DNA of 64,000 bases from a virus (lineage: Duplodnaviria > Caudoviricetes): positions 1 through 64,000 of the IMG/VR virus record IMGVR_UViG_3300028591_000019; one strand, given 5' to 3'. Positions within the stretch are counted from its first letter, which is position 1. Each line of letters starts with the position of its first letter. Below, in pieces: positions 1 through 64,000 of the stretch. The position numbers and the translations under genes are program-made. The notes beneath the pieces were generated by a model. It was not told where the DNA came from. It worked only from the letters and a program-made list of their open reading frames with translations, and ran no database searches.

Positions 1-2352
1 TGTTTCTTCTGCGGATTTCTGAGCGTTCTCCATAGAAGCATCTGCCGCTTCTTGAATAGACTGCCTATACTTTTGGACGGCAATAACTGTTGCTGTTATT
101 GCGGCTGTAATTCCAGCAAGCACAAGCCCAGTAGCATTGCCGCTAGTAAGAACTTCAAGGAATCCTTTAAACCCAGTAGCACCAACTTCCGTTGACATAT
201 CTTTCAAAGTCGAAAGCTGAGAAACAATATCTGAGATAAAACTAGTAACTTTCCCAAACTTTTCTGGTGCGTTGAACATGAACTTCGCCGCAAAAATACC
301 ACCTACGGCTTCAAGCGCAGTTCCCAAGTCTCCTACGACATTAAGAAGTTTTGTCGCACCATCTAATAGTCCTTTGAAAAAGTCGGTGCTTATAGTCTTA
401 GCGATGAACTCCGTCCATGTATTCTGAAGGATATTCGCCTTTGCGCTCCAAGTGTCGAGCATGACTCCGATTTCTTTGTCGGCACTTCCCGCCGATTCAG
501 CCATCTTATTCATCATGCCCTCGTACATACCTTCTTCTCCGTCCTCACCGTAGTAATGTCTCAGTAAGGCATCAAGTTGGTTAGTACGAAGCTTCCCGCC
601 AAGAGCCATCTCTATGGTTTTTAAATCCTTTTCGGTAATAGCGTTTTCTCTATATGCTTTCGCAAGAGCCGCTACAACTTCCATCGGATTAACCATATCC
701 CCAGTTTTTTCAGCCGCATCTAATGCACTCTGTGCGTATTTATGTAAAACCTCATCAAGCGACTCGACTTGCTCTTTAGTTACCGTGACACCCTCTTCCA
801 CTTCCGTGGTAGTGTCCTTCATAATGTTCAAAATCAACGCACGAAGCGCAGTTGCGGCTTTCGTTCCGCTTTGCTGTGTAGCCGCAGTAATTGTACCTAG
901 TGCCGCAATTGTTTCCTCGACAGACATTCCTGCCATTGCCGCAACAGACGCTACGTTAGGCATACCTTGAGCAAGCTTATCGATAGAAGTTGCATAGTTG
1001 TTCTCGACTACGTTCGCTTCATCCAGAACACGAGATAGGTCTGTAACAGAACCCTTCATGTCCCATGCCGCATCTACGGACAGCAGAAACTGGTTAGCAG
1101 TACTTGCCGTTACATCACCGACCAACTGCGTCTTAATAGCTAGTTCGCCAAGGTCATCCGCTAAGTCTTTATATCCCGCTTTTGCGAAAGCAGAAACAGA
1201 CTCAAGGTATTCTTGAGCCGACACGCCATACTTGGAAGCAGTCTCATATGCCCCTTTCTCGATTACACTCATCTGCTCAGCAGAGAAGTCGGTAACCTTT
1301 TGGATAGAAGCCAATTCGGAATCTACTTCCTTCATTGTATCTAACGCTTGATTAAATGCTTGAACTGTGCCATATATGGTCGCAGACACCATCTGGTACA
1401 TTCCAAGGCGAGCAAAGTATTTGCCAAGAGAAGTCCCTAGAACTTGCTCGAATATTCCTGTCTTTTGTGTTGCTTCGGATATGTTTCGGTTGTAAGCATC
1501 CCAATCAACTATGTCATCTTTAAGTTGACCACGTTCACCGCCATATGAATTTCTCCAGTCTGGCATAGAACCAAGAAGTTCACTTTTTAATTGTGCATGG
1601 GTTTTATGTTGCCAGTCTCTTCCAGACGGCAACGCCATAATTTGCGGTCTTCCTTGATTTCCAATATAGCTATAATTCCCGTTGTTATCTCCAGTCATGT
1701 AAATTACATCACTAGAATTGTTCGTTGGGAATTTTGCCCTCGCTCTTACGGAACTACCATGAGAACCGCCAAGAACAAATCCTGTACCCGCATACTGGTT
1801 CGCAGGATAAACCATAATTCCAGTATTTGTAGAACCACTGCCCGCAGGAAGAGCAAGCCTTTGGACTTGTGTACTATTACTTCCTATAATGCCGCCAAGA
1901 CCTTGAAGAATCTGGCTCTGCCCATAGGACATCCCCTGTTGAACCGTACTAAATAATGTTGCTATCTGTTTAGTAAGGTTCTGTACGCTTGTTGCGGCTT
2001 TATCTGCACCTTTCCCGATTTGTTCTATTCCCGCAGTAAGAGCTTTCGTTTCGTTACTGCTAGTCTTAACGCTTTTGCCAAGGCGTTCAACTTCCGCTTC
2101 AAGTTCTTTTATGCGTTGTGAAGAATATTTAGCCCATGCTTCTACGTCACCTTTGTTCGTAAACGCATCTTTCATCTGGCTCTGCAACTGCGACACAGCA
2201 CTTATAAGGACTCTTATTTGTTCTTGAGCAGTCCTTGTATTTGCAGAAACAGTTACATTGCCGCTAACGTTTTTGATAAGTTGCTCTATTTGAGCAACTT
2301 GCGTAGCAATGTGTTTAGAATCTATATCAACGTGTATTGTTACTTTCGCCAT
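1..2352 (-). CDS. Tail tape measure protein (TP901-type), 3' end truncated by window edge
   Basis: Hand-translated from ATG at 2352 (MAKV...); absent from the ORF track because it runs off the edge. Positions 1-3 are in frame (...QKSAEET). It contains TP901-like core segments (ELASIQKVTDF, KAATALRALILNI, LGGKLRTNQLDALL) and is Ala/helix-rich, downstream of the tail tube gene. Confidence 0.9.
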   Translation of the reverse strand, partial: MAKVTIHVDIDSKHIATQVAQIEQLIKNVSGNVTVSANTRTAQEQIRVLISAVSQLQSQMKDAFTNKGDVEAWAKYSSQRIKELEAEVERLGKSVKTSSNETKALTAGIEQIGKGADKAATSVQNLTKQIATLFSTVQQGMSYGQSQILQGLGGIIGSNSTQVQRLALPAGSGSTNTGIMVYPANQYAGTGFVLGGSHGSSVRARAKFPTNNSSDVIYMTGDNNGNYSYIGNQGRPQIMALPSGRDWQHKTHAQLKSELLGSMPDWRNSYGGERGQLKDDIVDWDAYNRNISEATQKTGIFEQVLGTSLGKYFARLGMYQMVSATIYGTVQAFNQALDTMKEVDSELASIQKVTDFSAEQMSVIEKGAYETASKYGVSAQEYLESVSAFAKAGYKDLADDLGELAIKTQLVGDVTASTANQFLLSVDAAWDMKGSVTDLSRVLDEANVVENNYATSIDKLAQGMPNVASVAAMAGMSVEETIAALGTITAATQQSGTKAATALRALILNIMKDTTTEVEEGVTVTKEQVESLDEVLHKYAQSALDAAEKTGDMVNPMEVVAALAKAYRENAITEKDLKTIEMALGGKLRTNQLDALLRHYYGEDGEEGMYEGMMNKMAESAGSADKEIGVMLDTWSAKANILQNTWTEFIAKTISTDFFKGLLDGATKLLNVVGDLGTALEAVGGIFAAKFMFNAPEKFGKVTSFISDIVSQLSTLKDMSTEVGATGFKGFLEVLTSGNATGLVLAGITAAITATVIAVQKYRQSIQEAADASMENAQKSAEET

Positions 2353-2379
2353 TTCAATTACCCTTCACAAGTACTTGTA

Positions 2380-2838
2380 TTACCACGACTCTGTCGCGTC
2401 ATATCCAAGCTTTATTAACAGTGCGACAAGCGTATCATCCAGTTCTTCTGCTAACTCATCTGGGATTGGGTGACCAGTCAAATAATTCCTCGGATACGGT
2501 TGCTTATAGTTCTTCTTCCCCTTTATTACAACATCGGCGGCATTAACATTCTTCCAATAACTATATGAATGTTGTAATGGGGCTTTTGATTCTATCGTTA
2601 AAGCAAGTTCATCTGCGGAGACAAGTATGTTTTTTCTGTCTTGTATTCCGCCATGATACTTTCTTCTTGATGCCCTTGCCCTTGGACTAACTTCTTCATA
2701 ATCATCATATACAATGTCCTGCTCAAGCATTTGGACTTCCTCTTGTAAAGTCCTTGCAACTCTCTGTGACTTCAAACAAGTTTTAACATCCCCAGTGAGT
2801 CTTTCTATTTCTTTATTAACATCGTCCGCCAAGCTCAT
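2380..2838 (-). CDS. Tail-associated protein between tail tube and tape measure (tail completion or chaperone-like)
   Basis: ORF track 2380..2916; likely start MSLADD at 2838. Function inferred from position only. Confidence 0.5.
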   Translation of the reverse strand: MSLADDVNKEIERLTGDVKTCLKSQRVARTLQEEVQMLEQDIVYDDYEEVSPRARASRRKYHGGIQDRKNILVSADELALTIESKAPLQHSYSYWKNVNAADVVIKGKKNYKQPYPRNYLTGHPIPDELAEELDDTLVALLIKLGYDATESW

Positions 2839-2899
2839 TGTATGCCCTCTATGCAAAAACATTCCTAAATGCTTTACGGTACGCAAAGCACTTAGGAAT

Positions 2900-2921
2900 G
2901 CCCCTTGCCGAAACAAGGGGC
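2900..2921. terminator. GC-rich stem-loop after tail tube gene (attenuator or mRNA stabiliser)
   Basis: GCCCCTTG-ccgaaa-CAAGGGGC, a perfect 8-bp stem with no clear U-tract. Confidence 0.5.
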
Positions 2922-2928
2922 TTAATCG

Positions 2929-3990
2929 TTACGCTGTTACTGTGCAGTCTGTCGTGACCGTAAGGTCGTTCAGAGAAGCAGTAATCGTGCAACTTCCTGC
3001 CGCAACACCCGTGATGACACCCGCATCCGAAACGGTTGCTGTGCCGTCCGCACTCGACTCGTAAGTAAGGTCGGAATAGTCGGGCTGTACCAACTGATTG
3101 TTGATAACATACTTAACAGGAAGCTGAACTGTTGAATCAACCGCTACCGTGATAGCACCGCCAACAACTGCAAGACCTTCTACGAGAGTCGTGGAATCTC
3201 CAAGCGGTACATAGACCATATACGCAAGGGCAGTAGCCGCAGACTCCGCACAAACGCCAGACGAAACTGCTTCATCGTAAGCGAGAGCAGAACCGCTGAA
3301 GTCCGTAGTAGCCGCAGTTGTCTGAGAACCTTCCGTATCGGCTTTGCCGCTGAACTGCATCCTCGGAATCCAAATGTAGAAGTCTCCGCATTTGCTTCCT
3401 TGGTTGTTGGAAGAACCCTGTGTGTTGTAAGCGGGCATACGAATCGTAACAACCTCGACCGAAGGAGCGAAGTTGGAAGCGATACGCAGTTGCTGTGCAG
3501 AAGCGTTCCGCACGAAGTAGCGAACACAGTAGGATTGACCCGACTGTGCCGTGAACCCTTCAATCTGATAAGTGTCAGCGTTCACAACATAAGCCTTGCC
3601 GTCCGTATCGATAAACGCATACGGTTCAGCCATGCCGTATCCTGCAACAGGGGCTTGCGAAACAGCGATTGTACCGCTCTGTGCAGTAATGCTCTCGATG
3701 ACAGGCACGATACCGTTGTAGGACAAATCGCCGCCAACGGAAAGCGCACGGGCTTCAAGAGACATATTCGCCGCCGTAAGAGTCAGACTGACTTCTGCGG
3801 AATCTGGCAGATTGATAACGACAGGGTTGCCAACAGAAGCGTTGATAGGGCTCATGTTGACGGTAGTCGTGAACTGGCTTGTCTGGACTTTGTTGGAATA
3901 ATAATCCAAATCACCCGTTGACGGGTTATGACACCAAACATCCATCGTTCCTTTGACATAGTAAGGTGTCGTTGCTCTATTAAAAGCCAT
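2929..3990 (-). CDS. Major tail tube protein with C-terminal Ig-like (Big_2) domain
   Basis: 353 aa, beta-rich and Ser/Thr/Ala-rich. The C-terminus YESSADGTATVSDAGVITGVAAGSCTITASL is a Big_2 signature. Position upstream of the tape measure gene fits. Confidence 0.8.
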   Translation of the reverse strand: MAFNRATTPYYVKGTMDVWCHNPSTGDLDYYSNKVQTSQFTTTVNMSPINASVGNPVVINLPDSAEVSLTLTAANMSLEARALSVGGDLSYNGIVPVIESITAQSGTIAVSQAPVAGYGMAEPYAFIDTDGKAYVVNADTYQIEGFTAQSGQSYCVRYFVRNASAQQLRIASNFAPSVEVVTIRMPAYNTQGSSNNQGSKCGDFYIWIPRMQFSGKADTEGSQTTAATTDFSGSALAYDEAVSSGVCAESAATALAYMVYVPLGDSTTLVEGLAVVGGAITVAVDSTVQLPVKYVINNQLVQPDYSDLTYESSADGTATVSDAGVITGVAAGSCTITASLNDLTVTTDCTVTA

Positions 3991-4004
3991 CCCTTTAATC
4001 TCCT

Positions 4005-4865
4005 TTAGTTTAACGTACTGGGCAGATTGGGAAGCGCATCCACCGTTTGAACCGCTCCGCTTACTCTGCGTTGGAATGCTTCCGCACTCACAACTCCAAG
4101 ATTCTCTCTCTGTTTGTTGAAGAACAGAGACGGATACGGATTACCTCGTTCCCACTTGACCATGCCCGACATCTCTCCGATGTTGGAAACCGTGAATCTC
4201 CTCTCACGTTCCATAGCATCCCGAATCTTCTCAAACTCCCATATTGTCCATTCTTCAATCTCATAGAACCTTCTATGCTGATAACTCGCAACCGATGCTA
4301 TCAAGTCATCCGTGTCTACATCCAGATTGACAGTACCGTTCAATAACCGAATATCTTCGTCTGCTTGAACGAGTTCGAGATTCTCCGATTCGTCTGGCAA
4401 GTGTCTGCCGTTCAACTCGGCAATGATTTCCCTTATTTGCCCTATCTGCGAAGCACCTAGTCTCACGACATTCTCCGCTTCGCTTGTATACTGCGTAATA
4501 ATCAACGCAGTTAAGTTGGTCTGGTCTTTCTTGTCTACAACGTGCTTCACTTGCTGACTCAAATTCTCATTGTTTATATGCAAGGATTCACACAGTAGCC
4601 ACAAAAACTTTGCCCAACTTCCACGAACAGGACTGTCTTGCAGTTTCTCGTCCAGATACATACCGAATAAAGCTTGTGCGTATGTCTTTGCCGCATAAAT
4701 CACGGGGAGCGCAGACATTCTCATTGTCAGCGCAGATTCACACGACACGAACGTGTCATACTGCTTAACAGTCAGCGGATATATAAGCAACCCGAAAGCT
4801 TCATAAGGTTTCCCCGTCTTTGCGGATTCTCTAATACCCTGTTTATCAAAAAACTGGCTCATCAA
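4005..4865 (-). CDS. Virion morphogenesis protein (tail assembly region), function unknown
   Basis: 286-aa ORF in the late operon; position only. Confidence 0.5.
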   Translation of the reverse strand: MMSQFFDKQGIRESAKTGKPYEAFGLLIYPLTVKQYDTFVSCESALTMRMSALPVIYAAKTYAQALFGMYLDEKLQDSPVRGSWAKFLWLLCESLHINNENLSQQVKHVVDKKDQTNLTALIITQYTSEAENVVRLGASQIGQIREIIAELNGRHLPDESENLELVQADEDIRLLNGTVNLDVDTDDLIASVASYQHRRFYEIEEWTIWEFEKIRDAMERERRFTVSNIGEMSGMVKWERGNPYPSLFFNKQRENLGVVSAEAFQRRVSGAVQTVDALPNLPSTLN

Positions 4866-4951
4866 ATGATTCCTCTTTTCTTCCAGTTCATTGCCAATGT
4901 TCTTTCCAACGCTTCCAACGCATTGAACGCATTGGATTTGTGTTGCAAGTT

Positions 4952-4977
4952 AGTTGTTACAACTAGTTGTTACAACT
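4952..4977. repeat. Two exact tandem 13-bp palindromes AGTTGT-T-ACAACT
   Basis: 4952-4964 and 4965-4977 are identical, each with perfect 6-bp arms. Confidence 0.9.
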
Positions 4978-5639
4978 TATTGATACAAATCGTAGTACCC
5001 ACCGCCGCCGATGCTTTCAAACGACATCGTCAGCATCCGACCTACTCCGATACGCTCGTCATAAATCATTTCACTCTCATCGTCTATGTGTGTGTTTCTG
5101 TCCCACATAAACGTGCCGACACCGTCTATATTCACACCGTTCAACGCTTCCACAATCGCCATCTCCATCGCAAAGGTTCTTGCTACAGCGGTCGTTCTGG
5201 TGTTCGATTCGAGAGCATAGTTCGTCATCATATAAAAGATAACGGAGAACATAATGTTCCTTGACCCTCTCGGAATCGTCCTTCCCATTACGATTCGCAA
5301 TGTCGTGCTTCCATCGTAATCGGTAGGATTGATAAGCATCTGCGTGAACATCCGATACCCCTTCGCTGTCGGCGGGTTAGTCGGTTCAAACGGATTGAAG
5401 ATAATCGACTTCCTCTCCTCGACAGTAGGTAAATCGTGTTCCAACGGCTTGGCATCATCGTAGTAAAGATACTTGACAAGCCTTGCCCTAGGGTTATCGT
5501 TTGTAATAATAGGATTCGGACAAGTCGCTGTCGGGAACAGCATGAGATAGTCCCGAAGTTTATTCGGAACATTCTCTATTTCTGAACCCGCCCAGAAATC
5601 CTGTACTTTTTTGTAAGGGGAATAGATATCGATATCCAT
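4977..5639 (-). CDS. Putative tail terminator/completion protein
   Basis: 220 aa; position between neck and tail tube genes. Confidence 0.45.
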   Translation of the reverse strand: MDIDIYSPYKKVQDFWAGSEIENVPNKLRDYLMLFPTATCPNPIITNDNPRARLVKYLYYDDAKPLEHDLPTVEERKSIIFNPFEPTNPPTAKGYRMFTQMLINPTDYDGSTTLRIVMGRTIPRGSRNIMFSVIFYMMTNYALESNTRTTAVARTFAMEMAIVEALNGVNIDGVGTFMWDRNTHIDDESEMIYDERIGVGRMLTMSFESIGGGGYYDLYQ

Positions 5640-5642
5640 ACC

Positions 5643-6224
5643 TTACTTCTCTTCTTTCTTGTCCGCTTCCTTAATTGTTCCCTTCATCCCCTCAATCTCT
5701 TGCGTCAGCTTCTCCAGTTGCTCCAACTGTTCCTGCAACGCTTCGGGACTCTGAGATAAAGAAACATACTGTACAAACCGTGCAAGCAAGTCGTTCTTCG
5801 CTTCCGCAAGGGAATTGATTTCCGTACCAAGCATCCGATAAAATTCCCTGTAATCATCGACAAGGTCGTATACCTTGTTTCTGATTTCTGGGTCTTTGCT
5901 CGACTTAAATCTGTCAAGCTGATTGAAGATTGAGGACGCTCCCCACACATCGTACTGTTCTGTAGATAAGTCCTCATCTTCCATCTTCTTCAAATACTCC
6001 CGAAGCAGAACGAGCATCCCGTAAAGCATCCTCTTCTGCGGATTCTCTTGAAATCTGCTCGGAAATACTTTGTCAACTTCCTCGTTCCCTGTCGAGATAT
6101 CGAACTGAAGCAGACAATCCTGTGCATACGCTCTCGCCATCGCCGTCTTCTTCGCAAGTGGCAGATAGGATACTGCGTTGCGGATGTCTTCTTCTGTTAA
6201 AATCTTCTTGTCCTTCGCTTCCAT
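5643..6224 (-). CDS. Hypothetical late-operon protein (helical, acidic)
   Basis: 193-aa ORF, tightly coupled to its neighbours. Confidence 0.5.
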   Translation of the reverse strand: MEAKDKKILTEEDIRNAVSYLPLAKKTAMARAYAQDCLLQFDISTGNEEVDKVFPSRFQENPQKRMLYGMLVLLREYLKKMEDEDLSTEQYDVWGASSIFNQLDRFKSSKDPEIRNKVYDLVDDYREFYRMLGTEINSLAEAKNDLLARFVQYVSLSQSPEALQEQLEQLEKLTQEIEGMKGTIKEADKKEEK

Positions 6225-6270
6225 GCCTGTGTTTTTCCTTTCGCTTTAATTAGGCTGTGTCTTGTTCGAT

Positions 6271-6570
6271 TTAAGCAGACTTAGAACCCTTCTGCTCAAA
6301 CCTTCCTTCCTTGATATACTGGATATCCCGTTCGACAAGCATCAAACTCTGCTTCAATCCTTCAAACGTCTCGGATAATGCCGCAAACTTTTTTCCGTAT
6401 TCATTATGCTCTGTCAGCTTGGTATCTATCTGCTCAAGCTTATCGTCCAATTTCTGCTGTCGCCTCGCACGTTCGACAGAGTCCTTTCTCTTGGAGTCTC
6501 TACTGATAATCAACTGCACGATTATCGACCCCGCTACTGAAAGACCTGCGGCTAATATGACATCGCTCAT
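6271..6570 (-). CDS. Small membrane protein (N-terminal TM helix plus coiled coil), holin-like
   Basis: MSDVILAAGLSVAGSIIVQLII hydrophobic N-terminus followed by the heptad pattern KLDDKLEQIDTKLTEH. Confidence 0.45.
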   Translation of the reverse strand: MSDVILAAGLSVAGSIIVQLIISRDSKRKDSVERARRQQKLDDKLEQIDTKLTEHNEYGKKFAALSETFEGLKQSLMLVERDIQYIKEGRFEQKGSKSA

Positions 6571-6614
6571 TCCCTTCTACCTCATACTCTGAAAATTTAT
6601 ATATCTGTAATGCC

Positions 6615-6845
6615 TTACTGCGCTTCCGCTTCCTCGGCAAGGATACAATAATCCTTGGCTTTCGGGTCGTTCATCAACCGACCTTCCTGCCGACAGTAGT
6701 ACACATACATACACATATCTTTGAAGCAGTCTTCCTGTTTTCTGTAATCTGCATTCTGACGCATTCTCTTCTTGCAGAATATGAAGTCGCTTCTGCCCTG
6801 TACTCTTACCGCATTTGGACATTCATATTTCTTTTGTTTTGCCAT
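6615..6845 (-). CDS. Small Cys-rich hypothetical protein
   Basis: 76 aa with six Cys (YECP, IFCK, CFKDMC, YYC, YC). Confidence 0.5.
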   Translation of the reverse strand: MAKQKKYECPNAVRVQGRSDFIFCKKRMRQNADYRKQEDCFKDMCMYVYYCRQEGRLMNDPKAKDYCILAEEAEAQ

Positions 6846-6846
6846 A

Positions 6847-8136
6847 TCAGAAACCTACTACTTCTATCGTCTTTGTTAGGGACAACCCGTGTGCCATTGC
6901 CGTCACACTTATCGTGGTGTCCGCTCCAAACGCATTCAACGTAATCTCATTACCATCTGCTTCGCAGGAGCATCCCGATACAAAGAACGATATGCTATCC
7001 TCTGTCTCTATTCCGTTGTCAAAGTACGAAGCTTTCAGCGTAATCGAATCATACGCAATCATCGTCTGCGGGACTGCCGTTACAAACGCAATGTAATCCT
7101 CTGCGACTATCCCTTCAACCGTCATCTCAAACGTGGCTTGTACGGACTCGTTCTGCACAAGCGTTGCCGTTATCGTACACTTTCCTTCCGATACTCCCGT
7201 TACAGTACCGTTCGCATCAACCGTTGCTATGCTCTCATCTGAAGAAGACCAGTTATATGTAATCGGATGCTCTTCCGTTGGGTCGGTAAGAACCCCGTTC
7301 CTCTGCATCGTTGCGTTCAGAGCCGCTGTACTTCCCTCGGACACCTTGTCGATTCCGCTTATGTGAATCAGAACCTCAAAGTTATCTCCTTCCGCAACAT
7401 GGTTTATAAGGTCATCGGCGGGCATGGTTTCGGTCGCTCGAATATCTGTCCTCAACACATGAACAGACTTCTCATCATCCGTGAACTCCTGTGCAAAATC
7501 TACCAAACCAGACACTACAAATGCGGACTTGCCAAGGATAAGGCGTGTGTTGTTGATAATTCCTTTTGTCGCTTCATTAAGTTGCAGAATCGCATGGTTG
7601 TAGCCATCGGGTAAGATACTGTACTCTTGGAAGAAAGGCTCGGATGCAAGCATCATTCCTTTTGCGAAGTACATGGGAGTTTTGACCAGATTGCCATACC
7701 AGTCGTAGTTGTTATAAGTCGTTATGCATTTTGCAATAACCGATACTCCGACTTCCTGTGCAACATTCTCTGGATTGCTAACAATCCAAGTTGAATTGTT
7801 GAACCGCACATACGCACCGTTCGAGATGTAATTTATATTCTTATCAAGAACGACCATCTTCTGCCATGTCGAAGACAGTTCGTCTCCCGTTGTCGGTTCT
7901 ACTAGCAAAGAGGTGCGAATCTTGACGGGTGTCCATGCGTACCAGTCGTTCTCATCGATGCCTTGTATCTCTGCATCGAATACGTTGGACGCATACTGCC
8001 CTACTGTCGCATAATACTTTGCCGTATCCGTTGCCCAGTTGCTCGGATACGGTGAAGCACCTTGCGGTCTGTTCCCGTAAGGCTGTGGTTTACGGGCAGA
8101 AAGTATTCCGTTTTTGATTGCGTCTGAAATCGCCAT
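6847..8136 (-). CDS. Head-tail connector/closure protein with Big_2 Ig-like domain
   Basis: 429 aa; WSSSDESIATVDANGTVTGVSEGKCTITATL is a Big_2 motif; located downstream of the capsid gene. Confidence 0.65.
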   Translation of the reverse strand: MAISDAIKNGILSARKPQPYGNRPQGASPYPSNWATDTAKYYATVGQYASNVFDAEIQGIDENDWYAWTPVKIRTSLLVEPTTGDELSSTWQKMVVLDKNINYISNGAYVRFNNSTWIVSNPENVAQEVGVSVIAKCITTYNNYDWYGNLVKTPMYFAKGMMLASEPFFQEYSILPDGYNHAILQLNEATKGIINNTRLILGKSAFVVSGLVDFAQEFTDDEKSVHVLRTDIRATETMPADDLINHVAEGDNFEVLIHISGIDKVSEGSTAALNATMQRNGVLTDPTEEHPITYNWSSSDESIATVDANGTVTGVSEGKCTITATLVQNESVQATFEMTVEGIVAEDYIAFVTAVPQTMIAYDSITLKASYFDNGIETEDSISFFVSGCSCEADGNEITLNAFGADTTISVTAMAHGLSLTKTIEVVGF

Positions 8137-8150
8137 TCAGCCTATCCTTC

Positions 8151-8855
8151 TTACTGGAATTTCGGGAATGTTGTTTTCGCTACGGTCTGTACTGCAAAGC
8201 AACTCTGCTCGTATGCCATCAGTTCGCTCGACAGTTTGCTCTCCAAGTTCCGATACCTTTCCGTATTGACACGGATATGCTCGGAAGGTGAACGAAGATT
8301 GAACGTCTTATCCGTAATCAAGTTGGCTACATTCAAGAACGTATTCGCAAAAGCGTAATACCAATCAACCGCCATGCACAGACCCAAGATTCGCTTCTGC
8401 GTCTGAGTCAAATCATTCTCAAAATATCCGTCCGTATAGAAGTCAATCTCAATCTGCTGTCCTGCTTCTATCTTTCCATCCCGTGCTTCTACAATTACTT
8501 CTCCAGTTTCGGGGAAGTAATGCGTGGTACACGGTGTATACGTTGTATTGCCGTTCGCAGTAATAACGATACCCGCACTACACAGTTCGTACCCTGTCTT
8601 CTCTGTTTGGAAAGAGATAGACGTAGCCGTCTCTTCCGCAACGTAGTACACATCCGCATACTGCGGTTCGGTGTACTGCATAAGGTATTCACGGATATTG
8701 TACGGACGATTAAACCTCGGAATAGCGTTCAACAGGATAAGCGATTTTGCACGAAAGAACTGTGCGGGGTTCTCCTGCAACTGCTCTGTCCAGTTGACAT
8801 CCTCGATAAAGTTCATTGCGTGATTCGTAATTATCTCGCTAAATCCTGTTGCCAT
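8151..8855 (-). CDS. Putative head-tail adaptor
   Basis: 234 aa; position two genes after the major capsid. Confidence 0.45.
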   Translation of the reverse strand: MATGFSEIITNHAMNFIEDVNWTEQLQENPAQFFRAKSLILLNAIPRFNRPYNIREYLMQYTEPQYADVYYVAEETATSISFQTEKTGYELCSAGIVITANGNTTYTPCTTHYFPETGEVIVEARDGKIEAGQQIEIDFYTDGYFENDLTQTQKRILGLCMAVDWYYAFANTFLNVANLITDKTFNLRSPSEHIRVNTERYRNLESKLSSELMAYEQSCFAVQTVAKTTFPKFQ

Positions 8856-8867
8856 TCGCTACCTCTT

Positions 8868-9596
8868 TTATTCCTCTTCCAGTTCCTTACTGTTCATCGA
8901 CTCGATAATCGATGTGAAATCGCCCTTCTTGTTTGCCTTCTTCGACAGATTGTTCAGAGCAACCACCAGTTCCCTTGACAGTTTCTTCTTCCCACTCTCG
9001 TTCGCTTCCATGAATCGCTTCGCAACCATAATCTGGTGTTCTCTGCAAAGTTTCGGATAAATCTCAAGGATTTTATCCCCCATCTCCACAATCTTTGCAA
9101 ACTGCTTCTTGCCGAGCGTTTCCCCTTCGGAATACTTCACGTTGTAGGCTTCACGCTCTTCGTCTGTCAGACCGTCCACCACGATAAGCCAACGATTGTC
9201 CAGATACCATCTGGTCTTCTCATCGAGCATATTCGTCAGTTCATTCTTCGGCACGAAGACTTCGCCAGTCTTTCCTACGATTCTTCCGTACTGACCACGG
9301 TCACCAAGGTAAACGATATTGTCATCGGCTACCTCTGCTTGCCACAGGAAGTGTACTTTCTCGCTAGACTCCGCAAGCCTTACAACTTGCGGTTGCATTG
9401 CCATCTTCTCCTGCAACTGGCTCAACTGCTTCATCAGCAGTTCGTTCTGCTCACGAAGAAGTTCGAGTTCGCTCTTTTGCTTCGGCTGTTCAGCCTGTTT
9501 CTTCGCTTCCTCTTCCTGCTTCTTCTTCGCTCTCGATTGAGCCATCTTCTCGGCAAAAGCGGCTTTCTCTTCTTCTGTCATTTGCTTCTTTGCCAT
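8868..9596 (-). CDS. Hypothetical head-associated protein
   Basis: Likely start MAKKQ at 9596 with an RBS; Lys/Glu-rich N-terminus; immediately downstream of the capsid gene. Confidence 0.5.
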   Translation of the reverse strand: MAKKQMTEEEKAAFAEKMAQSRAKKKQEEEAKKQAEQPKQKSELELLREQNELLMKQLSQLQEKMAMQPQVVRLAESSEKVHFLWQAEVADDNIVYLGDRGQYGRIVGKTGEVFVPKNELTNMLDEKTRWYLDNRWLIVVDGLTDEEREAYNVKYSEGETLGKKQFAKIVEMGDKILEIYPKLCREHQIMVAKRFMEANESGKKKLSRELVVALNNLSKKANKKGDFTSIIESMNSKELEEE

Positions 9597-9679
9597 AGGT
9601 TTTCCCTTCCTCTTATCCTTTATAGTGGGTGCTGTCCGCAAGACTTGCACTTGCCTTTCGCACTATGCAACAGCATGAG

Positions 9680-9699
9680 AGGGGAGATTGCTCTCCCCT
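9680..9699. terminator. Stem-loop after major capsid gene
   Basis: AGGGGAGA-ttgc-TCTCCCCT, a perfect 8-bp stem. Confidence 0.55.
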
Positions 9700-9706
9700 T
9701 TGGACA

Positions 9707-10939
9707 TTAGACGGTGATAAGACCGACCTTGCTTGCGAAGACTGCGACAGAATCGATAGACATCGTGATGTTAATACCAATCTCGAAGTCCGCAGACTTG
9801 GTCGGGTCGATGTCAAGCTGAATCGGAGTGCCGCTGTTGGTGGCAATCGTCATCGGCTTGTATCCGTTGCCCGCAAGCATCCAGACGTTGGTCGTGGACA
9901 GCATGGTGGTCGGGTTAGAATACATATCAACAGGAACGATAACGTCCTGCAACGGCATCAGTCTGACGCTCAAGAACTCGCCAAGATAGCCAGTCCGTGT
10001 ATAGTCAGCACCAAGCAGAGTCGCAATTGCCGCATCCATGTTGACGTTGGTAGAACCAGTCACTTGAGTCGGCAGGACTTTGGACAGAGCCTGTGCAGAA
10101 CCGATAGCCATCACATTGGAAATCGGAGTGTTGTTCAGAGCAGACACCTTGTTAGCAAGCGCAATCCAGTTCTGGTTGTTGAACACATAGGTCAGACCAG
10201 TCGGGATGAGCGTGGTATTGGAAGCCGCCGCTGTCATCGCCGCATTCCACAGACCCATCGTCTTGGCATACATACCCGCCGCAATGTTCGCAAAGAACTT
10301 ACCGAAATCCATTCCGTTGCCGATAAGTTGCATATACTTCGCAAAAATCTGCGCTGTACGGGGCTTCGGATTGAGCGTATATGTTTTGTCATAGAACCGA
10401 TTGCGGGGCTTAGAACGAGCCGCCCCCCAAGCAGAATCTTGAAATACAGGAATAGAACCAGAACCGACAGTCAGAGAATAGGTTTCACCGAAACCAACCT
10501 CTACGGTATCAGCAAACACGCTGACCGCTTCACTGTAGACTGCGGGAAGAATCGGAGTGATAACCTCTTGATAAATCCCTTGCAGGACACGATAGAACTG
10601 CGGGTCACCATAATACTTGGCGGCATTACGTTTGAAATCCTCGAAAGATTCGGGGGCAACTTCTCCCGTCTGCTCGCATACTTTACGAGCGGCATACAGC
10701 AGATGCTCTCTCTGGAATTTCTCGTTCAGTTCTGTGTACTGCTGATTCGTCAGCATACGGGACACACCACCGTCATTGCGGTTGAGTGCGCTCTGCATAG
10801 CGAGTTTTCCTTTGACAGCGTGTTCATAGGCGAGTACCCGTCCTTTGGAGACGATATCCGCACGACTGCCGTCAGCGACTTCGTTCTCGTTTACACGGAA
10901 GACGGAAGGAGAAATGGAATTAAGTGTAAGTTTAGACAT
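9707..10939 (-). CDS. Major capsid protein
   Basis: 410 aa. Position after portal, protease and decoration genes, strong RBS and a downstream stem-loop; composition fits an HK97-fold capsid. Confidence 0.8.
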   Translation of the reverse strand: MSKLTLNSISPSVFRVNENEVADGSRADIVSKGRVLAYEHAVKGKLAMQSALNRNDGGVSRMLTNQQYTELNEKFQREHLLYAARKVCEQTGEVAPESFEDFKRNAAKYYGDPQFYRVLQGIYQEVITPILPAVYSEAVSVFADTVEVGFGETYSLTVGSGSIPVFQDSAWGAARSKPRNRFYDKTYTLNPKPRTAQIFAKYMQLIGNGMDFGKFFANIAAGMYAKTMGLWNAAMTAAASNTTLIPTGLTYVFNNQNWIALANKVSALNNTPISNVMAIGSAQALSKVLPTQVTGSTNVNMDAAIATLLGADYTRTGYLGEFLSVRLMPLQDVIVPVDMYSNPTTMLSTTNVWMLAGNGYKPMTIATNSGTPIQLDIDPTKSADFEIGINITMSIDSVAVFASKVGLITV

Positions 10940-10959
10940 AATCTATATCTCCTTTCCTA

Positions 10960-11541
10960 TTAAGCGATGGGCTTCTCAGCACAGAGGTCGAGATAGCCAA
11001 AGCTTTCGGTCGTACCTTCAATGAACTTGCCCGTTCCACGGAGCGAGAAGTACAGACCACTCTGCGGGGCAGTAGCGGCGGGCGAAAGCAGACCGTCATC
11101 AATCGTGAAGAAGGTGTTGCTTCCTACTGTGCCGTCAACATTGCCCTCACCAAAACGATAGACGGACTCGCCATCGAAATCGATACGGGTGAAAGTGCAT
11201 TCTCTTCCTGCGGGTGCGGGAAGTCCAAGGGTGTTCGTTCCAACCGCATACTGACCGCCGAAAATCGGGTCAATAAGCAGGTTGACATCGTGAGTATTGC
11301 AAGCGTAAATAACATCGCCTGCACCAACGGTCGATGCCGCCGCATTCATATACCAAGTGTTCTCGTTCTTCACGTTTGCGAAACCTTCGCAATCGGTCTG
11401 ACCGTTACGAACGCAGAGCATACCCGCAGAGCAGATAGCGTCAGCGGAATCTTCTTGGTAACGTCCTGCGATATTGGCAAGGTCTTCAAAACGACCGTTC
11501 GTAATACGGGCTTCAAAAGCCGTCTTTGCGATATAAGCCAT
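10960..11541 (-). CDS. Head decoration/cement protein
   Basis: 193 aa, Gly/Ala/Thr-rich beta protein between scaffold and capsid genes. Confidence 0.55.
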   Translation of the reverse strand: MAYIAKTAFEARITNGRFEDLANIAGRYQEDSADAICSAGMLCVRNGQTDCEGFANVKNENTWYMNAAASTVGAGDVIYACNTHDVNLLIDPIFGGQYAVGTNTLGLPAPAGRECTFTRIDFDGESVYRFGEGNVDGTVGSNTFFTIDDGLLSPAATAPQSGLYFSLRGTGKFIEGTTESFGYLDLCAEKPIA

Positions 11542-11555
11542 ATTGTCAGTCTCCT

Positions 11556-13163
11556 TTAGTCAATTCCCCATTTAGACAGCAGAGCATCTACGCTACCGTC
11601 ATCATGGTTGCCATGCATTGTAAATGCAGTCCATCCAGACACTTTCTTTTTGTCCTGTGCCGCTTTCGCATCCATCTGCATAACAGCTTTGGCACATACC
11701 GCCAGAACAGCGTCTTCAACTTCTTTATCACCAATCCATACGTTCTCTTCGTTGACACGTTCCGTATACTTGTTCGCTTCAATGTCAGCAAGGATAGTAT
11801 CGATAGCATTATGCTCAACCTTCCCCTCACGATTCGCATTGAAGGACTTGAGTGCGGACTCCGCAACGCTCTTAGCGGCAGACAGCCTACGGGCATTCTC
11901 CGCATCACGCATGGCAGTAATTGTATTCTGTGCATCTTCCAGTTCTTTCTGCGTGGAAGTTACAAGCGCAGAAATGCTAACAACACGCTCCGCAAGAGAC
12001 TCGGTCATGCTGTACACATCAAGTTCTACAGAATGCTCATCATCGATAGGCATACTGGCATTGACAGCAACACGTTCGATTCTCTCTGGAACGATTGTTC
12101 TCTCGGAAGACGGCATAGCGTACTTATAGATTCCACCGTCTTCAGAAGACATGAGACAGACATGAACGGTATCGTTAACCATTTCGGCGGCGATTACCTT
12201 ATAGTCTGTAAACAGTTTCTGAAGTTCGGCTAAATCTCTTTTCTTGTAAGCCATTCCTCTTGTCTCCTTATTTGTCGTTATCACCGAAGAACCACAGGAT
12301 TCTTCTGAAAACTCTACGGGCTGTTCCTCTTCGGGTTCATCCTCATCGTCATCGTCTGTGTCATCCACATCATCCGTGTCATCTGGTTCTTCCGATTCGG
12401 GTTCGTCCGTTTCGTCTTCGGGGTCTTCCTGCTCTTCTTCGTCTGGTTCATTGCCGTCATCATCGGCATCTTCACATTGATGACCATCGTCACCGCACTG
12501 ATGACCCTCGTCACCACACTGATGACCCTCGTCACCACATTCTTGATAGGAAGCGGCTCGTACTTTCAAAATCTTGAACTCGCTCTCTATCTCTTGCAGA
12601 GCCTTTATCCTAGCGTTCTCAACCGCAGGAGCGACACCGTCTCCAAGAATCGTAGTCCCAAGAACAAGGAACTCATCCATCACTTCGACATCGCCGTTCA
12701 TATGCGATTCAGTAACAAGAGTCTCGATGCTAACAGACATCTCCCGCCCCCGTAGCGAGTCAGTCTCAATCTTCGAGACAAGTTCTGCGGCATACCATTT
12801 CCACAGGAAACCTTTTGCCACAAGCCATTTGACACCGTTCACATCTTCTACTCGGATATCCTCTGGCTTTTCGGATAACGCTCCGACAATCCTTTCTGAA
12901 TCTGCGGATACAAAGGACGCATACTCTTCTCCGTTCGCATCTCTGCGAGTCTGGAAATTGTGTCCGTCTCCGACCTTGTTGCCTACATATGCAATGAGAA
13001 TCGGTGTCCCCGCAAATAAATCTTTCTTTTGGACAACGGACGGATACTGCCATTTGTTCCGATTGACTTGGTCATTTACAAGCCATATCTCAATCGGATA
13101 CAGGAACTCTGTCTGCCGTTCTAGCAGTTTCAGCTTTCCGTCAATCTGCCTGTACTCTGACAT
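11556..13163 (-). CDS. Prohead protease/scaffold fusion
   Basis: N-terminal protease-like domain (GDGHN, WLVAKGFLWK, EMSVSIE, LGTTILG), a very acidic linker and a C-terminal coiled coil; located between portal and capsid. Confidence 0.7.
   Translation of the reverse strand: MSEYRQIDGKLKLLERQTEFLYPIEIWLVNDQVNRNKWQYPSVVQKKDLFAGTPILIAYVGNKVGDGHNFQTRRDANGEEYASFVSADSERIVGALSEKPEDIRVEDVNGVKWLVAKGFLWKWYAAELVSKIETDSLRGREMSVSIETLVTESHMNGDVEVMDEFLVLGTTILGDGVAPAVENARIKALQEIESEFKILKVRAASYQECGDEGHQCGDEGHQCGDDGHQCEDADDDGNEPDEEEQEDPEDETDEPESEEPDDTDDVDDTDDDDEDEPEEEQPVEFSEESCGSSVITTNKETRGMAYKKRDLAELQKLFTDYKVIAAEMVNDTVHVCLMSSEDGGIYKYAMPSSERTIVPERIERVAVNASMPIDDEHSVELDVYSMTESLAERVVSISALVTSTQKELEDAQNTITAMRDAENARRLSAAKSVAESALKSFNANREGKVEHNAIDTILADIEANKYTERVNEENVWIGDKEVEDAVLAVCAKAVMQMDAKAAQDKKKVSGWTAFTMHGNHDDGSVDALLSKWGID
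12480..12542 (-). repeat. In-frame 21-bp tandem repeat x3 encoding CGD(E/D)GHQ
   Basis: Protein reads ECGDEGHQCGDEGHQCGDDGHQCED; DNA unit tgatgaccctcgtcaccacac is repeated with few changes. Confidence 0.9.
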
Positions 13164-13181
13164 ATCTTCTCCACCTTTTAA

Positions 13182-14915
13182 TTATTCAGAATCTCTCGAT
13201 TCTTCTGTTCCTTCTTCCGTTATCTCTTCAGACTCGATGCTCGGTCTTCCTGCCGTTCTGTTGATAGTCTGGCTAGACCCGTCATTGTCATCGCTCGTCT
13301 GTGTATATGAAGTCTTTAACGGAATCCTCTTCTCAAGAATCCCGACTCCGCTGACAGCATTGCTGATAGAAAGGTCATCAAGCAAAGAATGTCCGCAAAT
13401 CGCATCGTATTTCATCGTGTCCATCAGAATGCCAAGGCTCATTCCTGCACGGGCATTCTCTTTTTCTGTCTGCTCGGAGAAGATATCTCCAAACATTACG
13501 AACCGCCACTCATGCTTCAGACCTATCGTGGAGTACAGCCAGTTCATCATCGACTCAAAAGTTCTGTACACACAGCGCATATACTGGGATTCAATCTTTG
13601 CGCTTATCTCGACCATGCCGACTCTCGGCTCTGTGGTGGCATTTACGATACCACTACCAGATTTCATAATCGTGTAGCTGTATCCCTTAGAAGAAATCTC
13701 CGTTGCGCTCGGTGCTTCCGCAAGCTGTTCCAGTTTCATGTTCTTCAGCGGAGCGGCGAAGAAGCCGATACCAGACGTATTGTTCTGGGCAAGCATCTGA
13801 TACCACAACGCTTCAAAGAACGCTCTGCCAGAAGGAGACAGCTTATACGCATCTTCCATTGCGGTCATTCCGTTGGTGTCCGCATATTCCATCTCGCCAA
13901 GCACTACGCTGACAAGAGGATTGGCAAGCAATTCCAACTGCAAGTTTTCATACTGTGCAATCTGTGCCATCGAGAGCATCAAGCCCGTCATCGGCGGTAC
14001 GACATTCCTGTCGCTGTCATCACACTCAAACGTCCATACCGTTTCAGCAGGAAGCGTTACCCACCAGAACCATCTGCCGTTCTGGTAATACACATTCGGA
14101 TTGCCACGCATCTTGCCGATATCCTGTCTCTTCAGAGAGGAATACTTAACACGCTTTCTGTCATCCACATAGCCAAGAAGGTCATCCAGATACGGAACAA
14201 ACAAGTCCCCAAACTGAAGCGGGTCTGTACCTTCCTCAAGGAAGTACATCATATTGAAAGCAACGGTATACTTTGTGATGTTATTGAACCCGACAATCTT
14301 GCACCAGTCCTGCGGAAGTTGCTGAAGGAAGCAATAGTTAACATTGTTATGCGGTCTATCCAAAGACTTCCGCAGAATGTAAAAACCTTTTCCTTCCCGT
14401 CCGCATTGCATAGCAATCTGATGCGCTGTCTGTGCGGGGTCGATATATTTGGAAATCTTCTCTACAAGTCTCCATTCCCGCATGACAGTCTTCTTCTCTG
14501 CATCGGAAGTTATCTCTTCCAAGTCAGCAGGATAGGTGTAATGCCTGTAGGTCAGAATATCCGCATAAGTTTTGATAAGTTTGAAATAAGGATATGCCGT
14601 GTAGGTAAGAGCATTTGATACTTGTCTTAACGGCAGTTCGTTACCAGACGGGTTAAGAAGCATTTCGACAAGCTTGTTCTTGCCGTACTCTCTCGGAAGA
14701 GAAGTGATTGCTTTGACACGGTCGTTCTGGACATACGGGTTCGCTGTCATCATCAAGTTCTGCATATTCGCAAGACCACGATACGCACCCGTTCTCGTAA
14801 GCGCAGAATATAACGAATCGGACGGCATCCCGCTGTACTTCGATTCAATATCTCGGAACAGCTTCTGGAATGTCAGCTGATTCGTGTTCTCTTTCAATTC
14901 TTTATTCTCTTCCAT
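13182..14915 (-). CDS. Portal protein
   Basis: 577 aa, helical, directly downstream of the terminase region. Confidence 0.75.
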   Translation of the reverse strand: MEENKELKENTNQLTFQKLFRDIESKYSGMPSDSLYSALTRTGAYRGLANMQNLMMTANPYVQNDRVKAITSLPREYGKNKLVEMLLNPSGNELPLRQVSNALTYTAYPYFKLIKTYADILTYRHYTYPADLEEITSDAEKKTVMREWRLVEKISKYIDPAQTAHQIAMQCGREGKGFYILRKSLDRPHNNVNYCFLQQLPQDWCKIVGFNNITKYTVAFNMMYFLEEGTDPLQFGDLFVPYLDDLLGYVDDRKRVKYSSLKRQDIGKMRGNPNVYYQNGRWFWWVTLPAETVWTFECDDSDRNVVPPMTGLMLSMAQIAQYENLQLELLANPLVSVVLGEMEYADTNGMTAMEDAYKLSPSGRAFFEALWYQMLAQNNTSGIGFFAAPLKNMKLEQLAEAPSATEISSKGYSYTIMKSGSGIVNATTEPRVGMVEISAKIESQYMRCVYRTFESMMNWLYSTIGLKHEWRFVMFGDIFSEQTEKENARAGMSLGILMDTMKYDAICGHSLLDDLSISNAVSGVGILEKRIPLKTSYTQTSDDNDGSSQTINRTAGRPSIESEEITEEGTEESRDSE

Positions 14916-15246
14916 TCAGTCGTTCTTGCTCCCGCTCAAGTTCTTCTTTAAACTCTTTAAGAAAGTCTACTTGTGCCTTTTCTATCGTTTCCCTGTGCTT
15001 CTCTTCAAACTCCCGTAGGATTTCAAGATTGTTCTCATTCAGCCATTCAGCATCATCTTTTGACAGGGCATCGTAATTCTCTTGACTGATTTCCGCTACG
15101 TCCTGTTCTTCCAGTTTCTCCCCTGTATAAACAAGAACGTACTTCGTTGTAATCCTGTGAAAACGCTCTTTCAGCGCAAACTTGATATTCTCATCTGTTG
15201 GTCGCATAGCATACAGCCGCCACACTATGCTCTTTGTCTCGCTCAT
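14902..15246 (-). CDS. Hypothetical protein between terminase and portal
   Basis: Likely start MSETK at 15246, overlapping the terminase stop (ATGA). Confidence 0.55.
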   Translation of the reverse strand: MSETKSIVWRLYAMRPTDENIKFALKERFHRITTKYVLVYTGEKLEEQDVAEISQENYDALSKDDAEWLNENNLEILREFEEKHRETIEKAQVDFLKEFKEELEREQERLNGRE

Positions 15247-17066
15247 AACTGGTTTCCACCCTTCCTCACAAAACCAATCCTCGACTTCGTTCCCGATGTG
15301 GAATGCGGAATCTTGCCGCCCTTCCCAGAAAAGAACTTCGTCCATCTGTTTTCCTGCTTTACGCTCTCGACCAGTTCCTTGTACTCAATCAAGTGCGAAA
15401 GCCATAAAGCATATTTCGTTGCCGACCACATATCTCGCTGTATCGCTTTGCTGATTCGTTCTTCCCGAATCGAACTGCCCGATGCTTTCTTCCGTAGGTT
15501 GGCAATCTGTCCGCACATCTCTCTTGTCTTGATATACGGAACTGCTATTTGATTATCAACAGAATCGTCTTTGATTCTGTGAAGAAGCTTGTAAGCTTTG
15601 ATTCCGCTGTGAAGGTTCGATACAAGCAACTGCACGTTCCTGTGTTCAAACTCCATCTCGGCGTACTTAATCATTTCACCGTCCGAATCGCCATGCCCTA
15701 CGCTCGTACCGCCTGTAGCACGAATCGGATAGATACACGGAATCGCATTCGGAAGTTCTATGTCAGCTAACTCATGGTCTATCGTGCAAAGGGGCGGGAG
15801 TCCGTCTCCCAAATCCTTGTGCAAATCTTCAAGCACAGACCTTCCGTATGAGTTAGCGTCAATCGCAATGTAAGTCCCTCTCCCACCATCGAGACAGAAC
15901 CGATACCAACGGTCTTTCAACTGCCGTGCCTGTATCATGCTGTCTCGTGGCGGCGGGTTATCTGCAATGTAAACAAAACTTTTGAGGAACTTATCCTTTC
16001 CGTTCTGTTTCTCTAACTTGCAGACCGCAGTAGCGCATTTAGCGTTCCTCGCTCCTTCGGCATACGAAACGTCATATCCGATAACGTATATGACATCTTT
16101 ATCTCCGCAATGCCGATTCTCCATGTACATCAGAGTCTTGCTCTCTGTCAGTACGGAATCCCTTATAACGGGGTTCTCGCTTGACCCCGTCCAGATAGAA
16201 TCAATCTCTCGAAGCTGTGCTTCGGGAGTCTGCTTCTTCCGTAGGTCTTGATAATACTCGACTTCCCTTATCCCAGACAGACACGCTACCGTTGCGGGGA
16301 AATCCAGACATATCGAGTTCTTACCCTCTAACATCTCTGCGAAAGTATCATTCCGATACTCGAAAGACGCATTCTGCTGATTGCCCGCAGACGTAATGTA
16401 GTTCTTCTGGAAGTGCGGGAAATTCGGGTCACGCTCCTTGTTCACCATTCTTGGAACACGGGCTGTCGGAAGGACTGCATTCGCAAATCTCTCGAAGTCG
16501 AATGCCTTGCCGCTTTCTTCCTGCGCTACCTCTTCTGCCGTAATGCTATGACAGTCGTTACCACGTTCTACAGATATTGTGATTGACGAGCCATAAGCCG
16601 TCTTAATCTCAAATTTGTCTGAACTGTTCGTAACCACGTCCCAATGAGCCGCAAGGACTGGGTACTGCTGACATATCGCTTGCCACTTCTCCGATGCAAT
16701 GCTTGCCATCTGCTCCTTTGTCGGAGCGGCATAACGCATTGTTGTGGCAGGATACAAGACACCTATCAGCATCTTTGCTAGGAAGCAACAGAAACTCTTT
16801 GTAAATCCACGACTCGCCGTGACGAATGCGTGTTGGTAGTGGAAGAAGATTCTGATGAGGATTCTCTGTACAATCTCCAAGTAGTACAGAGGATTCTCCG
16901 CTTCCATCAAGTCGAGCAGTCTGTCTGGCATTGCTCTCCAGTAGGAAACCAACAGCCCCCACGAATCCACATCGTACAGTTCGATTCCACCGTAGTCGAT
17001 TTTCCGCTCGGTTTCCTCTCTGACCCATGCCCTCTTCGTGTTAGAATATTTCCATCCCTGTGGCAT
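15243..17066 (-). CDS. terL: Terminase large subunit
   Basis: 607 aa; Walker A-like ASRGFTKS, Walker B-like ITAEE, coupling motif YITSAG, and RNase H-like nuclease motifs VIGYDVS, YIAIDANSYG and RDMWSA. Confidence 0.88.
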   Translation of the reverse strand: MPQGWKYSNTKRAWVREETERKIDYGGIELYDVDSWGLLVSYWRAMPDRLLDLMEAENPLYYLEIVQRILIRIFFHYQHAFVTASRGFTKSFCCFLAKMLIGVLYPATTMRYAAPTKEQMASIASEKWQAICQQYPVLAAHWDVVTNSSDKFEIKTAYGSSITISVERGNDCHSITAEEVAQEESGKAFDFERFANAVLPTARVPRMVNKERDPNFPHFQKNYITSAGNQQNASFEYRNDTFAEMLEGKNSICLDFPATVACLSGIREVEYYQDLRKKQTPEAQLREIDSIWTGSSENPVIRDSVLTESKTLMYMENRHCGDKDVIYVIGYDVSYAEGARNAKCATAVCKLEKQNGKDKFLKSFVYIADNPPPRDSMIQARQLKDRWYRFCLDGGRGTYIAIDANSYGRSVLEDLHKDLGDGLPPLCTIDHELADIELPNAIPCIYPIRATGGTSVGHGDSDGEMIKYAEMEFEHRNVQLLVSNLHSGIKAYKLLHRIKDDSVDNQIAVPYIKTREMCGQIANLRKKASGSSIREERISKAIQRDMWSATKYALWLSHLIEYKELVESVKQENRWTKFFSGKGGKIPHSTSGTKSRIGFVRKGGNQL

Positions 17067-17067
17067 A

Positions 17068-18129
17068 TCAGCTTTCCCTTACTGGCGGGAGAATCCCAAG
17101 TTCAGCCATGACTTCCTGTTCGTGTTCTGTCGGTTTGTCCAACAGTTCGTGGAAGACATCCTTAACTTGTCCTTCTTTCGGCAACTCTATGAGTTCCGAT
17201 TCTCCGTTGTTCCGTCTCATGGTATTGACCGTACACATGATTATCTCGTCCACAACATCAAGCGAGGTATGATACTGCGGATGGTCTTTCGCCAGAATCG
17301 CTCGGAGTTCATCCACTCCTACGATTTGGTTATTCTGAACCGCTCCCTTTTCTTCGAGGTGCGTAATCAGCGCATCCACCTTCATCGCTTCCAACGGCTT
17401 TACATCGGTCGCTCTCATACCTTCACGAGCCATAGCGTCTTTAATCATGTCCGAATAACGCTTTGCTCCTTGGGAATCCCCAAGACCGACACAGCGTTTC
17501 CATTCAAGACGGGATACGCAAATCTCTCGCAGAGACATATCTACTCGGGGAGTAATCGCTCCCTTGTACTCAGCCGCCTGTTCTTTATACAAAGACTCCA
17601 GTTCTTCCAGTTCACGCTTGGTGTACTCAACTGGCTCTCCACCCTCGGAGAATTTCGCCCCCCATCGCTCTCTTGCTTGGGCAAGGATTGTGTCTTTTCT
17701 TTTCTTCGGCTCTGCCTTTTCGTAGACCGTTTCTCCTGCACCGAAAGTTGCATATTCGCCAGACTGTGCATTACGGTTTAAGTTTTGCTCTCTTAAATTT
17801 TGAAGGTACTGCTTCCAGTCTTTTGACTGGTGTGCTATCTCTGCGTAGAACGGCGTGTCACAAGCGGCACAATAAATGTAAATCGCCATGACCTTGTCCT
17901 TGCATTGCTTCTGTAGTTCCTTGACTTTCGCCGTCTGGCAGTCAATACACCACGGAAGATACCCAGTTTTAAACCAAGTGTTTCGGACTCCCTTAGAATT
18001 GCTCGGTACTAATTCCTCTCCGCAGGATAAGCAAAATCTATAATTAAGTTTGGCATCTTGCTCCAAAATGATTCCTCTTTCCACAAGATAACTATTCTTG
18101 TCTGCGAGATGCCCAAAACCATTAAACAC
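17068..18129 (-). CDS. terS: Terminase small subunit (large Zn-finger type)
   Basis: 353 aa with N-terminal CxxC pairs (CLSC, CIDC, YCAAC); immediately upstream of terL; GTG start. Confidence 0.6.
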   Translation of the reverse strand: MFNGFGHLADKNSYLVERGIILEQDAKLNYRFCLSCGEELVPSNSKGVRNTWFKTGYLPWCIDCQTAKVKELQKQCKDKVMAIYIYCAACDTPFYAEIAHQSKDWKQYLQNLREQNLNRNAQSGEYATFGAGETVYEKAEPKKRKDTILAQARERWGAKFSEGGEPVEYTKRELEELESLYKEQAAEYKGAITPRVDMSLREICVSRLEWKRCVGLGDSQGAKRYSDMIKDAMAREGMRATDVKPLEAMKVDALITHLEEKGAVQNNQIVGVDELRAILAKDHPQYHTSLDVVDEIIMCTVNTMRRNNGESELIELPKEGQVKDVFHELLDKPTEHEQEVMAELGILPPVRES

Positions 18130-18176
18130 GGCATCTCGCCTTTCTTTCTTGGAGGAAGGACGCTTGTGTGAATCCT

Positions 18177-18230
18177 AAAAAAAATAGCACACCTGTCGTT
18201 CCTCAGAGAGGTTAGCACGACAAGTGTGCT
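18177..18230 (-). terminator. Long hairpin plus U-tract directly upstream of terS (late-operon attenuator candidate)
   Basis: Arms 18186-18199 and 18217-18230 (AGCACAC-c-TGTCGT / ACGACA-a-GTGTGCT), inner CCTC-aga-GAGG; the A-run at 18177-18184 becomes a U-tract on the minus strand. Confidence 0.65.
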
Positions 18231-18296
18231 GATTAGAAAGGTACACCACTACCCAACTACGCTTGTATTATACCACATTTGGTATTTGTTTGTCTA

Positions 18297-18497
18297 TCAT
18301 TTATCGACTAACTGTCTCCGATATATGATAGAAGTTCGCTTACATAACTCGCATCTTACGGTTGCAACTACGTCCGTGTCCTTATTGTACGGTACGTTCA
18401 CCTCTCGTCCCCTGTGCCTTATACACAGAAAGTTTTCCTTATACACGCCAAGAGGTCTTCCGCACGTTTCGCAAATAAGAATACGTTCCTTTTGCAT
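18297..18497 (-). CDS. Com-like zinc-ribbon regulator
   Basis: MQKERILICETCGRPLG...VRCELCK; two CxxC pairs in 66 aa with Mu Com-like spacing. Confidence 0.5.
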   Translation of the reverse strand: MQKERILICETCGRPLGVYKENFLCIRHRGREVNVPYNKDTDVVATVRCELCKRTSIIYRRQLVDK

Positions 18498-18501
18498 CCT
18501 G

Positions 18502-18732
18502 CTATGATATTCTCCTTTCTGTCTTGAACAGCGACAGCGGAACAGCATAACAGTCTATCGTCCCGTTGCTCTGTATCGGACACCGTACTATGTCCCTGTA
18601 ATCGCAACTGTAAATATCTGGCAACGATTTCGCCTGTGTGAACTTCACAAGGTTCTTTCCTTTTCCTACCTTATACGTTGCAATCAGTACTACTCTATCC
18701 TTCCATCTTGGTTGCCTTATCTCGATACACAT
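18502..18732 (-). CDS. Hypothetical protein
   Basis: 76-aa ORF translationally coupled to the resolvase. Confidence 0.5.
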   Translation of the reverse strand: MCIEIRQPRWKDRVVLIATYKVGKGKNLVKFTQAKSLPDIYSCDYRDIVRCPIQSNGTIDCYAVPLSLFKTERRIS

Positions 18733-19211
18733 TACTCTTCCCCCTTATTCAAATCCAAATAAGTTATCCCTATTGCGTATGAACTCCAGACATCGGCTCG
18801 GAATCCGAAAAACCAATCTGGTTCATCCTTCGTTCCCTTTCCGTTTTTGAAGTCATGCTTCGCAAATCTGTCTATCAACGCTTGCCGTATATTTGCGTCC
18901 TTCGCTTTCATCGACCCGCAAAGGTTTATCTTCTCGTCCTTACGGAATATCGGGAACACGGAAATCCCTCTGTCTACAGCACATTGGATAAATCGTCCGT
19001 TCCATTCGATACTCTTAATCGTGCTTTGCCCTACCGCCATCCCGTAAGAAGCAAACGCTTCGTAAACCAGTTTCCCGTACTCCTCTGTCTTCACGATTCC
19101 AAGAAGTTCTTCGTTCGATATCTTCCCGAATCTCAACGGCATATACGTTTGTTCCTGCATAAGGCAGAAACCACTCTCTGTCGTTCCTACATCCAACGCC
19201 AAAATATTCAT
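18732..19211 (-). CDS. RuvC-like Holliday junction resolvase
   Basis: MNILALDVGTTESG N-terminal RNase H-fold motif, central E (LVYE), C-terminal ADVWSSYAIG. Confidence 0.75.
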   Translation of the reverse strand: MNILALDVGTTESGFCLMQEQTYMPLRFGKISNEELLGIVKTEEYGKLVYEAFASYGMAVGQSTIKSIEWNGRFIQCAVDRGISVFPIFRKDEKINLCGSMKAKDANIRQALIDRFAKHDFKNGKGTKDEPDWFFGFRADVWSSYAIGITYLDLNKGEE

Positions 19212-19291
19212 CAGTCCAATAAAGCGAAGAGGATAAGAACTATAATCAACCGAACCGCTATTGCTACTGCCATCTCCGTCTGCTCCTTTCC

Positions 19292-20617
19292 TTAATCATC
19301 GAACGGGGCTTCCTCGCCCTCTACATCACGGAATCGTGATTCCGCATAATCGTTCTGGAAATCGTCCGCAGGATTGTCGAACCGATACTGCTCTCCAATC
19401 CATGTCAGCGGTAGCGAACCGCACGACCCGTTTCGGTTCTTTGCGATAATTAGCTTCGCTTCTCTCGGACTTATTTCCTCATCGTATACAGACGGTCTGT
19501 ACGGGAAGAGGATAATATCCGCATCCTGTTCGATATCTCCAGATTCCCGAAGGTCTGACATAACAGGCTCATGCTCTGCTCTCTGTTCTGCGGAACGATT
19601 CAGCTGTGCAACGCAGATAACGGTACAGTCCATGTCCTGTGCGAGTCTCTTGAGAGCATGGGATATCTCTCCTATCTCCTGCGCTCTGGAACTATTCTTA
19701 CGAACATTCGTCTGCATAAGACCGATATAGTCTACGATTACCAAGTCGATTCCTCTTGCCTGTTTTGAAATCTTCCTGCATACCGTCTGCAACTTCGTGA
19801 TAGAAAGTGTCCCGCTGTCGAATCCGTACATCTTCTTTGTCTTGAGCAGATTCGCAAACTCCTGCGTCTTGTTAAAAGCTGTTGAGGTGTCTTGCAACAT
19901 TTCCTGTTCCGACATCCGAATCCCATTACAGATAAGACGCTTCATTATCTCGGAGTTCTTCATCTCAAGAGAGAACATCACGACCGTCTTGTCTTTCATC
20001 GCTACGTTCAATGCGATATTCTCTGCCAATGCGCTCTTGCCCATGCTCGGTCTTCCTGCTATGATGACAAGATTCCCTTTCCGCAAGCCGCCTATCGTTT
20101 TGTCAAGTTCCGTAAAGCCTGTCGGAGTTCCCTTTGTGTTGTCTCCGATTTCTGAGAAAGCGTTCAGCACTTCCATCTCGCCGTACTTGATAGCTTCCGT
20201 CTCGTCCCCATCCGCAATCGAATCCATTCTGGATTGCAGATTATCGAAGCAGGACTCGTTTTCTTCCTTGAACTCCTTTGCCGCTACACGCAACGCATCT
20301 CCAAACTTCCGTCTCTTAACTTGGCTTTTCAGCGTCTTGATATAGACGGGCATCTGCGACTTGTAATGTTCGCCTTGCAGGATATCCGTTATCACGTTCG
20401 TAATGAAGTCTGTTTCAAACAGGGAAGATACGGATACGAAATCAATCTTCTGATTCGACACATACAAGGCTTCCATTGCGGAGAATATTCTTCTGCAATC
20501 GTTACTGGAGAAATCATCCCTCTCCAGTTCTGCGAACGCTTGCTCAACGCTCTTCTCGTCTTCCATCATGCAACCGATTATCGCTCTCTCGATTACATTG
20601 TTCCGCTTTGCTTCCAT
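19292..20617 (-). CDS. dnaB: Replicative DNA helicase (DnaB family)
   Basis: IIAGRPSMGKS, VIVDYIGL, AQLNRSAE, SDLRESGDIEQDAD, AKNRNG. Confidence 0.96.
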   Translation of the reverse strand: MEAKRNNVIERAIIGCMMEDEKSVEQAFAELERDDFSSNDCRRIFSAMEALYVSNQKIDFVSVSSLFETDFITNVITDILQGEHYKSQMPVYIKTLKSQVKRRKFGDALRVAAKEFKEENESCFDNLQSRMDSIADGDETEAIKYGEMEVLNAFSEIGDNTKGTPTGFTELDKTIGGLRKGNLVIIAGRPSMGKSALAENIALNVAMKDKTVVMFSLEMKNSEIMKRLICNGIRMSEQEMLQDTSTAFNKTQEFANLLKTKKMYGFDSGTLSITKLQTVCRKISKQARGIDLVIVDYIGLMQTNVRKNSSRAQEIGEISHALKRLAQDMDCTVICVAQLNRSAEQRAEHEPVMSDLRESGDIEQDADIILFPYRPSVYDEEISPREAKLIIAKNRNGSCGSLPLTWIGEQYRFDNPADDFQNDYAESRFRDVEGEEAPFDD

Positions 20618-20640
20618 AGTGTGGTGTACCTACTTTCCTT

Positions 20641-21543
20641 TTATTCCTGCCTGTTCTTCAACGACTCACGAAGATTCCTCGCCAACTCTTGGAACTGCTT
20701 CCTCTGCTCTGTATCGTCTGGCTTCTGGCTCAAATCCTTGTACCGAGACTTCGTTTCCAACTTCTGTTTGTTCTGCATATACGGTCTGTTCTTATCGAAA
20801 GCGTCCATCGTATCGAAGTTCCATCCTACCCATTGTCTGCTCATCGCTTCTTCAATTCTTTCAACAACAGCTTTCTCTCCACGTTTCTGGATTTCATTCT
20901 TCAGCTTTGTCAACAATTTCTGGAATCCAGTTGCTGACTTGTACGGTGTCTTGATTTCTTTCTTGTATTCAATCCATTCACCAAGTATCGAAACAACAGC
21001 AGGAGAAAAGTTCTTTGCCTTGACTTCTTCCATGAGAACTTCTGTTGAAAGAGTCCCGTTGTTCTTTGTCTTCTTCTGTTTCTCTGGCTTATCACCCTTG
21101 GGGGGATTAAAGGGGGGATTATAAGTATCTTTATAAGTATTCTCATACTCTATATCTGTGTTTATATCTGGTAATGCTTTGCCCTCTGAGGCAAATCCAT
21201 TTTCCCTACAGGGCAAATCCATTTGCCCTTTTTGCAATAAGCACATTCCTGCTTCTGTAAATGAATACCATAGCGTCCTGTCAGTAGGAAGTTCATTATA
21301 GTTCCCTGTCTGAATAAGCCCTTCTTCAATAAGGTTGTTTAACGCTCCACGAATTTGCTTTGCGGAAGCATATGGGAACAAATCGCCAAACGCTTTCACG
21401 CTGTTATATGTCCAATAACATCCGTCATGGAAATGCTTCCCGTTCGCCATGTTCTTCTTTATCCAGAACTCAAAGTGATTTAACAGAACCGCTTCCAAGA
21501 TTCCGTATTTCTCTGCGATACCAATATCAAAACTGTGTTGCAT
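20641..21543 (-). CDS. Phage replication initiator (winged-HTH N-terminus)
   Basis: IAEKYGILEAVLL...YWTYNS...LIEEGLI N-terminal domain, PPFNPP linker, and C-terminal WIEYK...KKEIK...QWVGW domain; directly upstream of dnaB. Confidence 0.75.
   Translation of the reverse strand: MQHSFDIGIAEKYGILEAVLLNHFEFWIKKNMANGKHFHDGCYWTYNSVKAFGDLFPYASAKQIRGALNNLIEEGLIQTGNYNELPTDRTLWYSFTEAGMCLLQKGQMDLPCRENGFASEGKALPDINTDIEYENTYKDTYNPPFNPPKGDKPEKQKKTKNNGTLSTEVLMEEVKAKNFSPAVVSILGEWIEYKKEIKTPYKSATGFQKLLTKLKNEIQKRGEKAVVERIEEAMSRQWVGWNFDTMDAFDKNRPYMQNKQKLETKSRYKDLSQKPDDTEQRKQFQELARNLRESLKNRQE
21178..21243. repeat. Putative origin iterons (22-bp period) inside the initiator gene
   Basis: GGCAAATCCATTT at 21190 and 21212; units tttgccctctgaggcaaatcca / ttttccctacagggcaaatcca / tttgccctttttgcaataagca, adjacent to an AT-rich stretch at 21120-21177. 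Confidence 0.55.
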
Positions 21544-21558
21544 TCTCTTCCCCCATTC

Positions 21559-22029
21559 TTAGAAACCAACATCTATTGTTTCATCCTCATCTCCGTCATA
21601 GGTAATCTCAAACGGAGAACCATTGACATTGAGGACTTCCTTGTAAATCTTCTTCTCGTACTGCCTAGACTCTTCTATCCAAGCCAAAGCTTTCATCAAC
21701 CGCTTTGTCGGAAGAACTGTCGTGCAGAAGATTGCGTATTGCTGTTCGCCTGTTCGCTCCGTCATATAAGTGTCTGGTGTGCGGATTCCAGATACGAACA
21801 CGAACTCTCGGTTCTTCAACGTCTTTGCTACCTCTACGGAAGCAAACCCCGCACAGACACAAGTTACTTTCTTGTAAACTGCTTTGTCGTTAACTAAAGT
21901 CGAATCGTACTGCAACGTGAAACGAACGCAAGGCTTCCCCTTCTTCGTCTCCGTTTCATACGCATCGCCGAACAGAGTTCCGTCAGCAATCGCATATACC
22001 TTGTTGCCGTCTTTCTGTGCTATCAACAT
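21559..22029 (-). CDS. SSB-like OB-fold protein (copy 2)
   Basis: OB-fold pattern (GKPCVRFTL, FVFVSG); acidic tail DGDEDETIDVGF. Confidence 0.6.
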   Translation of the reverse strand: MLIAQKDGNKVYAIADGTLFGDAYETETKKGKPCVRFTLQYDSTLVNDKAVYKKVTCVCAGFASVEVAKTLKNREFVFVSGIRTPDTYMTERTGEQQYAIFCTTVLPTKRLMKALAWIEESRQYEKKIYKEVLNVNGSPFEITYDGDEDETIDVGF

Positions 22030-22038
22030 TTGGCGTTA

Positions 22039-22476
22039 TTAAGCGAAAAATACGGACTCAGACTCGTCAGACGGTTCATCCTGCATCTCGCCCTCTATCG
22101 TGGCTGTATCGACGTTATTAAGGTTTTCTGAGGAATATAACGCTCCTGCGTTGACGATGAACTCGGCTGTCACCTTGAATGCTTTCTGTCCTGTCTTCTT
22201 ACTGCGGTATTCATCTGGTGCTTTTGTGCCGAAGACGATAACCCTATCGCCTTTCTCGCATTGTGTCGCAACGTCTGCCCAGTAATCCCATGCTTCGCAC
22301 AGCAAAGACTTCGGAGTGGACTTACCGCTCTTCTCGTCTTTCTGTCTGCCATAAAGAACATAAAAGATAGTATGGTGCTTGCCACTTGGTGTAACATTGA
22401 AAATAGGCTCGGCTGTAATCGTGCCGACTATTGTGGAAGGGTGATACCCTGTGTTTGTTCCCTGTTCTATCAGCAT
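22039..22476 (-). CDS. ssb: Single-stranded DNA-binding protein (copy 1)
   Basis: IVGTITAEP, CEAWDYWA, KGDRVIVFG; acidic tail DEPSDESESVFFA. Confidence 0.7.
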   Translation of the reverse strand: MLIEQGTNTGYHPSTIVGTITAEPIFNVTPSGKHHTIFYVLYGRQKDEKSGKSTPKSLLCEAWDYWADVATQCEKGDRVIVFGTKAPDEYRSKKTGQKAFKVTAEFIVNAGALYSSENLNNVDTATIEGEMQDEPSDESESVFFA

Positions 22477-22507
22477 CGCTTTCTCCTTGTATAAGACTTA
22501 AAGGTTT

Positions 22508-22531
22508 GGGGCATGACCCATTTCATGCCCC
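22508..22531. terminator. Stem-loop between recT and ssb
   Basis: GGGGCATGA-cccatt-TCATGCCCC, a perfect 9-bp stem with no clear U-tract. Confidence 0.45.
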
Positions 22532-22564
22532 GTCACTATACGACAACCAGAACCGTCTTTTATT

Positions 22565-23521
22565 TTAAGCCAAAGGGTCATCCTCGTCAAGGATTTCGCC
22601 CGTCTCTTCGTCTACGAGTACATCTTCGGCAGGAACTCCATCTACAACAACAGGCTCTTTCGGTTCTTTGTATTCACCCTTCGGTCTGTTGTCTACGTAG
22701 TCAACGCCGACAAACTCGTTGTTCTGTACGACAGGAACGCCTTGGTCGTTAGCCATTGCAGTCTGCATCTCAATTGACATCGGGGCATAGCCCTTTGACA
22801 GAAGCTGACGAAGCATTGTCTTCATTGCCATGCCATCGAAATCCTTGTACCAGAACGAGGAGTACTTCCACAGTTCAGACTTCGGTACGTTCCCGCTGAT
22901 ATACAGTTGATAGTTCTCTTTGCTGAAAGCATTGGAGTATTTGTCTGCGTGTGCAAGCATCTTCTCCTTGCTCCAGTAAATTCCTTTATGAAATCCATTA
23001 AGAAGCTTAAAAAAGGCATAGTATCCTACTGTCGGTGTCTTGGCTCTCTCTTCTTCGTCCTCGATAACTTTGACTTCAATTTCTTCTGTAATCGGGTCAA
23101 ATCGGATAAGTTCGCCTTGCTTGATTGGAACAACATTCAGATTTTCGTACTGCCCAGTACGGACAGCCAACTGCAAGTAAGCTTTATACCCCATTTGAAA
23201 TTGAGCCACCTTGCGGTTGTTCTTGGTATCGTTGTACGGAACAAGATAGTACTGCCCAAGTTGCGGAGACGGAGACAGTCCAAGGGATTCTCCGATAAGC
23301 GCAGAGGACAGAATCGTTCCTGCATCACACTCTTGCAAGGCAGGATTCGTAGATACGGCAGACGTAATGGCGGTAATAAATCTAGTCGCTCTCTTGGGGT
23401 CACCAAGCGTATTGTTGATAAGGTTCTTATATCCCTCGCTCTGAATAGCAAGAGAGAATGGTAATGGTTTCTTCTGCGGTATCGTATTTACTGCCTGTTG
23501 CAGATTCTGTTTCGGCTTCAT
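22565..23521 (-). CDS. recT: RecT-family ssDNA annealing recombinase
   Basis: LGLSPSPQLGQYYLVPY, QFQMGYKAYLQLAVRTG, MAMKTMLRQLL; likely start MKPKQ at 23521. Confidence 0.9.
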   Translation of the reverse strand: MKPKQNLQQAVNTIPQKKPLPFSLAIQSEGYKNLINNTLGDPKRATRFITAITSAVSTNPALQECDAGTILSSALIGESLGLSPSPQLGQYYLVPYNDTKNNRKVAQFQMGYKAYLQLAVRTGQYENLNVVPIKQGELIRFDPITEEIEVKVIEDEEERAKTPTVGYYAFFKLLNGFHKGIYWSKEKMLAHADKYSNAFSKENYQLYISGNVPKSELWKYSSFWYKDFDGMAMKTMLRQLLSKGYAPMSIEMQTAMANDQGVPVVQNNEFVGVDYVDNRPKGEYKEPKEPVVVDGVPAEDVLVDEETGEILDEDDPLA

Positions 23522-23712
23522 GCCTGTTCTCCTTTCATATTCTTGATTGCGTTCCCGATGCATCCGTTCTTCCCACAGTCCACGCAGAAGTAAAACTGTT
23601 TCATGCTAAAGTCATCTCCAGTACGAAGAGGTTGCACGTTCACTCTGTAATACTTCCCGTTTGTAATCTGTTTCCTGCACGAATCGCAAATAACGACATA
23701 TTCTCTTCCCAT
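23518..23712 (-). CDS. Small zinc-finger protein
   Basis: CDSC...CVDC in 64 aa. Confidence 0.55.
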   Translation of the reverse strand: MGREYVVICDSCRKQITNGKYYRVNVQPLRTGDDFSMKQFYFCVDCGKNGCIGNAIKNMKGEQA

Positions 23713-23725
23713 GCTTCAATCCCCC

Positions 23726-24553
23726 TTATTTCTGCGGTACTCTTGTGTATTTGATTCCGTTGCTGACAACGAAGTTCTTAAACAGATTCTTCTGTGTCTC
23801 TGTCATAAACAGACGGACATCGTAGAACTTAACAGGCTCTTGCTTCGGAGCAGGAATCGGTTGCTGTACGGGTACTGGTTTCGGCTGAACAACGGCTTGC
23901 TGTACTTCCTGTTTCTTCTGCTCCTGCTCGGCTTTCATCCGTGCAATCTGTGCGGCTTTCTCTTCAAGCCTATTCTTAGTTTCAAGCGCAACTCCCATAT
24001 CAAGAGAGTCAAGATACGCTTCAATCATTTCCGTTTCGTACTGGCTCTGCATCCCGTGCAGGATTCCAAGGTTCTTCTTGACGGCATTCAACGTCATATC
24101 AATAGAAGACTTGATGTCATCCATCTTGGCTGTTTTGTTCAGCCACTTCTGGTCGAAGACTTTCTCGAAAGAAAGGACGATTGCGGTATCTCCTGCAACA
24201 GAGTTGAAGTACTCTTCAATCTCCTGCTTCTTCTGACGCTTCACCCCGTCTTCCAGTTCCTTAACTTGCACATCCATAGAGGAAGCCGCATCGGTAAGAA
24301 TCTGGGTGAGTTCGATACATTGCTGTATCGTCTTCTCAATCTTCTTCTCATGCTCTTTCTTGAGAGCGATACGGTAATCGGAAATCTTCTTTGCCAGATT
24401 CCTCAAGTCTGCGATATCCTGCTTCGCACTACGGATGCTTTCGTCCGTCACGACAACAGACTTGTACTTCTGTGCCGTCTCTAATGCCCAAGCCTTTAAC
24501 GGCTCATAGTTAGCAACGCCATTCAATCCCTCGTTTTCAACGATAATGTCCAT
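23726..24553 (-). CDS. DUF1351-like coiled-coil protein
   Basis: YKSVVVTDESIRSAKQDIADLR, FDQKWLNKT; typical location between YqaJ and RecT. Confidence 0.75.
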   Translation of the reverse strand: MDIIVENEGLNGVANYEPLKAWALETAQKYKSVVVTDESIRSAKQDIADLRNLAKKISDYRIALKKEHEKKIEKTIQQCIELTQILTDAASSMDVQVKELEDGVKRQKKQEIEEYFNSVAGDTAIVLSFEKVFDQKWLNKTAKMDDIKSSIDMTLNAVKKNLGILHGMQSQYETEMIEAYLDSLDMGVALETKNRLEEKAAQIARMKAEQEQKKQEVQQAVVQPKPVPVQQPIPAPKQEPVKFYDVRLFMTETQKNLFKNFVVSNGIKYTRVPQK

Positions 24554-24568
24554 AAGTTATCCCCTTTC

Positions 24569-25201
24569 TTAAAGTGCTAATATCAGCGGTGGCATCTGCT
24601 TTCTCTGTACATAGCCCCAAAATTCCGTTTCTTTTTCGATAAGCCATGATATATCTTCAACGTAATCTTCACGCTCAAACCGATAGGTTCGTATCACTTG
24701 ATTCCCATCCAGTCCTGTCAGACAAGCGTAAAGGTCTGCGAACTCATAGCCTGTCGATATCATCTGGTGCAGGACTTGTGTGAGATAGTGATTCGGAATC
24801 CGTCCGTCCCATTCGTCCCATTGGCTTCTCTTCGACAGCATCGCCGTCTTGATTTCAAGGATTCCTCTGCGGTCAAGCGCATCCGTCAGTTCACCGTCCA
24901 ACGTGCTTGCGATAAACGGATATTCCTCTTGGAAGATAATCGTGTACTGGTGATAATCGATAGCCATTTCGGGATTGTATGCGGAGTACAGTTCACGCAA
25001 TGCGGGTTCTGCTCTCTTCCCAAGTTCAATCGCTTCGTTCGTGACGAACCGCTGAACTGTTCCGACTTTCTCCCGATACAAGTCCACATTGGATTTCCAT
25101 TTAGAAACACCAAGAAGAGCGGCACAGTCGCTTCCACCTATGTGGTTACATCTCTCGGCAAGCCACTCTTCTTCGTTTTTACAATCAATTCTTATTTGCA
25201 C
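24569..25201 (-). CDS. YqaJ-like viral recombinase exonuclease
   Basis: WLAERCNHIGGSDCAALLGVSKWKS, ASTLDG, ILEIKT, YLTQVLHQM. Confidence 0.92.
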   Translation of the reverse strand: MQIRIDCKNEEEWLAERCNHIGGSDCAALLGVSKWKSNVDLYREKVGTVQRFVTNEAIELGKRAEPALRELYSAYNPEMAIDYHQYTIIFQEEYPFIASTLDGELTDALDRRGILEIKTAMLSKRSQWDEWDGRIPNHYLTQVLHQMISTGYEFADLYACLTGLDGNQVIRTYRFEREDYVEDISWLIEKETEFWGYVQRKQMPPLILAL

Positions 25202-25454
25202 TTCTCTTCTCCCTCATTGCTTTGTCAGCGGCATCGATTGTGTTACAGGCAACTTTCAGCTGTCTGCGAAGTTCCTCGTTCTCGTTGCAAAGGGAAGTGT
25301 CGAAGCACATGACCTTGTTGCTGACATTCCTGCAAGTCTGTGCATAGTTCTGGAGATAGTTGATAATCGAATCAATCTCCTGCATCTGCTTGCGAATATC
25401 GCCGTAACTCTTAGAACGGACTTTGCCGTTTCTGTCTGTCCAAATCTTCATCAT
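25185..25454 (-). CDS. Hypothetical coiled-coil protein
   Basis: 89-aa ORF with RBS (gaaaggac). Confidence 0.55.
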   Translation of the reverse strand: MMKIWTDRNGKVRSKSYGDIRKQMQEIDSIINYLQNYAQTCRNVSNKVMCFDTSLCNENEELRRQLKVACNTIDAADKAMREKRSANKN

Positions 25455-25484
25455 CGTGGTGTCCTTTCATAAAGATTTTTAGTT

Positions 25485-25585
25485 GTCGGTCTGTTCCCGA
25501 CTGCCACTATGTCTTTCCATAGAGCCAGAAATAACACATGGCGTCTGTCTATTCCAGACTGTCACTATGTCTTTCCATAGAGCCA
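25485..25585 (-). ncRNA. Tandem 43-nt two-hairpin RNA elements with a compensatory base change
   Basis: Units 25485-25527 and 25543-25585 differ at 4 positions. On the minus strand: CUAUG-GAAAGA-CAUAG, then GUCGG-GAACAGA-CCGAC versus GUCUG-GAAUAGA-CAGAC. Confidence 0.6.
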
Positions 25586-25641
25586 TTCAGTAAGGAGTCG
25601 CAAAATGCCCAACCAAGGCAATGTCCCTAGCCACATGGGAC

Positions 25642-25715
25642 TGGCTGAGAACGGTGGGCTCGAACCACCAATACATGAGTCAAAGTCATGTGTGTTACCG
25701 TTACACCAGTTCTCA
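25642..25715 (-). tRNA. trnQ: tRNA-Gln (UUG) with encoded CCA
   Basis: TGAGAAC/GTTCTCA acceptor stem (U1-A72), D arm GTGT/ACAC, anticodon arm CATGA-CT TTG AC-TCATG, T arm GGTGG-TTCGAGC-CCACC, then G-CCA. Confidence 0.96.
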
Positions 25716-25899
25716 TCGAAAAAAGCGGGAGCGTTTACGAAATCCATAGCGTGCGATTACGGAATAGAGGATTCTCCTTTCTATAAATTCGTATTTTGGT
25801 GGTCAAATCAAAGTAGTTGCTAACGTCCTTCGATTTTGCTCCCGCTAAAAACTCTCTGTACTGTGGTCTGTGCTTTCGCTGTGCCAATTGCAGAGAAGT

Positions 25900-26106
25900 T
25901 TATTCCCAGTTAGGATTGTTATCCCACCAGTCTTCTACATCTATCCTGCGAAGACATACATCGCATCCTGTGGGGTCACCGCTCGTGTCAACGTACACAC
26001 TCTCGCATTCCTCTCCGCATATCGGGCAGTTCACCTTGTGCGGATACTCTGGGTAGAAGTCTGGAATCATCTGATTCTCGACATCTCGCACATCTCCAAG
26101 ACGCAT
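25900..26106 (-). CDS. Small zinc-finger protein
   Basis: CPICGEEC...GCDVC. Confidence 0.55.
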   Translation of the reverse strand: MRLGDVRDVENQMIPDFYPEYPHKVNCPICGEECESVYVDTSGDPTGCDVCLRRIDVEDWWDNNPNWE

Positions 26107-26109
26107 AAG

Positions 26110-26316
26110 CTAGTCCTCGTCTTCCATCGGAATCCTGCAATAACTTGATAGAGATTTGTGCAAGCCCTTCTTGGCTCTCAAGCCACATTTGTCTGGACTG
26201 TTAAGACATTTGTCCTTACATATCGCTTGGACTTCACAAGACTTACAGCATAGGTTCAAGACTTGCTCTTCGCAGAAGAAATGCGAACATTTGATTTGCT
26301 CTTTAGGAAAAATCAT
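26110..26316 (-). CDS. Small Cys-rich protein
   Basis: 68 aa with 10 Cys. Confidence 0.5.
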   Translation of the reverse strand: MIFPKEQIKCSHFFCEEQVLNLCCKSCEVQAICKDKCLNSPDKCGLRAKKGLHKSLSSYCRIPMEDED

Positions 26317-26355
26317 TCTTTGCCCCCTTGTGCTATCAATTGCTACGAATTGCGG

Positions 26356-26631
26356 TTACTTATGCTCCGTAACCATGTAGTCAAGACTCACACCGAAATC
26401 CTTTGCGATTACCATCAAGACATCAAGTCTTGGTACTACCTCGCCCCGCCCCCATCGGGAGATACTGTTCTTTGCAATCTGCAAATTTATCTCAAGAGAC
26501 TCGACCGTAACGTGTGCTTCTCTGCACAATTCCTTTATGTTCTGGTAGACGGTTCTACCTACAGTACGAAACTCCTGCTTCTCTTTCGTAACTTTCAAGA
26601 AATCTTTTCTCCTTCCCGCTTGACATTTCAA
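26356..26631 (-). CDS. Cro-like XRE HTH regulator
   Basis: YQNIKELCRE...SLEINLQIAKNSISRW...LMVIAKDFGVSLDYMV; divergent from the CI-like gene. The exact start is uncertain. Confidence 0.75.
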   Translation of the reverse strand: MKCQAGRRKDFLKVTKEKQEFRTVGRTVYQNIKELCREAHVTVESLEINLQIAKNSISRWGRGEVVPRLDVLMVIAKDFGVSLDYMVTEHK

Positions 26632-26647
26632 GCATTTATGCTAAGAT
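26620..26647 (+). promoter_or_regulatory. SigA-type promoter toward cI
   Basis: TTGACA (26620-25), N16, extended TG-c-TAAGAT (26642-47); overlapped by the inverted repeat GCTTGA-catt-TCAAGC. Confidence 0.55.
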
Positions 26648-26721
26648 TAAGACAAGAGGTGGACAAAATAACCCCCTCTGTCATATGGGGCTGTGCGGTA
26701 TTCGGTTTGCTCGACACTTAC

Positions 26722-26750
26722 AGTTTACTGCACTTCCCCTATGCTGTCAA
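26722..26750 (-). promoter_or_regulatory. SigA-type promoter toward cro/early lytic operon
   Basis: Minus strand TTGACA-N17-TAAACT. Confidence 0.65.
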
Positions 26751-26784
26751 GCATTTTCTGCTAACTTTTTTGCATGGAATTGAA

Positions 26785-27417
26785 ATGTTTGATTATCTGT
26801 ACGAAAACATTCAAAGGATAGCGAGGGCGCAAAATCTTTCGCTTCGTGATGTCGAATCCCGTGCGGGACTCGGCAGGAATACTATTTATCGTTGGAAGCA
26901 AGCACAACCATCTCGCTCATCTGCGGCAAAAGTTGCGAAGGTTCTGGGTGTTCCTGTTGAAAATCTGTACGAAACAACATCGCAAAGACGGGATGTCTTC
27001 TCATCGCCTGTAGGGAACTTAATACAGATGCCTATTGTTGGTTCTGTCCGTGCAGGATACGGCGGTCTGGCTGTAGAGGATTATCTCTACGATTACAAAG
27101 GCATCCCCGCAGAATCCTTGAGAGGATACCCGCCCAATGAGTGCAGACTCCTGCGTGTGCGTGGGAGTTCTATGTATCCGACTATCGTAGAAGGAGACAC
27201 CGTCCTCGTACATAGGCAGGAAGACGTAGAGAGCGGAGAGATAGCCGTCATCTTAACGGAAGACGAGGAAGCGACTCTGAAGACCGTAGTGAAGGGAAAG
27301 GGATATCTGGAACTCGTTCCGAAGAATCCCGAATACCAGACCAAGAGATTTGATAACGGCAACTGTAAAGACATACATATCTGGGGCAAGGTACTGACCC
27401 TGTTCCGTGATTTCTAA
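26785..27417 (+). CDS. CI/LexA-like repressor (XRE HTH plus S24 autoprotease)
   Basis: Start MFDYL at 26785. HTH LSLRDVESRAGLGRNTIYRW, cleavage site VRAG, catalytic RVRGSSM and TLK. Confidence 0.9.
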   Translation: MFDYLYENIQRIARAQNLSLRDVESRAGLGRNTIYRWKQAQPSRSSAAKVAKVLGVPVENLYETTSQRRDVFSSPVGNLIQMPIVGSVRAGYGGLAVEDYLYDYKGIPAESLRGYPPNECRLLRVRGSSMYPTIVEGDTVLVHRQEDVESGEIAVILTEDEEATLKTVVKGKGYLELVPKNPEYQTKRFDNGNCKDIHIWGKVLTLFRDF

Positions 27418-27430
27418 AAGGAGAGCGTAC

Positions 27431-27802
27431 ATGACAATCGGAGAACGTATTAAACTGAGAAGGGCTGAACTGAATATCTCGCAAGGAGAACTGGCGAGTG
27501 CGGTCGGCATGAAACATCAGACAAGCATCAGCAAAATCGAACTCGGACAACGAGGTGTCCCGCTCCATTATCTGGAAGCGATTGCCGAAAAGCTAAAGAC
27601 AACTCCCGACTATCTCCTTGGTCGGACGGATGACCCCGAAACAGGAGTTCCAAAATTTGTACAACAGTTTGAAGATAACAAGTTAGCAGAGATTAACGCA
27701 TTCGCTACTTTGCTGTCTGAAGAGAACAGGGAAACCGTAGTTTCGTATATGAGGTTCTTGTATCAAGAACAGATGAGGGCTTCTTATGCAGACAAAGCGT
27801 AA
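27431..27802 (+). CDS. Second XRE-family HTH regulator
   Basis: MTIGERIKLRRAELNISQGELASAVGMKHQTSISKIELG...TTPDYLLG. Confidence 0.88.
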   Translation: MTIGERIKLRRAELNISQGELASAVGMKHQTSISKIELGQRGVPLHYLEAIAEKLKTTPDYLLGRTDDPETGVPKFVQQFEDNKLAEINAFATLLSEENRETVVSYMRFLYQEQMRASYADKA

Positions 27803-28886
27803 GAACGAAGCAAGTTGGGACGGCAAGCGTTGGAGCATTAAGGTTCAGTCGAACGGCACACGCAAGTCGTTCTATTCTTCTATAGAGGGGAAAAAGGGAA
27901 AGATAGACTGCGAGAAGAAAGCAGACGATTGGCTCGTAAACAGTCTTAACGGGGAGAACCTCAAGGTAGAGAAACTCTTTGACGATTTTATCGAGGACAT
28001 GAAACAGCTTGATAAAAGCTATAAGCAGTTTGAATCTATCGGTAGGTCGAGAATCGTTCCGTCTATCGGGAAGAAAAAGATAAGTACTGTAACGGAACAG
28101 GATTTGCAGAACATTATACATAAGGCGAACCGAGACGGTCTGTCTAAGAAGACACAGCGCAACATCCGTGGCTGTATCTCTTCGTTCTTCAAGTACTGTC
28201 GAAAACGGAAGTGTACAACGCTTATCCCTTCCGATATAGAAATTCGCCGTACCGCTCCGACATACGAAAAGAAATCGCTTCAGCCCGAAGAGATTAAGAA
28301 GGTCTTCTCGTCCGAAATCACAACGTATAACGGAAGAGACATCGAGGACAGATATATCTACCTCTACCGCTTCGGCATCTGTACAGGACTCCGTCCAAGC
28401 GAACTGCTCGGTCTGCAATGGAAAGATATCTCTGGCGATATTATAACGGTACACCGTGGGATAAACAAAGAAGGGAAGATAACGTCTGGCAAGAACGAGA
28501 ACGCAAAACGGACATTTAAAATGTCTGCTACCGCTGAAGACGCTCTCCTCATGCAGAAGAAACAATTGAAAGAAGAACACATCGCTTCCATCTGGGTGTT
28601 CCCTTGGCGTGACGGAACTTCTACTTCTCTTGATAACTACTATAAAGCTTGGAAGAGATACGCAAAACGGAACGGCATTACGCCCGTCTCTCTGTATGAA
28701 CTGTCAAGACATACCTTCGTAAGTCTGAACAAGCATATGCCTATCGAACTGCTGAAAGCAATTGTAGGACATAGTACTACAATGTCTACAACGGAGACAT
28801 ACGGACACTTTTTGGAAGGTGAAATGGAACTGGCTCAGTCCTATCAAGATAAGGTCATGAAAGACCTTTTCAGCGGGAAATCTTGA
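27786..28886 (+). CDS. int: Tyrosine integrase
   Basis: TGLRPSELLGLQWKDI, GKNENAKR, YELSRHTF, IVGHS, TETYGH; N-terminal arm-binding-like segment; adjacent attP. Confidence 0.92.
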   Translation: MQTKRKNEASWDGKRWSIKVQSNGTRKSFYSSIEGKKGKIDCEKKADDWLVNSLNGENLKVEKLFDDFIEDMKQLDKSYKQFESIGRSRIVPSIGKKKISTVTEQDLQNIIHKANRDGLSKKTQRNIRGCISSFFKYCRKRKCTTLIPSDIEIRRTAPTYEKKSLQPEEIKKVFSSEITTYNGRDIEDRYIYLYRFGICTGLRPSELLGLQWKDISGDIITVHRGINKEGKITSGKNENAKRTFKMSATAEDALLMQKKQLKEEHIASIWVFPWRDGTSTSLDNYYKAWKRYAKRNGITPVSLYELSRHTFVSLNKHMPIELLKAIVGHSTTMSTTETYGHFLEGEMELAQSYQDKVMKDLFSGKS

Positions 28887-28905
28887 GGACACTTTTGAGG
28901 ACACT
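28883..28905 (+). repeat. Integrase arm-type sites (left pair) TTGAGGACACT x2
   Basis: Exact 11-mers at 28883 and 28895. Confidence 0.75.
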
Positions 28906-29030
28906 CGATTTGCAGGATGTCTTAAACCGACTTGCAAAATATTCCTTATTAAGAATATTTCAAGCATATATGTTATAACTTATGACGGCAAAATAAGACA
29001 AATACTACCTATAGTGCCATGAGTTGACTT

Positions 29031-29054
29031 GTTCAAGTCCCATCTGCCGCACCA
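29031..29054 (+). other. attP core: 3' end of a host tRNA (probably tRNA-Leu)
   Basis: GTTCAAGTCCCATCTGCCGCACCA is a T-loop, 3' T-stem, acceptor strand and A-CCA. The 5' T-stem half is missing, so it is not a full tRNA. Flanked by arm repeats. Confidence 0.8.
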
Positions 29055-29082
29055 AAAAAATCCCAGAGTTCTGGGATTTTTC
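29054..29082 (+). terminator. Intrinsic terminator after the att core
   Basis: AAAAATCCCAG-agtt-CTGGGATTTTT. Confidence 0.75.
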
Positions 29083-29099
29083 TTTATCTTGAGATGTCT

Positions 29100-29121
29100 T
29101 TGAGGACACTTTGAGGACACT
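29100..29121 (+). repeat. Integrase arm-type sites (right pair) TTGAGGACACT x2
   Basis: Exact 11-mers at 29100 and 29111, in the same orientation as the left pair. Confidence 0.75.
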
Positions 29122-29164
29122 TTATAAAAATATTTGGATATATATCGGAGGTTCTTCCTGCATC

Positions 29165-29202
29165 GCAAACAAAAAAGAAGGTCATCGCAGTACGATGACC
29201 TT
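29165..29202 (-). terminator. Intrinsic terminator for the 29.3-29.8 kb minus-strand unit
   Basis: AAGGTCATCG-cagta-CGATGACCTT, with an A-run on the left giving a U-tract on the minus strand. Confidence 0.7.
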
Positions 29203-29258
29203 TGTCTCCTTCTGCAACTTGGCAGACGAGATTTAAACGGTTGAGAACACTTTGGTGT

Positions 29259-29591
29259 TTAATCCCCGTTATTGTAATCATAAGAGTGAACAGCGTTTTT
29301 GTAAGAGCCGCAGTTCATCATCCATCCAGACACGCTTCCGTATTTAATAAGGTTCACATAAAAGATAACCGTCTCGTTACCCTCGGCATAAACAAAAACT
29401 GGAAGCTTGTCAGAACCAAGTATGGAATTGACTTGCGCTGTCGTTTGTTCAGTCAGCTTGTAGACATCTTCTACAAATGTAAATGTCTCACCCTCTATAA
29501 GGTCTATGCGGGCATACAGACCACCGTCTGAACCACCGCCGCCGCCAGAACTCCCCATTAGAGCCTTTGTTAAAAGCATATCTTTCAGCAT
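29259..29591 (-). CDS. Small protein with poly-Gly N-terminal linker, tail-accessory-like
   Basis: MLKDMLLTKALMGSSGGGGGSDGG N-terminus. Confidence 0.55.
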   Translation of the reverse strand: MLKDMLLTKALMGSSGGGGGSDGGLYARIDLIEGETFTFVEDVYKLTEQTTAQVNSILGSDKLPVFVYAEGNETVIFYVNLIKYGSVSGWMMNCGSYKNAVHSYDYNNGD

Positions 29592-29594
29592 AGG

Positions 29595-29783
29595 TTACGC
29601 TCCAATCTCAGCCCACGCAGTTCCATTGAAGTAAAAGGTTTTGTTCGTATCGAGTTCCTGTGCAAGGCTGTTCGTTGCAATCCCGCTTGTCGGCTTTGTA
29701 TCAGTAGATAGGCAGAGAATCTCTACATATCTTGAAGAGCCGCTTTCGACATTGACATATTTCTCTTCAACAATAGCTATCAT
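29595..29783 (-). CDS. Small conserved phage protein (CLSTDTKP motif), usually seen in tail regions
   Basis: Start MIAIV at 29783 with RBS aaggag; ILCLSTDTKPT...ELDTNKTFYFNGTAW. Confidence 0.6.
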   Translation of the reverse strand: MIAIVEEKYVNVESGSSRYVEILCLSTDTKPTSGIATNSLAQELDTNKTFYFNGTAWAEIGA

Positions 29784-29838
29784 CGAAACTTTACATCTCC
29801 TTAAAATAGAATAAAATTGCAATTTATCTAGACAATCT

Positions 29839-29867
29839 ATTATAACAAAAAAGCATGGATTTTTCAA
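29839..29867 (-). promoter_or_regulatory. SigA-type promoter overlapping an upstream terminator
   Basis: Minus strand TTGAAA-N17-(TG-t)TATAAT; the hairpin GCATGGATT/AATCCATGC plus U-tract overlaps the -35 box. Confidence 0.65.
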
Positions 29868-30540
29868 GAATCCATGCCGTATTGTCTTAATCCATATCGT
29901 ATGGTCTTGCTTTCTCGTGAAACTTGAGAAGCAGTTCTGTAATCTTCTTCTGCGGTATAATCTGCTTTATGCTCTTGCCAGTCTGCCTTGCGGACAGCAT
30001 CGACTTCTGATTGAGACGCAACTGTTCTTCCGTCTGATAATACTCGGATACATACGGGCAGTAGGTGTACTGGGCGTAATACGATACCCGTTTCATATCG
30101 AACTTCATCGTTTCTGGAATCGTCCGTATCTGCTTCGCATGGTATCCATTACAGCAAGGACACAATTCTTCCTTGTTGTTACCACTCCTCGTCTTTGTCT
30201 TTTCCATCCTTCTCCTCTTCCCGAAGGATAACAAGCCTATCCTCTGCGTTGTATTTGTTGAAGAACGCTTCGATAAATAACAGCAACGAATCCATAGACA
30301 TATCTCTGGCAAGCAACTCCTCGCCGCCGACATAAACCTTAAACCTTTGCTCCTGCATATGCTTCCTCTCTGCTCTTTATATTCTCATCATTCACCCAAG
30401 GAACGTATACTTCTCTCCCGCACTTCTCGCACAAAGCTGTTCTCTCGAAATAACCGATATGCTTATCCCCGATAACAGCGTGTACATAGCCCGACCAAAT
30501 CCTGTACCCTACGTCTTCTCTGCACGTTTCGCAAAACACT

Positions 30541-31157
30541 TTATCCTGCATATTCCGCTTCACGCTCCCGTTCCCTGTATTTCCTGTTCTTCTCCCTTAT
30601 CGCTTCCTTATGCCTTTGCTGATAACGTCTATCCTTTGCACGTTTCTTCTCGGCATACTCTGGGTCTTGCATCTTGATACGGTAATACTCCCGATTGTAT
30701 TCTCTTTTCTTCTCGGAAGATTCGCAGTTCTTGATATACCGCTGTATTGCAAAGACGGCACAGGATACCGCTTCCTGTTCTTCCTCGTCATGTATTACCA
30801 TCTCCTGCAAGACACACATAGACTTCCATGCTTGCTCCAAGGACATATTCTTCATTCGGTTTCTGCCGTTCCCTTCTTCTTCTTTTCTCTTCCTTCGGCT
30901 CTATATCTCGCACGGTATTCCCGCTGATAATTCCTGTAATGCTCCGCAACCTCTGGGTTGACAATCCTGCGGTTCTTGTTGTACTCGTTCCGTTTCTCCC
31001 TGTTCTCCTCTTCGAGTATCGCCATCTGCAAAGCTTTTACGGCAAGCAAGAAGTACTGCATCTCTTCCTCGCTTCTTGGGTCTGCCGTCTCGAAATAATA
31101 AATCGCTTGGAACGCATCCTCTGCGTGAATAAGCGATAACTTCCTTGGTCTAGACAT
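30541..31157 (-). CDS. Two adjacent paralogous basic helical proteins (30541-30855 and 30852-31157)
   Basis: Shared K-R-x-E-Y-N-R/K...Y-Q-R motifs in the C-terminal halves. Confidence 0.5.
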
Positions 31158-31937
31158 ATCTATCCTGTATCCCTTCCGCTGTCGTATCTACAACCTCTAT
31201 CTCTTTGCCGTACACTCGTATCCCGTTGTACTCCGCTTTATTCCTTGCTCTCTTCGCATCGTTAAGTGTTTCGTACAGAACAAGCGTCTTGTTCCCGATA
31301 GGTGCGAATCCGATTAAACCATCCGTATATAGGAGAACCTGTATTGCTTTCTTCATACGCATCGGGATAAGCCAACTCGGACGCTTATACGGAATCTTGC
31401 CTACCCAGAATCCGTAACCTACGACTCTTACGCTTCCGTCTTCATTCTTCTCTAACATTCCCCGTCTTCACCCTTTCCCTTTTTTCTCTTAAATAATTCT
31501 GAGAAAAATTCCTTATACACATGAACTACGGTAATAAGGAATCCGACAAACATAATCGCAAGAAAGATTAATCCGAAATAAATAAAAATTACCTTAAACG
31601 TCTGTTCGAGCATCGTCATCCTTCTTCTCCTTCCGACTCATGACAACAACCAACTTATCAACAGGGCGTATGTAGTCAATGAATACCCTCTCTATCTCCC
31701 AGTTGCCGTCTTTAAAAACTTGGAAGACTTTCTCCCCGTCTATCTTTATGTCCGTAATAGAACCCGCAGAATCGATATCCCTAATAATCTTGGAATAAAT
31801 CATCGGCGTATCACTTTTCTTATCTTCGCCATGAACGTTCCAACATACCGCCATTCTCACGCTCGGATTGATACAAGCCGTTGTCTTGCAATACCCTTCG
31901 CTTGTCTTGTTGTCGCACACATACCCGCAACGCTCCG

Positions 31938-32237
31938 TCATCCTTCTCCATCCCTTTCCAAGTAATAATCGATATCTCCCGAATCGAACTTCATATTCAT
32001 CTGCTTCTTATATACATCGAAGTACAGTTCGTCCTTGTCTCCGTTGTATGTTGCTTCGTAATACTTCCCGTCTTGTACAGAAGGGACGCACAGCAAAGCT
32101 TTCATATTCTGTAAGGTCTTGCAGAACCAGACAACGGCAACATCGTGCGCTCCCTGTATATCGGGGTTAGCATCGTATAACTCGCTTTCCGTTATATGTT
32201 TTGCGAGGTCGATAAAATCCTGTACTTGCATCCTCAT
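31938..32237 (-). CDS. DUF6275-like protein
   Basis: VVWFCKTLQNMKALL...DGKYYEATYNGDKDELYFDVYKK. Confidence 0.7.
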   Translation of the reverse strand: MRMQVQDFIDLAKHITESELYDANPDIQGAHDVAVVWFCKTLQNMKALLCVPSVQDGKYYEATYNGDKDELYFDVYKKQMNMKFDSGDIDYYLERDGEG

Positions 32238-34365
32238 TCGCTCTCGTCCTTTCCGCATATTTCTTCAAGATATTTGCCTAACGCTTCTTCCTTGTTATTG
32301 TAATAGTCTCCTATCTCCCTATCGTAGACACTCCCGTCGGCTTGCAAGAAGAATCGCTCTTTGCCGTAATCGACAGAGGTTATCATCGCAAACGCATCCC
32401 AAAACCCTTCATTGTATCCCTCGCCGTATTCTCCTGTGTTTGCGTTATGCAAGTCTTCCCAGAATTCAATCTCGTTCATTTGTCCGCCCCCTCGAACAAG
32501 GAAACGCCCTTCTCGGTTTCCTCGATATACTTATCGACTTCTCTCTCAAGACGTTTGCTTTCCGTAAGAACATCCATGCTCCTCGTCTTGAAGTATCGCT
32601 TCTGCATCTCCCGCATTTCTTTAACAAGCTTTACAAAATCGTTCGTCATTCCTCTTCTCCTCTCCCGCCAAATTCTTTTTCATATAACATTTCAAAATAT
32701 TCTTGCCAAATATAATCCATGCGTTTTTCAATGTCTCCATACGCAACTCGATTATCATCATCTGGAGATATCCCATATAACGATTCCATCCTCGCTACGA
32801 TATATCCCCAAGAGATAGAGTAATCGTTCTCTTTCGTTCGCTTTTCCTCTATCCAAGTTTCTCCACGGGCGACTTGCTCTAGGGCGGTCTTCAAACTTAA
32901 ATAGATTTCACTCGGTCGCTGGCTCATTCGCTTCTCCTCTCACAGACTTCCGTCATCACCTATTCGGTTTGCAAACTCTTCAATTGCTTCATCAAGAGTC
33001 ATATATGTACAACTGTCTCTTGAATAAATAATTCCTTTTGCTTCATTCTCCATGAAGTAATACTGCTTTCCGTGCCACACACTTGACAGAAAATTAAGCA
33101 CCTCAAATTCTCCCTTTTTGAATCCATCATCGTATGCTTTCTGTAACTCTTTCCCGATATCTATCATTTTGCTTCCCCCATCATATCTAATTGCTGTATC
33201 CATTGCAGAAGACATCACGGTCGACATATCCTGCTGGAAACATACAAACGCTTTGGTGTCACTCATTCGCTTCTTCTTCCAGTTCGCACCATAACGGTCT
33301 TCCCATAAATTTCTCTATCTGATACCTGTCTGGAACTCCATACGAGAAAAGAATACAGCAATCTCTGTCTCTTTCATGAAACGGACATTCTCTACATGAT
33401 GACGGCATTGGCATATCTATGCGTATCATTTCAGCACCCCCTGTTTGTAATTCACTTCATAATTTGGAATATGCAATGGGCAACAGTTGGTTGGATTAAC
33501 ATATCTTCTATGGGCAGAGCAGTAATAAATAAGTGCCGTGCTTGCCGTAGATGAAGACGACCTAATACAGTTCTGACAACATTTCATTTGCTTTTCCTCT
33601 CCACATCTGCGACGCAAGTCACTTCATATTGTTGATTCCATGTCGGCACAACAGATTGATTCCACATTGGGCAGATTGCGTTCGTCTGTCTGCAAATTCC
33701 GCATGGAAGTCGAAATGCACAATAACTGGTATATGCAGTTGAAGTGCCAACTCCAGTACCGTTTTCAGTTGGTATGTATGTCATTCGCTTCTCCTTTCGC
33801 CGACCTCTCGCATCATTCTTCTCCACTTCTGCCGATTATTCGGTTCTTGCTTATGCTCCCACAACCATCTGATTGCGCTGATGTAGTATTTGAGTTTCTG
33901 TATCATTCGCTTCTCCTATCACCCTTTGAACACCATTTAATTGGTGAGTATCCAATAGTTACTATGCTTGGTTCAGTTCGTGTATACTGAACATATTTGC
34001 TACACTCATTTGCGTATCGGCAATCCTCACAGCGCACCAGATTTTGAACGACAGTAAAGGTAAAGCCACCACCAGTAATATCATCAATATCTTCTGTCGA
34101 TATAATCCATTCCCTCATTCGCTTCACCTCTCGCCTTTCCAACACCACGCATCTTCTGGTCTTTGCCGTTCGTTCAGATGCGCCATAGGACACCCAACCA
34201 ATTCCTTTTTGGGATTGTGCTTGCACTCATAGCACCGCACGACTTTCAAATACTCAACTTCTTTGCCGCTCTTTGTATGAAAGACAATGCGAGGAGTATT
34301 CTCCATGTTTACGTCCATAAGCGCATCGAACTGCTCGTCTGTAATAGGGCTATTAAGCGTAAGCG

Positions 34366-34737
34366 TTATTTCGTCTCTAAGCATTCCTTTTCCACTTCCC
34401 ACGGTTCTGGCAGTGGCATCCAAGCTTGCACTACAGGGTTTGAAGCATCGTTACACCATCCACCTGTAAAGTTTGGAATAATAAGGAATTGGCAAACCCA
34501 AACCTTGTCTCCACCACTTACATAATATAGACCCGATTTTTTCGGCAACTCCTCACTGCACGGCATCCATCGGTGTCGTGGATAATTTTTGTATTGATTC
34601 CACGCATCACATTCACCGCATTTTTCTTCTGGCTGTGCAGATGGTAATTTTATGATTGCTATAATACTCCGGGTATTAGATTCATCAACACGACAAAGTG
34701 CATCAATCGCCGCCCGTCTGCTAATTAAATCATCCAT
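34366..34737 (-). CDS. DUF551-like protein with DDLISRRAA N-terminal module
   Basis: RWMPCSEELPKKSG...VQAWMPLPEPW. Confidence 0.7.
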   Translation of the reverse strand: MDDLISRRAAIDALCRVDESNTRSIIAIIKLPSAQPEEKCGECDAWNQYKNYPRHRWMPCSEELPKKSGLYYVSGGDKVWVCQFLIIPNFTGGWCNDASNPVVQAWMPLPEPWEVEKECLETK

Positions 34738-35260
34738 CGGCTTTCCTTCCTGCCTTATATGGCTCTGGTCGTGGCATCCATGCGACAATGCCATCAAAAT
34801 AAGCAGGGAACATCCATCCAAACTCTATATCGTATTTCCCAATCATCATTGCCCCTGCATCGTTCTGACATATTGTCCACATATTTTCTTCTGGCAACCT
34901 CTCCGTCACAGGTATCCACCGTTGTTCTGGCTGTGCGGATGGCTTATATTTATTGCAAGCACAGATGTTATCATTACCTATGCCGTTTCCGAAAATCACA
35001 TCATCGTTTTTACTTGGGCAGTCTGGGTACGAATAATTGCAACTATCACATAGATTTGTCTGATTATCTGGCTGTGCGGGTGGCAGATTGTTGATTACTT
35101 TCTCAATAATCTTTTTGGATGCAGACCAGTTTTGATACTTCCTGTGACAGTCTCCACACAAATCCTCATTCATTTCTTTTCCACAGTTATCACAATACGC
35201 ATAACAGAATGCATCGTAAACCGCATCTATCGCCCTTTTTCTGCTGACTGAATCATTCAT
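34730..35260 (-). CDS. DUF551-like protein with Cys-rich inserts
   Basis: RWIPVTERLPEE...IVAWMPRPEPY. Confidence 0.7.
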   Translation of the reverse strand: MNDSVSRKRAIDAVYDAFCYAYCDNCGKEMNEDLCGDCHRKYQNWSASKKIIEKVINNLPPAQPDNQTNLCDSCNYSYPDCPSKNDDVIFGNGIGNDNICACNKYKPSAQPEQRWIPVTERLPEENMWTICQNDAGAMMIGKYDIEFGWMFPAYFDGIVAWMPRPEPYKAGRKADG

Positions 35261-35783
35261 CGGTTCTCCTTTCTGCTTTATGCTTCAGAAATTGTTCCCA
35301 ACACGCAACGCCTACAGTATGCGGGCAGGAGTCCAACAGTTCGCATTTTTCTGGCAACCATTTGTCTATGTCGTTATAGTTGCAAGCGCAAGTGTCACCA
35401 AAAAGTTCTGCAAGTAGACAGGCAACTGTATGATTGTTCCACTCTGGCTGTACGGGTAGCAATGCCTTGATAGCCGCAACATCCCGTCTCCATTGGTTGC
35501 GTTCTGCCACCTCTGCATCATCATCGTGCCATACAAGCGGTTCTTCACCAAGTGCTTCAATTGCCGCTCGTCTGCTGATTAAGTCATCCATTGTCGCCCG
35601 TCTGCTGATTAAATCGTCTATTCTCTCTCTAAGAACTATTAATTCATTCAGCCAATCCGCAAGCTGTTCAGCCTCATATGTGGCATCTCTCATATCCATG
35701 TAATCGTTAGATTCTATTCGTGCTTTCAACCGACATTCTTTGGCTATCTCGCTATAGTAAGTAACTGCATCTTCGAGTGTCAT
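35253..35783 (-). CDS. Modular hypothetical protein with duplicated DDLISRRA motif
   Basis: Likely start MTLED at 35783; IDDLISRRATMDDLISRRAAIEAL. Confidence 0.6.
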   Translation of the reverse strand: MTLEDAVTYYSEIAKECRLKARIESNDYMDMRDATYEAEQLADWLNELIVLRERIDDLISRRATMDDLISRRAAIEALGEEPLVWHDDDAEVAERNQWRRDVAAIKALLPVQPEWNNHTVACLLAELFGDTCACNYNDIDKWLPEKCELLDSCPHTVGVACWEQFLKHKAERRTDE

Positions 35784-37526
35784 ATCTCGTTCTCTTCCCC
35801 CTTTTCTCGGATATAATGCTCGTAATCGTTCTCGCAATCGTAAGGACAGTCTATCCAGTCGAAATGGCAACCCGTTAACCGTGCGACTATAATCCGCTTA
35901 TTGCACTTCCTGCATATCCTGCTACGTTCTTCCTGTACAGATTGAGATATCGCTATCATTTCGCACATCGTCTCTTTCTTCCTCTAAATTGGTCTATAAA
36001 GTCGCACAAGATGTCGTAAGCCATAAACAGAATAACTAAAAGCCATACAAGGACTGAAATCCCGAGAACAATAATAAGTGCTATCTCTAGACCGTGCATT
36101 TCTCTCAACCTCACATACTTCCGTCATCTGGGTTAAATGTAGGCTCGTATAATATGTCATGTTCCAACTGCTCTATTGCTCGTTGATAATCGCAATCCGT
36201 TTCTTTTGTTCTCATATCTGCTCCGCAGTTTGGGCATTTGGCAGGAACGTCCTTTAATCTACAAGTCTTTGGTTCGCCGCAATTTGAACATACAAGACGA
36301 TGCCATCCGTAAGCATAACCGACTTTAATCCACCTCGGATAATGCGCTAAACATAACGAATCTAATACTGGACTATCCATCGTTTTCCTTTTCCCCTCTC
36401 ATTAAAGCGCATACTGTCTCGAAATCTTCTCTTACCGCATAGCTGTGATGTTTTAGAATGACTCTTGTCGGTCGTTCTCTAAAGTCGTACTTTCGTGCCA
36501 ACGCACAATCAAGATAGTCACCTTTTTCTATGCTTATGACTTCATCTGCAACAACAGCGATATCTCTCTTTTCAAGAGTTGTCAGCTTAATCAGTTTCAT
36601 CGTTTTCTTCCTTCATCCTTTTCCCGCAGGACGGACAGTAGTTGAACTCTTTAATGAAATCGATATCAAATGCTTTATAAATCCACGGGAAGAACTTGCC
36701 GCATTTGGTACACCAATAACCGTCTTGCCCTTGTTCGTTTTCTCCGTAGAACCATCGACCACACTCTCGCTCAACGGCATCGTCTGTTTGCATTTGTATA
36801 TGCTCCATCCATTGTTCCACACGGAACGATGGAATCAATCTTGCCCCATTCGTGTAAACCTCGTCTTTATCCACAAACCCATACGACCGTTCAAATTCTT
36901 CCCATGTTTTCGGGAACGTCATTAAGTCGCTCATTCCTCTTCCCCCTTCGGCTGTCTTTCCTTTTTGTTGAACTTATTCCCGTAAGAATCTCTCCAATGC
37001 GGACAAGAATAACAATCTCCCGAACAGTCTCCCCAGAAATCGTCCTTCTTGACATAACAGGAATCGTTGTCGTATTCGGGGCAGTACCGTACATCGTATG
37101 CTCCCTTTACCGTTGCATATCCTCTCTTCCTTGCGACCCATCCCTGTACAGGCTTAAACTCCCTTGCCCAACTGCATCCGTTTGTTATGCTCTTCCCGCA
37201 AGTCCAACATAAACTCTCCTGCCCTATCCGTATCTTGACTGCGTTCTCTTCCGTCAGCATTTCTTCTCCTCTTCTCTTATCCCGCTCCGTAAATATCCTT
37301 GCAATCCTCGCAGAAATCCTCTTCCTCTTTCCTGTCGTAATACCATCCCGCTTCTTCCGCTTCCTGCACTGCTTCCTTGAAAGTACTCTTCCCTTCCAAC
37401 TCTATCCCGCAATAATCGCAAACAGGATAATACTTACCTTCTCTTGAATCGATAGACATTTCCGTTCCCTTCTCTTATCTCTTAGATTTTTCCTTCCTCT
37501 CTCAAGACTCTGTCTTATCTCCCTAT

Positions 37527-37556
37527 ACTCTATCATCCCGATTAGTCTTATGTCAA
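37527..37556 (-). promoter_or_regulatory. SigA-type promoter for the leftward accessory cluster
   Basis: Minus strand TTGACA-N18-(TG-a)TAGAGT. Confidence 0.5.
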
Positions 37557-37579
37557 TACTCTCTAATCCCCGTTTTTTC

Positions 37580-37608
37580 TTGCATTGCCTTTTTATATAG
37601 GATATAAT
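37580..37608 (+). promoter_or_regulatory. SigA-type promoter for candidate sRNA
   Basis: TTGCAT-N17-TATAAT. Confidence 0.7.
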
Positions 37609-37613
37609 GTACT

Positions 37614-37716
37614 CGCATCTTGAGGTCAGCATCTATGTTTTGTCCGTGTTTCTTCACCCCCTTTCTACGGGCAAACAAAAGAGAGAGAGGTTCACGCCCC
37701 TCTCTTTCTTTTTTTA
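37614..37716 (+). ncRNA. Candidate ~100-nt sRNA with anti-Shine-Dalgarno loop
   Basis: Promoter upstream; 9-bp stem 37639-47/37667-75 enclosing the loop GUUUCUUCACCCCCUUUCU; terminator 37679-37715; no credible ORF. Confidence 0.55.
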
Positions 37717-38448
37717 TATTTTTTTACCTACCCCTTATCTGGCATTTACATTTCCCGTACCGATTCTTTACCTACCCCCCGCCTACCCTTTACATATCCT
37801 TTATCCAATGTCAATCTATACATTTACATTATTCTTATAGGACATTTCGTCATATTTTATCTAAGACATTTTTAAGACTATTTTGCAGAGCTTTATAGGG
37901 GAAGGATAGCATAGTGCTGATGCGATTTTCGCCCTATGCATAGACTGCAAAATATCCCCCATATGCTGATATTGCTAGTATTTTAAACGGATTCCTATCC
38001 CCATTGACACATTGTCATTATACATATGCATTACTTTATACATTTTCTTTCGGTTTACTTTTCAATCGTTAACGTGTTGATAGTTAACTAGTTAACAATC
38101 GCCTAGAGTGGCGGATTATAGCAGTTTTTCCCCATTATATATATTATTCTTGTATTATATATATATTATATATATCTCATAGATATAAGAATATTCTATA
38201 CAAGGATATGCATAAGAAATGAATAAAGGTAAAAAATGAAATGAACATAAATTGAAATTGCAAAAAAAGAAGAAAAAAGTTAAAAAAATTTTTGTTTTGA
38301 GATGGGATTGTTTGCGGATAGCTATACACGCGTGCGCGAGGATTGCACTTTTCAAGCGGATACAGTCGAATTGGATTTGATAAACTGTCATTGTCGCCAA
38401 GCCGAACAGGCTTAAATTCAAGACGGCAAAAAAGAAAGGAATAAAGCA

Positions 38449-39345
38449 ATGAAACAGAACGTAAAGAAAGCAACCGCAAAGAAAGTCACTAACAGCGACA
38501 GAAAATCAATCATGTTGACCGCACACAAACTGAGCAATCACGGAAAATCGATGCAGTGGAAAACGGCACTCAAAACGGCATGGAAAGCGTTTAAAGGTGG
38601 ATGCCTTGAATCCGTAACCGATATCGAATCGGCAATGATTTACGAGCTTGGCAAGGCAAGCGAAACGAAATTAATCGAAAGAATCGCTCATAAGTATTTG
38701 AGCAAACTGGTCAGAGAATCAAAATCTATGAAAGATGAAAACGGCGAGCAGGTCGATAATGAGTTGTCAGTATCCGCACAAAAAGCGTTTTACCACTGGG
38801 GATTTTATGGATTTGAGAACGAAACCTATCGGGATTACGTTCAGAATATCGCATTGGCTACAATGCGATTAATCCGCAAGCCCGACTATATCCAGTCTAA
38901 AAACGACTGGAGGATAGAAAACGGATATGAACCATTGACTATTGTCAATCTTATTTGGAATGGGGCTTCCATCGGCTGGAATATGACCATGAAGCAAATT
39001 TATAATCGCATGAGAAAAAACGCAAAAACTCATAAGTATGAATATTTCAATGTTGATTCACTGGATAGAACTGCAATAAACAGTGACGGTGAAGAGTTTA
39101 ACCAGTACGATACTATCGACGCCGAATCCGTAAAAGGTCAGTACGGCTTTTCTAGCAAGACAGAATACTGGATGGTATGGGATGCAATCAAATCCGTTTG
39201 CAAGGATGAAAAGGAGCTTGCAATTGTCGCATACAGGAAAAACGGAAACAAAACACAGAAACAAACTGCTGACTACATGGGATTGTGTCAGCAGAACATT
39301 GCTAGGACATTGAAACAGATTGCAGAAAGATATCACGCAATTTAA
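38449..39345 (+). CDS. Phage sigma-70-like factor (region 4 HTH at C-terminus)
   Basis: C-terminal KELAIVAYR...TQKQTADYMGLCQQNIARTLKQI fits sigma region 4; SLD motif precedes it (VDSLD); RBS gaaagga. Confidence 0.65.
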   Translation: MKQNVKKATAKKVTNSDRKSIMLTAHKLSNHGKSMQWKTALKTAWKAFKGGCLESVTDIESAMIYELGKASETKLIERIAHKYLSKLVRESKSMKDENGEQVDNELSVSAQKAFYHWGFYGFENETYRDYVQNIALATMRLIRKPDYIQSKNDWRIENGYEPLTIVNLIWNGASIGWNMTMKQIYNRMRKNAKTHKYEYFNVDSLDRTAINSDGEEFNQYDTIDAESVKGQYGFSSKTEYWMVWDAIKSVCKDEKELAIVAYRKNGNKTQKQTADYMGLCQQNIARTLKQIAERYHAI

Positions 39346-39362
39346 TAAATGAATGGATGGAC

Positions 39363-39397
39363 AAAAAGACCGCCCACACATCGGGCGGTCTTTTTTT
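39363..39397 (+). terminator. Strong intrinsic terminator after the sigma-like gene
   Basis: GACCGCCC-acacatc-GGGCGGTC followed by T7. Confidence 0.9.
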
Positions 39398-39444
39398 ATG
39401 CCTAAAAATCAAAAAATCTTTTTTCATAAAAAAATAATTTTTTG

Positions 39445-39471
39445 TGTAGTAAATCGGGATTTTGTGACTCT
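39445..39471 (+). promoter_or_regulatory. Repeat motif copy 1, TGTAGTAA-N11-GTGACTCT
   Basis: Exact consensus in an intergenic position. Confidence 0.8.
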
Positions 39472-39480
39472 GTTATCAGT

Positions 39481-39543
39481 GCAAGGCAAGCAAGCGAACG
39501 CAAGCAAGCGAACGCAAGCGAACGCAAGCAAGGCAAGCGAACG
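39481..39543 (+). repeat. GCAAG/GCAAGCGAAC microsatellite-like tandem repeat
   Basis: gcaaggcaagcaagcgaacgcaagcaagcgaacgcaagcgaacgcaagcaaggcaagcgaacg; contains no T. Confidence 0.9.
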
Positions 39544-39569
39544 AAAAACAGGAAGGATGGAAAAATAAA

Positions 39570-39734
39570 ATGACAATGTATGAAATTCTGAAAGAAATTG
39601 AAACAGTAAAAATCAAGATGAAAAATCATCGTTCAGAGTGGTTCGGGATGCTTGGTACAGAGTGGGAAAAAGCGGACTGGATGAAAAAACGCAATCGCTT
39701 AAATGAACTGCTCGCAATGCTTGCAAGAGCATAA
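39570..39734 (+). CDS. Small hypothetical protein (54 aa)
   Basis: Hand-translated MTMYEILKEIETVKIKMKNHRSEWFG..., with RBS ggaagga. Confidence 0.5.
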   Translation: MTMYEILKEIETVKIKMKNHRSEWFGMLGTEWEKADWMKKRNRLNELLAMLARA

Positions 39735-39785
39735 TGCAAGCGAAAAACACACCATGCAGAAAATGAAAAAAATTTTTTCGTGCAG

Positions 39786-39812
39786 TGTAGTAAAACAAAA
39801 AATCGTGACTCT
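39786..39812 (+). promoter_or_regulatory. Repeat motif copy 2
   Basis: TGTAGTAA-aacaaaaaatc-GTGACTCT. Confidence 0.8.
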
Positions 39813-39848
39813 GGTATTAATGACAAGATGAGAAAGGAAAAAAAGAAA

Positions 39849-40127
39849 ATGAACATGAAAATCAAAATCCTGCAAGCTAATATTTCAACACCGTACAAAT
39901 TCCTGTCGTACAAAACTGCACAGCGTGAAAACTTTTCCCTGTTAGATTACGATTGTGTTTTTGATGGAGAAGTTGACGTAAATAGCCTTGACGATATTTT
40001 TGCAATTTTCAACACGGATGAAAGACCGAATCCGATGACAATGCATTCATTAAGCGTTTCCGATTTAGTCGTGACGAAAGACGGCACGTTTTATTGCGAC
40101 AATTTCGGATGGAAAAAAATTCTATGA
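39849..40127 (+). CDS. YodL-like domain protein
   Basis: LDDIFAIFN...MHSLSVSDLVV...FYCDNFGW. Confidence 0.8.
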   Translation: MNMKIKILQANISTPYKFLSYKTAQRENFSLLDYDCVFDGEVDVNSLDDIFAIFNTDERPNPMTMHSLSVSDLVVTKDGTFYCDNFGWKKIL

Positions 40128-40372
40128 AAGGAAATGAAAAAATGAAAGACGGAAAATTAATTGGGAAAGCTGTTATCTTGAAAGGCTTTAACGGTAGTCG
40201 GTCGGATGACTGGGTGATTATAAAGGATTATGACGGGAAATATTACTGGGCATCTTTCGGCGATGATAAAATATGCATTCCGTTTTACAGAAATGAATTT
40301 ATCGTGCCGAGAGATAACATAAAACGTGAATTTCGGAAATGCAGTAACCAAAAATAATATATTATTTCATGC

Positions 40373-40399
40373 TGTAGTAAAACAGAAAATCGTGACTCT
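40373..40399 (+). promoter_or_regulatory. Repeat motif copy 3
   Basis: TGTAGTAA-aacagaaaatc-GTGACTCT. Confidence 0.8.
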
Positions 40400-40416
40400 G
40401 TAAAGGATGAACAGAT

Positions 40417-40445
40417 AAGCACTCAAAAAAATGAGTGCTTTTTTG
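40417..40445 (+). terminator. Intrinsic terminator between motif 3 and the GP88-like gene
   Basis: AAGCACTCA-aaaaaa-TGAGTGCTT followed by a T-run. Confidence 0.7.
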
Positions 40446-40494
40446 TTTGCTCTTTGCGGATGCAAAAAACAAAAAATAATGGAGGCACAAAAAA

Positions 40495-41265
40495 ATGACC
40501 ACAAAAAAATCAATCTATGAATCATTCGGAATCCAGTTTGACGGTGAAAAAATTCTTTCCCCGATGGGAGCGATTCGTCCCCTGTTGAAAAATGGCAACA
40601 CGAAAGTCGGAAAGAACGTGTACACGTTTTCAATCTTGCCTACAAACAAAATGTTTAATGTTGATGGCATAGAAATGAAAGGAACGTGTCCATGCACTTG
40701 CAAAGATTGCTACGGCACAAAAGGATGCTGTGCATATGATAGCTCTGTCGCAAGCTATGCAAGGAATACAATTCTCGTGCGGAAACATCTTTCCTTTGTG
40801 CGTGATGCAATCATGGCACAGATTCTTGCGGATAAAATCCGTACGGTGAGAATCCATGCGGTCGGTGATTTCGATGGAAATGCAGAATATGTGGAGATGT
40901 GGAAAGACATAATCCGCAAGAATCCAAACGTGCAGTTTTGGACATATACAAAGTTTGCTCAGTTTGGGAATGCATTCGATGAACTGCCAAACGGAAACAT
41001 TGTAAAGTCTGTTATTCCGAAAATCGGATTCAATTTCGGGGAATGCGGATATGTAATCGATACATATCGGTACTTGAAAAGTATTGGGGAAGATGTGTAT
41101 GTGTGCAGATGCGGAATTGACGATAATCAGCACTGCACACACTGCAAACATTGCAGTACACACAAGTATGTTCTGTTCGTCATCCATGGAAACGGATATC
41201 GTGCAGAAAAGGATGCACGATATGCAGAACTGGTGGAACTGATTGAGTCGCAGGATAGGGAATGA
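40495..41265 (+). CDS. GP88-like protein (Cys cluster, radical-SAM-related)
   Basis: GNTKVGKNVYTFSILP, GTCPCTCKDCY, VRIHAVGDF, FWTYTK. Confidence 0.75.
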   Translation: MTTKKSIYESFGIQFDGEKILSPMGAIRPLLKNGNTKVGKNVYTFSILPTNKMFNVDGIEMKGTCPCTCKDCYGTKGCCAYDSSVASYARNTILVRKHLSFVRDAIMAQILADKIRTVRIHAVGDFDGNAEYVEMWKDIIRKNPNVQFWTYTKFAQFGNAFDELPNGNIVKSVIPKIGFNFGECGYVIDTYRYLKSIGEDVYVCRCGIDDNQHCTHCKHCSTHKYVLFVIHGNGYRAEKDARYAELVELIESQDRE

Positions 41266-41286
41266 AAAATTCCCTATCTTTTTTTG
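41254..41286 (+). terminator. Intrinsic terminator after the GP88-like gene
   Basis: GATAGGGAAT-gaaaa-ATTCCCTATC followed by T7. Confidence 0.8.
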
Positions 41287-41293
41287 AATGCAG

Positions 41294-41320
41294 TGTAGTA
41301 ATTTGCGATTTTGTGACTCT
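41294..41320 (+). promoter_or_regulatory. Repeat motif copy 4
   Basis: TGTAGTAA-tttgcgatttt-GTGACTCT. Confidence 0.8.
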
Positions 41321-41613
41321 GTTATGTGTGGAAAGGATGAAGAAATGAATATGACGATTGAGAGAAAAGCAAAACTGTACGACGGCAGATGTATGGATGT
41401 TTTCGGACTGACGGAAAAAATGTCGACTGAAGAAAAGGCAAGAAAATTCGATACGCTTATAGCTTTGGCGATTATGGCAAACAGTGGCGATGAAGGTATC
41501 GATGTCGTTGGATGCATTTCCAAATTTGAGGATTTCGGCATGACTAGGTCTGAAATCAACGATGTATTGCGTAAAAGGTTCTTTGCTAACTGAAATAATA
41601 TATTATTTCGGGA

Positions 41614-41640
41614 TGTAGTAAAACGCAAAAATGTGACTCA
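41614..41640 (+). promoter_or_regulatory. Repeat motif copy 5 (variant)
   Basis: TGTAGTAA-aacgcaaaaat-GTGACTCA. Confidence 0.78.
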
Positions 41641-41922
41641 TGAAGGGGTAGTATATCCAATTTTAAGAATGGAGAGGTGAAAATCTATGTTCGGAATGAA
41701 GAAAACTGCAAAGAATGATGGGAAAAAGGCTTGTCTGATGCTCGTGAATTGTGGGTATGGCTTGTGTGGCTTTGAAGATGATTCTCATGCGTATGCGATT
41801 TATGAAAACCGATTTACTGGAAAGCAAATCCGTTTTTGCATGGATGACGCAACATATGAACCGATTGATAATGCAAGAATCGTGCGAAGCTGTTTTGCAC
41901 GATGAAAAAAATTTATTTTCGA

Positions 41923-41949
41923 TGTAGTAAATCGTGAAATTGTGACTCT
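41923..41949 (+). promoter_or_regulatory. Repeat motif copy 6
   Basis: TGTAGTAA-atcgtgaaatt-GTGACTCT. Confidence 0.8.
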
Positions 41950-42588
41950 GATATAAATGCAAACAAACGAAATCAATGAAAGGATGGAATTTGAACCATG
42001 ATGATGAAGAGATTTTACTTGAACGGATGCTGTGTCGATGATGCGGTCGTTGAAAAGCATACTACACGCTATGTGAAAACCGAAAGCGGTAAATCGTGGA
42101 GAAAAACAGATGAAGAAACCGAAACCATAACAGCAAGGCAGTACTGCAACATTGTGGAGGCTGTTCCGTTCTTCCGTAATCTTGGGGGCAAGGAAATCGT
42201 AAGCAAAGGATATACCTATTACGGATATATACCGATTCAGATTACAAGCATCTCACCCGACAGGAACGCAAAGCACGTTTACCAGTTCAGTTTTAAGCTG
42301 AACTGATTTTTTAATTATGGAGATGTGAAAAATGAATCGTGCGATTTACAGACCGATGTTTAGCCGTTTGCTGTGTGCGGTGCTGATTGATATCGAGGAA
42401 ATTTGAAAGGATGGTGCTGTGGAAATGTTTGTCGAAACGCTAAGTGAAGCGAGGAAACTCGCAAAGGAAATCAACGGGACATACCGCAAGGTTGATAGCG
42501 GATGGTTGGTTCTTTCGTGGGCTGAATATCATGTATGGATTAACCAAAAATGACAAACTGGATGCATGAAAAAAATATTTTTTGAACG

Positions 42589-42615
42589 TGTAGTAAATTT
42601 GGAAAATGTGACTCT
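42589..42615 (+). promoter_or_regulatory. Repeat motif copy 7
   Basis: TGTAGTAA-atttggaaaat-GTGACTCT. Confidence 0.8.
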
Positions 42616-42973
42616 GATATGAACGCATTAAGTGAAAGGAGAATGATGTATGACTGAAAAATATATGCCCAAAGTTGGAGAAAAAGTGACCCTGTGCAAT
42701 TGGTACTGTGCTACGAAAACTCCGTACACAGTTATCAAGGTAAGCAAGTCTGAAGTAACTGTGCAGGAATGCGAACTTCTGTTCTGTGGTGTTCGGCACT
42801 ACGATACTATTGCGGACGAAATCCGTGAGAATCCTAACGGACGGACGGCAACTCTGCGGTGGAGTCCGAAGCGTGGCTGTTGGATGGAGAGTCCTGTCCG
42901 TTCGTGGTCTGACCGAGCGGTGTTTGGCAAGTGGGAACACGAACCCTATCTTAACTAAGGATGGTGATTTGAA

Positions 42974-43345
42974 ATGTTACAGGATGAAAATGCATTTGCA
43001 GAGAATCCGCAGGCAATGCGTGTTCTTGTCAAGTCTTTCAAGGACAAGGTAAAGACTTTGAAAAAAATTCATCATAATGCACTGATGACGCACAACAATC
43101 CGCAGAAAGTTATCGATGAGTTTGTCGATGCTGTCGGATATGAAAATGCCAAGAATGTTATCGCAAATTTGGTAAATGCGAGAGCGAAATGGGACGGAAG
43201 AATCTCTCCGAAAAATAAAGAATGGGCAAGCAATCTTGCGGACATCGACCGAGAAGTAATCACCTGCATATGTTATGCCGATGATGCGATTCACTCCGCA
43301 CATCTTGACCAACTTTGCGACTACATGAGAAGAAAGGAAGTGTAA
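42974..43345 (+). CDS. DUF3849-like protein
   Basis: IANLVN...WDGRISPKNKEWA...IHSAHLDQLCDYMRR. Confidence 0.55.
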   Translation: MLQDENAFAENPQAMRVLVKSFKDKVKTLKKIHHNALMTHNNPQKVIDEFVDAVGYENAKNVIANLVNARAKWDGRISPKNKEWASNLADIDREVITCICYADDAIHSAHLDQLCDYMRRKEV

Positions 43346-44739
43346 ATATGCCCGAGAAAGTATGGAGAATCACATTCGAGAAGAACGGCAGAGAATACTG
43401 GACAGCCTTGCGTGAATCGACAGCGGAAAGTGCTGTTGCACAGTTCATTGAATGGAACAAAGACGCAAAAGTTTTGACTGTAAAGGAGATGTAAACATGG
43501 AAAGGATGTACCCCTGTGATGCAAGCGGAATGTGTCCGTATGAAACATTCGATAATCCAGAAAGGATGTATTTCTGCCGTGACCATTGCGGTCTTGGTGT
43601 AGATGAATCAGATGAGCAGTACATTTGGGACGATGAAGAAAGTGAGGATGATGAATAATGATGTTGAAAGTAATGGATTTATGCAAGCAAATTCCAAAGA
43701 TGCGTGTGCAGATTTGTAACGCATCCACATTGGAAGTCCTGTTTGAAGGTGTCATTGAAGATTGTCCGTATCGTATTTGCGACATGGATATCGAAAAGGT
43801 TGAAGCGCAGTTCGTAAACGGTGTTGACTATCTTATTCTTGCAGAATGAAAGGAGAATGAAGCAATGTATTGCGAAAGAAAAAGAAATGTAAACTTGTCG
43901 GTAAGTTTTGAAATCCAGTTGGCAGATGTTATCCGATTGATAACTGCCAGTTTGGTGTGCGTTTATTATTCTGATGAGTTCGGGGATTCTAACTTCTTTG
44001 AAGCAAACGGTGAAGGAGAACTTCGCAAAAAGGCAAAAGAAGCCAATGTCCTTGATGCAACAGTAAACAGTATCGGCAACTTGAATGGGAAAATAGTCAT
44101 CCTTTGCGATAAAAAGTTGCAGACACTATCTGAAGCTTCCATTGATATAGATGTATGAAAGGAGAATGAAGCCATGGCAAACAGTTTCAGAAAATATATC
44201 ATGACGGATTACAAAGAGGTTATCAAGAAAATGAAAAAGATTGGTGCGGAGAACATCCACGGAATCAGCGGAGAACATCGGGCATTGAATATGGAAACGA
44301 AAGAATGGAAACCATATTATACAATACATTACAACAAACGTGCGGAGTTTGAAATCAGTCCGTCCGTGTTGGACAAACTCGTTGAACTTGGTGTGCTTGT
44401 AAAAGAATGAATGGGGGTGCTGAGATGGGCAGGCGTAGCCGAGTGTGTAAATTTCGGAACAAACTCTTCCAGTACGATTTCGATAAATGCATGGTGTACT
44501 GGGTGAGCAAACCCACTAAATACATACTGGAAGATAACGAGGAGTGGATGTCAGAACATGGATATCCACTCTTCCCTATTAATGAAGATGGATACATGGA
44601 TGTCAAAGGCATCGGTCTTTCCGAGATGAATTGGAAGGACAAAGAAGCAAGAAATGAGTACCTTGAAATGTGGTGTGATGAACTGGATGAAGAAACTCGC
44701 ATTCTCGCAAAAGAATATGAACTATGGGGGTGAAAAATA

Positions 44740-45042
44740 ATGGAGAAAAAGATGTATGAACTGAACGGATACAAGATATATATCGAGAAGACAAAATATG
44801 AATACAATGGACGGCTTGCCGTGCAAGCATACATTGTGGAAGATGATGGATGGGTCGAACCTTATGGCACTATCACAGTCAATCTTCCTAACGAGCAGAT
44901 AACCGATAAGGACTGCGGATTTGTTGATGAAAACAATATGCCGTTCATTTCCGAATGGCTTGAAGAAAATGGACTAGCCGAAATTACTGGCAGGATTGGT
45001 ATGAGCGGTTACTGCTTCTATTCTGAAATGAGATTCAAATAA
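44740..45042 (+). CDS. DUF4313-like protein
   Basis: NGRLAVQ...EPYGTITVNL...GFVDENN...WLEENGLAE...SGYCFY. Confidence 0.75.
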   Translation: MEKKMYELNGYKIYIEKTKYEYNGRLAVQAYIVEDDGWVEPYGTITVNLPNEQITDKDCGFVDENNMPFISEWLEENGLAEITGRIGMSGYCFYSEMRFK

Positions 45043-45062
45043 AAAAATATTTTTTGGGATAG

Positions 45063-45089
45063 TGTAGTAATTTCCAAAATCGTGACTCT
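45063..45089 (+). promoter_or_regulatory. Repeat motif copy 8
   Basis: TGTAGTAA-tttccaaaatc-GTGACTCT. Confidence 0.8.
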
Positions 45090-45125
45090 GTATACAACGA
45101 ACAAAAAATGAGAGGAGAAAAATGT

Positions 45126-46019
45126 ATGAACGTATATGAGATTGTTACAGACCGCATCGTGAAAGAACTTGAGAACGGACAGATTCCGTGGAAGAAGCCT
45201 TGGGTCGGCACGGAATACGCATGGGGAAGAAACAACGGAAAGTTCTACTCCATTCTGAATCAGTTACTGGTCGAAAAGAGCGGTGAATATGCTACTTTCG
45301 GAAAGATTCAGAAAGATGGTGGCAAGGTTAAGAAAGGTGCAACGCACAAAGACATCTTCTGTTGGGGGATGCGAGAGTCCAAAACAGAAAAGGACAAGGA
45401 TGGAAAGCCAAAGATGATTCCATACTTGAAATGGTGGCAAGTGTTCAACATCAAGGAAGACACCGACCTAGATGTTAAATATCACAAGGAACTGGTGCAG
45501 ACATTCGATACTGCTCCAATCGAGGAGATTGACCGCATCATTAATGATTATGCGGGGCGGAGCGGTGTGAAGTTCATCACCGATAAGGGATGCGACCGTG
45601 CCTACTACTCCCCCACTGACCACACGATTCATCTTCCGAGCATCGAACAGTTTAAGAATGTTGCCCTGTATTACAGCACAAAGTTCCATGAGATGATTCA
45701 CAGCACAGGGCATAAGTCCTTGCTGAATCGGTTTGAAAAGGGACAGACAAAGTTTGGGAGCGAGGTCTATTCCAAAGAGGAACTAGTCGCAGAGATTGGA
45801 ACGGCTTGTATTCTGAATCGGTTGGGAATCGAAACGGATGATTCGTTCCGCAACAGCACAGCCTATGTGCAGAACTGGGCAAAGCATCTCAAGGCAGACA
45901 GCAAGATGATTGTGTCGGCATCCAGTAAAGCAGAGAAAGCCGTGAAGTTAATCTTCAACGAACTGGACGAGAAAGAAAACAATAATGATGCCACCGAAAT
46001 GGTGGCATCTGTTGCATAA
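45126..46019 (+). CDS. ardC: ArdC-like antirestriction protein (ssDNA-binding N-domain plus zincin metallopeptidase)
   Basis: VYEIVTDRIVKELENGQIPWKKPW, GGKVKKG, WQVFN, AYYSP..HTIHLP, FHEMIHSTGH, EELVAEIG. Confidence 0.9.
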   Translation: MNVYEIVTDRIVKELENGQIPWKKPWVGTEYAWGRNNGKFYSILNQLLVEKSGEYATFGKIQKDGGKVKKGATHKDIFCWGMRESKTEKDKDGKPKMIPYLKWWQVFNIKEDTDLDVKYHKELVQTFDTAPIEEIDRIINDYAGRSGVKFITDKGCDRAYYSPTDHTIHLPSIEQFKNVALYYSTKFHEMIHSTGHKSLLNRFEKGQTKFGSEVYSKEELVAEIGTACILNRLGIETDDSFRNSTAYVQNWAKHLKADSKMIVSASSKAEKAVKLIFNELDEKENNNDATEMVASVA

Positions 46020-46242
46020 GAAAGGAGAAAAATATGTTTGGTGCAATGACGGTCGAACAGTTCCTGTATTTCGCAATGGATGATTGCGAGGTTGGAATCT
46101 TTAACCTTGACAGCGGAGATGAAGCTGTCTTCAAAACAATCGATGAAGCTGTAGCAAAGTACGGCAACTGTGATGTGTGTTCGTGGGATGTCGAGGACGG
46201 ACACATTTGCTTGAACATTGAAGAATAAGGATGGTGAAATGC

Positions 46243-46569
46243 ATGACTGATATTAAGAATTTAACTCCGCACTCTATCGTGGTAATCCTGTCGGATGACA
46301 TCCGATACGTTATCACTCCGAGCGATTCTGTCGCTCGTTGTTCCTCTTCCACCGAGGTCATCGGTGAGGTGAATGGAGTTCCGCTGACTCGCACAATTTA
46401 CGGTGAGGTTGTCGGACTCCCACAACCGAAAGAGAACACGATTTATATCGTGTCCACTCTTGTTGCACAGGCTTGTCCCGACAGGGATGACTTGTTTATC
46501 CCGAATGAAATCGTCCGTGACACAAACGGCAAGGTTATCGGATGCAAATCGTTCGGAAGAGTTCATTAA
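46243..46569 (+). CDS. NLTPH-motif protein, candidate Crn4-like ring nuclease
   Basis: KNLTPHSI...PSDSVAR...GEVVGLPQP..YIVSTLVA...RDDLFIP...VRDTNGKVIGC; family match is from recall only. Confidence 0.5.
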   Translation: MTDIKNLTPHSIVVILSDDIRYVITPSDSVARCSSSTEVIGEVNGVPLTRTIYGEVVGLPQPKENTIYIVSTLVAQACPDRDDLFIPNEIVRDTNGKVIGCKSFGRVH

Positions 46570-47219
46570 AGGGGATGAATAAAATGCCAAATGGAAAATG
46601 GTTAATCACATATCGAAAACGATTTGGTCGGAAAGAATATATGGCAATTATATATAAGGATATTACATTGCAGGAAGCAATCAAACGGTTTGAAGAGATA
46701 TATCCTTTCGCTATAATCACATCAATCGTGTAAGGGGGAACGAGCATGAATAAACATGGCGAACTGAAAATCATGACGGCAAAGGAACTGGTAGACACGT
46801 TCATCCTTGGAGATGCACAGGAAGGGATGGATTATGCTGTGCTTGACTTCACAAAGAAAGAACTGAACGGCATTCCTGCGAAATATCTTGATATCGAAAA
46901 AGTATACGAGGATGCATGGGGATGGAACGGCATTCGAGTGATGGAAAGTCCGCTCGGTACGGAAGAAACCATCATCGTTATCGGACATTACGGTTCGATG
47001 ATTTCGGATTGCATGGCTATCAATGCAGAGAATCTTACCTACGATTGCTACGGCATCACAGAACGTATTCATAACACAATTTACAACTGCGGTGGTGAGG
47101 AATTGAACGATGACACGCTTCTGATTGTCGAGATGCACGATGCGATGTATAAGCGTGCAGAGGAAGATGCGAAATGCGAAAGAATCCTTGCAGATGCCAA
47201 GAAAAAAATGTGTATGTGA

Positions 47220-47246
47220 TGTAGTAAACCACCAAATCGTGACTCT
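47220..47246 (+). promoter_or_regulatory. Repeat motif copy 9
   Basis: TGTAGTAA-accaccaaatc-GTGACTCT. Confidence 0.8.
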
Positions 47247-47272
47247 GTATAGAGCGAAAGGAGCAAAAACAA

Positions 47273-48520
47273 ATGGAAGAAAAGAAAAACGAAAACATTT
47301 ATGCAATTTGGGAATGCCACATGGATGAGCTTCGCAAAAAAGTAAAGACCATACAGAAGAAATGCGAAAAATACGGATGCGACTTCACGTTTGAAGAAGT
47401 TGGCGAGGAAATCCGTGAGGTAACAGACAGAGAACTGGTTGACCCTAACACTGGGAAGCCAGTTGTCCACCATCTCAAGTTCATCCTCGTCCATGCGGAA
47501 GGAACTGCTGTCATTAACGGATGGGAATTCGTTGCGTCAGTTGAACACACGGAAAACGGAAACATTTTCCGCAAAGCGATGACGGATGTTGAAATTCCGC
47601 AGAGATATAGATGCTCTGACCCATACTGTGAGCATTGCAACAGCCACAGAATGCGGAAAGGGACGTTCATCGTTCGCAATGTTGAGAGCGGTGAGTTCAA
47701 ACAAGTCGGACACAACTGCTTGAATGATTACACGCACGGAATGTCCGCATCGTTTGCTTCTTTTAATGCATCTCTGAAGTCCGTGTTTGAAGAAGCACAG
47801 AATCAACCGATTAGCGGTGTCAGTTGGTTCGCAAAAAGCTTTGGGACGAGAGAAGTCCTCTGCTACTCCGCAGAAACGATTCGGCACTTTGGTTATTCCA
47901 AGTCTGAAAACGGATATGATAGCACAAAAGAACGTATGCGTAGGTTCTTTGACTGTCAGCATGGTGGTCTCTTTCCTAGCAAACTAAACGATGAAGTTCG
48001 TGAGCAGATGGAGAGCGTTGGCTTCAATCATGAATCCGATGGAGCGAACAAGATGGTAGATGATGCTCTTGCGTGGCTTAACGAACAAGAGGAAAAGAAT
48101 GATTACATTCACAACCTCAAAGTAGCTTGCTCGTTGGATTACACAGCGTACAACAAGTTCGGACTTCTTGTTTCGCTATTCCCAACTTACACAAGAGAGA
48201 TGGGATTGTATGAAAAGAGAGCAAAAGAAACGGAGCAGGGAAAATCTTCCGACTATGTTGGAAATGTCGGAGATAAGGTTGATGTTGATGTGGACAGCAT
48301 CAAGTGCGTTACTTCTTGGGAATCTTCTTATGATGGATACCACACATCGGTAACGTACATTTGGAAAATCATAGGCAAAGATGGGAACGTGTTCACTTGG
48401 AAGACAAGCAAGTGGATGGACGAGGAGAATCCACCTAGGTTAATCAAGGGAACAGTAAAAGAACACAAAGAGTTCCGTGAAATCAAACAGACAGAACTTA
48501 CACGGTGCAGGATTGCATAA
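47273..48520 (+). CDS. Conserved phage protein with Zn-finger and C-terminal OB-fold-like domain
   Basis: YCEHCNSHRMRK...KQVGHNCLNDY; C-terminal YVGNVGDK...DGNVFTWKTS. Confidence 0.55.
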   Translation: MEEKKNENIYAIWECHMDELRKKVKTIQKKCEKYGCDFTFEEVGEEIREVTDRELVDPNTGKPVVHHLKFILVHAEGTAVINGWEFVASVEHTENGNIFRKAMTDVEIPQRYRCSDPYCEHCNSHRMRKGTFIVRNVESGEFKQVGHNCLNDYTHGMSASFASFNASLKSVFEEAQNQPISGVSWFAKSFGTREVLCYSAETIRHFGYSKSENGYDSTKERMRRFFDCQHGGLFPSKLNDEVREQMESVGFNHESDGANKMVDDALAWLNEQEEKNDYIHNLKVACSLDYTAYNKFGLLVSLFPTYTREMGLYEKRAKETEQGKSSDYVGNVGDKVDVDVDSIKCVTSWESSYDGYHTSVTYIWKIIGKDGNVFTWKTSKWMDEENPPRLIKGTVKEHKEFREIKQTELTRCRIA

Positions 48521-48540
48521 GAAAGGATGGTGCTTTGAAA

Positions 48541-51500
48541 ATGTCGGAAGCATATGACGCATTGTTTTGGATTTCGAGCGGTACGATGGGCATTCTGATG
48601 AGAGAGAAAACAGGAATCAAGGATAATCGGTACGATACGATAGATGATTTCCGCATCTTCGTTATCAAAGAAGCGCAGAAACTGGATACCCCCAACACAA
48701 AATCTTGGTTGGAACTATTCAACAGAATCGACTTTACGAAATATAAGAAAGGATGTGAATGATATGACATCTTACGATACAGAAATCAGATGCAGACTTT
48801 ATACGCTCCTCGACCGTTACGAGGAACTGGACGGACTTTTTACTTGGGAGTTCATGAACAAAATCGCAGATGAATTTAGGTGGAGCAAATGGGAAAGACT
48901 GGATATGAGCATTGATGATGCATTGGAAGAGTATGCGGATGACAATATAGATAAATGGATTCGCCAGTTGAAAGGTAACAACCTCTACAGGGTCAAGGTT
49001 GTGCTTGAGTTTGATGTTGAATCCGCAGACAAACTGGATACGGTTGTCAGCAACGTAAAGGAACTGTTCTACGATAAGTCGGTGGAAGATTACGGTGCGA
49101 TTAAGGATGCTCGTTTAGTGAATGCGGTTGGAAAGGAAGTGGATGAGTGATATGAAACTTGCTGAAAAATTCATACAGTTGCTTCTGAAGTGGAAGATTG
49201 TGGAGTTCGTACATGATGATGGCGAACTTTATTTTTGGGAAGAGGAGAAATAAATCATGGGATACTTCAAATGGAAGCCGAGCAAGGCACAAAAAGAAAT
49301 ATTCAAGAATAAGATGTGCGAGATAGAAAAGTTCTGTGAAGAAAACAATATCTCGCACTCTTCTTCTTATGACAGTTACTACTTTGAAATTAAAGGGCAA
49401 AAGTATCGTGTCAGTAATCATTCGCCAGAGAGCAGTCCCTACCATTGGGGAAGAGATGCCGACACACGTTATATCAACGCAAGCAAACTCCGCATCATTC
49501 AAATCTACATTGATTTGATGTATGGAAGCAAACTGGACGGGCATGGATATGTCATTGAATAAGAAAGGAGAATGAATATGGGCTATAAAATGTCTGACTT
49601 TCGTAAAATGTTTGCTGACAAAGTTTCGGAGTATCTCAACAGGGGATATATGTTTAACGAAAGAATTCGTAGTCTTGGCAATGAGGTTGTAAAGGTTGAT
49701 TTGTTTAAAGGAAACGAATGCGTTCGCGTTGCCATTTTCCGTGAACACGAAAGCAATTGGAAGTCAAGCAACAGATATGACTGGTGGACGCTTGAACACG
49801 TTTCAATCGTTGTAGGGAAATATAATGACCCGACAGGATGGAACGATAGGCTTGAAATTGTAGAGAGAAAGGATTTCTATAGCAAGGGCGAACTAAATGA
49901 TGGGTATTTTGTTGACAATAAAGATGAAGCAATCGAAATGTGCAGGAAACATTTCAGAAGACTTGATGCAAGGCATTTCCATGCGGAAAAAATAATATAT
50001 TCTGAAGATGTTAAGTCGATTGTGCTTCCGTTCGTCCGCAGACAGCCTAGGTGTGGCAGAAAGAAAGTCGAGGACATTGCTTCCGTTACGAAGTGTTCTA
50101 TCGATGAATACAACAGGTATATGTATTACAATGTCAGGCTTCATGACGGTAAAAACTTTCAGCTTATAGCTAGATGTAATTGATTAGATGGGGGTGAAAT
50201 TAAATGACGCTGTTTGAACTTTCAAAAGACCAAGTAAAGGAACTGCGTGAAGATTATCTCACACAGCATTTCAACAGCTTGTCGGAAACGGTCGATGACG
50301 TCACGGATGAGATGCTTATCGAGGAATATGGAAGCACAGACTTCTCCAACGATGACTTCATGGCAAAGCCGAGAGAATGTGCTGACAACTATGAGGTGGC
50401 TGTCGATTTTGAAGAAACAGAATGGTGTGGCAATTGTGACCACGAGGTTACGTTGCATTGGGATATCCGTGAGAATGGCTTCCGTGCATACTGCCCTTAC
50501 TGTGGAAAGAGGTTAATGCTTTGCGATGCTTGTATGCATCGTTTTGGGGATATGCATGACAACTGGCAATCATGCAAGAACTGTCTGTTCAAGAATAAAG
50601 GATTTGCCAAAGATGATGTGTATGTATGGAACAAAAAATAATTTTCATCTTGGTGTAGTAATCCTCAGATTTGTGACTCTGTATACAGCGAAAGGATAGT
50701 GATACAGAATGAAAAATCATGGTCGGTTTCCAATTTGGTTTACTGGAACTCGCAGAACACACTGGAGAGTAGTTTGGCAAAAAGAAGACGGCACATGCTG
50801 GTGCAAATGGTACGGGCAGTTGATTGAAATAAACTGGGGTATTGCAATGTTCCGTACTGTTGAAAAGTATTAAAGGATGGTGATGTGAATGCCGAGAAAG
50901 AAAAAGACTGAGCCGAAGCAGACCGTCACGCATTCCAAGATGCGAACGCTTAACGAAATACTGGATGAGTTGGAAACATACAGGGCGAAATACGGAAATC
51001 GTCCTGTTGTTTCTTTCGGGGAAACAATGGGCGAATACAACGGAAAAACAAATCCTCATGTACTGCACGTTCGTGTAAGTGCGGATGAATGCAAGCCGAT
51101 TTACTTCGCTTCTACAAACGACAAAGTTAGAAAGGTGGTCGATTAATAATGGGTGCAATTATGGCGTATATTTTCCTGTTCGTGTTGGGGCTTCTGCTTT
51201 CATAAATAATGGGGTGCGAAACAATGGTCAAGATAGAACGAAAGAAAAAGACAAAAGAGTTTTATTGGGTGAATCGTGATGAAGGAACATTTTGTATGGA
51301 CGGAGAAGTACACAACTTATCCGAGTACGATTTGAATGAAGTGTTCCGAGGTTCTTGTTTAAATGATGGGGTTCTGGAGAAGCACTTCCGTGTTATTCAA
51401 CTGATGCGTGACATCGATGCGGATTGCTACTACACAAAGTACATGGACTTCACGAGTCCAGAAAAGGATTCACAATGTATCCAGTACAGATTCCTGTGCG

Positions 51501-52572
51501 GTAACGTCTTCGCATTGCACACAACAAAAGAATGCAAGCGGTTTTCCGAATTGCTTTCTCTTGTAGATGATTTCTGTGTGTGCGCTCCGCTTGAAGAGGA
51601 ACGTGCGAAAGAACATGGTAATCATATCCTATGTGTAGCATTCAGTATCAACAATGTATGGAAGAAAAGTAACCTTGACTACATCCGACAAGAGAGGAAG
51701 GAATACAAAGGCAATGACAAAGGCAGATATGATTAAGGTCAAGCGTCACGGAAAGCTTCTCGCAATCGATACGGTATGCGGATGGCAGTACTGGGAATAC
51801 GATGGCGCATTGTACTCTATCAATTCCGATGGCAATCCAGAACGGATGAGCATCTGGTGTTCGATGAGCAGACTGGATGGTCATCTGCATAGGCTGTGGA
51901 GAATCTGTGGGAAAAAGAAATTCACAGAATGTGATGATATGGTAATCGTAGACAAAGAAAGAATGTCCCAGTTCAGTTGGGCATAAGAGAAAGGAGAAAA
52001 ATAATATGGCAAAGCGTGGATTTAAAGATATATGTGACAAGTTGCAGAAAGCGCATAACATTCTTCTGGAAATTCTTGATGATGTGCAGGAGAAGCGTGA
52101 CGCAATCGATGACAAGACGATGGAGTACGACAGGGATTATACGGATGCAGAGCAGGAAGCAATGGATGCTCTTGATGAAATCGAATCAAGTGTTGATGAT
52201 GCTGTCACTTCTATCGAAGAAGCGATGGACGCTTGCGGATATTGAAAGGAGAATAATTCTATGGATAAGCAATACGATGTAAAGATTTTGCTCACAAAAG
52301 AAGATGGTTCGACATATGATTACGATGCAACGGTAGAGTTTAGCCACGAGGACAACGACTACGGCAACGGCTATCATATGGGTATTCGGTCGAAAGATGA
52401 GCCGTTCGGATTCGGCGTGTATGACATCAGATATGATGTCGAGTTCAGAAAAGACCAAATCCTTGAATGGTTAATGGGTTGGTACGAGAGCAGATTCAAT
52501 GGCAAGGGCGGAAGATGGGCAATCAAACGCTTCTCTATTGAAGTTAACGGCAATGTGAAAGAAGGGGCGTGA
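48541..52572 (+). other. Run of ~12 small hypothetical genes (end of motif-bearing block)
   Basis: ORFs include 48541-48762, 48773-49150, 49257-49562, 49572-50183, 50204-50641 (CxxC pairs), 50889-51146, 51224-51736, 52006-52245 and 52261-52572. Confidence 0.7.
50654..50680 (+). promoter_or_regulatory. Repeat motif copy 10
   Basis: TGTAGTAA-tcctcagattt-GTGACTCT. Confidence 0.8.
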
Positions 52573-52598
52573 TTAGCATGGTGGCTAGAATTTAAACA

Positions 52599-52627
52599 AT
52601 GCTTGATATCTGTCAAGCATATTTTTT
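52599..52627 (+). terminator. Intrinsic terminator closing the motif-bearing block
   Basis: ATGCTTGA-tatctg-TCAAGCAT followed by ATTTTTT. Confidence 0.65.
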
Positions 52628-52650
52628 ACCCTATAATAAGACGTATAGTC

Positions 52651-52679
52651 TTGACGCATACATCACTATATGCTACAAT
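52651..52679 (+). promoter_or_regulatory. SigA-type promoter for the 52.7-60.1 kb gene run
   Basis: TTGACG-N17-(TG-c)TACAAT. Confidence 0.75.
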
Positions 52680-53163
52680 GTTATTAACGAACTAATTAGA
52701 AAGGACGGTCAAGCATAAATGTTCAAACGGTTTACTAAGGTAAGCAATCGAACGAAGAAATACGCTGTCGATGGCGGTACATACAGATGGTTGGAGATTG
52801 TGGACTTCCTCGCAAAGCTTGAGAACGCAATCGAGGATGGAAGATTGGTTCTTCCGAAAGATGTAGAGGACGAATTGTATGGGAACGAAGAGTAAGACGC
52901 TCCAGATGTTTCCGATGAAAGCATTCAGAAAGAATGTAGTCACAAAAACATACCAGTTCGTTGTTACAAGGGAAACAGATTTCAATGAGGAAGCATGGGA
53001 ACTGATTTATGTAGATGCGGAGAGCCTTGATGTTGCCAAGATAAAGGCAAAAGAACAGGCAGAATCATACGGATACACTTGCGAACCAGATTTCGTAAAG
53101 ATTGTAAGGGATGCAACACCAGACGAATAGAGAAAAGACATATTGTTTTGGGGGTGAAAAACA

Positions 53164-54132
53164 ATGTTGGATGCGAAACTTTTGAAAGCAAGAGATACCT
53201 ACCTCAAGAATTGCAGGACAAACGAGATGTCCGAAGGAACGGTAGAAAATTACAACCGTGTTCTCCGTCAGTACATGGATAGCATGGAAAGGAATGGACA
53301 CACAGAACCTACGATTCAATCCGTTGCGGATTGGAAGTTCGAGTTGATGGATGAGAACTCTCCGTATCATGTCAAGGTAACAACCGCTTCTGGATATATC
53401 AATATGCTGTCGGCATTCTTCGACTGGGCAAAAGCGATGGAACTCCTTGAAAAGAATCCTGTCCTGCCCACGCTTAAGCCGTCAAGGAAAGCGGTACGGA
53501 ATGAGATGAAAAGACCGTATGAACATCCGATGGATGAGATTGATTACGCACACATCGTGTACGGTGAAAGACCGAATCATGCAAAAGGAGAAACTTGGAA
53601 GCGCAACAAAGCAATGTACACAGTTCTCCTTACGACAGCGATTCGTAACAGCGAACTCCGCAGTCTCACGCTTGACGATGTCAACTTCGATGACGGATAC
53701 ATTACGATTCGTCACGGCAAAGGAGATAAGATGCGGTATGTTGCGTTCCCGAAAGTCGCACAGGATGCCGTGCAGGAATACTTGGACGATGGATACAGAC
53801 CCAAAGATATCCCGACCTCTGCCCCGCTCTTCGGTTCTAAAGGAAACCGTTTCGCAGACGGATGGCACGAAATCGACAGGCACACATTGTCTCAGCTTGT
53901 CGAGCGTCAAGTGCAGAGAATGACGGGCAAGGATGGAATCCGTTCTCACGCACTCCGTCATGCATCCGCTTCCATTATGTTGGACAAGAATATGTCGATG
54001 GAAGAAATTTCCTCTCTGCTTGGGCATGAAAGCGTAGCAACGACTGCCCTGTATGCCCAGAGACTTCGTCCGACTCTGCCGAGCGAACACGCAAACGATG
54101 TGTTCGGGTCTATCAAGCCTGTCGGTGCATAA
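53164..54132 (+). CDS. XerC/XerD-like tyrosine recombinase (second recombinase)
   Basis: RNKAMYTVLLTTAIRNSELRSL, HGKGDKMR, SHALRHASA, LLGHESVATTALY; the full R-K-H-R-H-Y catalytic set is present. Confidence 0.92.
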   Translation: MLDAKLLKARDTYLKNCRTNEMSEGTVENYNRVLRQYMDSMERNGHTEPTIQSVADWKFELMDENSPYHVKVTTASGYINMLSAFFDWAKAMELLEKNPVLPTLKPSRKAVRNEMKRPYEHPMDEIDYAHIVYGERPNHAKGETWKRNKAMYTVLLTTAIRNSELRSLTLDDVNFDDGYITIRHGKGDKMRYVAFPKVAQDAVQEYLDDGYRPKDIPTSAPLFGSKGNRFADGWHEIDRHTLSQLVERQVQRMTGKDGIRSHALRHASASIMLDKNMSMEEISSLLGHESVATTALYAQRLRPTLPSEHANDVFGSIKPVGA

Positions 54133-55488
54133 CTAAAGCAAGGCTTAATAACGGGATGCTTTCGCAACCGCAATTAAAGAATGCGTCCCCAAATTTAAAT
54201 AAAGAAAGGAAGTGTTAGAAATGTTAGTTAAGGATTTTGTAGCAATGGATAAGTTTGGTTCTCTCTTCCAAGTTGTTGACGCAACACGAACAGGGTATGT
54301 GAGTTACCCCGACCAATGCACCCTCATAACAGGAGACAGGAATGTCGTTTGTAAAGAGTTTGGCGAACACGAAGTCGTAGGAGTAGCTCCTAAAAGCAGA
54401 CGCGCTTTACTGATTTTCATCAAGTAATATGGAAAGGATGGTACACCACAATGGGAAGATACTTCAAGACATTCCAGACGCAGAAAGAAAGAACAAAATG
54501 GATAAGAGAGATGCAGAAAGAGAATCCGAAGTTCTGTGTCTGTTTCTGCGAACCTACAAACAGTTCCGATAAGAAACTCTTTGAAGCAAGCGGTGTCGAT
54601 ACAAACATTATGAAGTACGCTTGCATTTATACATTCGACCATAACGTAGAAAGGGCGGTGTGATTATGGCTATCGATAAAAATGTAATGGGGATGTCACT
54701 CCAGATGAACGAGGAGTTCATCACAAATCTTGCAAAGCAGATGGTAAGCGAAAGTATTATGGAAACTCTCGGCGGTGGGAACAAGTTTGTCGAGACAATT
54801 GTTGGTGAAATCCTTAAAACAAAAGTTGACCCAAAGAGTGGGAAAGTATCAACTTACTCTGATTCTATACCATACATTCAATGGCTCATCAACAAAGTCA
54901 TTCGAGATGAACTCGAAGGAACTGTGCAGGAAATCCTTGATGAGAATCGCCCAGAGATTCGTAAAAGAATCAAGAAGGAACTTATGAAGGAAAAGACAAT
55001 TAATGATTGTTTCAATGCCTTTGCCGAAAGCGTAACAAATTCTATCAGTTCCGTTTGGAGAACGCAGATTGACGTTACGTTCCTTCATAGTAATAACGAA
55101 TAAGGAAAGGATGTGTGTCTAAGAATGTCCACGAATACATTTGACCGCAAGCTTGAAATAACAGACCCAGAATCAGTCAAGAAACTTACCGAGATTATGG
55201 ATGGCGAACCGCATCAGATAGTAACTCGAACGGATAATCCGATGGTTACGCTTCCACTACCAGATGCACCAGATGACGCTTATTTGACATTTGATTGCAC
55301 CGTACAGGTACAAGACAATGTGGAAGAACTTCTAAAAGAGCGTAAAGAACTCCGTGACTTCGTTATATGGGTAGCCGATGAAATCTTCGATGAATACTTC
55401 GAGGACAATGCAGGAGCATTCTCCGAGATAGCGTGTCGCAAATTGTACAAACTTGGAATCGTTAAGAGAGATAAGGAGATATGGATAT

Positions 55489-55767
55489 ATGAACACAGCG
55501 AAGTTGCACAAGATTAAACTCAGAGAAGAGTTCGCAGACGCTGTTCTGTACGGAGATAAAACATTTGAAGTTCGTGAGAACGACAGAGGTTATCAGAAAG
55601 ATGACCTCGTTCAGTTTGACGTAATCGATAAGTATTATCATGAGTCTGTTTCTCATCCGCTTATGAAAGAAACATATCGCATTACCTATGTCTTGAACGG
55701 ATGGGGAATCGAACCGAAGTTTGTGGTGTTCAGCATCAAGAATGTGAGGGATGAATTCAATGAGTGA
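55489..55767 (+). CDS. DUF3850/ASCH-domain protein
   Basis: LHKIKLREEFADAVLYGDKTFEVRENDRGYQKDD...ITYVL. Confidence 0.8.
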   Translation: MNTAKLHKIKLREEFADAVLYGDKTFEVRENDRGYQKDDLVQFDVIDKYYHESVSHPLMKETYRITYVLNGWGIEPKFVVFSIKNVRDEFNE

Positions 55768-56208
55768 TTGCATGACGCAGGAAGATGCGATGAACATGAA
55801 TAATGAACAAGCTATACAGATACTAAAGCCGATGCAAATGATGATGCGTGACCAACACGGATGCCCTATAAGCGATGCGTATTTTGCGTTGGGAAAGGCG
55901 TTGGAAGCGTTGGAAGCGTTTGGTAAAGAACCCAAATGGATACCCGTTAAGTTCCGACCGATGGATAAAGAAGAAAAGCAATATTGGGAAGAGCATTATT
56001 CGATGAAGAAGATTCCGTCACGTTCGATTGTCCCATGCCAGAAGGCGGGCAGGAAGTGTGGGTATGCTCCAAATGCGGGAACGTATGGCAGGATACTTGC
56101 CAATGGGATGATGGCGGTCTTTATCTCGAAAGCAACGGAGATTGGGAAGATATCGTTGCATGGATGCCGTTTGAAAAACCGAAGCCGTGGAAAGGGGAAG
56201 AGGAGTGA
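55760..56208 (+). pseudogene. Frameshifted DUF551-like gene
   Basis: The 5' frame (KWIPVKFRPMDKEEKQYWEEHY) and the 3' frame (FDEEDSVTFDCPMP...DIVAWMPF) are offset near 55990-56000. Confidence 0.55.
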
Positions 56209-58081
56209 TAGCATTAGCGTTTTGGGTCATCGGATGGGCAGGGGCTTTCCTGCTCCTTCCGATAGGTCAATGGATTAGCTACAAAAGAGATTGTAAAAAG
56301 CATGGGAAAGAACAAGCTGATGAGATTTGGAGAAGGACGAGGTGAAGAAGATGCGTGAATATGTAAGGGTTTATTGTTGCGGAGATTGTATCCATTATAA
56401 CTGGAAGAAGCATAAATGCAATCTGGGGGCGAGCGAAGAGGGCGATGCAAAAGACCATTTCTATCGTGACTGCCCGTTAGGAATTTGTACGGAAGAAGAA
56501 AGAGAGAGCAGACGATGAGCATTCTGATTAAGGGAATGGAGATGCCGAAGAGTTGCCACGAATGTCCGTTGTTGTATGTGACGAGCATTTGTGATGGGTC
56601 AAAGGATTGCCCGTTGCAACCGCTTGTGAGGTGTGAAAACTGCAATGAAGAAATGCAGGAAGTAGCTAATAAAGACGCTTTTTATGGAGAAGCGTTAAAT
56701 GATTAAGGAGAAGGAACATACATGAGCATATTAATTAAGGGTATGAATATGCCGAAGAGTTGTTATGATTGTCCGCTTGCGATGCAAGATTACACCACTT
56801 TGTTTGGGAATAATTTTAAGCAGACAAGAAACAGTTATGCGTGTGTACTAACACACAAGGTAATAACAAGCACGAAGCGCAATCGATTCTGCCCTCTCAT
56901 CATCGTCCCATCGCATGGGAAGTTGATTGATGTGGATAAAGTGTTAGACGAACTTTCGCATAAGCTAGGCATACGAAGTCTCGACTATCTGACTCCAAGT
57001 GAACGGGCTATTGTCAGTTGGTTTCGTACCGCTCCCACAATTATAGAAGCGGAGGAGGGCGAGACATGAAAGACAATGAAATCTTTGCCCGTATTGCAAG
57101 AGATGTCGCAGATGTCGGGAACAGTATGTTTGGCGTAAGAGACCTAACAATCTGGATGACAAAAGATTTGTTCAATCGGCTTGTCTCGGAACAGTTTGTT
57201 CTCCAAAAAGACAGCGCAATGATAACGCTTTTTGGTTGCAAAGTTAAAGTTGTGCTTTTTCCTTGTGCTGGTATGCGATGGATAGTCGGCTACGAGGGGA
57301 AAGCAGAGGAGGACGAATGATGAGAACAATGTGCGGTAGTCCTTGCTTACACTACGATTGCTCCAACAGAAACATCTTTGGCTATTGCAAAACAACGGTG
57401 TGCATCAATAAACACTACTATCAAGAGGAGCTGTGGGATTTGTCGTCAACAACAAACAAAACCGAGAATGTGATTATAAAACAGCCGACCAACGCTGACC
57501 GCATACGGGCTATGAGCGACGAGGAATTGGCAGAGTGGATTAACAAGCACGATTGTCATACGAACCTTTACGGATATGACACTAAAGAAGCTATACTCGA
57601 CTGGCTGAAACAGGAGGTTTCAGATGAAAAGTGCATGGATGTATGACGGATATACCAAGATTAAAGTCGGAACAGGTAGACATACAAGAATGGTTGAAAA
57701 GCACATCTACAAATGTCTGCATTGTGGGTGGAATGTAAGAACAGAACGCACAGAAAAACCACCGCAATACTGCCCAAATTGCCAGAGCGATATGAGAGGT
57801 GAAGCGAATGAGGGAAAAGCTATACAAGGCTTCAGATATTATCGGCATTTTAGCGGAAGAGGTAACGGATGCTGAATTATTAAGAGTCATAAAACGGCTG
57901 TCTAATATTCCATCTGCCGTGGTAAGGTGCGAGGATTGCAAACACTTTGACCTTGACCACTTTGAGAACGTAAGAGGTATACCGCTTATCGTGGCACACG
58001 AAATTTGTAACAGATGGGGTAACGGATGCAAGACGGATTCAAACGGCTTCTGTTTCTTAGGTGATAGGGGGAGCGATTAAT

Positions 58082-58417
58082 ATGAGTGAACTAAAACCTT
58101 GCCCATTTTGCGGTGGAGTTGGGAAGGTCAGTTTCAAAGACTATAAGTTTTATGGTCGAAACGGTTTTGGCGATAAGAAAATTAAATATCGAATACAAGT
58201 CATATGTAACAGGTGTCATTCAAGAGGAAAACCAATTATAACAGATTGGTTAATCAATCCCAATCCGTATATAAGCAAATGGGGGAACTGCGGAGATGGA
58301 ACATCACAAGAAGGTTCAAAGCAGACATCTATGTTTAAGCCATATGTCGAGCAAGCAATCGAAGCATGGAACAGGAGAGCGAACGATGAAATACTTGGTT
58401 GTAACGAAAAACTATAA
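58082..58417 (+). CDS. Lar-family (restriction alleviation) zinc-finger protein
   Basis: MSELKPCPFCGG...ICNRC...AIEAWNRR. Confidence 0.75.
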   Translation: MSELKPCPFCGGVGKVSFKDYKFYGRNGFGDKKIKYRIQVICNRCHSRGKPIITDWLINPNPYISKWGNCGDGTSQEGSKQTSMFKPYVEQAIEAWNRRANDEILGCNEKL

Positions 58418-59305
58418 TAAAGAGCTGTTTTCGGCAATAGATATAGACGATTTGCTGTTGTTTTTAGCACAGTATTTCGGGAATGATAAACGTAAACCAG
58501 TTCTGCGATGTGGAATTAATGGTTGCAACACGATTGATGAAAAGGTCGAAATGTATAATGCGCTTACTTACTTTGACGATGATAAGATAAAGCAGATTTA
58601 TGAAATAGGAGAACATATATATGGAGAAGCGAATGATGGATAAATACGAAAAGATTGTATGGGCATTGCGTGAATGCTGTGGTGATGGAAGCGATGAAGC
58701 CCAGTTTTGCGACTGCGATTCGTGTCCGTATAAAGAGTATATCGAGGAACATGATTGCTACACCGATTATACAAAATGCGGAGACAAGGTTGGCAGAGAT
58801 GCCGCCGATGCAATCGAAGAACTTGTGCAACTTTGTGCAAACTTGCACGAAGAACTTGTGCAAACTCGCACAAACCTTACACTTATGGACGGATGTGATT
58901 GCTTGGATGGCGTTGCCAATGCCGTGGAACAAGAAAGGAGGCTCTGAATGATACATCATTATCTGACAACATATTATGAAGATGGGAAACGGTATGCTGA
59001 AGCTTGGATGCAGTTCAATATCTTCGGTCTGTGCTTTTGTTTCTCTAAGAGAAGAAAGGAAATATGAGCGATGCAGACGAATGAAGCAATTGACGTTCTG
59101 CGGGAGCATGAAGGGAAATGGTTGATGGCTACAGAGATGGCTATCTCCGCATTGGAGAGAAATGTCCCAAAGAAACCTGTGGAAACGAAGAAATATGCCG
59201 ACCTGTATCTTGGGTTCTGCCCAATCTGTATGGATGGTAGCAATTCTAAGTTTAACTATTGTTGTAAATGCGGACAAAGATTGGATTGGGGAGAGGGGAA
59301 TCAAG

Positions 59306-59491
59306 ATGTATAGAGAAGAAATGAAGCCTTGTCCTTTCTGCGGTGGGAAACCAGAACTCATACCGCTTCTTGCTAATGAATGTTTTATCAAATGCAAGAA
59401 GTGCAAGATAGAACAGGGTAACATATATCACAGTAAGAAATCCGCTATAACAGCATGGAACAGGAGAAAATCAGATGGCGATGTGCAGTAA
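59306..59491 (+). CDS. Lar-family zinc-finger protein (second copy)
   Basis: EMKPCPFCGGKP...IKCKKC...AITAWNRR. Confidence 0.75.
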   Translation: MYREEMKPCPFCGGKPELIPLLANECFIKCKKCKIEQGNIYHSKKSAITAWNRRKSDGDVQ

Positions 59492-60271
59492 AGAAGAACC
59501 CTGTGTCGCAAAGACGAACTGGGGATACTGTAGGCTGAAGGGAACACGGATAGAACGCAACACAAAGGAGATAGAGATGGCGAAAGGGAAATACAAAGTC
59601 AAGTTTGCTTGGAAAAAGTTTGAGCATCAGTTCCTTATTGTTCCGACAATCGGAATAATTACCTATAATCAAGCCGAATGGGATTGGTACGAATACATCC
59701 CATCCTTTGCAGTATCTTTTGCGTGGCTGTGCTTTGGATTCAAGATAGAACTGGATGCATTGTCGGCATTCGCAGACGGTCTTCCCTGTCACCGCAGAGA
59801 AACCATGCTGAACGTAGAAGTTAAGAACTGAAACATGAAAAAAAGGAGTATAAATATATGAAACAGTTTCTTGCAGAGCATCTTTCAACGTGGGCGGGTA
59901 TGTTTTGCCTTGCTATGTACATTTTCAAGAACAATATCTGGTGGGCAATCGGCTTCATTGCAATGTTCCTTGTCAATACATTCTTCCGTCTGTATAAACA
60001 CGCCCAGTTCACCGTATTCACACAGAAACAGCGTGAAGAGTTCGAGCGAGAGTGTGCGGCTTCTTCCGCACGGCAAATGACAGGCAAATAACAGTCAAGT
60101 AAACTGGGCTTAATAAAGATTTCTAAGCTATTTAATATATTCATGCGTAAAGTTATAGGTCTAAGCAGTTAAAACGCATGAGAAATCTTAATAAGGAGAA
60201 TATGCACTGGTCAAGAAGATGTTCACCCCGTGTTTTTCTTTTGTACGGAAACGTGTAGTCAAATAGCCGTC

Positions 60272-60310
60272 AAATAAAACAAGAGACGCTATGCAAAAAC
60301 ATAACGTCTC
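60272..60310 (-). terminator. Intrinsic terminator ending the tail-fibre run
   Basis: GAGACG-c-TATG...CATA-a-CGTCTC, with an A-rich left flank giving a U-tract on the minus strand. Confidence 0.65.
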
Positions 60311-60461
60311 CTAAGATTATATCAGCACGTGGCTGTATAATAACTGCCAATTGCCTGTCTATACGTCCTAGGATGTCATATAGATAACGGGACTTACTGT
60401 TGGCATACTTGTTTCTTCGTAATGATTATAACGGGTTCGCCGTCATCGCTCAAGAAAACGC

Positions 60462-60905
60462 TCATAGTGTCACAAGATAGAGGAAGTCTCCTCGACCGCT
60501 TCTGCTGTTGCCGTAACAATATCCTTGTATATATGTTGCTCCACCCGCCACAAATGAAACATTATTGTAGGTGTTGTATCTGCCGACCGAGTTTGTAGAA
60601 CCAGTATTCTGATACTGCGAATCGTTCACATACAATCTCCATCTGCAATAGGTAATGTAGTTACCGCTTCCCGCTGTGTTCATATTACTGGTTGCCAACA
60701 CATAGATATTCCCAGTAAATGACTTCTTGCAGTAGAACTGCCTAGATGTCGAATCATACGAAAAGTATTCTGGGTTGAAGCTTTCTTTAACATTCGTTGA
60801 CGGTATCGTGTATGTGCTTCCGCTCATTTGACCGTAGAATGCAAGAACTGGCAACCCTGTTAAATCTGTTAAAGAAGCCTGTGGTACGTTAATAATTCCT
60901 GTCAT
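60462..60905 (-). CDS. Small tail-tip/receptor-binding-like protein
   Basis: 147 aa, rich in Tyr/Ser/Asn/Gly/Thr, beta-type; last gene of the tail operon. Confidence 0.45.
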   Translation of the reverse strand: MTGIINVPQASLTDLTGLPVLAFYGQMSGSTYTIPSTNVKESFNPEYFSYDSTSRQFYCKKSFTGNIYVLATSNMNTAGSGNYITYCRWRLYVNDSQYQNTGSTNSVGRYNTYNNVSFVAGGATYIQGYCYGNSRSGRGDFLYLVTL

Positions 60906-60909
60906 ATCT

Positions 60910-61341
60910 TTAAGCTGTTGCGGTCATAAAGAAACCGCATTGTGTTCCGCACGTTCCGCTACCGTCAATCGTTACCGTCATTACGAACGTATCTCCTGCC
61001 TTAAAACTCGCAGTCGCAGACGATGTTCCGCTACCAGTTGCTGTAACTGTCCCGCTTACTATCGTTGTTGTTGTGCCAGACGATGTCTTCTTAAAAGAAT
61101 AATCTACGCTTCGACCAGAACCGCCAGAACCCTGTCTATAGCTTCCCTTTCCGTATACAACAATATCGGCAGAGAAGTCTTTCAGTACAGTAAACGTGCC
61201 AGACGAATAGGATAAGTAATCATGGGCATATCCGTAAACCGTATTGTTCCATGTCGCAGATGACGTAGTGGATTCTCTCCCGTAATAGCAAATCAACCCT
61301 TCAAAATTCAAGCCACCTAGCGGAATAAATCCAGTTGCCAT
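60910..61341 (-). CDS. Small tail-tip/receptor-binding-like protein
   Basis: 143 aa, Ser/Gly/Thr-rich; N-terminus MATGFI resembles the neighbour's MTGII. Confidence 0.45.
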   Translation of the reverse strand: MATGFIPLGGLNFEGLICYYGRESTTSSATWNNTVYGYAHDYLSYSSGTFTVLKDFSADIVVYGKGSYRQGSGGSGRSVDYSFKKTSSGTTTTIVSGTVTATGSGTSSATASFKAGDTFVMTVTIDGSGTCGTQCGFFMTATA

Positions 61342-61344
61342 ACA

Positions 61345-61587
61345 TTATTGCTCCTGCGGTTCGTCTTCTGGAATTACTATCCTGTTATCTACTGCGCTGT
61401 CACGAACCATTCCATTCGCATCTATAACCATGCATTGCACATAATCAATCGTTGGCACATGACCGTATCCATATGCTCCAAGGTATGCGTGGAAGCCTTG
61501 ACGAGCGGCTTCAAGCGTTTCGTGTACAACGACTCCTTTCGTGTATACCCCATCTGTTGACCTTTGAACTTGCACAAGAAAAAACAT
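61345..61587 (-). CDS. Small tail-fibre-associated protein
   Basis: 80 aa between fibre genes. Confidence 0.5.
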   Translation of the reverse strand: MFFLVQVQRSTDGVYTKGVVVHETLEAARQGFHAYLGAYGYGHVPTIDYVQCMVIDANGMVRDSAVDNRIVIPEDEPQEQ

Positions 61588-61604
61588 ATCATCTCTCTCC
61601 CCTA

Positions 61605-62855
61605 TTAATTATCTTTCTTTATTAGCAAAACATTCGCTGTTGTCGCTGACGAACACGTTCCGTTTAGAACAAGAGAACCGCTCGATGTTGTCCAGTTAAT
61701 CTGTGAAGTAATAGCTGACGGATTCGCAAACACACAGTTTGCGACAACATGGTCTGCCGTAATGCTTGCATCCGTGACAGTAGCAAAGTCTCCTGTCGTT
61801 GCTGAACACGCAACACTTGCAAAGTACAAATTACTGCTTGAAGAACTGGATGCTGTTTCGGCATTTGTCCATATCCTTATCTCTCCATTTGAATAGTAAT
61901 ATATTGGATGCTCAACGGTTAAATTTATATTTGTAGCGTTATATGCCATGCCTAAGAAGATATAGACTTTCCCGTCTTCACTACTTGGCAATGATTGCGT
62001 ATACCCATCCATTTTTACCCCGCCGCCAGTTTGCGGAGTGCATTGCAGGTATACTGGCGCAGGATAGTTTAGCGTTAAAGCAGAACCAGTTGTATTAAAT
62101 GAATAACCCAACAGCAACGCATATTGTTGATAAAGAACCCCATTAGCAATATTGCTCCCCGCCGTCTGTGTCCCATTAGCGGTGCAATATAAAATCGCAC
62201 CAAACGGGTCAATCGTTCTTGTGTTTGGTGTCCTAGCCGCCGTTGCGTTAGTAGCTGTAGATGTGTTTGCGGGTACTAAGCTTTCGCCGTCAAGAGATGT
62301 AAACCACAATCTGTACCTATATCCAGTATCGGCGGCTGTAAGCCCATAATAAAACGGGCGCAAATAGATTGTGTCTGTAGAATCAAATCCTTTGTAACAA
62401 ACCCAACAACCACCCGAAACTCTTGTCGAGTCATAAATAAACATCATTGTATAGTTGATGTTAAATATTGTAGATTCTGCTGTTGCCGCCGCCAGATTGT
62501 TATAAACAGGCTTCGCACCAAGTCCATTAATATTGATAGTGAATCCCGCCGCCGATGTTACAACACCGTTCTTTAAAACGACACACACGCCATCATAATA
62601 GGAATCTAATCCATCAATAGTTGCCGTGAATACAGTAGAAGTACTTGTGCTATCAACTGCACCATAAAGAACCCCGTTTGACATCGTTGCGTTCCCGTTA
62701 GCAACTGGAGAATTAGCATACGTTGCAGTTCCTGTTGCTTGTACTCCAGACGCTAAATGAAAAGACTTTCCAGACACAACGTCTTCTGCTGTAGCAGTAT
62801 CTCCAGTTAAATCTATAATTGTATCGTTGCCGTATACTACTTTATTGACAGCCAT
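61605..62855 (-). CDS. Tail fibre protein
   Basis: Start MAVNKVVYG at 62855; IDLTGDTATAEDV module; TININGLGAKPVY fibre motif. Confidence 0.7.
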   Translation of the reverse strand: MAVNKVVYGNDTIIDLTGDTATAEDVVSGKSFHLASGVQATGTATYANSPVANGNATMSNGVLYGAVDSTSTSTVFTATIDGLDSYYDGVCVVLKNGVVTSAAGFTININGLGAKPVYNNLAAATAESTIFNINYTMMFIYDSTRVSGGCWVCYKGFDSTDTIYLRPFYYGLTAADTGYRYRLWFTSLDGESLVPANTSTATNATAARTPNTRTIDPFGAILYCTANGTQTAGSNIANGVLYQQYALLLGYSFNTTGSALTLNYPAPVYLQCTPQTGGGVKMDGYTQSLPSSEDGKVYIFLGMAYNATNINLTVEHPIYYYSNGEIRIWTNAETASSSSSSNLYFASVACSATTGDFATVTDASITADHVVANCVFANPSAITSQINWTTSSGSLVLNGTCSSATTANVLLIKKDN

Positions 62856-62868
62856 ATATGCGTTCTCC

Positions 62869-63465
62869 TTATGACGGAGCAACAGTACCGATTGTTACAG
62901 TCTTACCACCCGCCGCATTATCTGTTTCCGTGTACGCAATTGCGTTAACAGTTACTTGCGTATAGTAATCGTAATCGCCATCACCAGACGGTAAATATGT
63001 CTTTGCCGTTGTGTATGGAGTTACAGTTTTTGCCGTTGCCTTTTGGTCACCAGAACCAGTATATGTTCCTATTACACCAAGAATCGGAACGCCGTTCCTA
63101 ATATTCCCCGCAATTATCTTTGCCTGTTCCGTAGAATCGATACTAACCGTCCCAGTACCGTCATGGTATCCGTTCTGAATCGTGTATGTCCCCGCAACTG
63201 TTGAAATCGTACCCGATACCGAACCACGATTCGGCATTGTGCCAGTCAGTTCAACACCATTCTTATACGCTGTCTTTCCTGCAAGGATTTCAGCCGCTGT
63301 AGCTGTCGCATCGGAAGTATCCGCATCGTAAGTACACGTTCCTGTGCTTGTTGCACCGCTTGGAAGATGAAATATCTTCCCTTCTAATACATCGGACGCT
63401 GTTACGTCATCGCCTGTTAGGTCAATAAGCGTCTGATTGCCGAATATAACCTTATTGATAGCCAT
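62869..63465 (-). CDS. Tail fibre-associated protein (paralogous N-terminus with the neighbour)
   Basis: MAINKVIFGNQTLIDLTGDDVTASDVL, EILAGKTAY..G..LTGTM repeats. Confidence 0.65.
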   Translation of the reverse strand: MAINKVIFGNQTLIDLTGDDVTASDVLEGKIFHLPSGATSTGTCTYDADTSDATATAAEILAGKTAYKNGVELTGTMPNRGSVSGTISTVAGTYTIQNGYHDGTGTVSIDSTEQAKIIAGNIRNGVPILGVIGTYTGSGDQKATAKTVTPYTTAKTYLPSGDGDYDYYTQVTVNAIAYTETDNAAGGKTVTIGTVAPS

Positions 63466-63483
63466 ATCTATCAGTTATCTCCC

Positions 63484-63951
63484 TTATCCTATAGTTGCGG
63501 TTTCCCCGCCCTTAATATTGCTGACTTCCGTCAGAGGTATAGACAATACAGTTACGTCATCGTCCATAACAAGGTTCTGCGTTTCCATTGTCTGTTCATA
63601 TGTTCTTGGTGTTGCGCTGTAAGACCCCATATAATGCTCGTATTCACCGCCGCCGCCCGTAGAAGAGACGATATCTCCCTTCCACATAGCTACCATCGTG
63701 GACTGGTTGCTTCCCATCCATATGCACCATACGGCATCTCCGACAGATGCATCGGATAGCGATGATGCGTATGGAATACGCATTTCATAGTCATCAAAAG
63801 CGTCCTTAACCCCTATCTTTCCGTCAGACGGGGCAGACGATACCATATACAGTTTCGACCGCATACAGTTGTCTGTCATCCGCTTCGTAACGGACTCGAT
63901 AATAGGGGTTAAGTTCTTCGCTATCTTTACTGCTTCTGCGTTAGTGTTCAT
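63484..63951 (-). CDS. Tail/baseplate-associated protein
   Basis: C-terminal YMGSYSATP...DVTVLSIP..EVSNIKGGETATIG fibre-junction module. Confidence 0.55.
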   Translation of the reverse strand: MNTNAEAVKIAKNLTPIIESVTKRMTDNCMRSKLYMVSSAPSDGKIGVKDAFDDYEMRIPYASSLSDASVGDAVWCIWMGSNQSTMVAMWKGDIVSSTGGGGEYEHYMGSYSATPRTYEQTMETQNLVMDDDVTVLSIPLTEVSNIKGGETATIG

Positions 63952-64000
63952 TGCACCTTATTTCTTGGCTGTCGGTTCTTTCTTCTGAAGAAGCTGAACG

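Follow-up and report, generated by a model that had tools for sequence, protein, structure and literature searches.

The sigma-like gene at 38449–39345 and the ten two-box motifs that follow it are best read as an alternative sigma factor encoded by this temperate gut phage, with ten promoters that form its private regulon, and we regard this reading of the predicted system as probable. The product of the gene, P0001 (298 aa, encoded on the plus strand), is best explained as a very divergent member of the sigma-70 family with a two-domain, ECF-like layout and a conserved N-terminal extension, and some 34 small accessory genes, that for ArdC among them, are most likely turned on from the ten predicted promoters. 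That a phage sigma factor with its own promoter specificity drives the island had been proposed in a sequence-only reading of the window (the whole stretch of 64,000 nucleotides that was analysed), and tests against sequences and structural models leave it as the best supported explanation because of the sub-threshold matches to sigma models, the region-4 fold, the lineage-wise co-variation of protein and motif, and the way in which the motif tracks the resident factor. Phage sigma factors with promoters of their own are a textbook idea and this kind of system is already known, the P0001 family and its promoters being new.

The motif TGTAGTAA-N11-GTGACTC is present in ten copies between 39.4 and 50.7 kb, all on the plus strand and all exact, in a search of the window that allowed up to two mismatches. 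The chance expectation is 0.06 copies, and in 100 shuffles the count never exceeded one. The complete phage genome has 77,407 bases (77.4 kb) with terminal repeats, and no further copy was found in it; on the plus strand box 1 alone and box 2 alone are confined to the ten motifs, and none of the degenerate copies with one to three mismatches looks related. The starts, the strand and the invariant boxes are thus as the sequence-only reading had given them, and the absence of copies outside 39.4–50.7 kb, which it had also claimed, extends to the whole genome. All ten copies lie between genes and are oriented toward the downstream genes, with 99, 37, 96, 25, 47, 49, 35, 37, 27 and 29 nt from the end of the motif to the start codon for copies 1–10, so that eight of them fall within the 25–50 nt noticed earlier. 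Two further details hold as well: copy 5 has an A directly 3' of box 2 where the other nine have a T, and a perfect A/T palindrome is located upstream of copies 3 and 5. The two boxes are unlike each other, neither direct nor inverted repeats of one another, and the motif has no dyad symmetry, as expected of a sigma promoter and not of a site for a dimeric regulator. ECF promoters usually have 16–17 nt between the boxes, and the shorter spacing here counts against the sigma reading.

The ten units span 39.5–52.6 kb, all on the plus strand. After promoter 1 (39445–39470) come a leader that contains tandem 10-nt repeats (39486–39543) and a gene for 54 aa (39570–39734), and promoter 2 (39786–39811) precedes a YodL-like gene (39849–40127) and a 71-aa gene (40142–40357). 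Downstream of promoter 3 (40373–40398) there is a leader hairpin with a T-run (40417–40440), a GP88-family gene (40495–41265) and a terminator (41252–41280). Single small genes follow promoter 4 (41294–41319; 82 aa, 41345–41593, with the Shine-Dalgarno (SD) core from +14 after box 2), promoter 5 (41614–41639, the one followed by A; 72 aa, 41687–41905) and promoter 6 (41923–41948; 102 aa, 41998–42306, with a terminator at 42283–42305). The remaining four promoters head operons. Promoter 7 (42589–42614) precedes about ten small genes (42650–45042), among them DUF3849 (42974–43345) and DUF4313 (44740–45042), and promoter 8 (45063–45088) an operon at 45126–47219 with a gene for an ArdC-N plus zincin metallopeptidase protein (45126–46019) and then four to five small genes. 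Promoter 9 (47220–47245, SD from +13) leads to a 415-aa phrog_2319 protein and six further genes (47273–50641), and promoter 10 (50654–50679, SD from +13) to six small genes (50709–52572). A terminator at 52599–52627 (52599–52620 by the tighter limits) ends the block and is followed by a sigma-A-type promoter with a TG extension at 52651–52679, both as predicted. The roughly 34 accessory genes are mostly without function by annotation. The name anti-defence island given to the block is backed by ArdC, the only product annotated as anti-restriction, and by domains typical of polyvalent proteins and of conjugative leading regions, the other genes being of unknown function; the regulon genes probably have host-takeover or counter-defence functions.

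The product of the gene just upstream of the block was examined by its translation, NCBIfam, AF2, VIA-align and atlas look-ups. P0001 consists of a conserved, basic and helical N-terminal part, a linker that is poorly modelled and, at residues 233–298, a region-4 HTH domain, with a putative region-2-like helical domain at about residues 120–190. It gave no Pfam match, and the Pfam models Sigma70_r2 (PF04542) and Sigma70_ECF gave no match in the six-frame translated genome. All five NCBIfam matches are to sigma models, SigB/F/G (E 3.2e-6, residues 197–294), SigE (1.6e-5) and sigma70-ECF (0.006) among them, and all are below threshold, the best scoring 27 bits against cut-offs of 42.9 to 348.6. 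A distant member of the family, P0019, has seven NCBIfam matches with sigma models at the top and covers positions 10–161 of the 165 in the sigma70-ECF model (E 1.6e-5), region 2 included. An earlier AF2 model of P0001, built on five sequences, was too poor for use (pLDDT 49), and the one used here has a pLDDT of 72.7. In VIA-align its residues 233–298 superimpose on sigma region-4 structures with a Z of 8.4 and an rmsd of 2.5 Å over 64 residues, the three best such structures giving Z 8.4, 8.3 and 8.0 over 56–64 residues (rmsd 1.4–2.9 Å), and 131–154 residues can be aligned with entire ECF, sigma-32 and phage sigma chains; Z 7–8 is a range that unrelated helical proteins can also attain. The best 43 Foldseek matches are all sigma chains, with a best E of only 0.15, and hhalign gives 83% probability against region 4 of an annotated Bacillus phage sigma factor. 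P0001 is thus predicted to have a C-terminal sigma region 4 (4.1 and the 4.2 HTH), the part that reads the −35, in agreement with the HTH seen in the sequence-only reading, and the unusual N-terminal extension seen there is conserved and about 120 residues long.

For region 2, the model aligns with a SigR region-2 fragment over all 78 of its residues (Z 5.8), and residues 1–232 alone retrieve viral clusters of putative sigma factors carrying Sigma70_r2, sigma clusters making up eight of the ten structural matches in the atlas. Residues 1–232 therefore resemble sigma region 2 in the structure and embedding look-ups only, while Smith-Waterman alignments of this region with RpoE and with the Bacillus phage sigma factor do not rise above shuffles. 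The proposed check for a sigma fold comes out clearly for region 4, and the region-2 domain is a putative one. With E. coli RpoE, hhalign puts region 4 in register without significance, a PDB sequence search with the family profile returned nothing meaningful, and tblastn of P0001 against phages gave only non-significant matches, to annotated sigma factors.

Comparison gives the strongest evidence: in seven related metagenomic contigs the two-box motif that follows the gene comes in a variant particular to each lineage of the protein. Homologues with 82–87% identity go with a motif identical to that of the studied phage, and those with 55 and 48% identity keep box 2 and have GGTTGTA as box 1, the HTH recognition helix changing from QQNIARTL to QQAIAERL or QQAISKRL. 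The 39% homologue is found with 12 copies of AGGAATA-N12-GTGCTAC, and the 23% homologue (helix QQAIAKR) with six copies in which box 1 is of the GGTTGTA type and box 2 differs. Cargo genes are 77–91% identical between lineages whose factors share only 39% identity, and whichever the lineage, shared cargo genes bear the promoter type of the resident factor. As read from the sequences, the motif type tracks the resident factor and not the cargo genes, and the suggested check of motif and gene co-occurrence in relatives turned out in favour of the pairing. These relatives are syntenic, and another lineage-specific factor lying beyond the short contigs may account for the co-variation. The family is rare, with about ten sequences among billions searched. 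When more relatives were sought in viral and metagenome collections, nothing but a fragment of the same sequence came up, megablast of 38449–42700 gave no match in phages and plasmids, and elsewhere in viral and prokaryote collections the exact motif occurs as single matches, never in multiple copies and never together with a P0001 homologue. A host search over 401 genomes from the order to which a sheep-rectum Lachnospiraceae MAG belongs gave no full-length homologue, and its four weak C-terminal matches are to ORFs of about 241 aa.

The position of the transcription start can be constrained by the SD sequences. In 29 promoters from four lineages the SD core never begins before +11 after box 2, and in nine of them it lies at +11 to +14. 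The start should consequently fall at most 10 nt past box 2, which would make box 2 itself, and not the TATA-like bases downstream, the putative −10-like element. In a sheep-gut metatranscriptome (one run) 45% of the sampled words were recovered, as short contigs on both strands whose depth is too low to show starts or expression.

In the proposed course of events the sigma-like gene would be transcribed by the host RNA polymerase with the housekeeping sigma factor, and the transcript would end at the intrinsic terminator at 39367–39397 on the plus strand, which confirms one predicted near 39363 and has conserved equivalents in L014, L015, L016 and L020. No clear sigma-A promoter was found 5' of the gene in this window, and no motif copy precedes it; L020 and L021 do have a TG-extended sigma-A-type promoter there, which fits a two-step cascade. 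P0001 would bind the host core RNA polymerase and steer it to the ten near-identical promoters, each with an UP-element-like A/T tract, a −35-like box 1, an 11-nt spacer, a −10-like GTGACTC and then a T. Transcription would begin about 6–10 nt past box 2, and the ten units should be expressed, giving the YodL-like, GP88, DUF3849, DUF4313 and ArdC proteins and many unknowns.

P0001 could instead be an HTH activator which, bound to the two-box site, brings host sigma-A RNA polymerase to promoters that have no −35, with TG-N-TAT as a weak extended −10. The significant sequence evidence falls mainly on the C-terminal HTH, a fold common to LuxR/GerE-type activators (matches 10, 18 and 33 of the VIA-align list), TG-N-TAT stands just 3' of box 2 in five of the ten copies and TGTATA in three, TTTATA is found at this position in relatives, and the upstream A/T tract would also fit activator-dependent promoters. 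With a −10 at +3 to +8, however, transcription would begin at about +14 to +17, which in 9 of the 29 promoters coincides with the SD or lies beyond it. The two-box site is asymmetric, the top family matches are to sigma models only, with P0019 spanning nearly the whole sigma70-ECF model, and residues 1–232 alone retrieve sigma region-2 clusters; we consider an activator unlikely. The bases from box 2 on also have what we take to be a loose likeness to the T7 promoter core. A genome search with PF00940 for a T7-type RNA polymerase gave no match, but its controls were silent too, and the only ORFs above 900 aa encode the tape measure and one unassigned tail-module protein.

The motif as a repressor operator on ordinary host-type promoters of establishment genes is suggested by plasmid p576, where four promoters of ardC and other establishment genes under Reg576 control carry the same repeated heptamer operators (PMC6294495). 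What p576 and the anti-defence leading regions of plasmids (PMC11541004) have in common with the predicted system, which has ardC in its block too, is that ardC and small establishment-type genes near it are co-regulated via one element repeated in several promoters. On p576 a ribbon-helix-helix repressor acts on host-type promoters, whereas the phage appears to use positive control by a sigma-like factor, and as no sigma-A-type −35/−10 pair was found in the motif-bearing intergenic regions, overlapping or adjoining the motifs, as the boxes are not repeats and as the adjacent protein looks like a sigma factor and not like a ribbon-helix-helix repressor, an operator is highly improbable. The chance is slighter still that cassette exchange by recombination is the primary use of the motifs, perhaps through the tyrosine recombinase at 53164–54132, with a promoter role secondary or absent. 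The comparison of related phages did reveal promoter-led cassettes in a different order, the first cargo gene of the studied phage sitting after GP88 in L011, and DUF4313, located before ArdC here, following it in L014. The reordering part of this earlier alternative therefore stands, as a side effect, but the motif is unlike a tyrosine-recombinase site, having no dyad symmetry or core-type layout, its orientation is strict and the SD distance constrained, and all copies within a genome change in step with the sigma-like protein. Homologous recombination between the repeated promoters would suffice for the shuffling, without a dedicated enzyme.

Taken as a sigma factor, P0001 has counterparts in the middle and late phage sigma factors of Bacillus phage SPO1 (PMC13401047), and in phage 7-11, whose sigma/promoter set was inferred computationally (PMC4331800). 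In these too, a sigma-family phage protein redirects the host RNA polymerase to repeated two-box promoters of its own, which belong to a temporal gene class. P0001 differs in standing outside the curated sigma families, in its N-terminal extension of about 120 residues and in boxes that are closer together, and its phage is temperate and siphovirus-like, with an accessory-island regulon and not middle or late replication or structural genes. SigN (ZpdN) of the Bacillus subtilis plasmid pBS32 is likewise a divergent sigma factor of a mobile element; its regulon lies almost wholly on the plasmid and has a shared promoter consensus, a TTTACG-type −35 and a GATATAAT-type −10 (Table 2, PMC6751061); SigN is self-activating, in contrast to P0001 with no motif copy ahead of its gene. 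Identity with SigN/pBS32 was rejected, since tblastn of P0001 against 72,556 plasmids gave no match and the promoter consensus differs. The polyvalent proteins of phages and conjugative elements have a domain repertoire, stand-alone versions included (PMC5512222), that is shared by the ArdC-N plus zincin peptidase, YodL, DUF3849 and DUF4313 products of the regulon and by DarA_C, DUF3846 and LPD18 in relatives. In the regulon each of these domains has a small gene to itself, every class standing behind its private promoter, and a word search of PMC5512222 gave no match to sigma or to promoter.

The P0001 family is missed by all curated models. There is about an even chance that it constitutes a rare, unrecognised family of phage sigma factors in which both boxes are rewritten regulon-wide in step with the factor, giving distinct sigma/promoter pairs that each control shuffling leading-region-type genes for counter-defence or host takeover in temperate gut phages. 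The motif marks about 34 mostly unknown genes beside ArdC as one co-regulated set and so offers a regulatory handle in the search for genes of counter-defence or host takeover, a use to which a conserved promoter motif has been put in archaeal viruses (PMC11065993). In the five to six lineages box 1 and box 2 vary and the HTH helix changes to match, which offers a natural experiment in the co-evolution of sigma specificity and regulon; these lineages could also yield orthogonal sigma/promoter pairs for Bacillota.

The motif TGTAGTAA-N11-GTGACTC (box 1, an 11-nt spacer and box 2) is found at exactly ten sites in the window, all on the plus strand and all exact in a search allowing up to two mismatches, compared to 0.06 expected from dinucleotide shuffles. 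There are no degenerate copies, and the remainder of the 77,407-base record, of which the window is bases 1–64000, has no further copy. Taken alone, either box is also confined, on the plus strand, to the ten motifs. Strand-aware gene calling places every copy in an intergenic region, and the gene or operon that follows has a Shine-Dalgarno (SD) sequence. The copies that the sequence-only reading had located between 39.4 and 50.7 kb were all recovered in place, and its observation of a ten-motif block is confirmed, including the change from T to A that follows copy 5, the perfect A/T palindrome ahead of copies 3 and 5, a start codon 25–50 nt downstream of eight of the ten copies, the two terminators bounding the block and the σA-type promoter at 52651. 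The exact motif gave only single matches in viral and prokaryote collections, none of them with a homologue of P0001, the 298-aa sigma-like protein encoded just upstream of the block.

A promoter scan of the motif-bearing gaps revealed no σA-type -35/-10 pair, and promoter-like sites were no commoner than in shuffles, with none at the motifs. The two boxes are dissimilar and lack dyad symmetry, and box 1 is preceded at 5–25 nt by an A-tract/T-tract, in the position expected of an UP element. The bases following box 2 are partly conserved, TG and then TAT or a TATA-like sequence. In four lineages, 29 promoters in all, the SD core always starts at +11 or later relative to box 2, in nine of them at +11 to +14; with the TATA-like bases (+3 to +8) as the -10 region, transcription would start on or past the SD in those nine, and this assignment was therefore rejected. 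From the SD positions, the predicted transcription start must fall within 10 nt of box 2, in which case box 1 would be -35-like and the -10-like element would consist of box 2 and the following T. Box 2 and the bases after it have what we take to be a loose likeness to the T7 promoter core; no single-subunit RNA polymerase gene is apparent in the phage genome, where only the tape measure and one tail-module protein without assignment exceed 900 aa.

The first transcript driven by a motif has in its leader (39486–39543) at least four tandem copies of a 10–14-nt unit with the consensus GCAAGCGAAC, and similar repeats, of the CGCAAGCG type, come after the first promoter in all lineages whose sequence extends to this point. 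Leader repeats are also present in L009, L012, L013, L014 (3200–3290) and L015, all contigs of relatives with P0001 homologues, and may form an array for RNA or DNA binding. A hairpin with a T-run (40417–40440), possibly an attenuator or short RNA, separates promoter 3 from the GP88-family gene, and in the related contig L011 a hairpin with a different stem sequence occupies the same place (about 9460–9490) at the orthologue of this gene. Upstream of the sigma-like gene itself (38449–39345) no convincing σA promoter was found in the window; in L020 and L021, two further relatives, the gene is preceded by a σA-type promoter with a TG extension. The non-coding region before the gene is 450–900 nt long and holds a conserved element, located at 38075–38200 in the window, of GTTAAC repeats and then CCTAGAGTGGCG, with a very TA-rich stretch after it. 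L011, L014 and L016 have the element as well, again before their sigma-like genes, and it may serve as an operator, an origin or a packaging site.

P0001 has no match in Pfam and no sequence match in PDB, and its family is rare, with about ten members recovered from sets of 5.8 and 1.8 billion proteins. The same searches gave weak C-terminal matches to proteins of 180–260 aa, and some of these proteins do reach Pfam Sigma70_ECF. All five NCBIfam matches of P0001 are to sigma models, every one below threshold, with the best values for SigB/F/G (E 3.2e-6) and SigE (1.6e-5). P0019, a distant member of the family, matches positions 10–161 of the 165 in the sigma70-ECF model, regions 2 and 4 included, and hhalign gave 83% probability against region 4 of a Bacillus phage protein annotated as a sigma factor. 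In an AF2 model made with 18 sequences as input (pLDDT 72.7), residues 233–298 superpose on sigma region-4 structures with Z 8.4–8.0, and alignments to complete ECF, sigma-32, sigma-B and phage sigma chains extend over 112–154 residues. Sigma chains fill the first 43 rows of the Foldseek result, none of them significant. Language-model and structure look-ups lead to sigma-factor clusters carrying Sigma70_r2, both for the whole protein and for residues 1–232 alone. The putative region 2, aligned pairwise with RpoE, scored no higher than shuffles, so the assignment of this domain is a structure-level one only. ORFs of about 241 aa in L183–L186 (four of 401 genomes from the order of a sheep-rectum Lachnospiraceae MAG) match the P0001-family profile in the linker and region-4 part only, with E about 1e-9, and possibly represent a shorter, related family of sigma-like proteins in prophages.

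P0001 is quite probably a dedicated sigma factor with a regulon of ten promoters, and the main rival, in which it is an HTH activator and not a sigma factor, seems unlikely. The strongest support for the sigma factor comes from the contigs encoding each homologue, where motif sites downstream of the sigma-like gene were compared together with the HTH recognition helix. L009, L010 and L013 (82–87% identity to P0001) have the same motif just past the gene's terminator and the helix QQNIARTL, as in the window. L011 (55%) has nine copies with box 2 unchanged and box 1 GGTTGTA (helix QQAIAERL), and L012 (48%) has four with this same box 1 and a slightly varied box 2 (QQAISKRL). Twelve copies of AGGAATA-N12-GTGCTAC are found in L014 (39%), where the helix differs again, as it does in L015 and L016 (35–39%), which have a fourth motif variant, while L020 (23%) has six copies in which box 1 is of the GGTTGTA type and box 2 is new (QQAIAKR). 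IGWN is present in the putative region 2.4 segment of the three lineages with a common box 2, and the others differ there. The main interpretation of the sequence-only reading, a phage sigma factor with its own promoters, is supported.

Between the window and L014 the GP88 proteins are 78% identical, ArdC 77% (45126–46019 and, in L014, 9403–10308) and a 111-aa protein 91% (46234–46569 and 11118–11441), against 39% for the factors. Judging from these identities, cargo and factor do not co-diverge; either the cargo would have been exchanged recently or the factor may be evolving much faster. Each cargo copy has the promoter type that goes with the factor resident in its genome, so the motif follows the sigma-like gene and not the cassette; in the ArdC promoter the spacer is still similar and both boxes are replaced. 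It had also been proposed that the motifs are recombination points for gene cassettes. Gene order at the motif boundaries does differ between relatives, and this part of the proposal stands, but recombination between repeated promoters explains the shuffling more simply than a dedicated site-specific system.

The record originates from a sheep gut metagenome and has direct terminal repeats, and the genome looks like that of a temperate siphovirus. An S24-peptidase CI-type repressor and an integrase are located at 26.3–28.9 kb, the minus strand encodes DnaB, a replication initiator, RecT and a RecE-like exonuclease, and the structural genes include a portal protein, Ig-domain structural proteins and the tape measure. 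Base skews reverse at 38 kb, the start of the plus-strand block. There are two tyrosine recombinases in this one phage, a classic integrase beside the repressor (27786–28886) and a XerC-like enzyme directly past the motif-driven block (53164–54132). A 1060-aa protein adjoining the tape measure (L017 11421–14603; genome 71421–74606, minus strand) has no PHROG or Pfam match. The recognizable products of the motif block are YodL-like, GP88, DUF3849, DUF4313 and phrog_2319 proteins and ArdC-N fused to a zincin peptidase, ArdC being the only anti-restriction annotation. These products represent, in stand-alone form, the repertoire of domains already reported from polyvalent proteins in phages and conjugative elements (PMC5512222).

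Phage and plasmid sigma factors with private regulons are already known, from SPO1 (PMC13401047) and SigN of pBS32 (PMC6751061). SigN has a private regulon, as P0001 probably does, but a relation between the two was rejected since homology is absent and the promoter consensus differs. In function, co-regulated ardC-type genes have their closest parallel in the Reg576 repressor system of p576 (PMC6294495), which works by repressing host-type promoters. The kind of system, a mobile-element sigma factor with a private regulon, is thus known; new are the protein family of P0001, a promoter layout in which the boxes lie close together, a regulon of accessory character and the co-evolution of motif and factor across the whole regulon.
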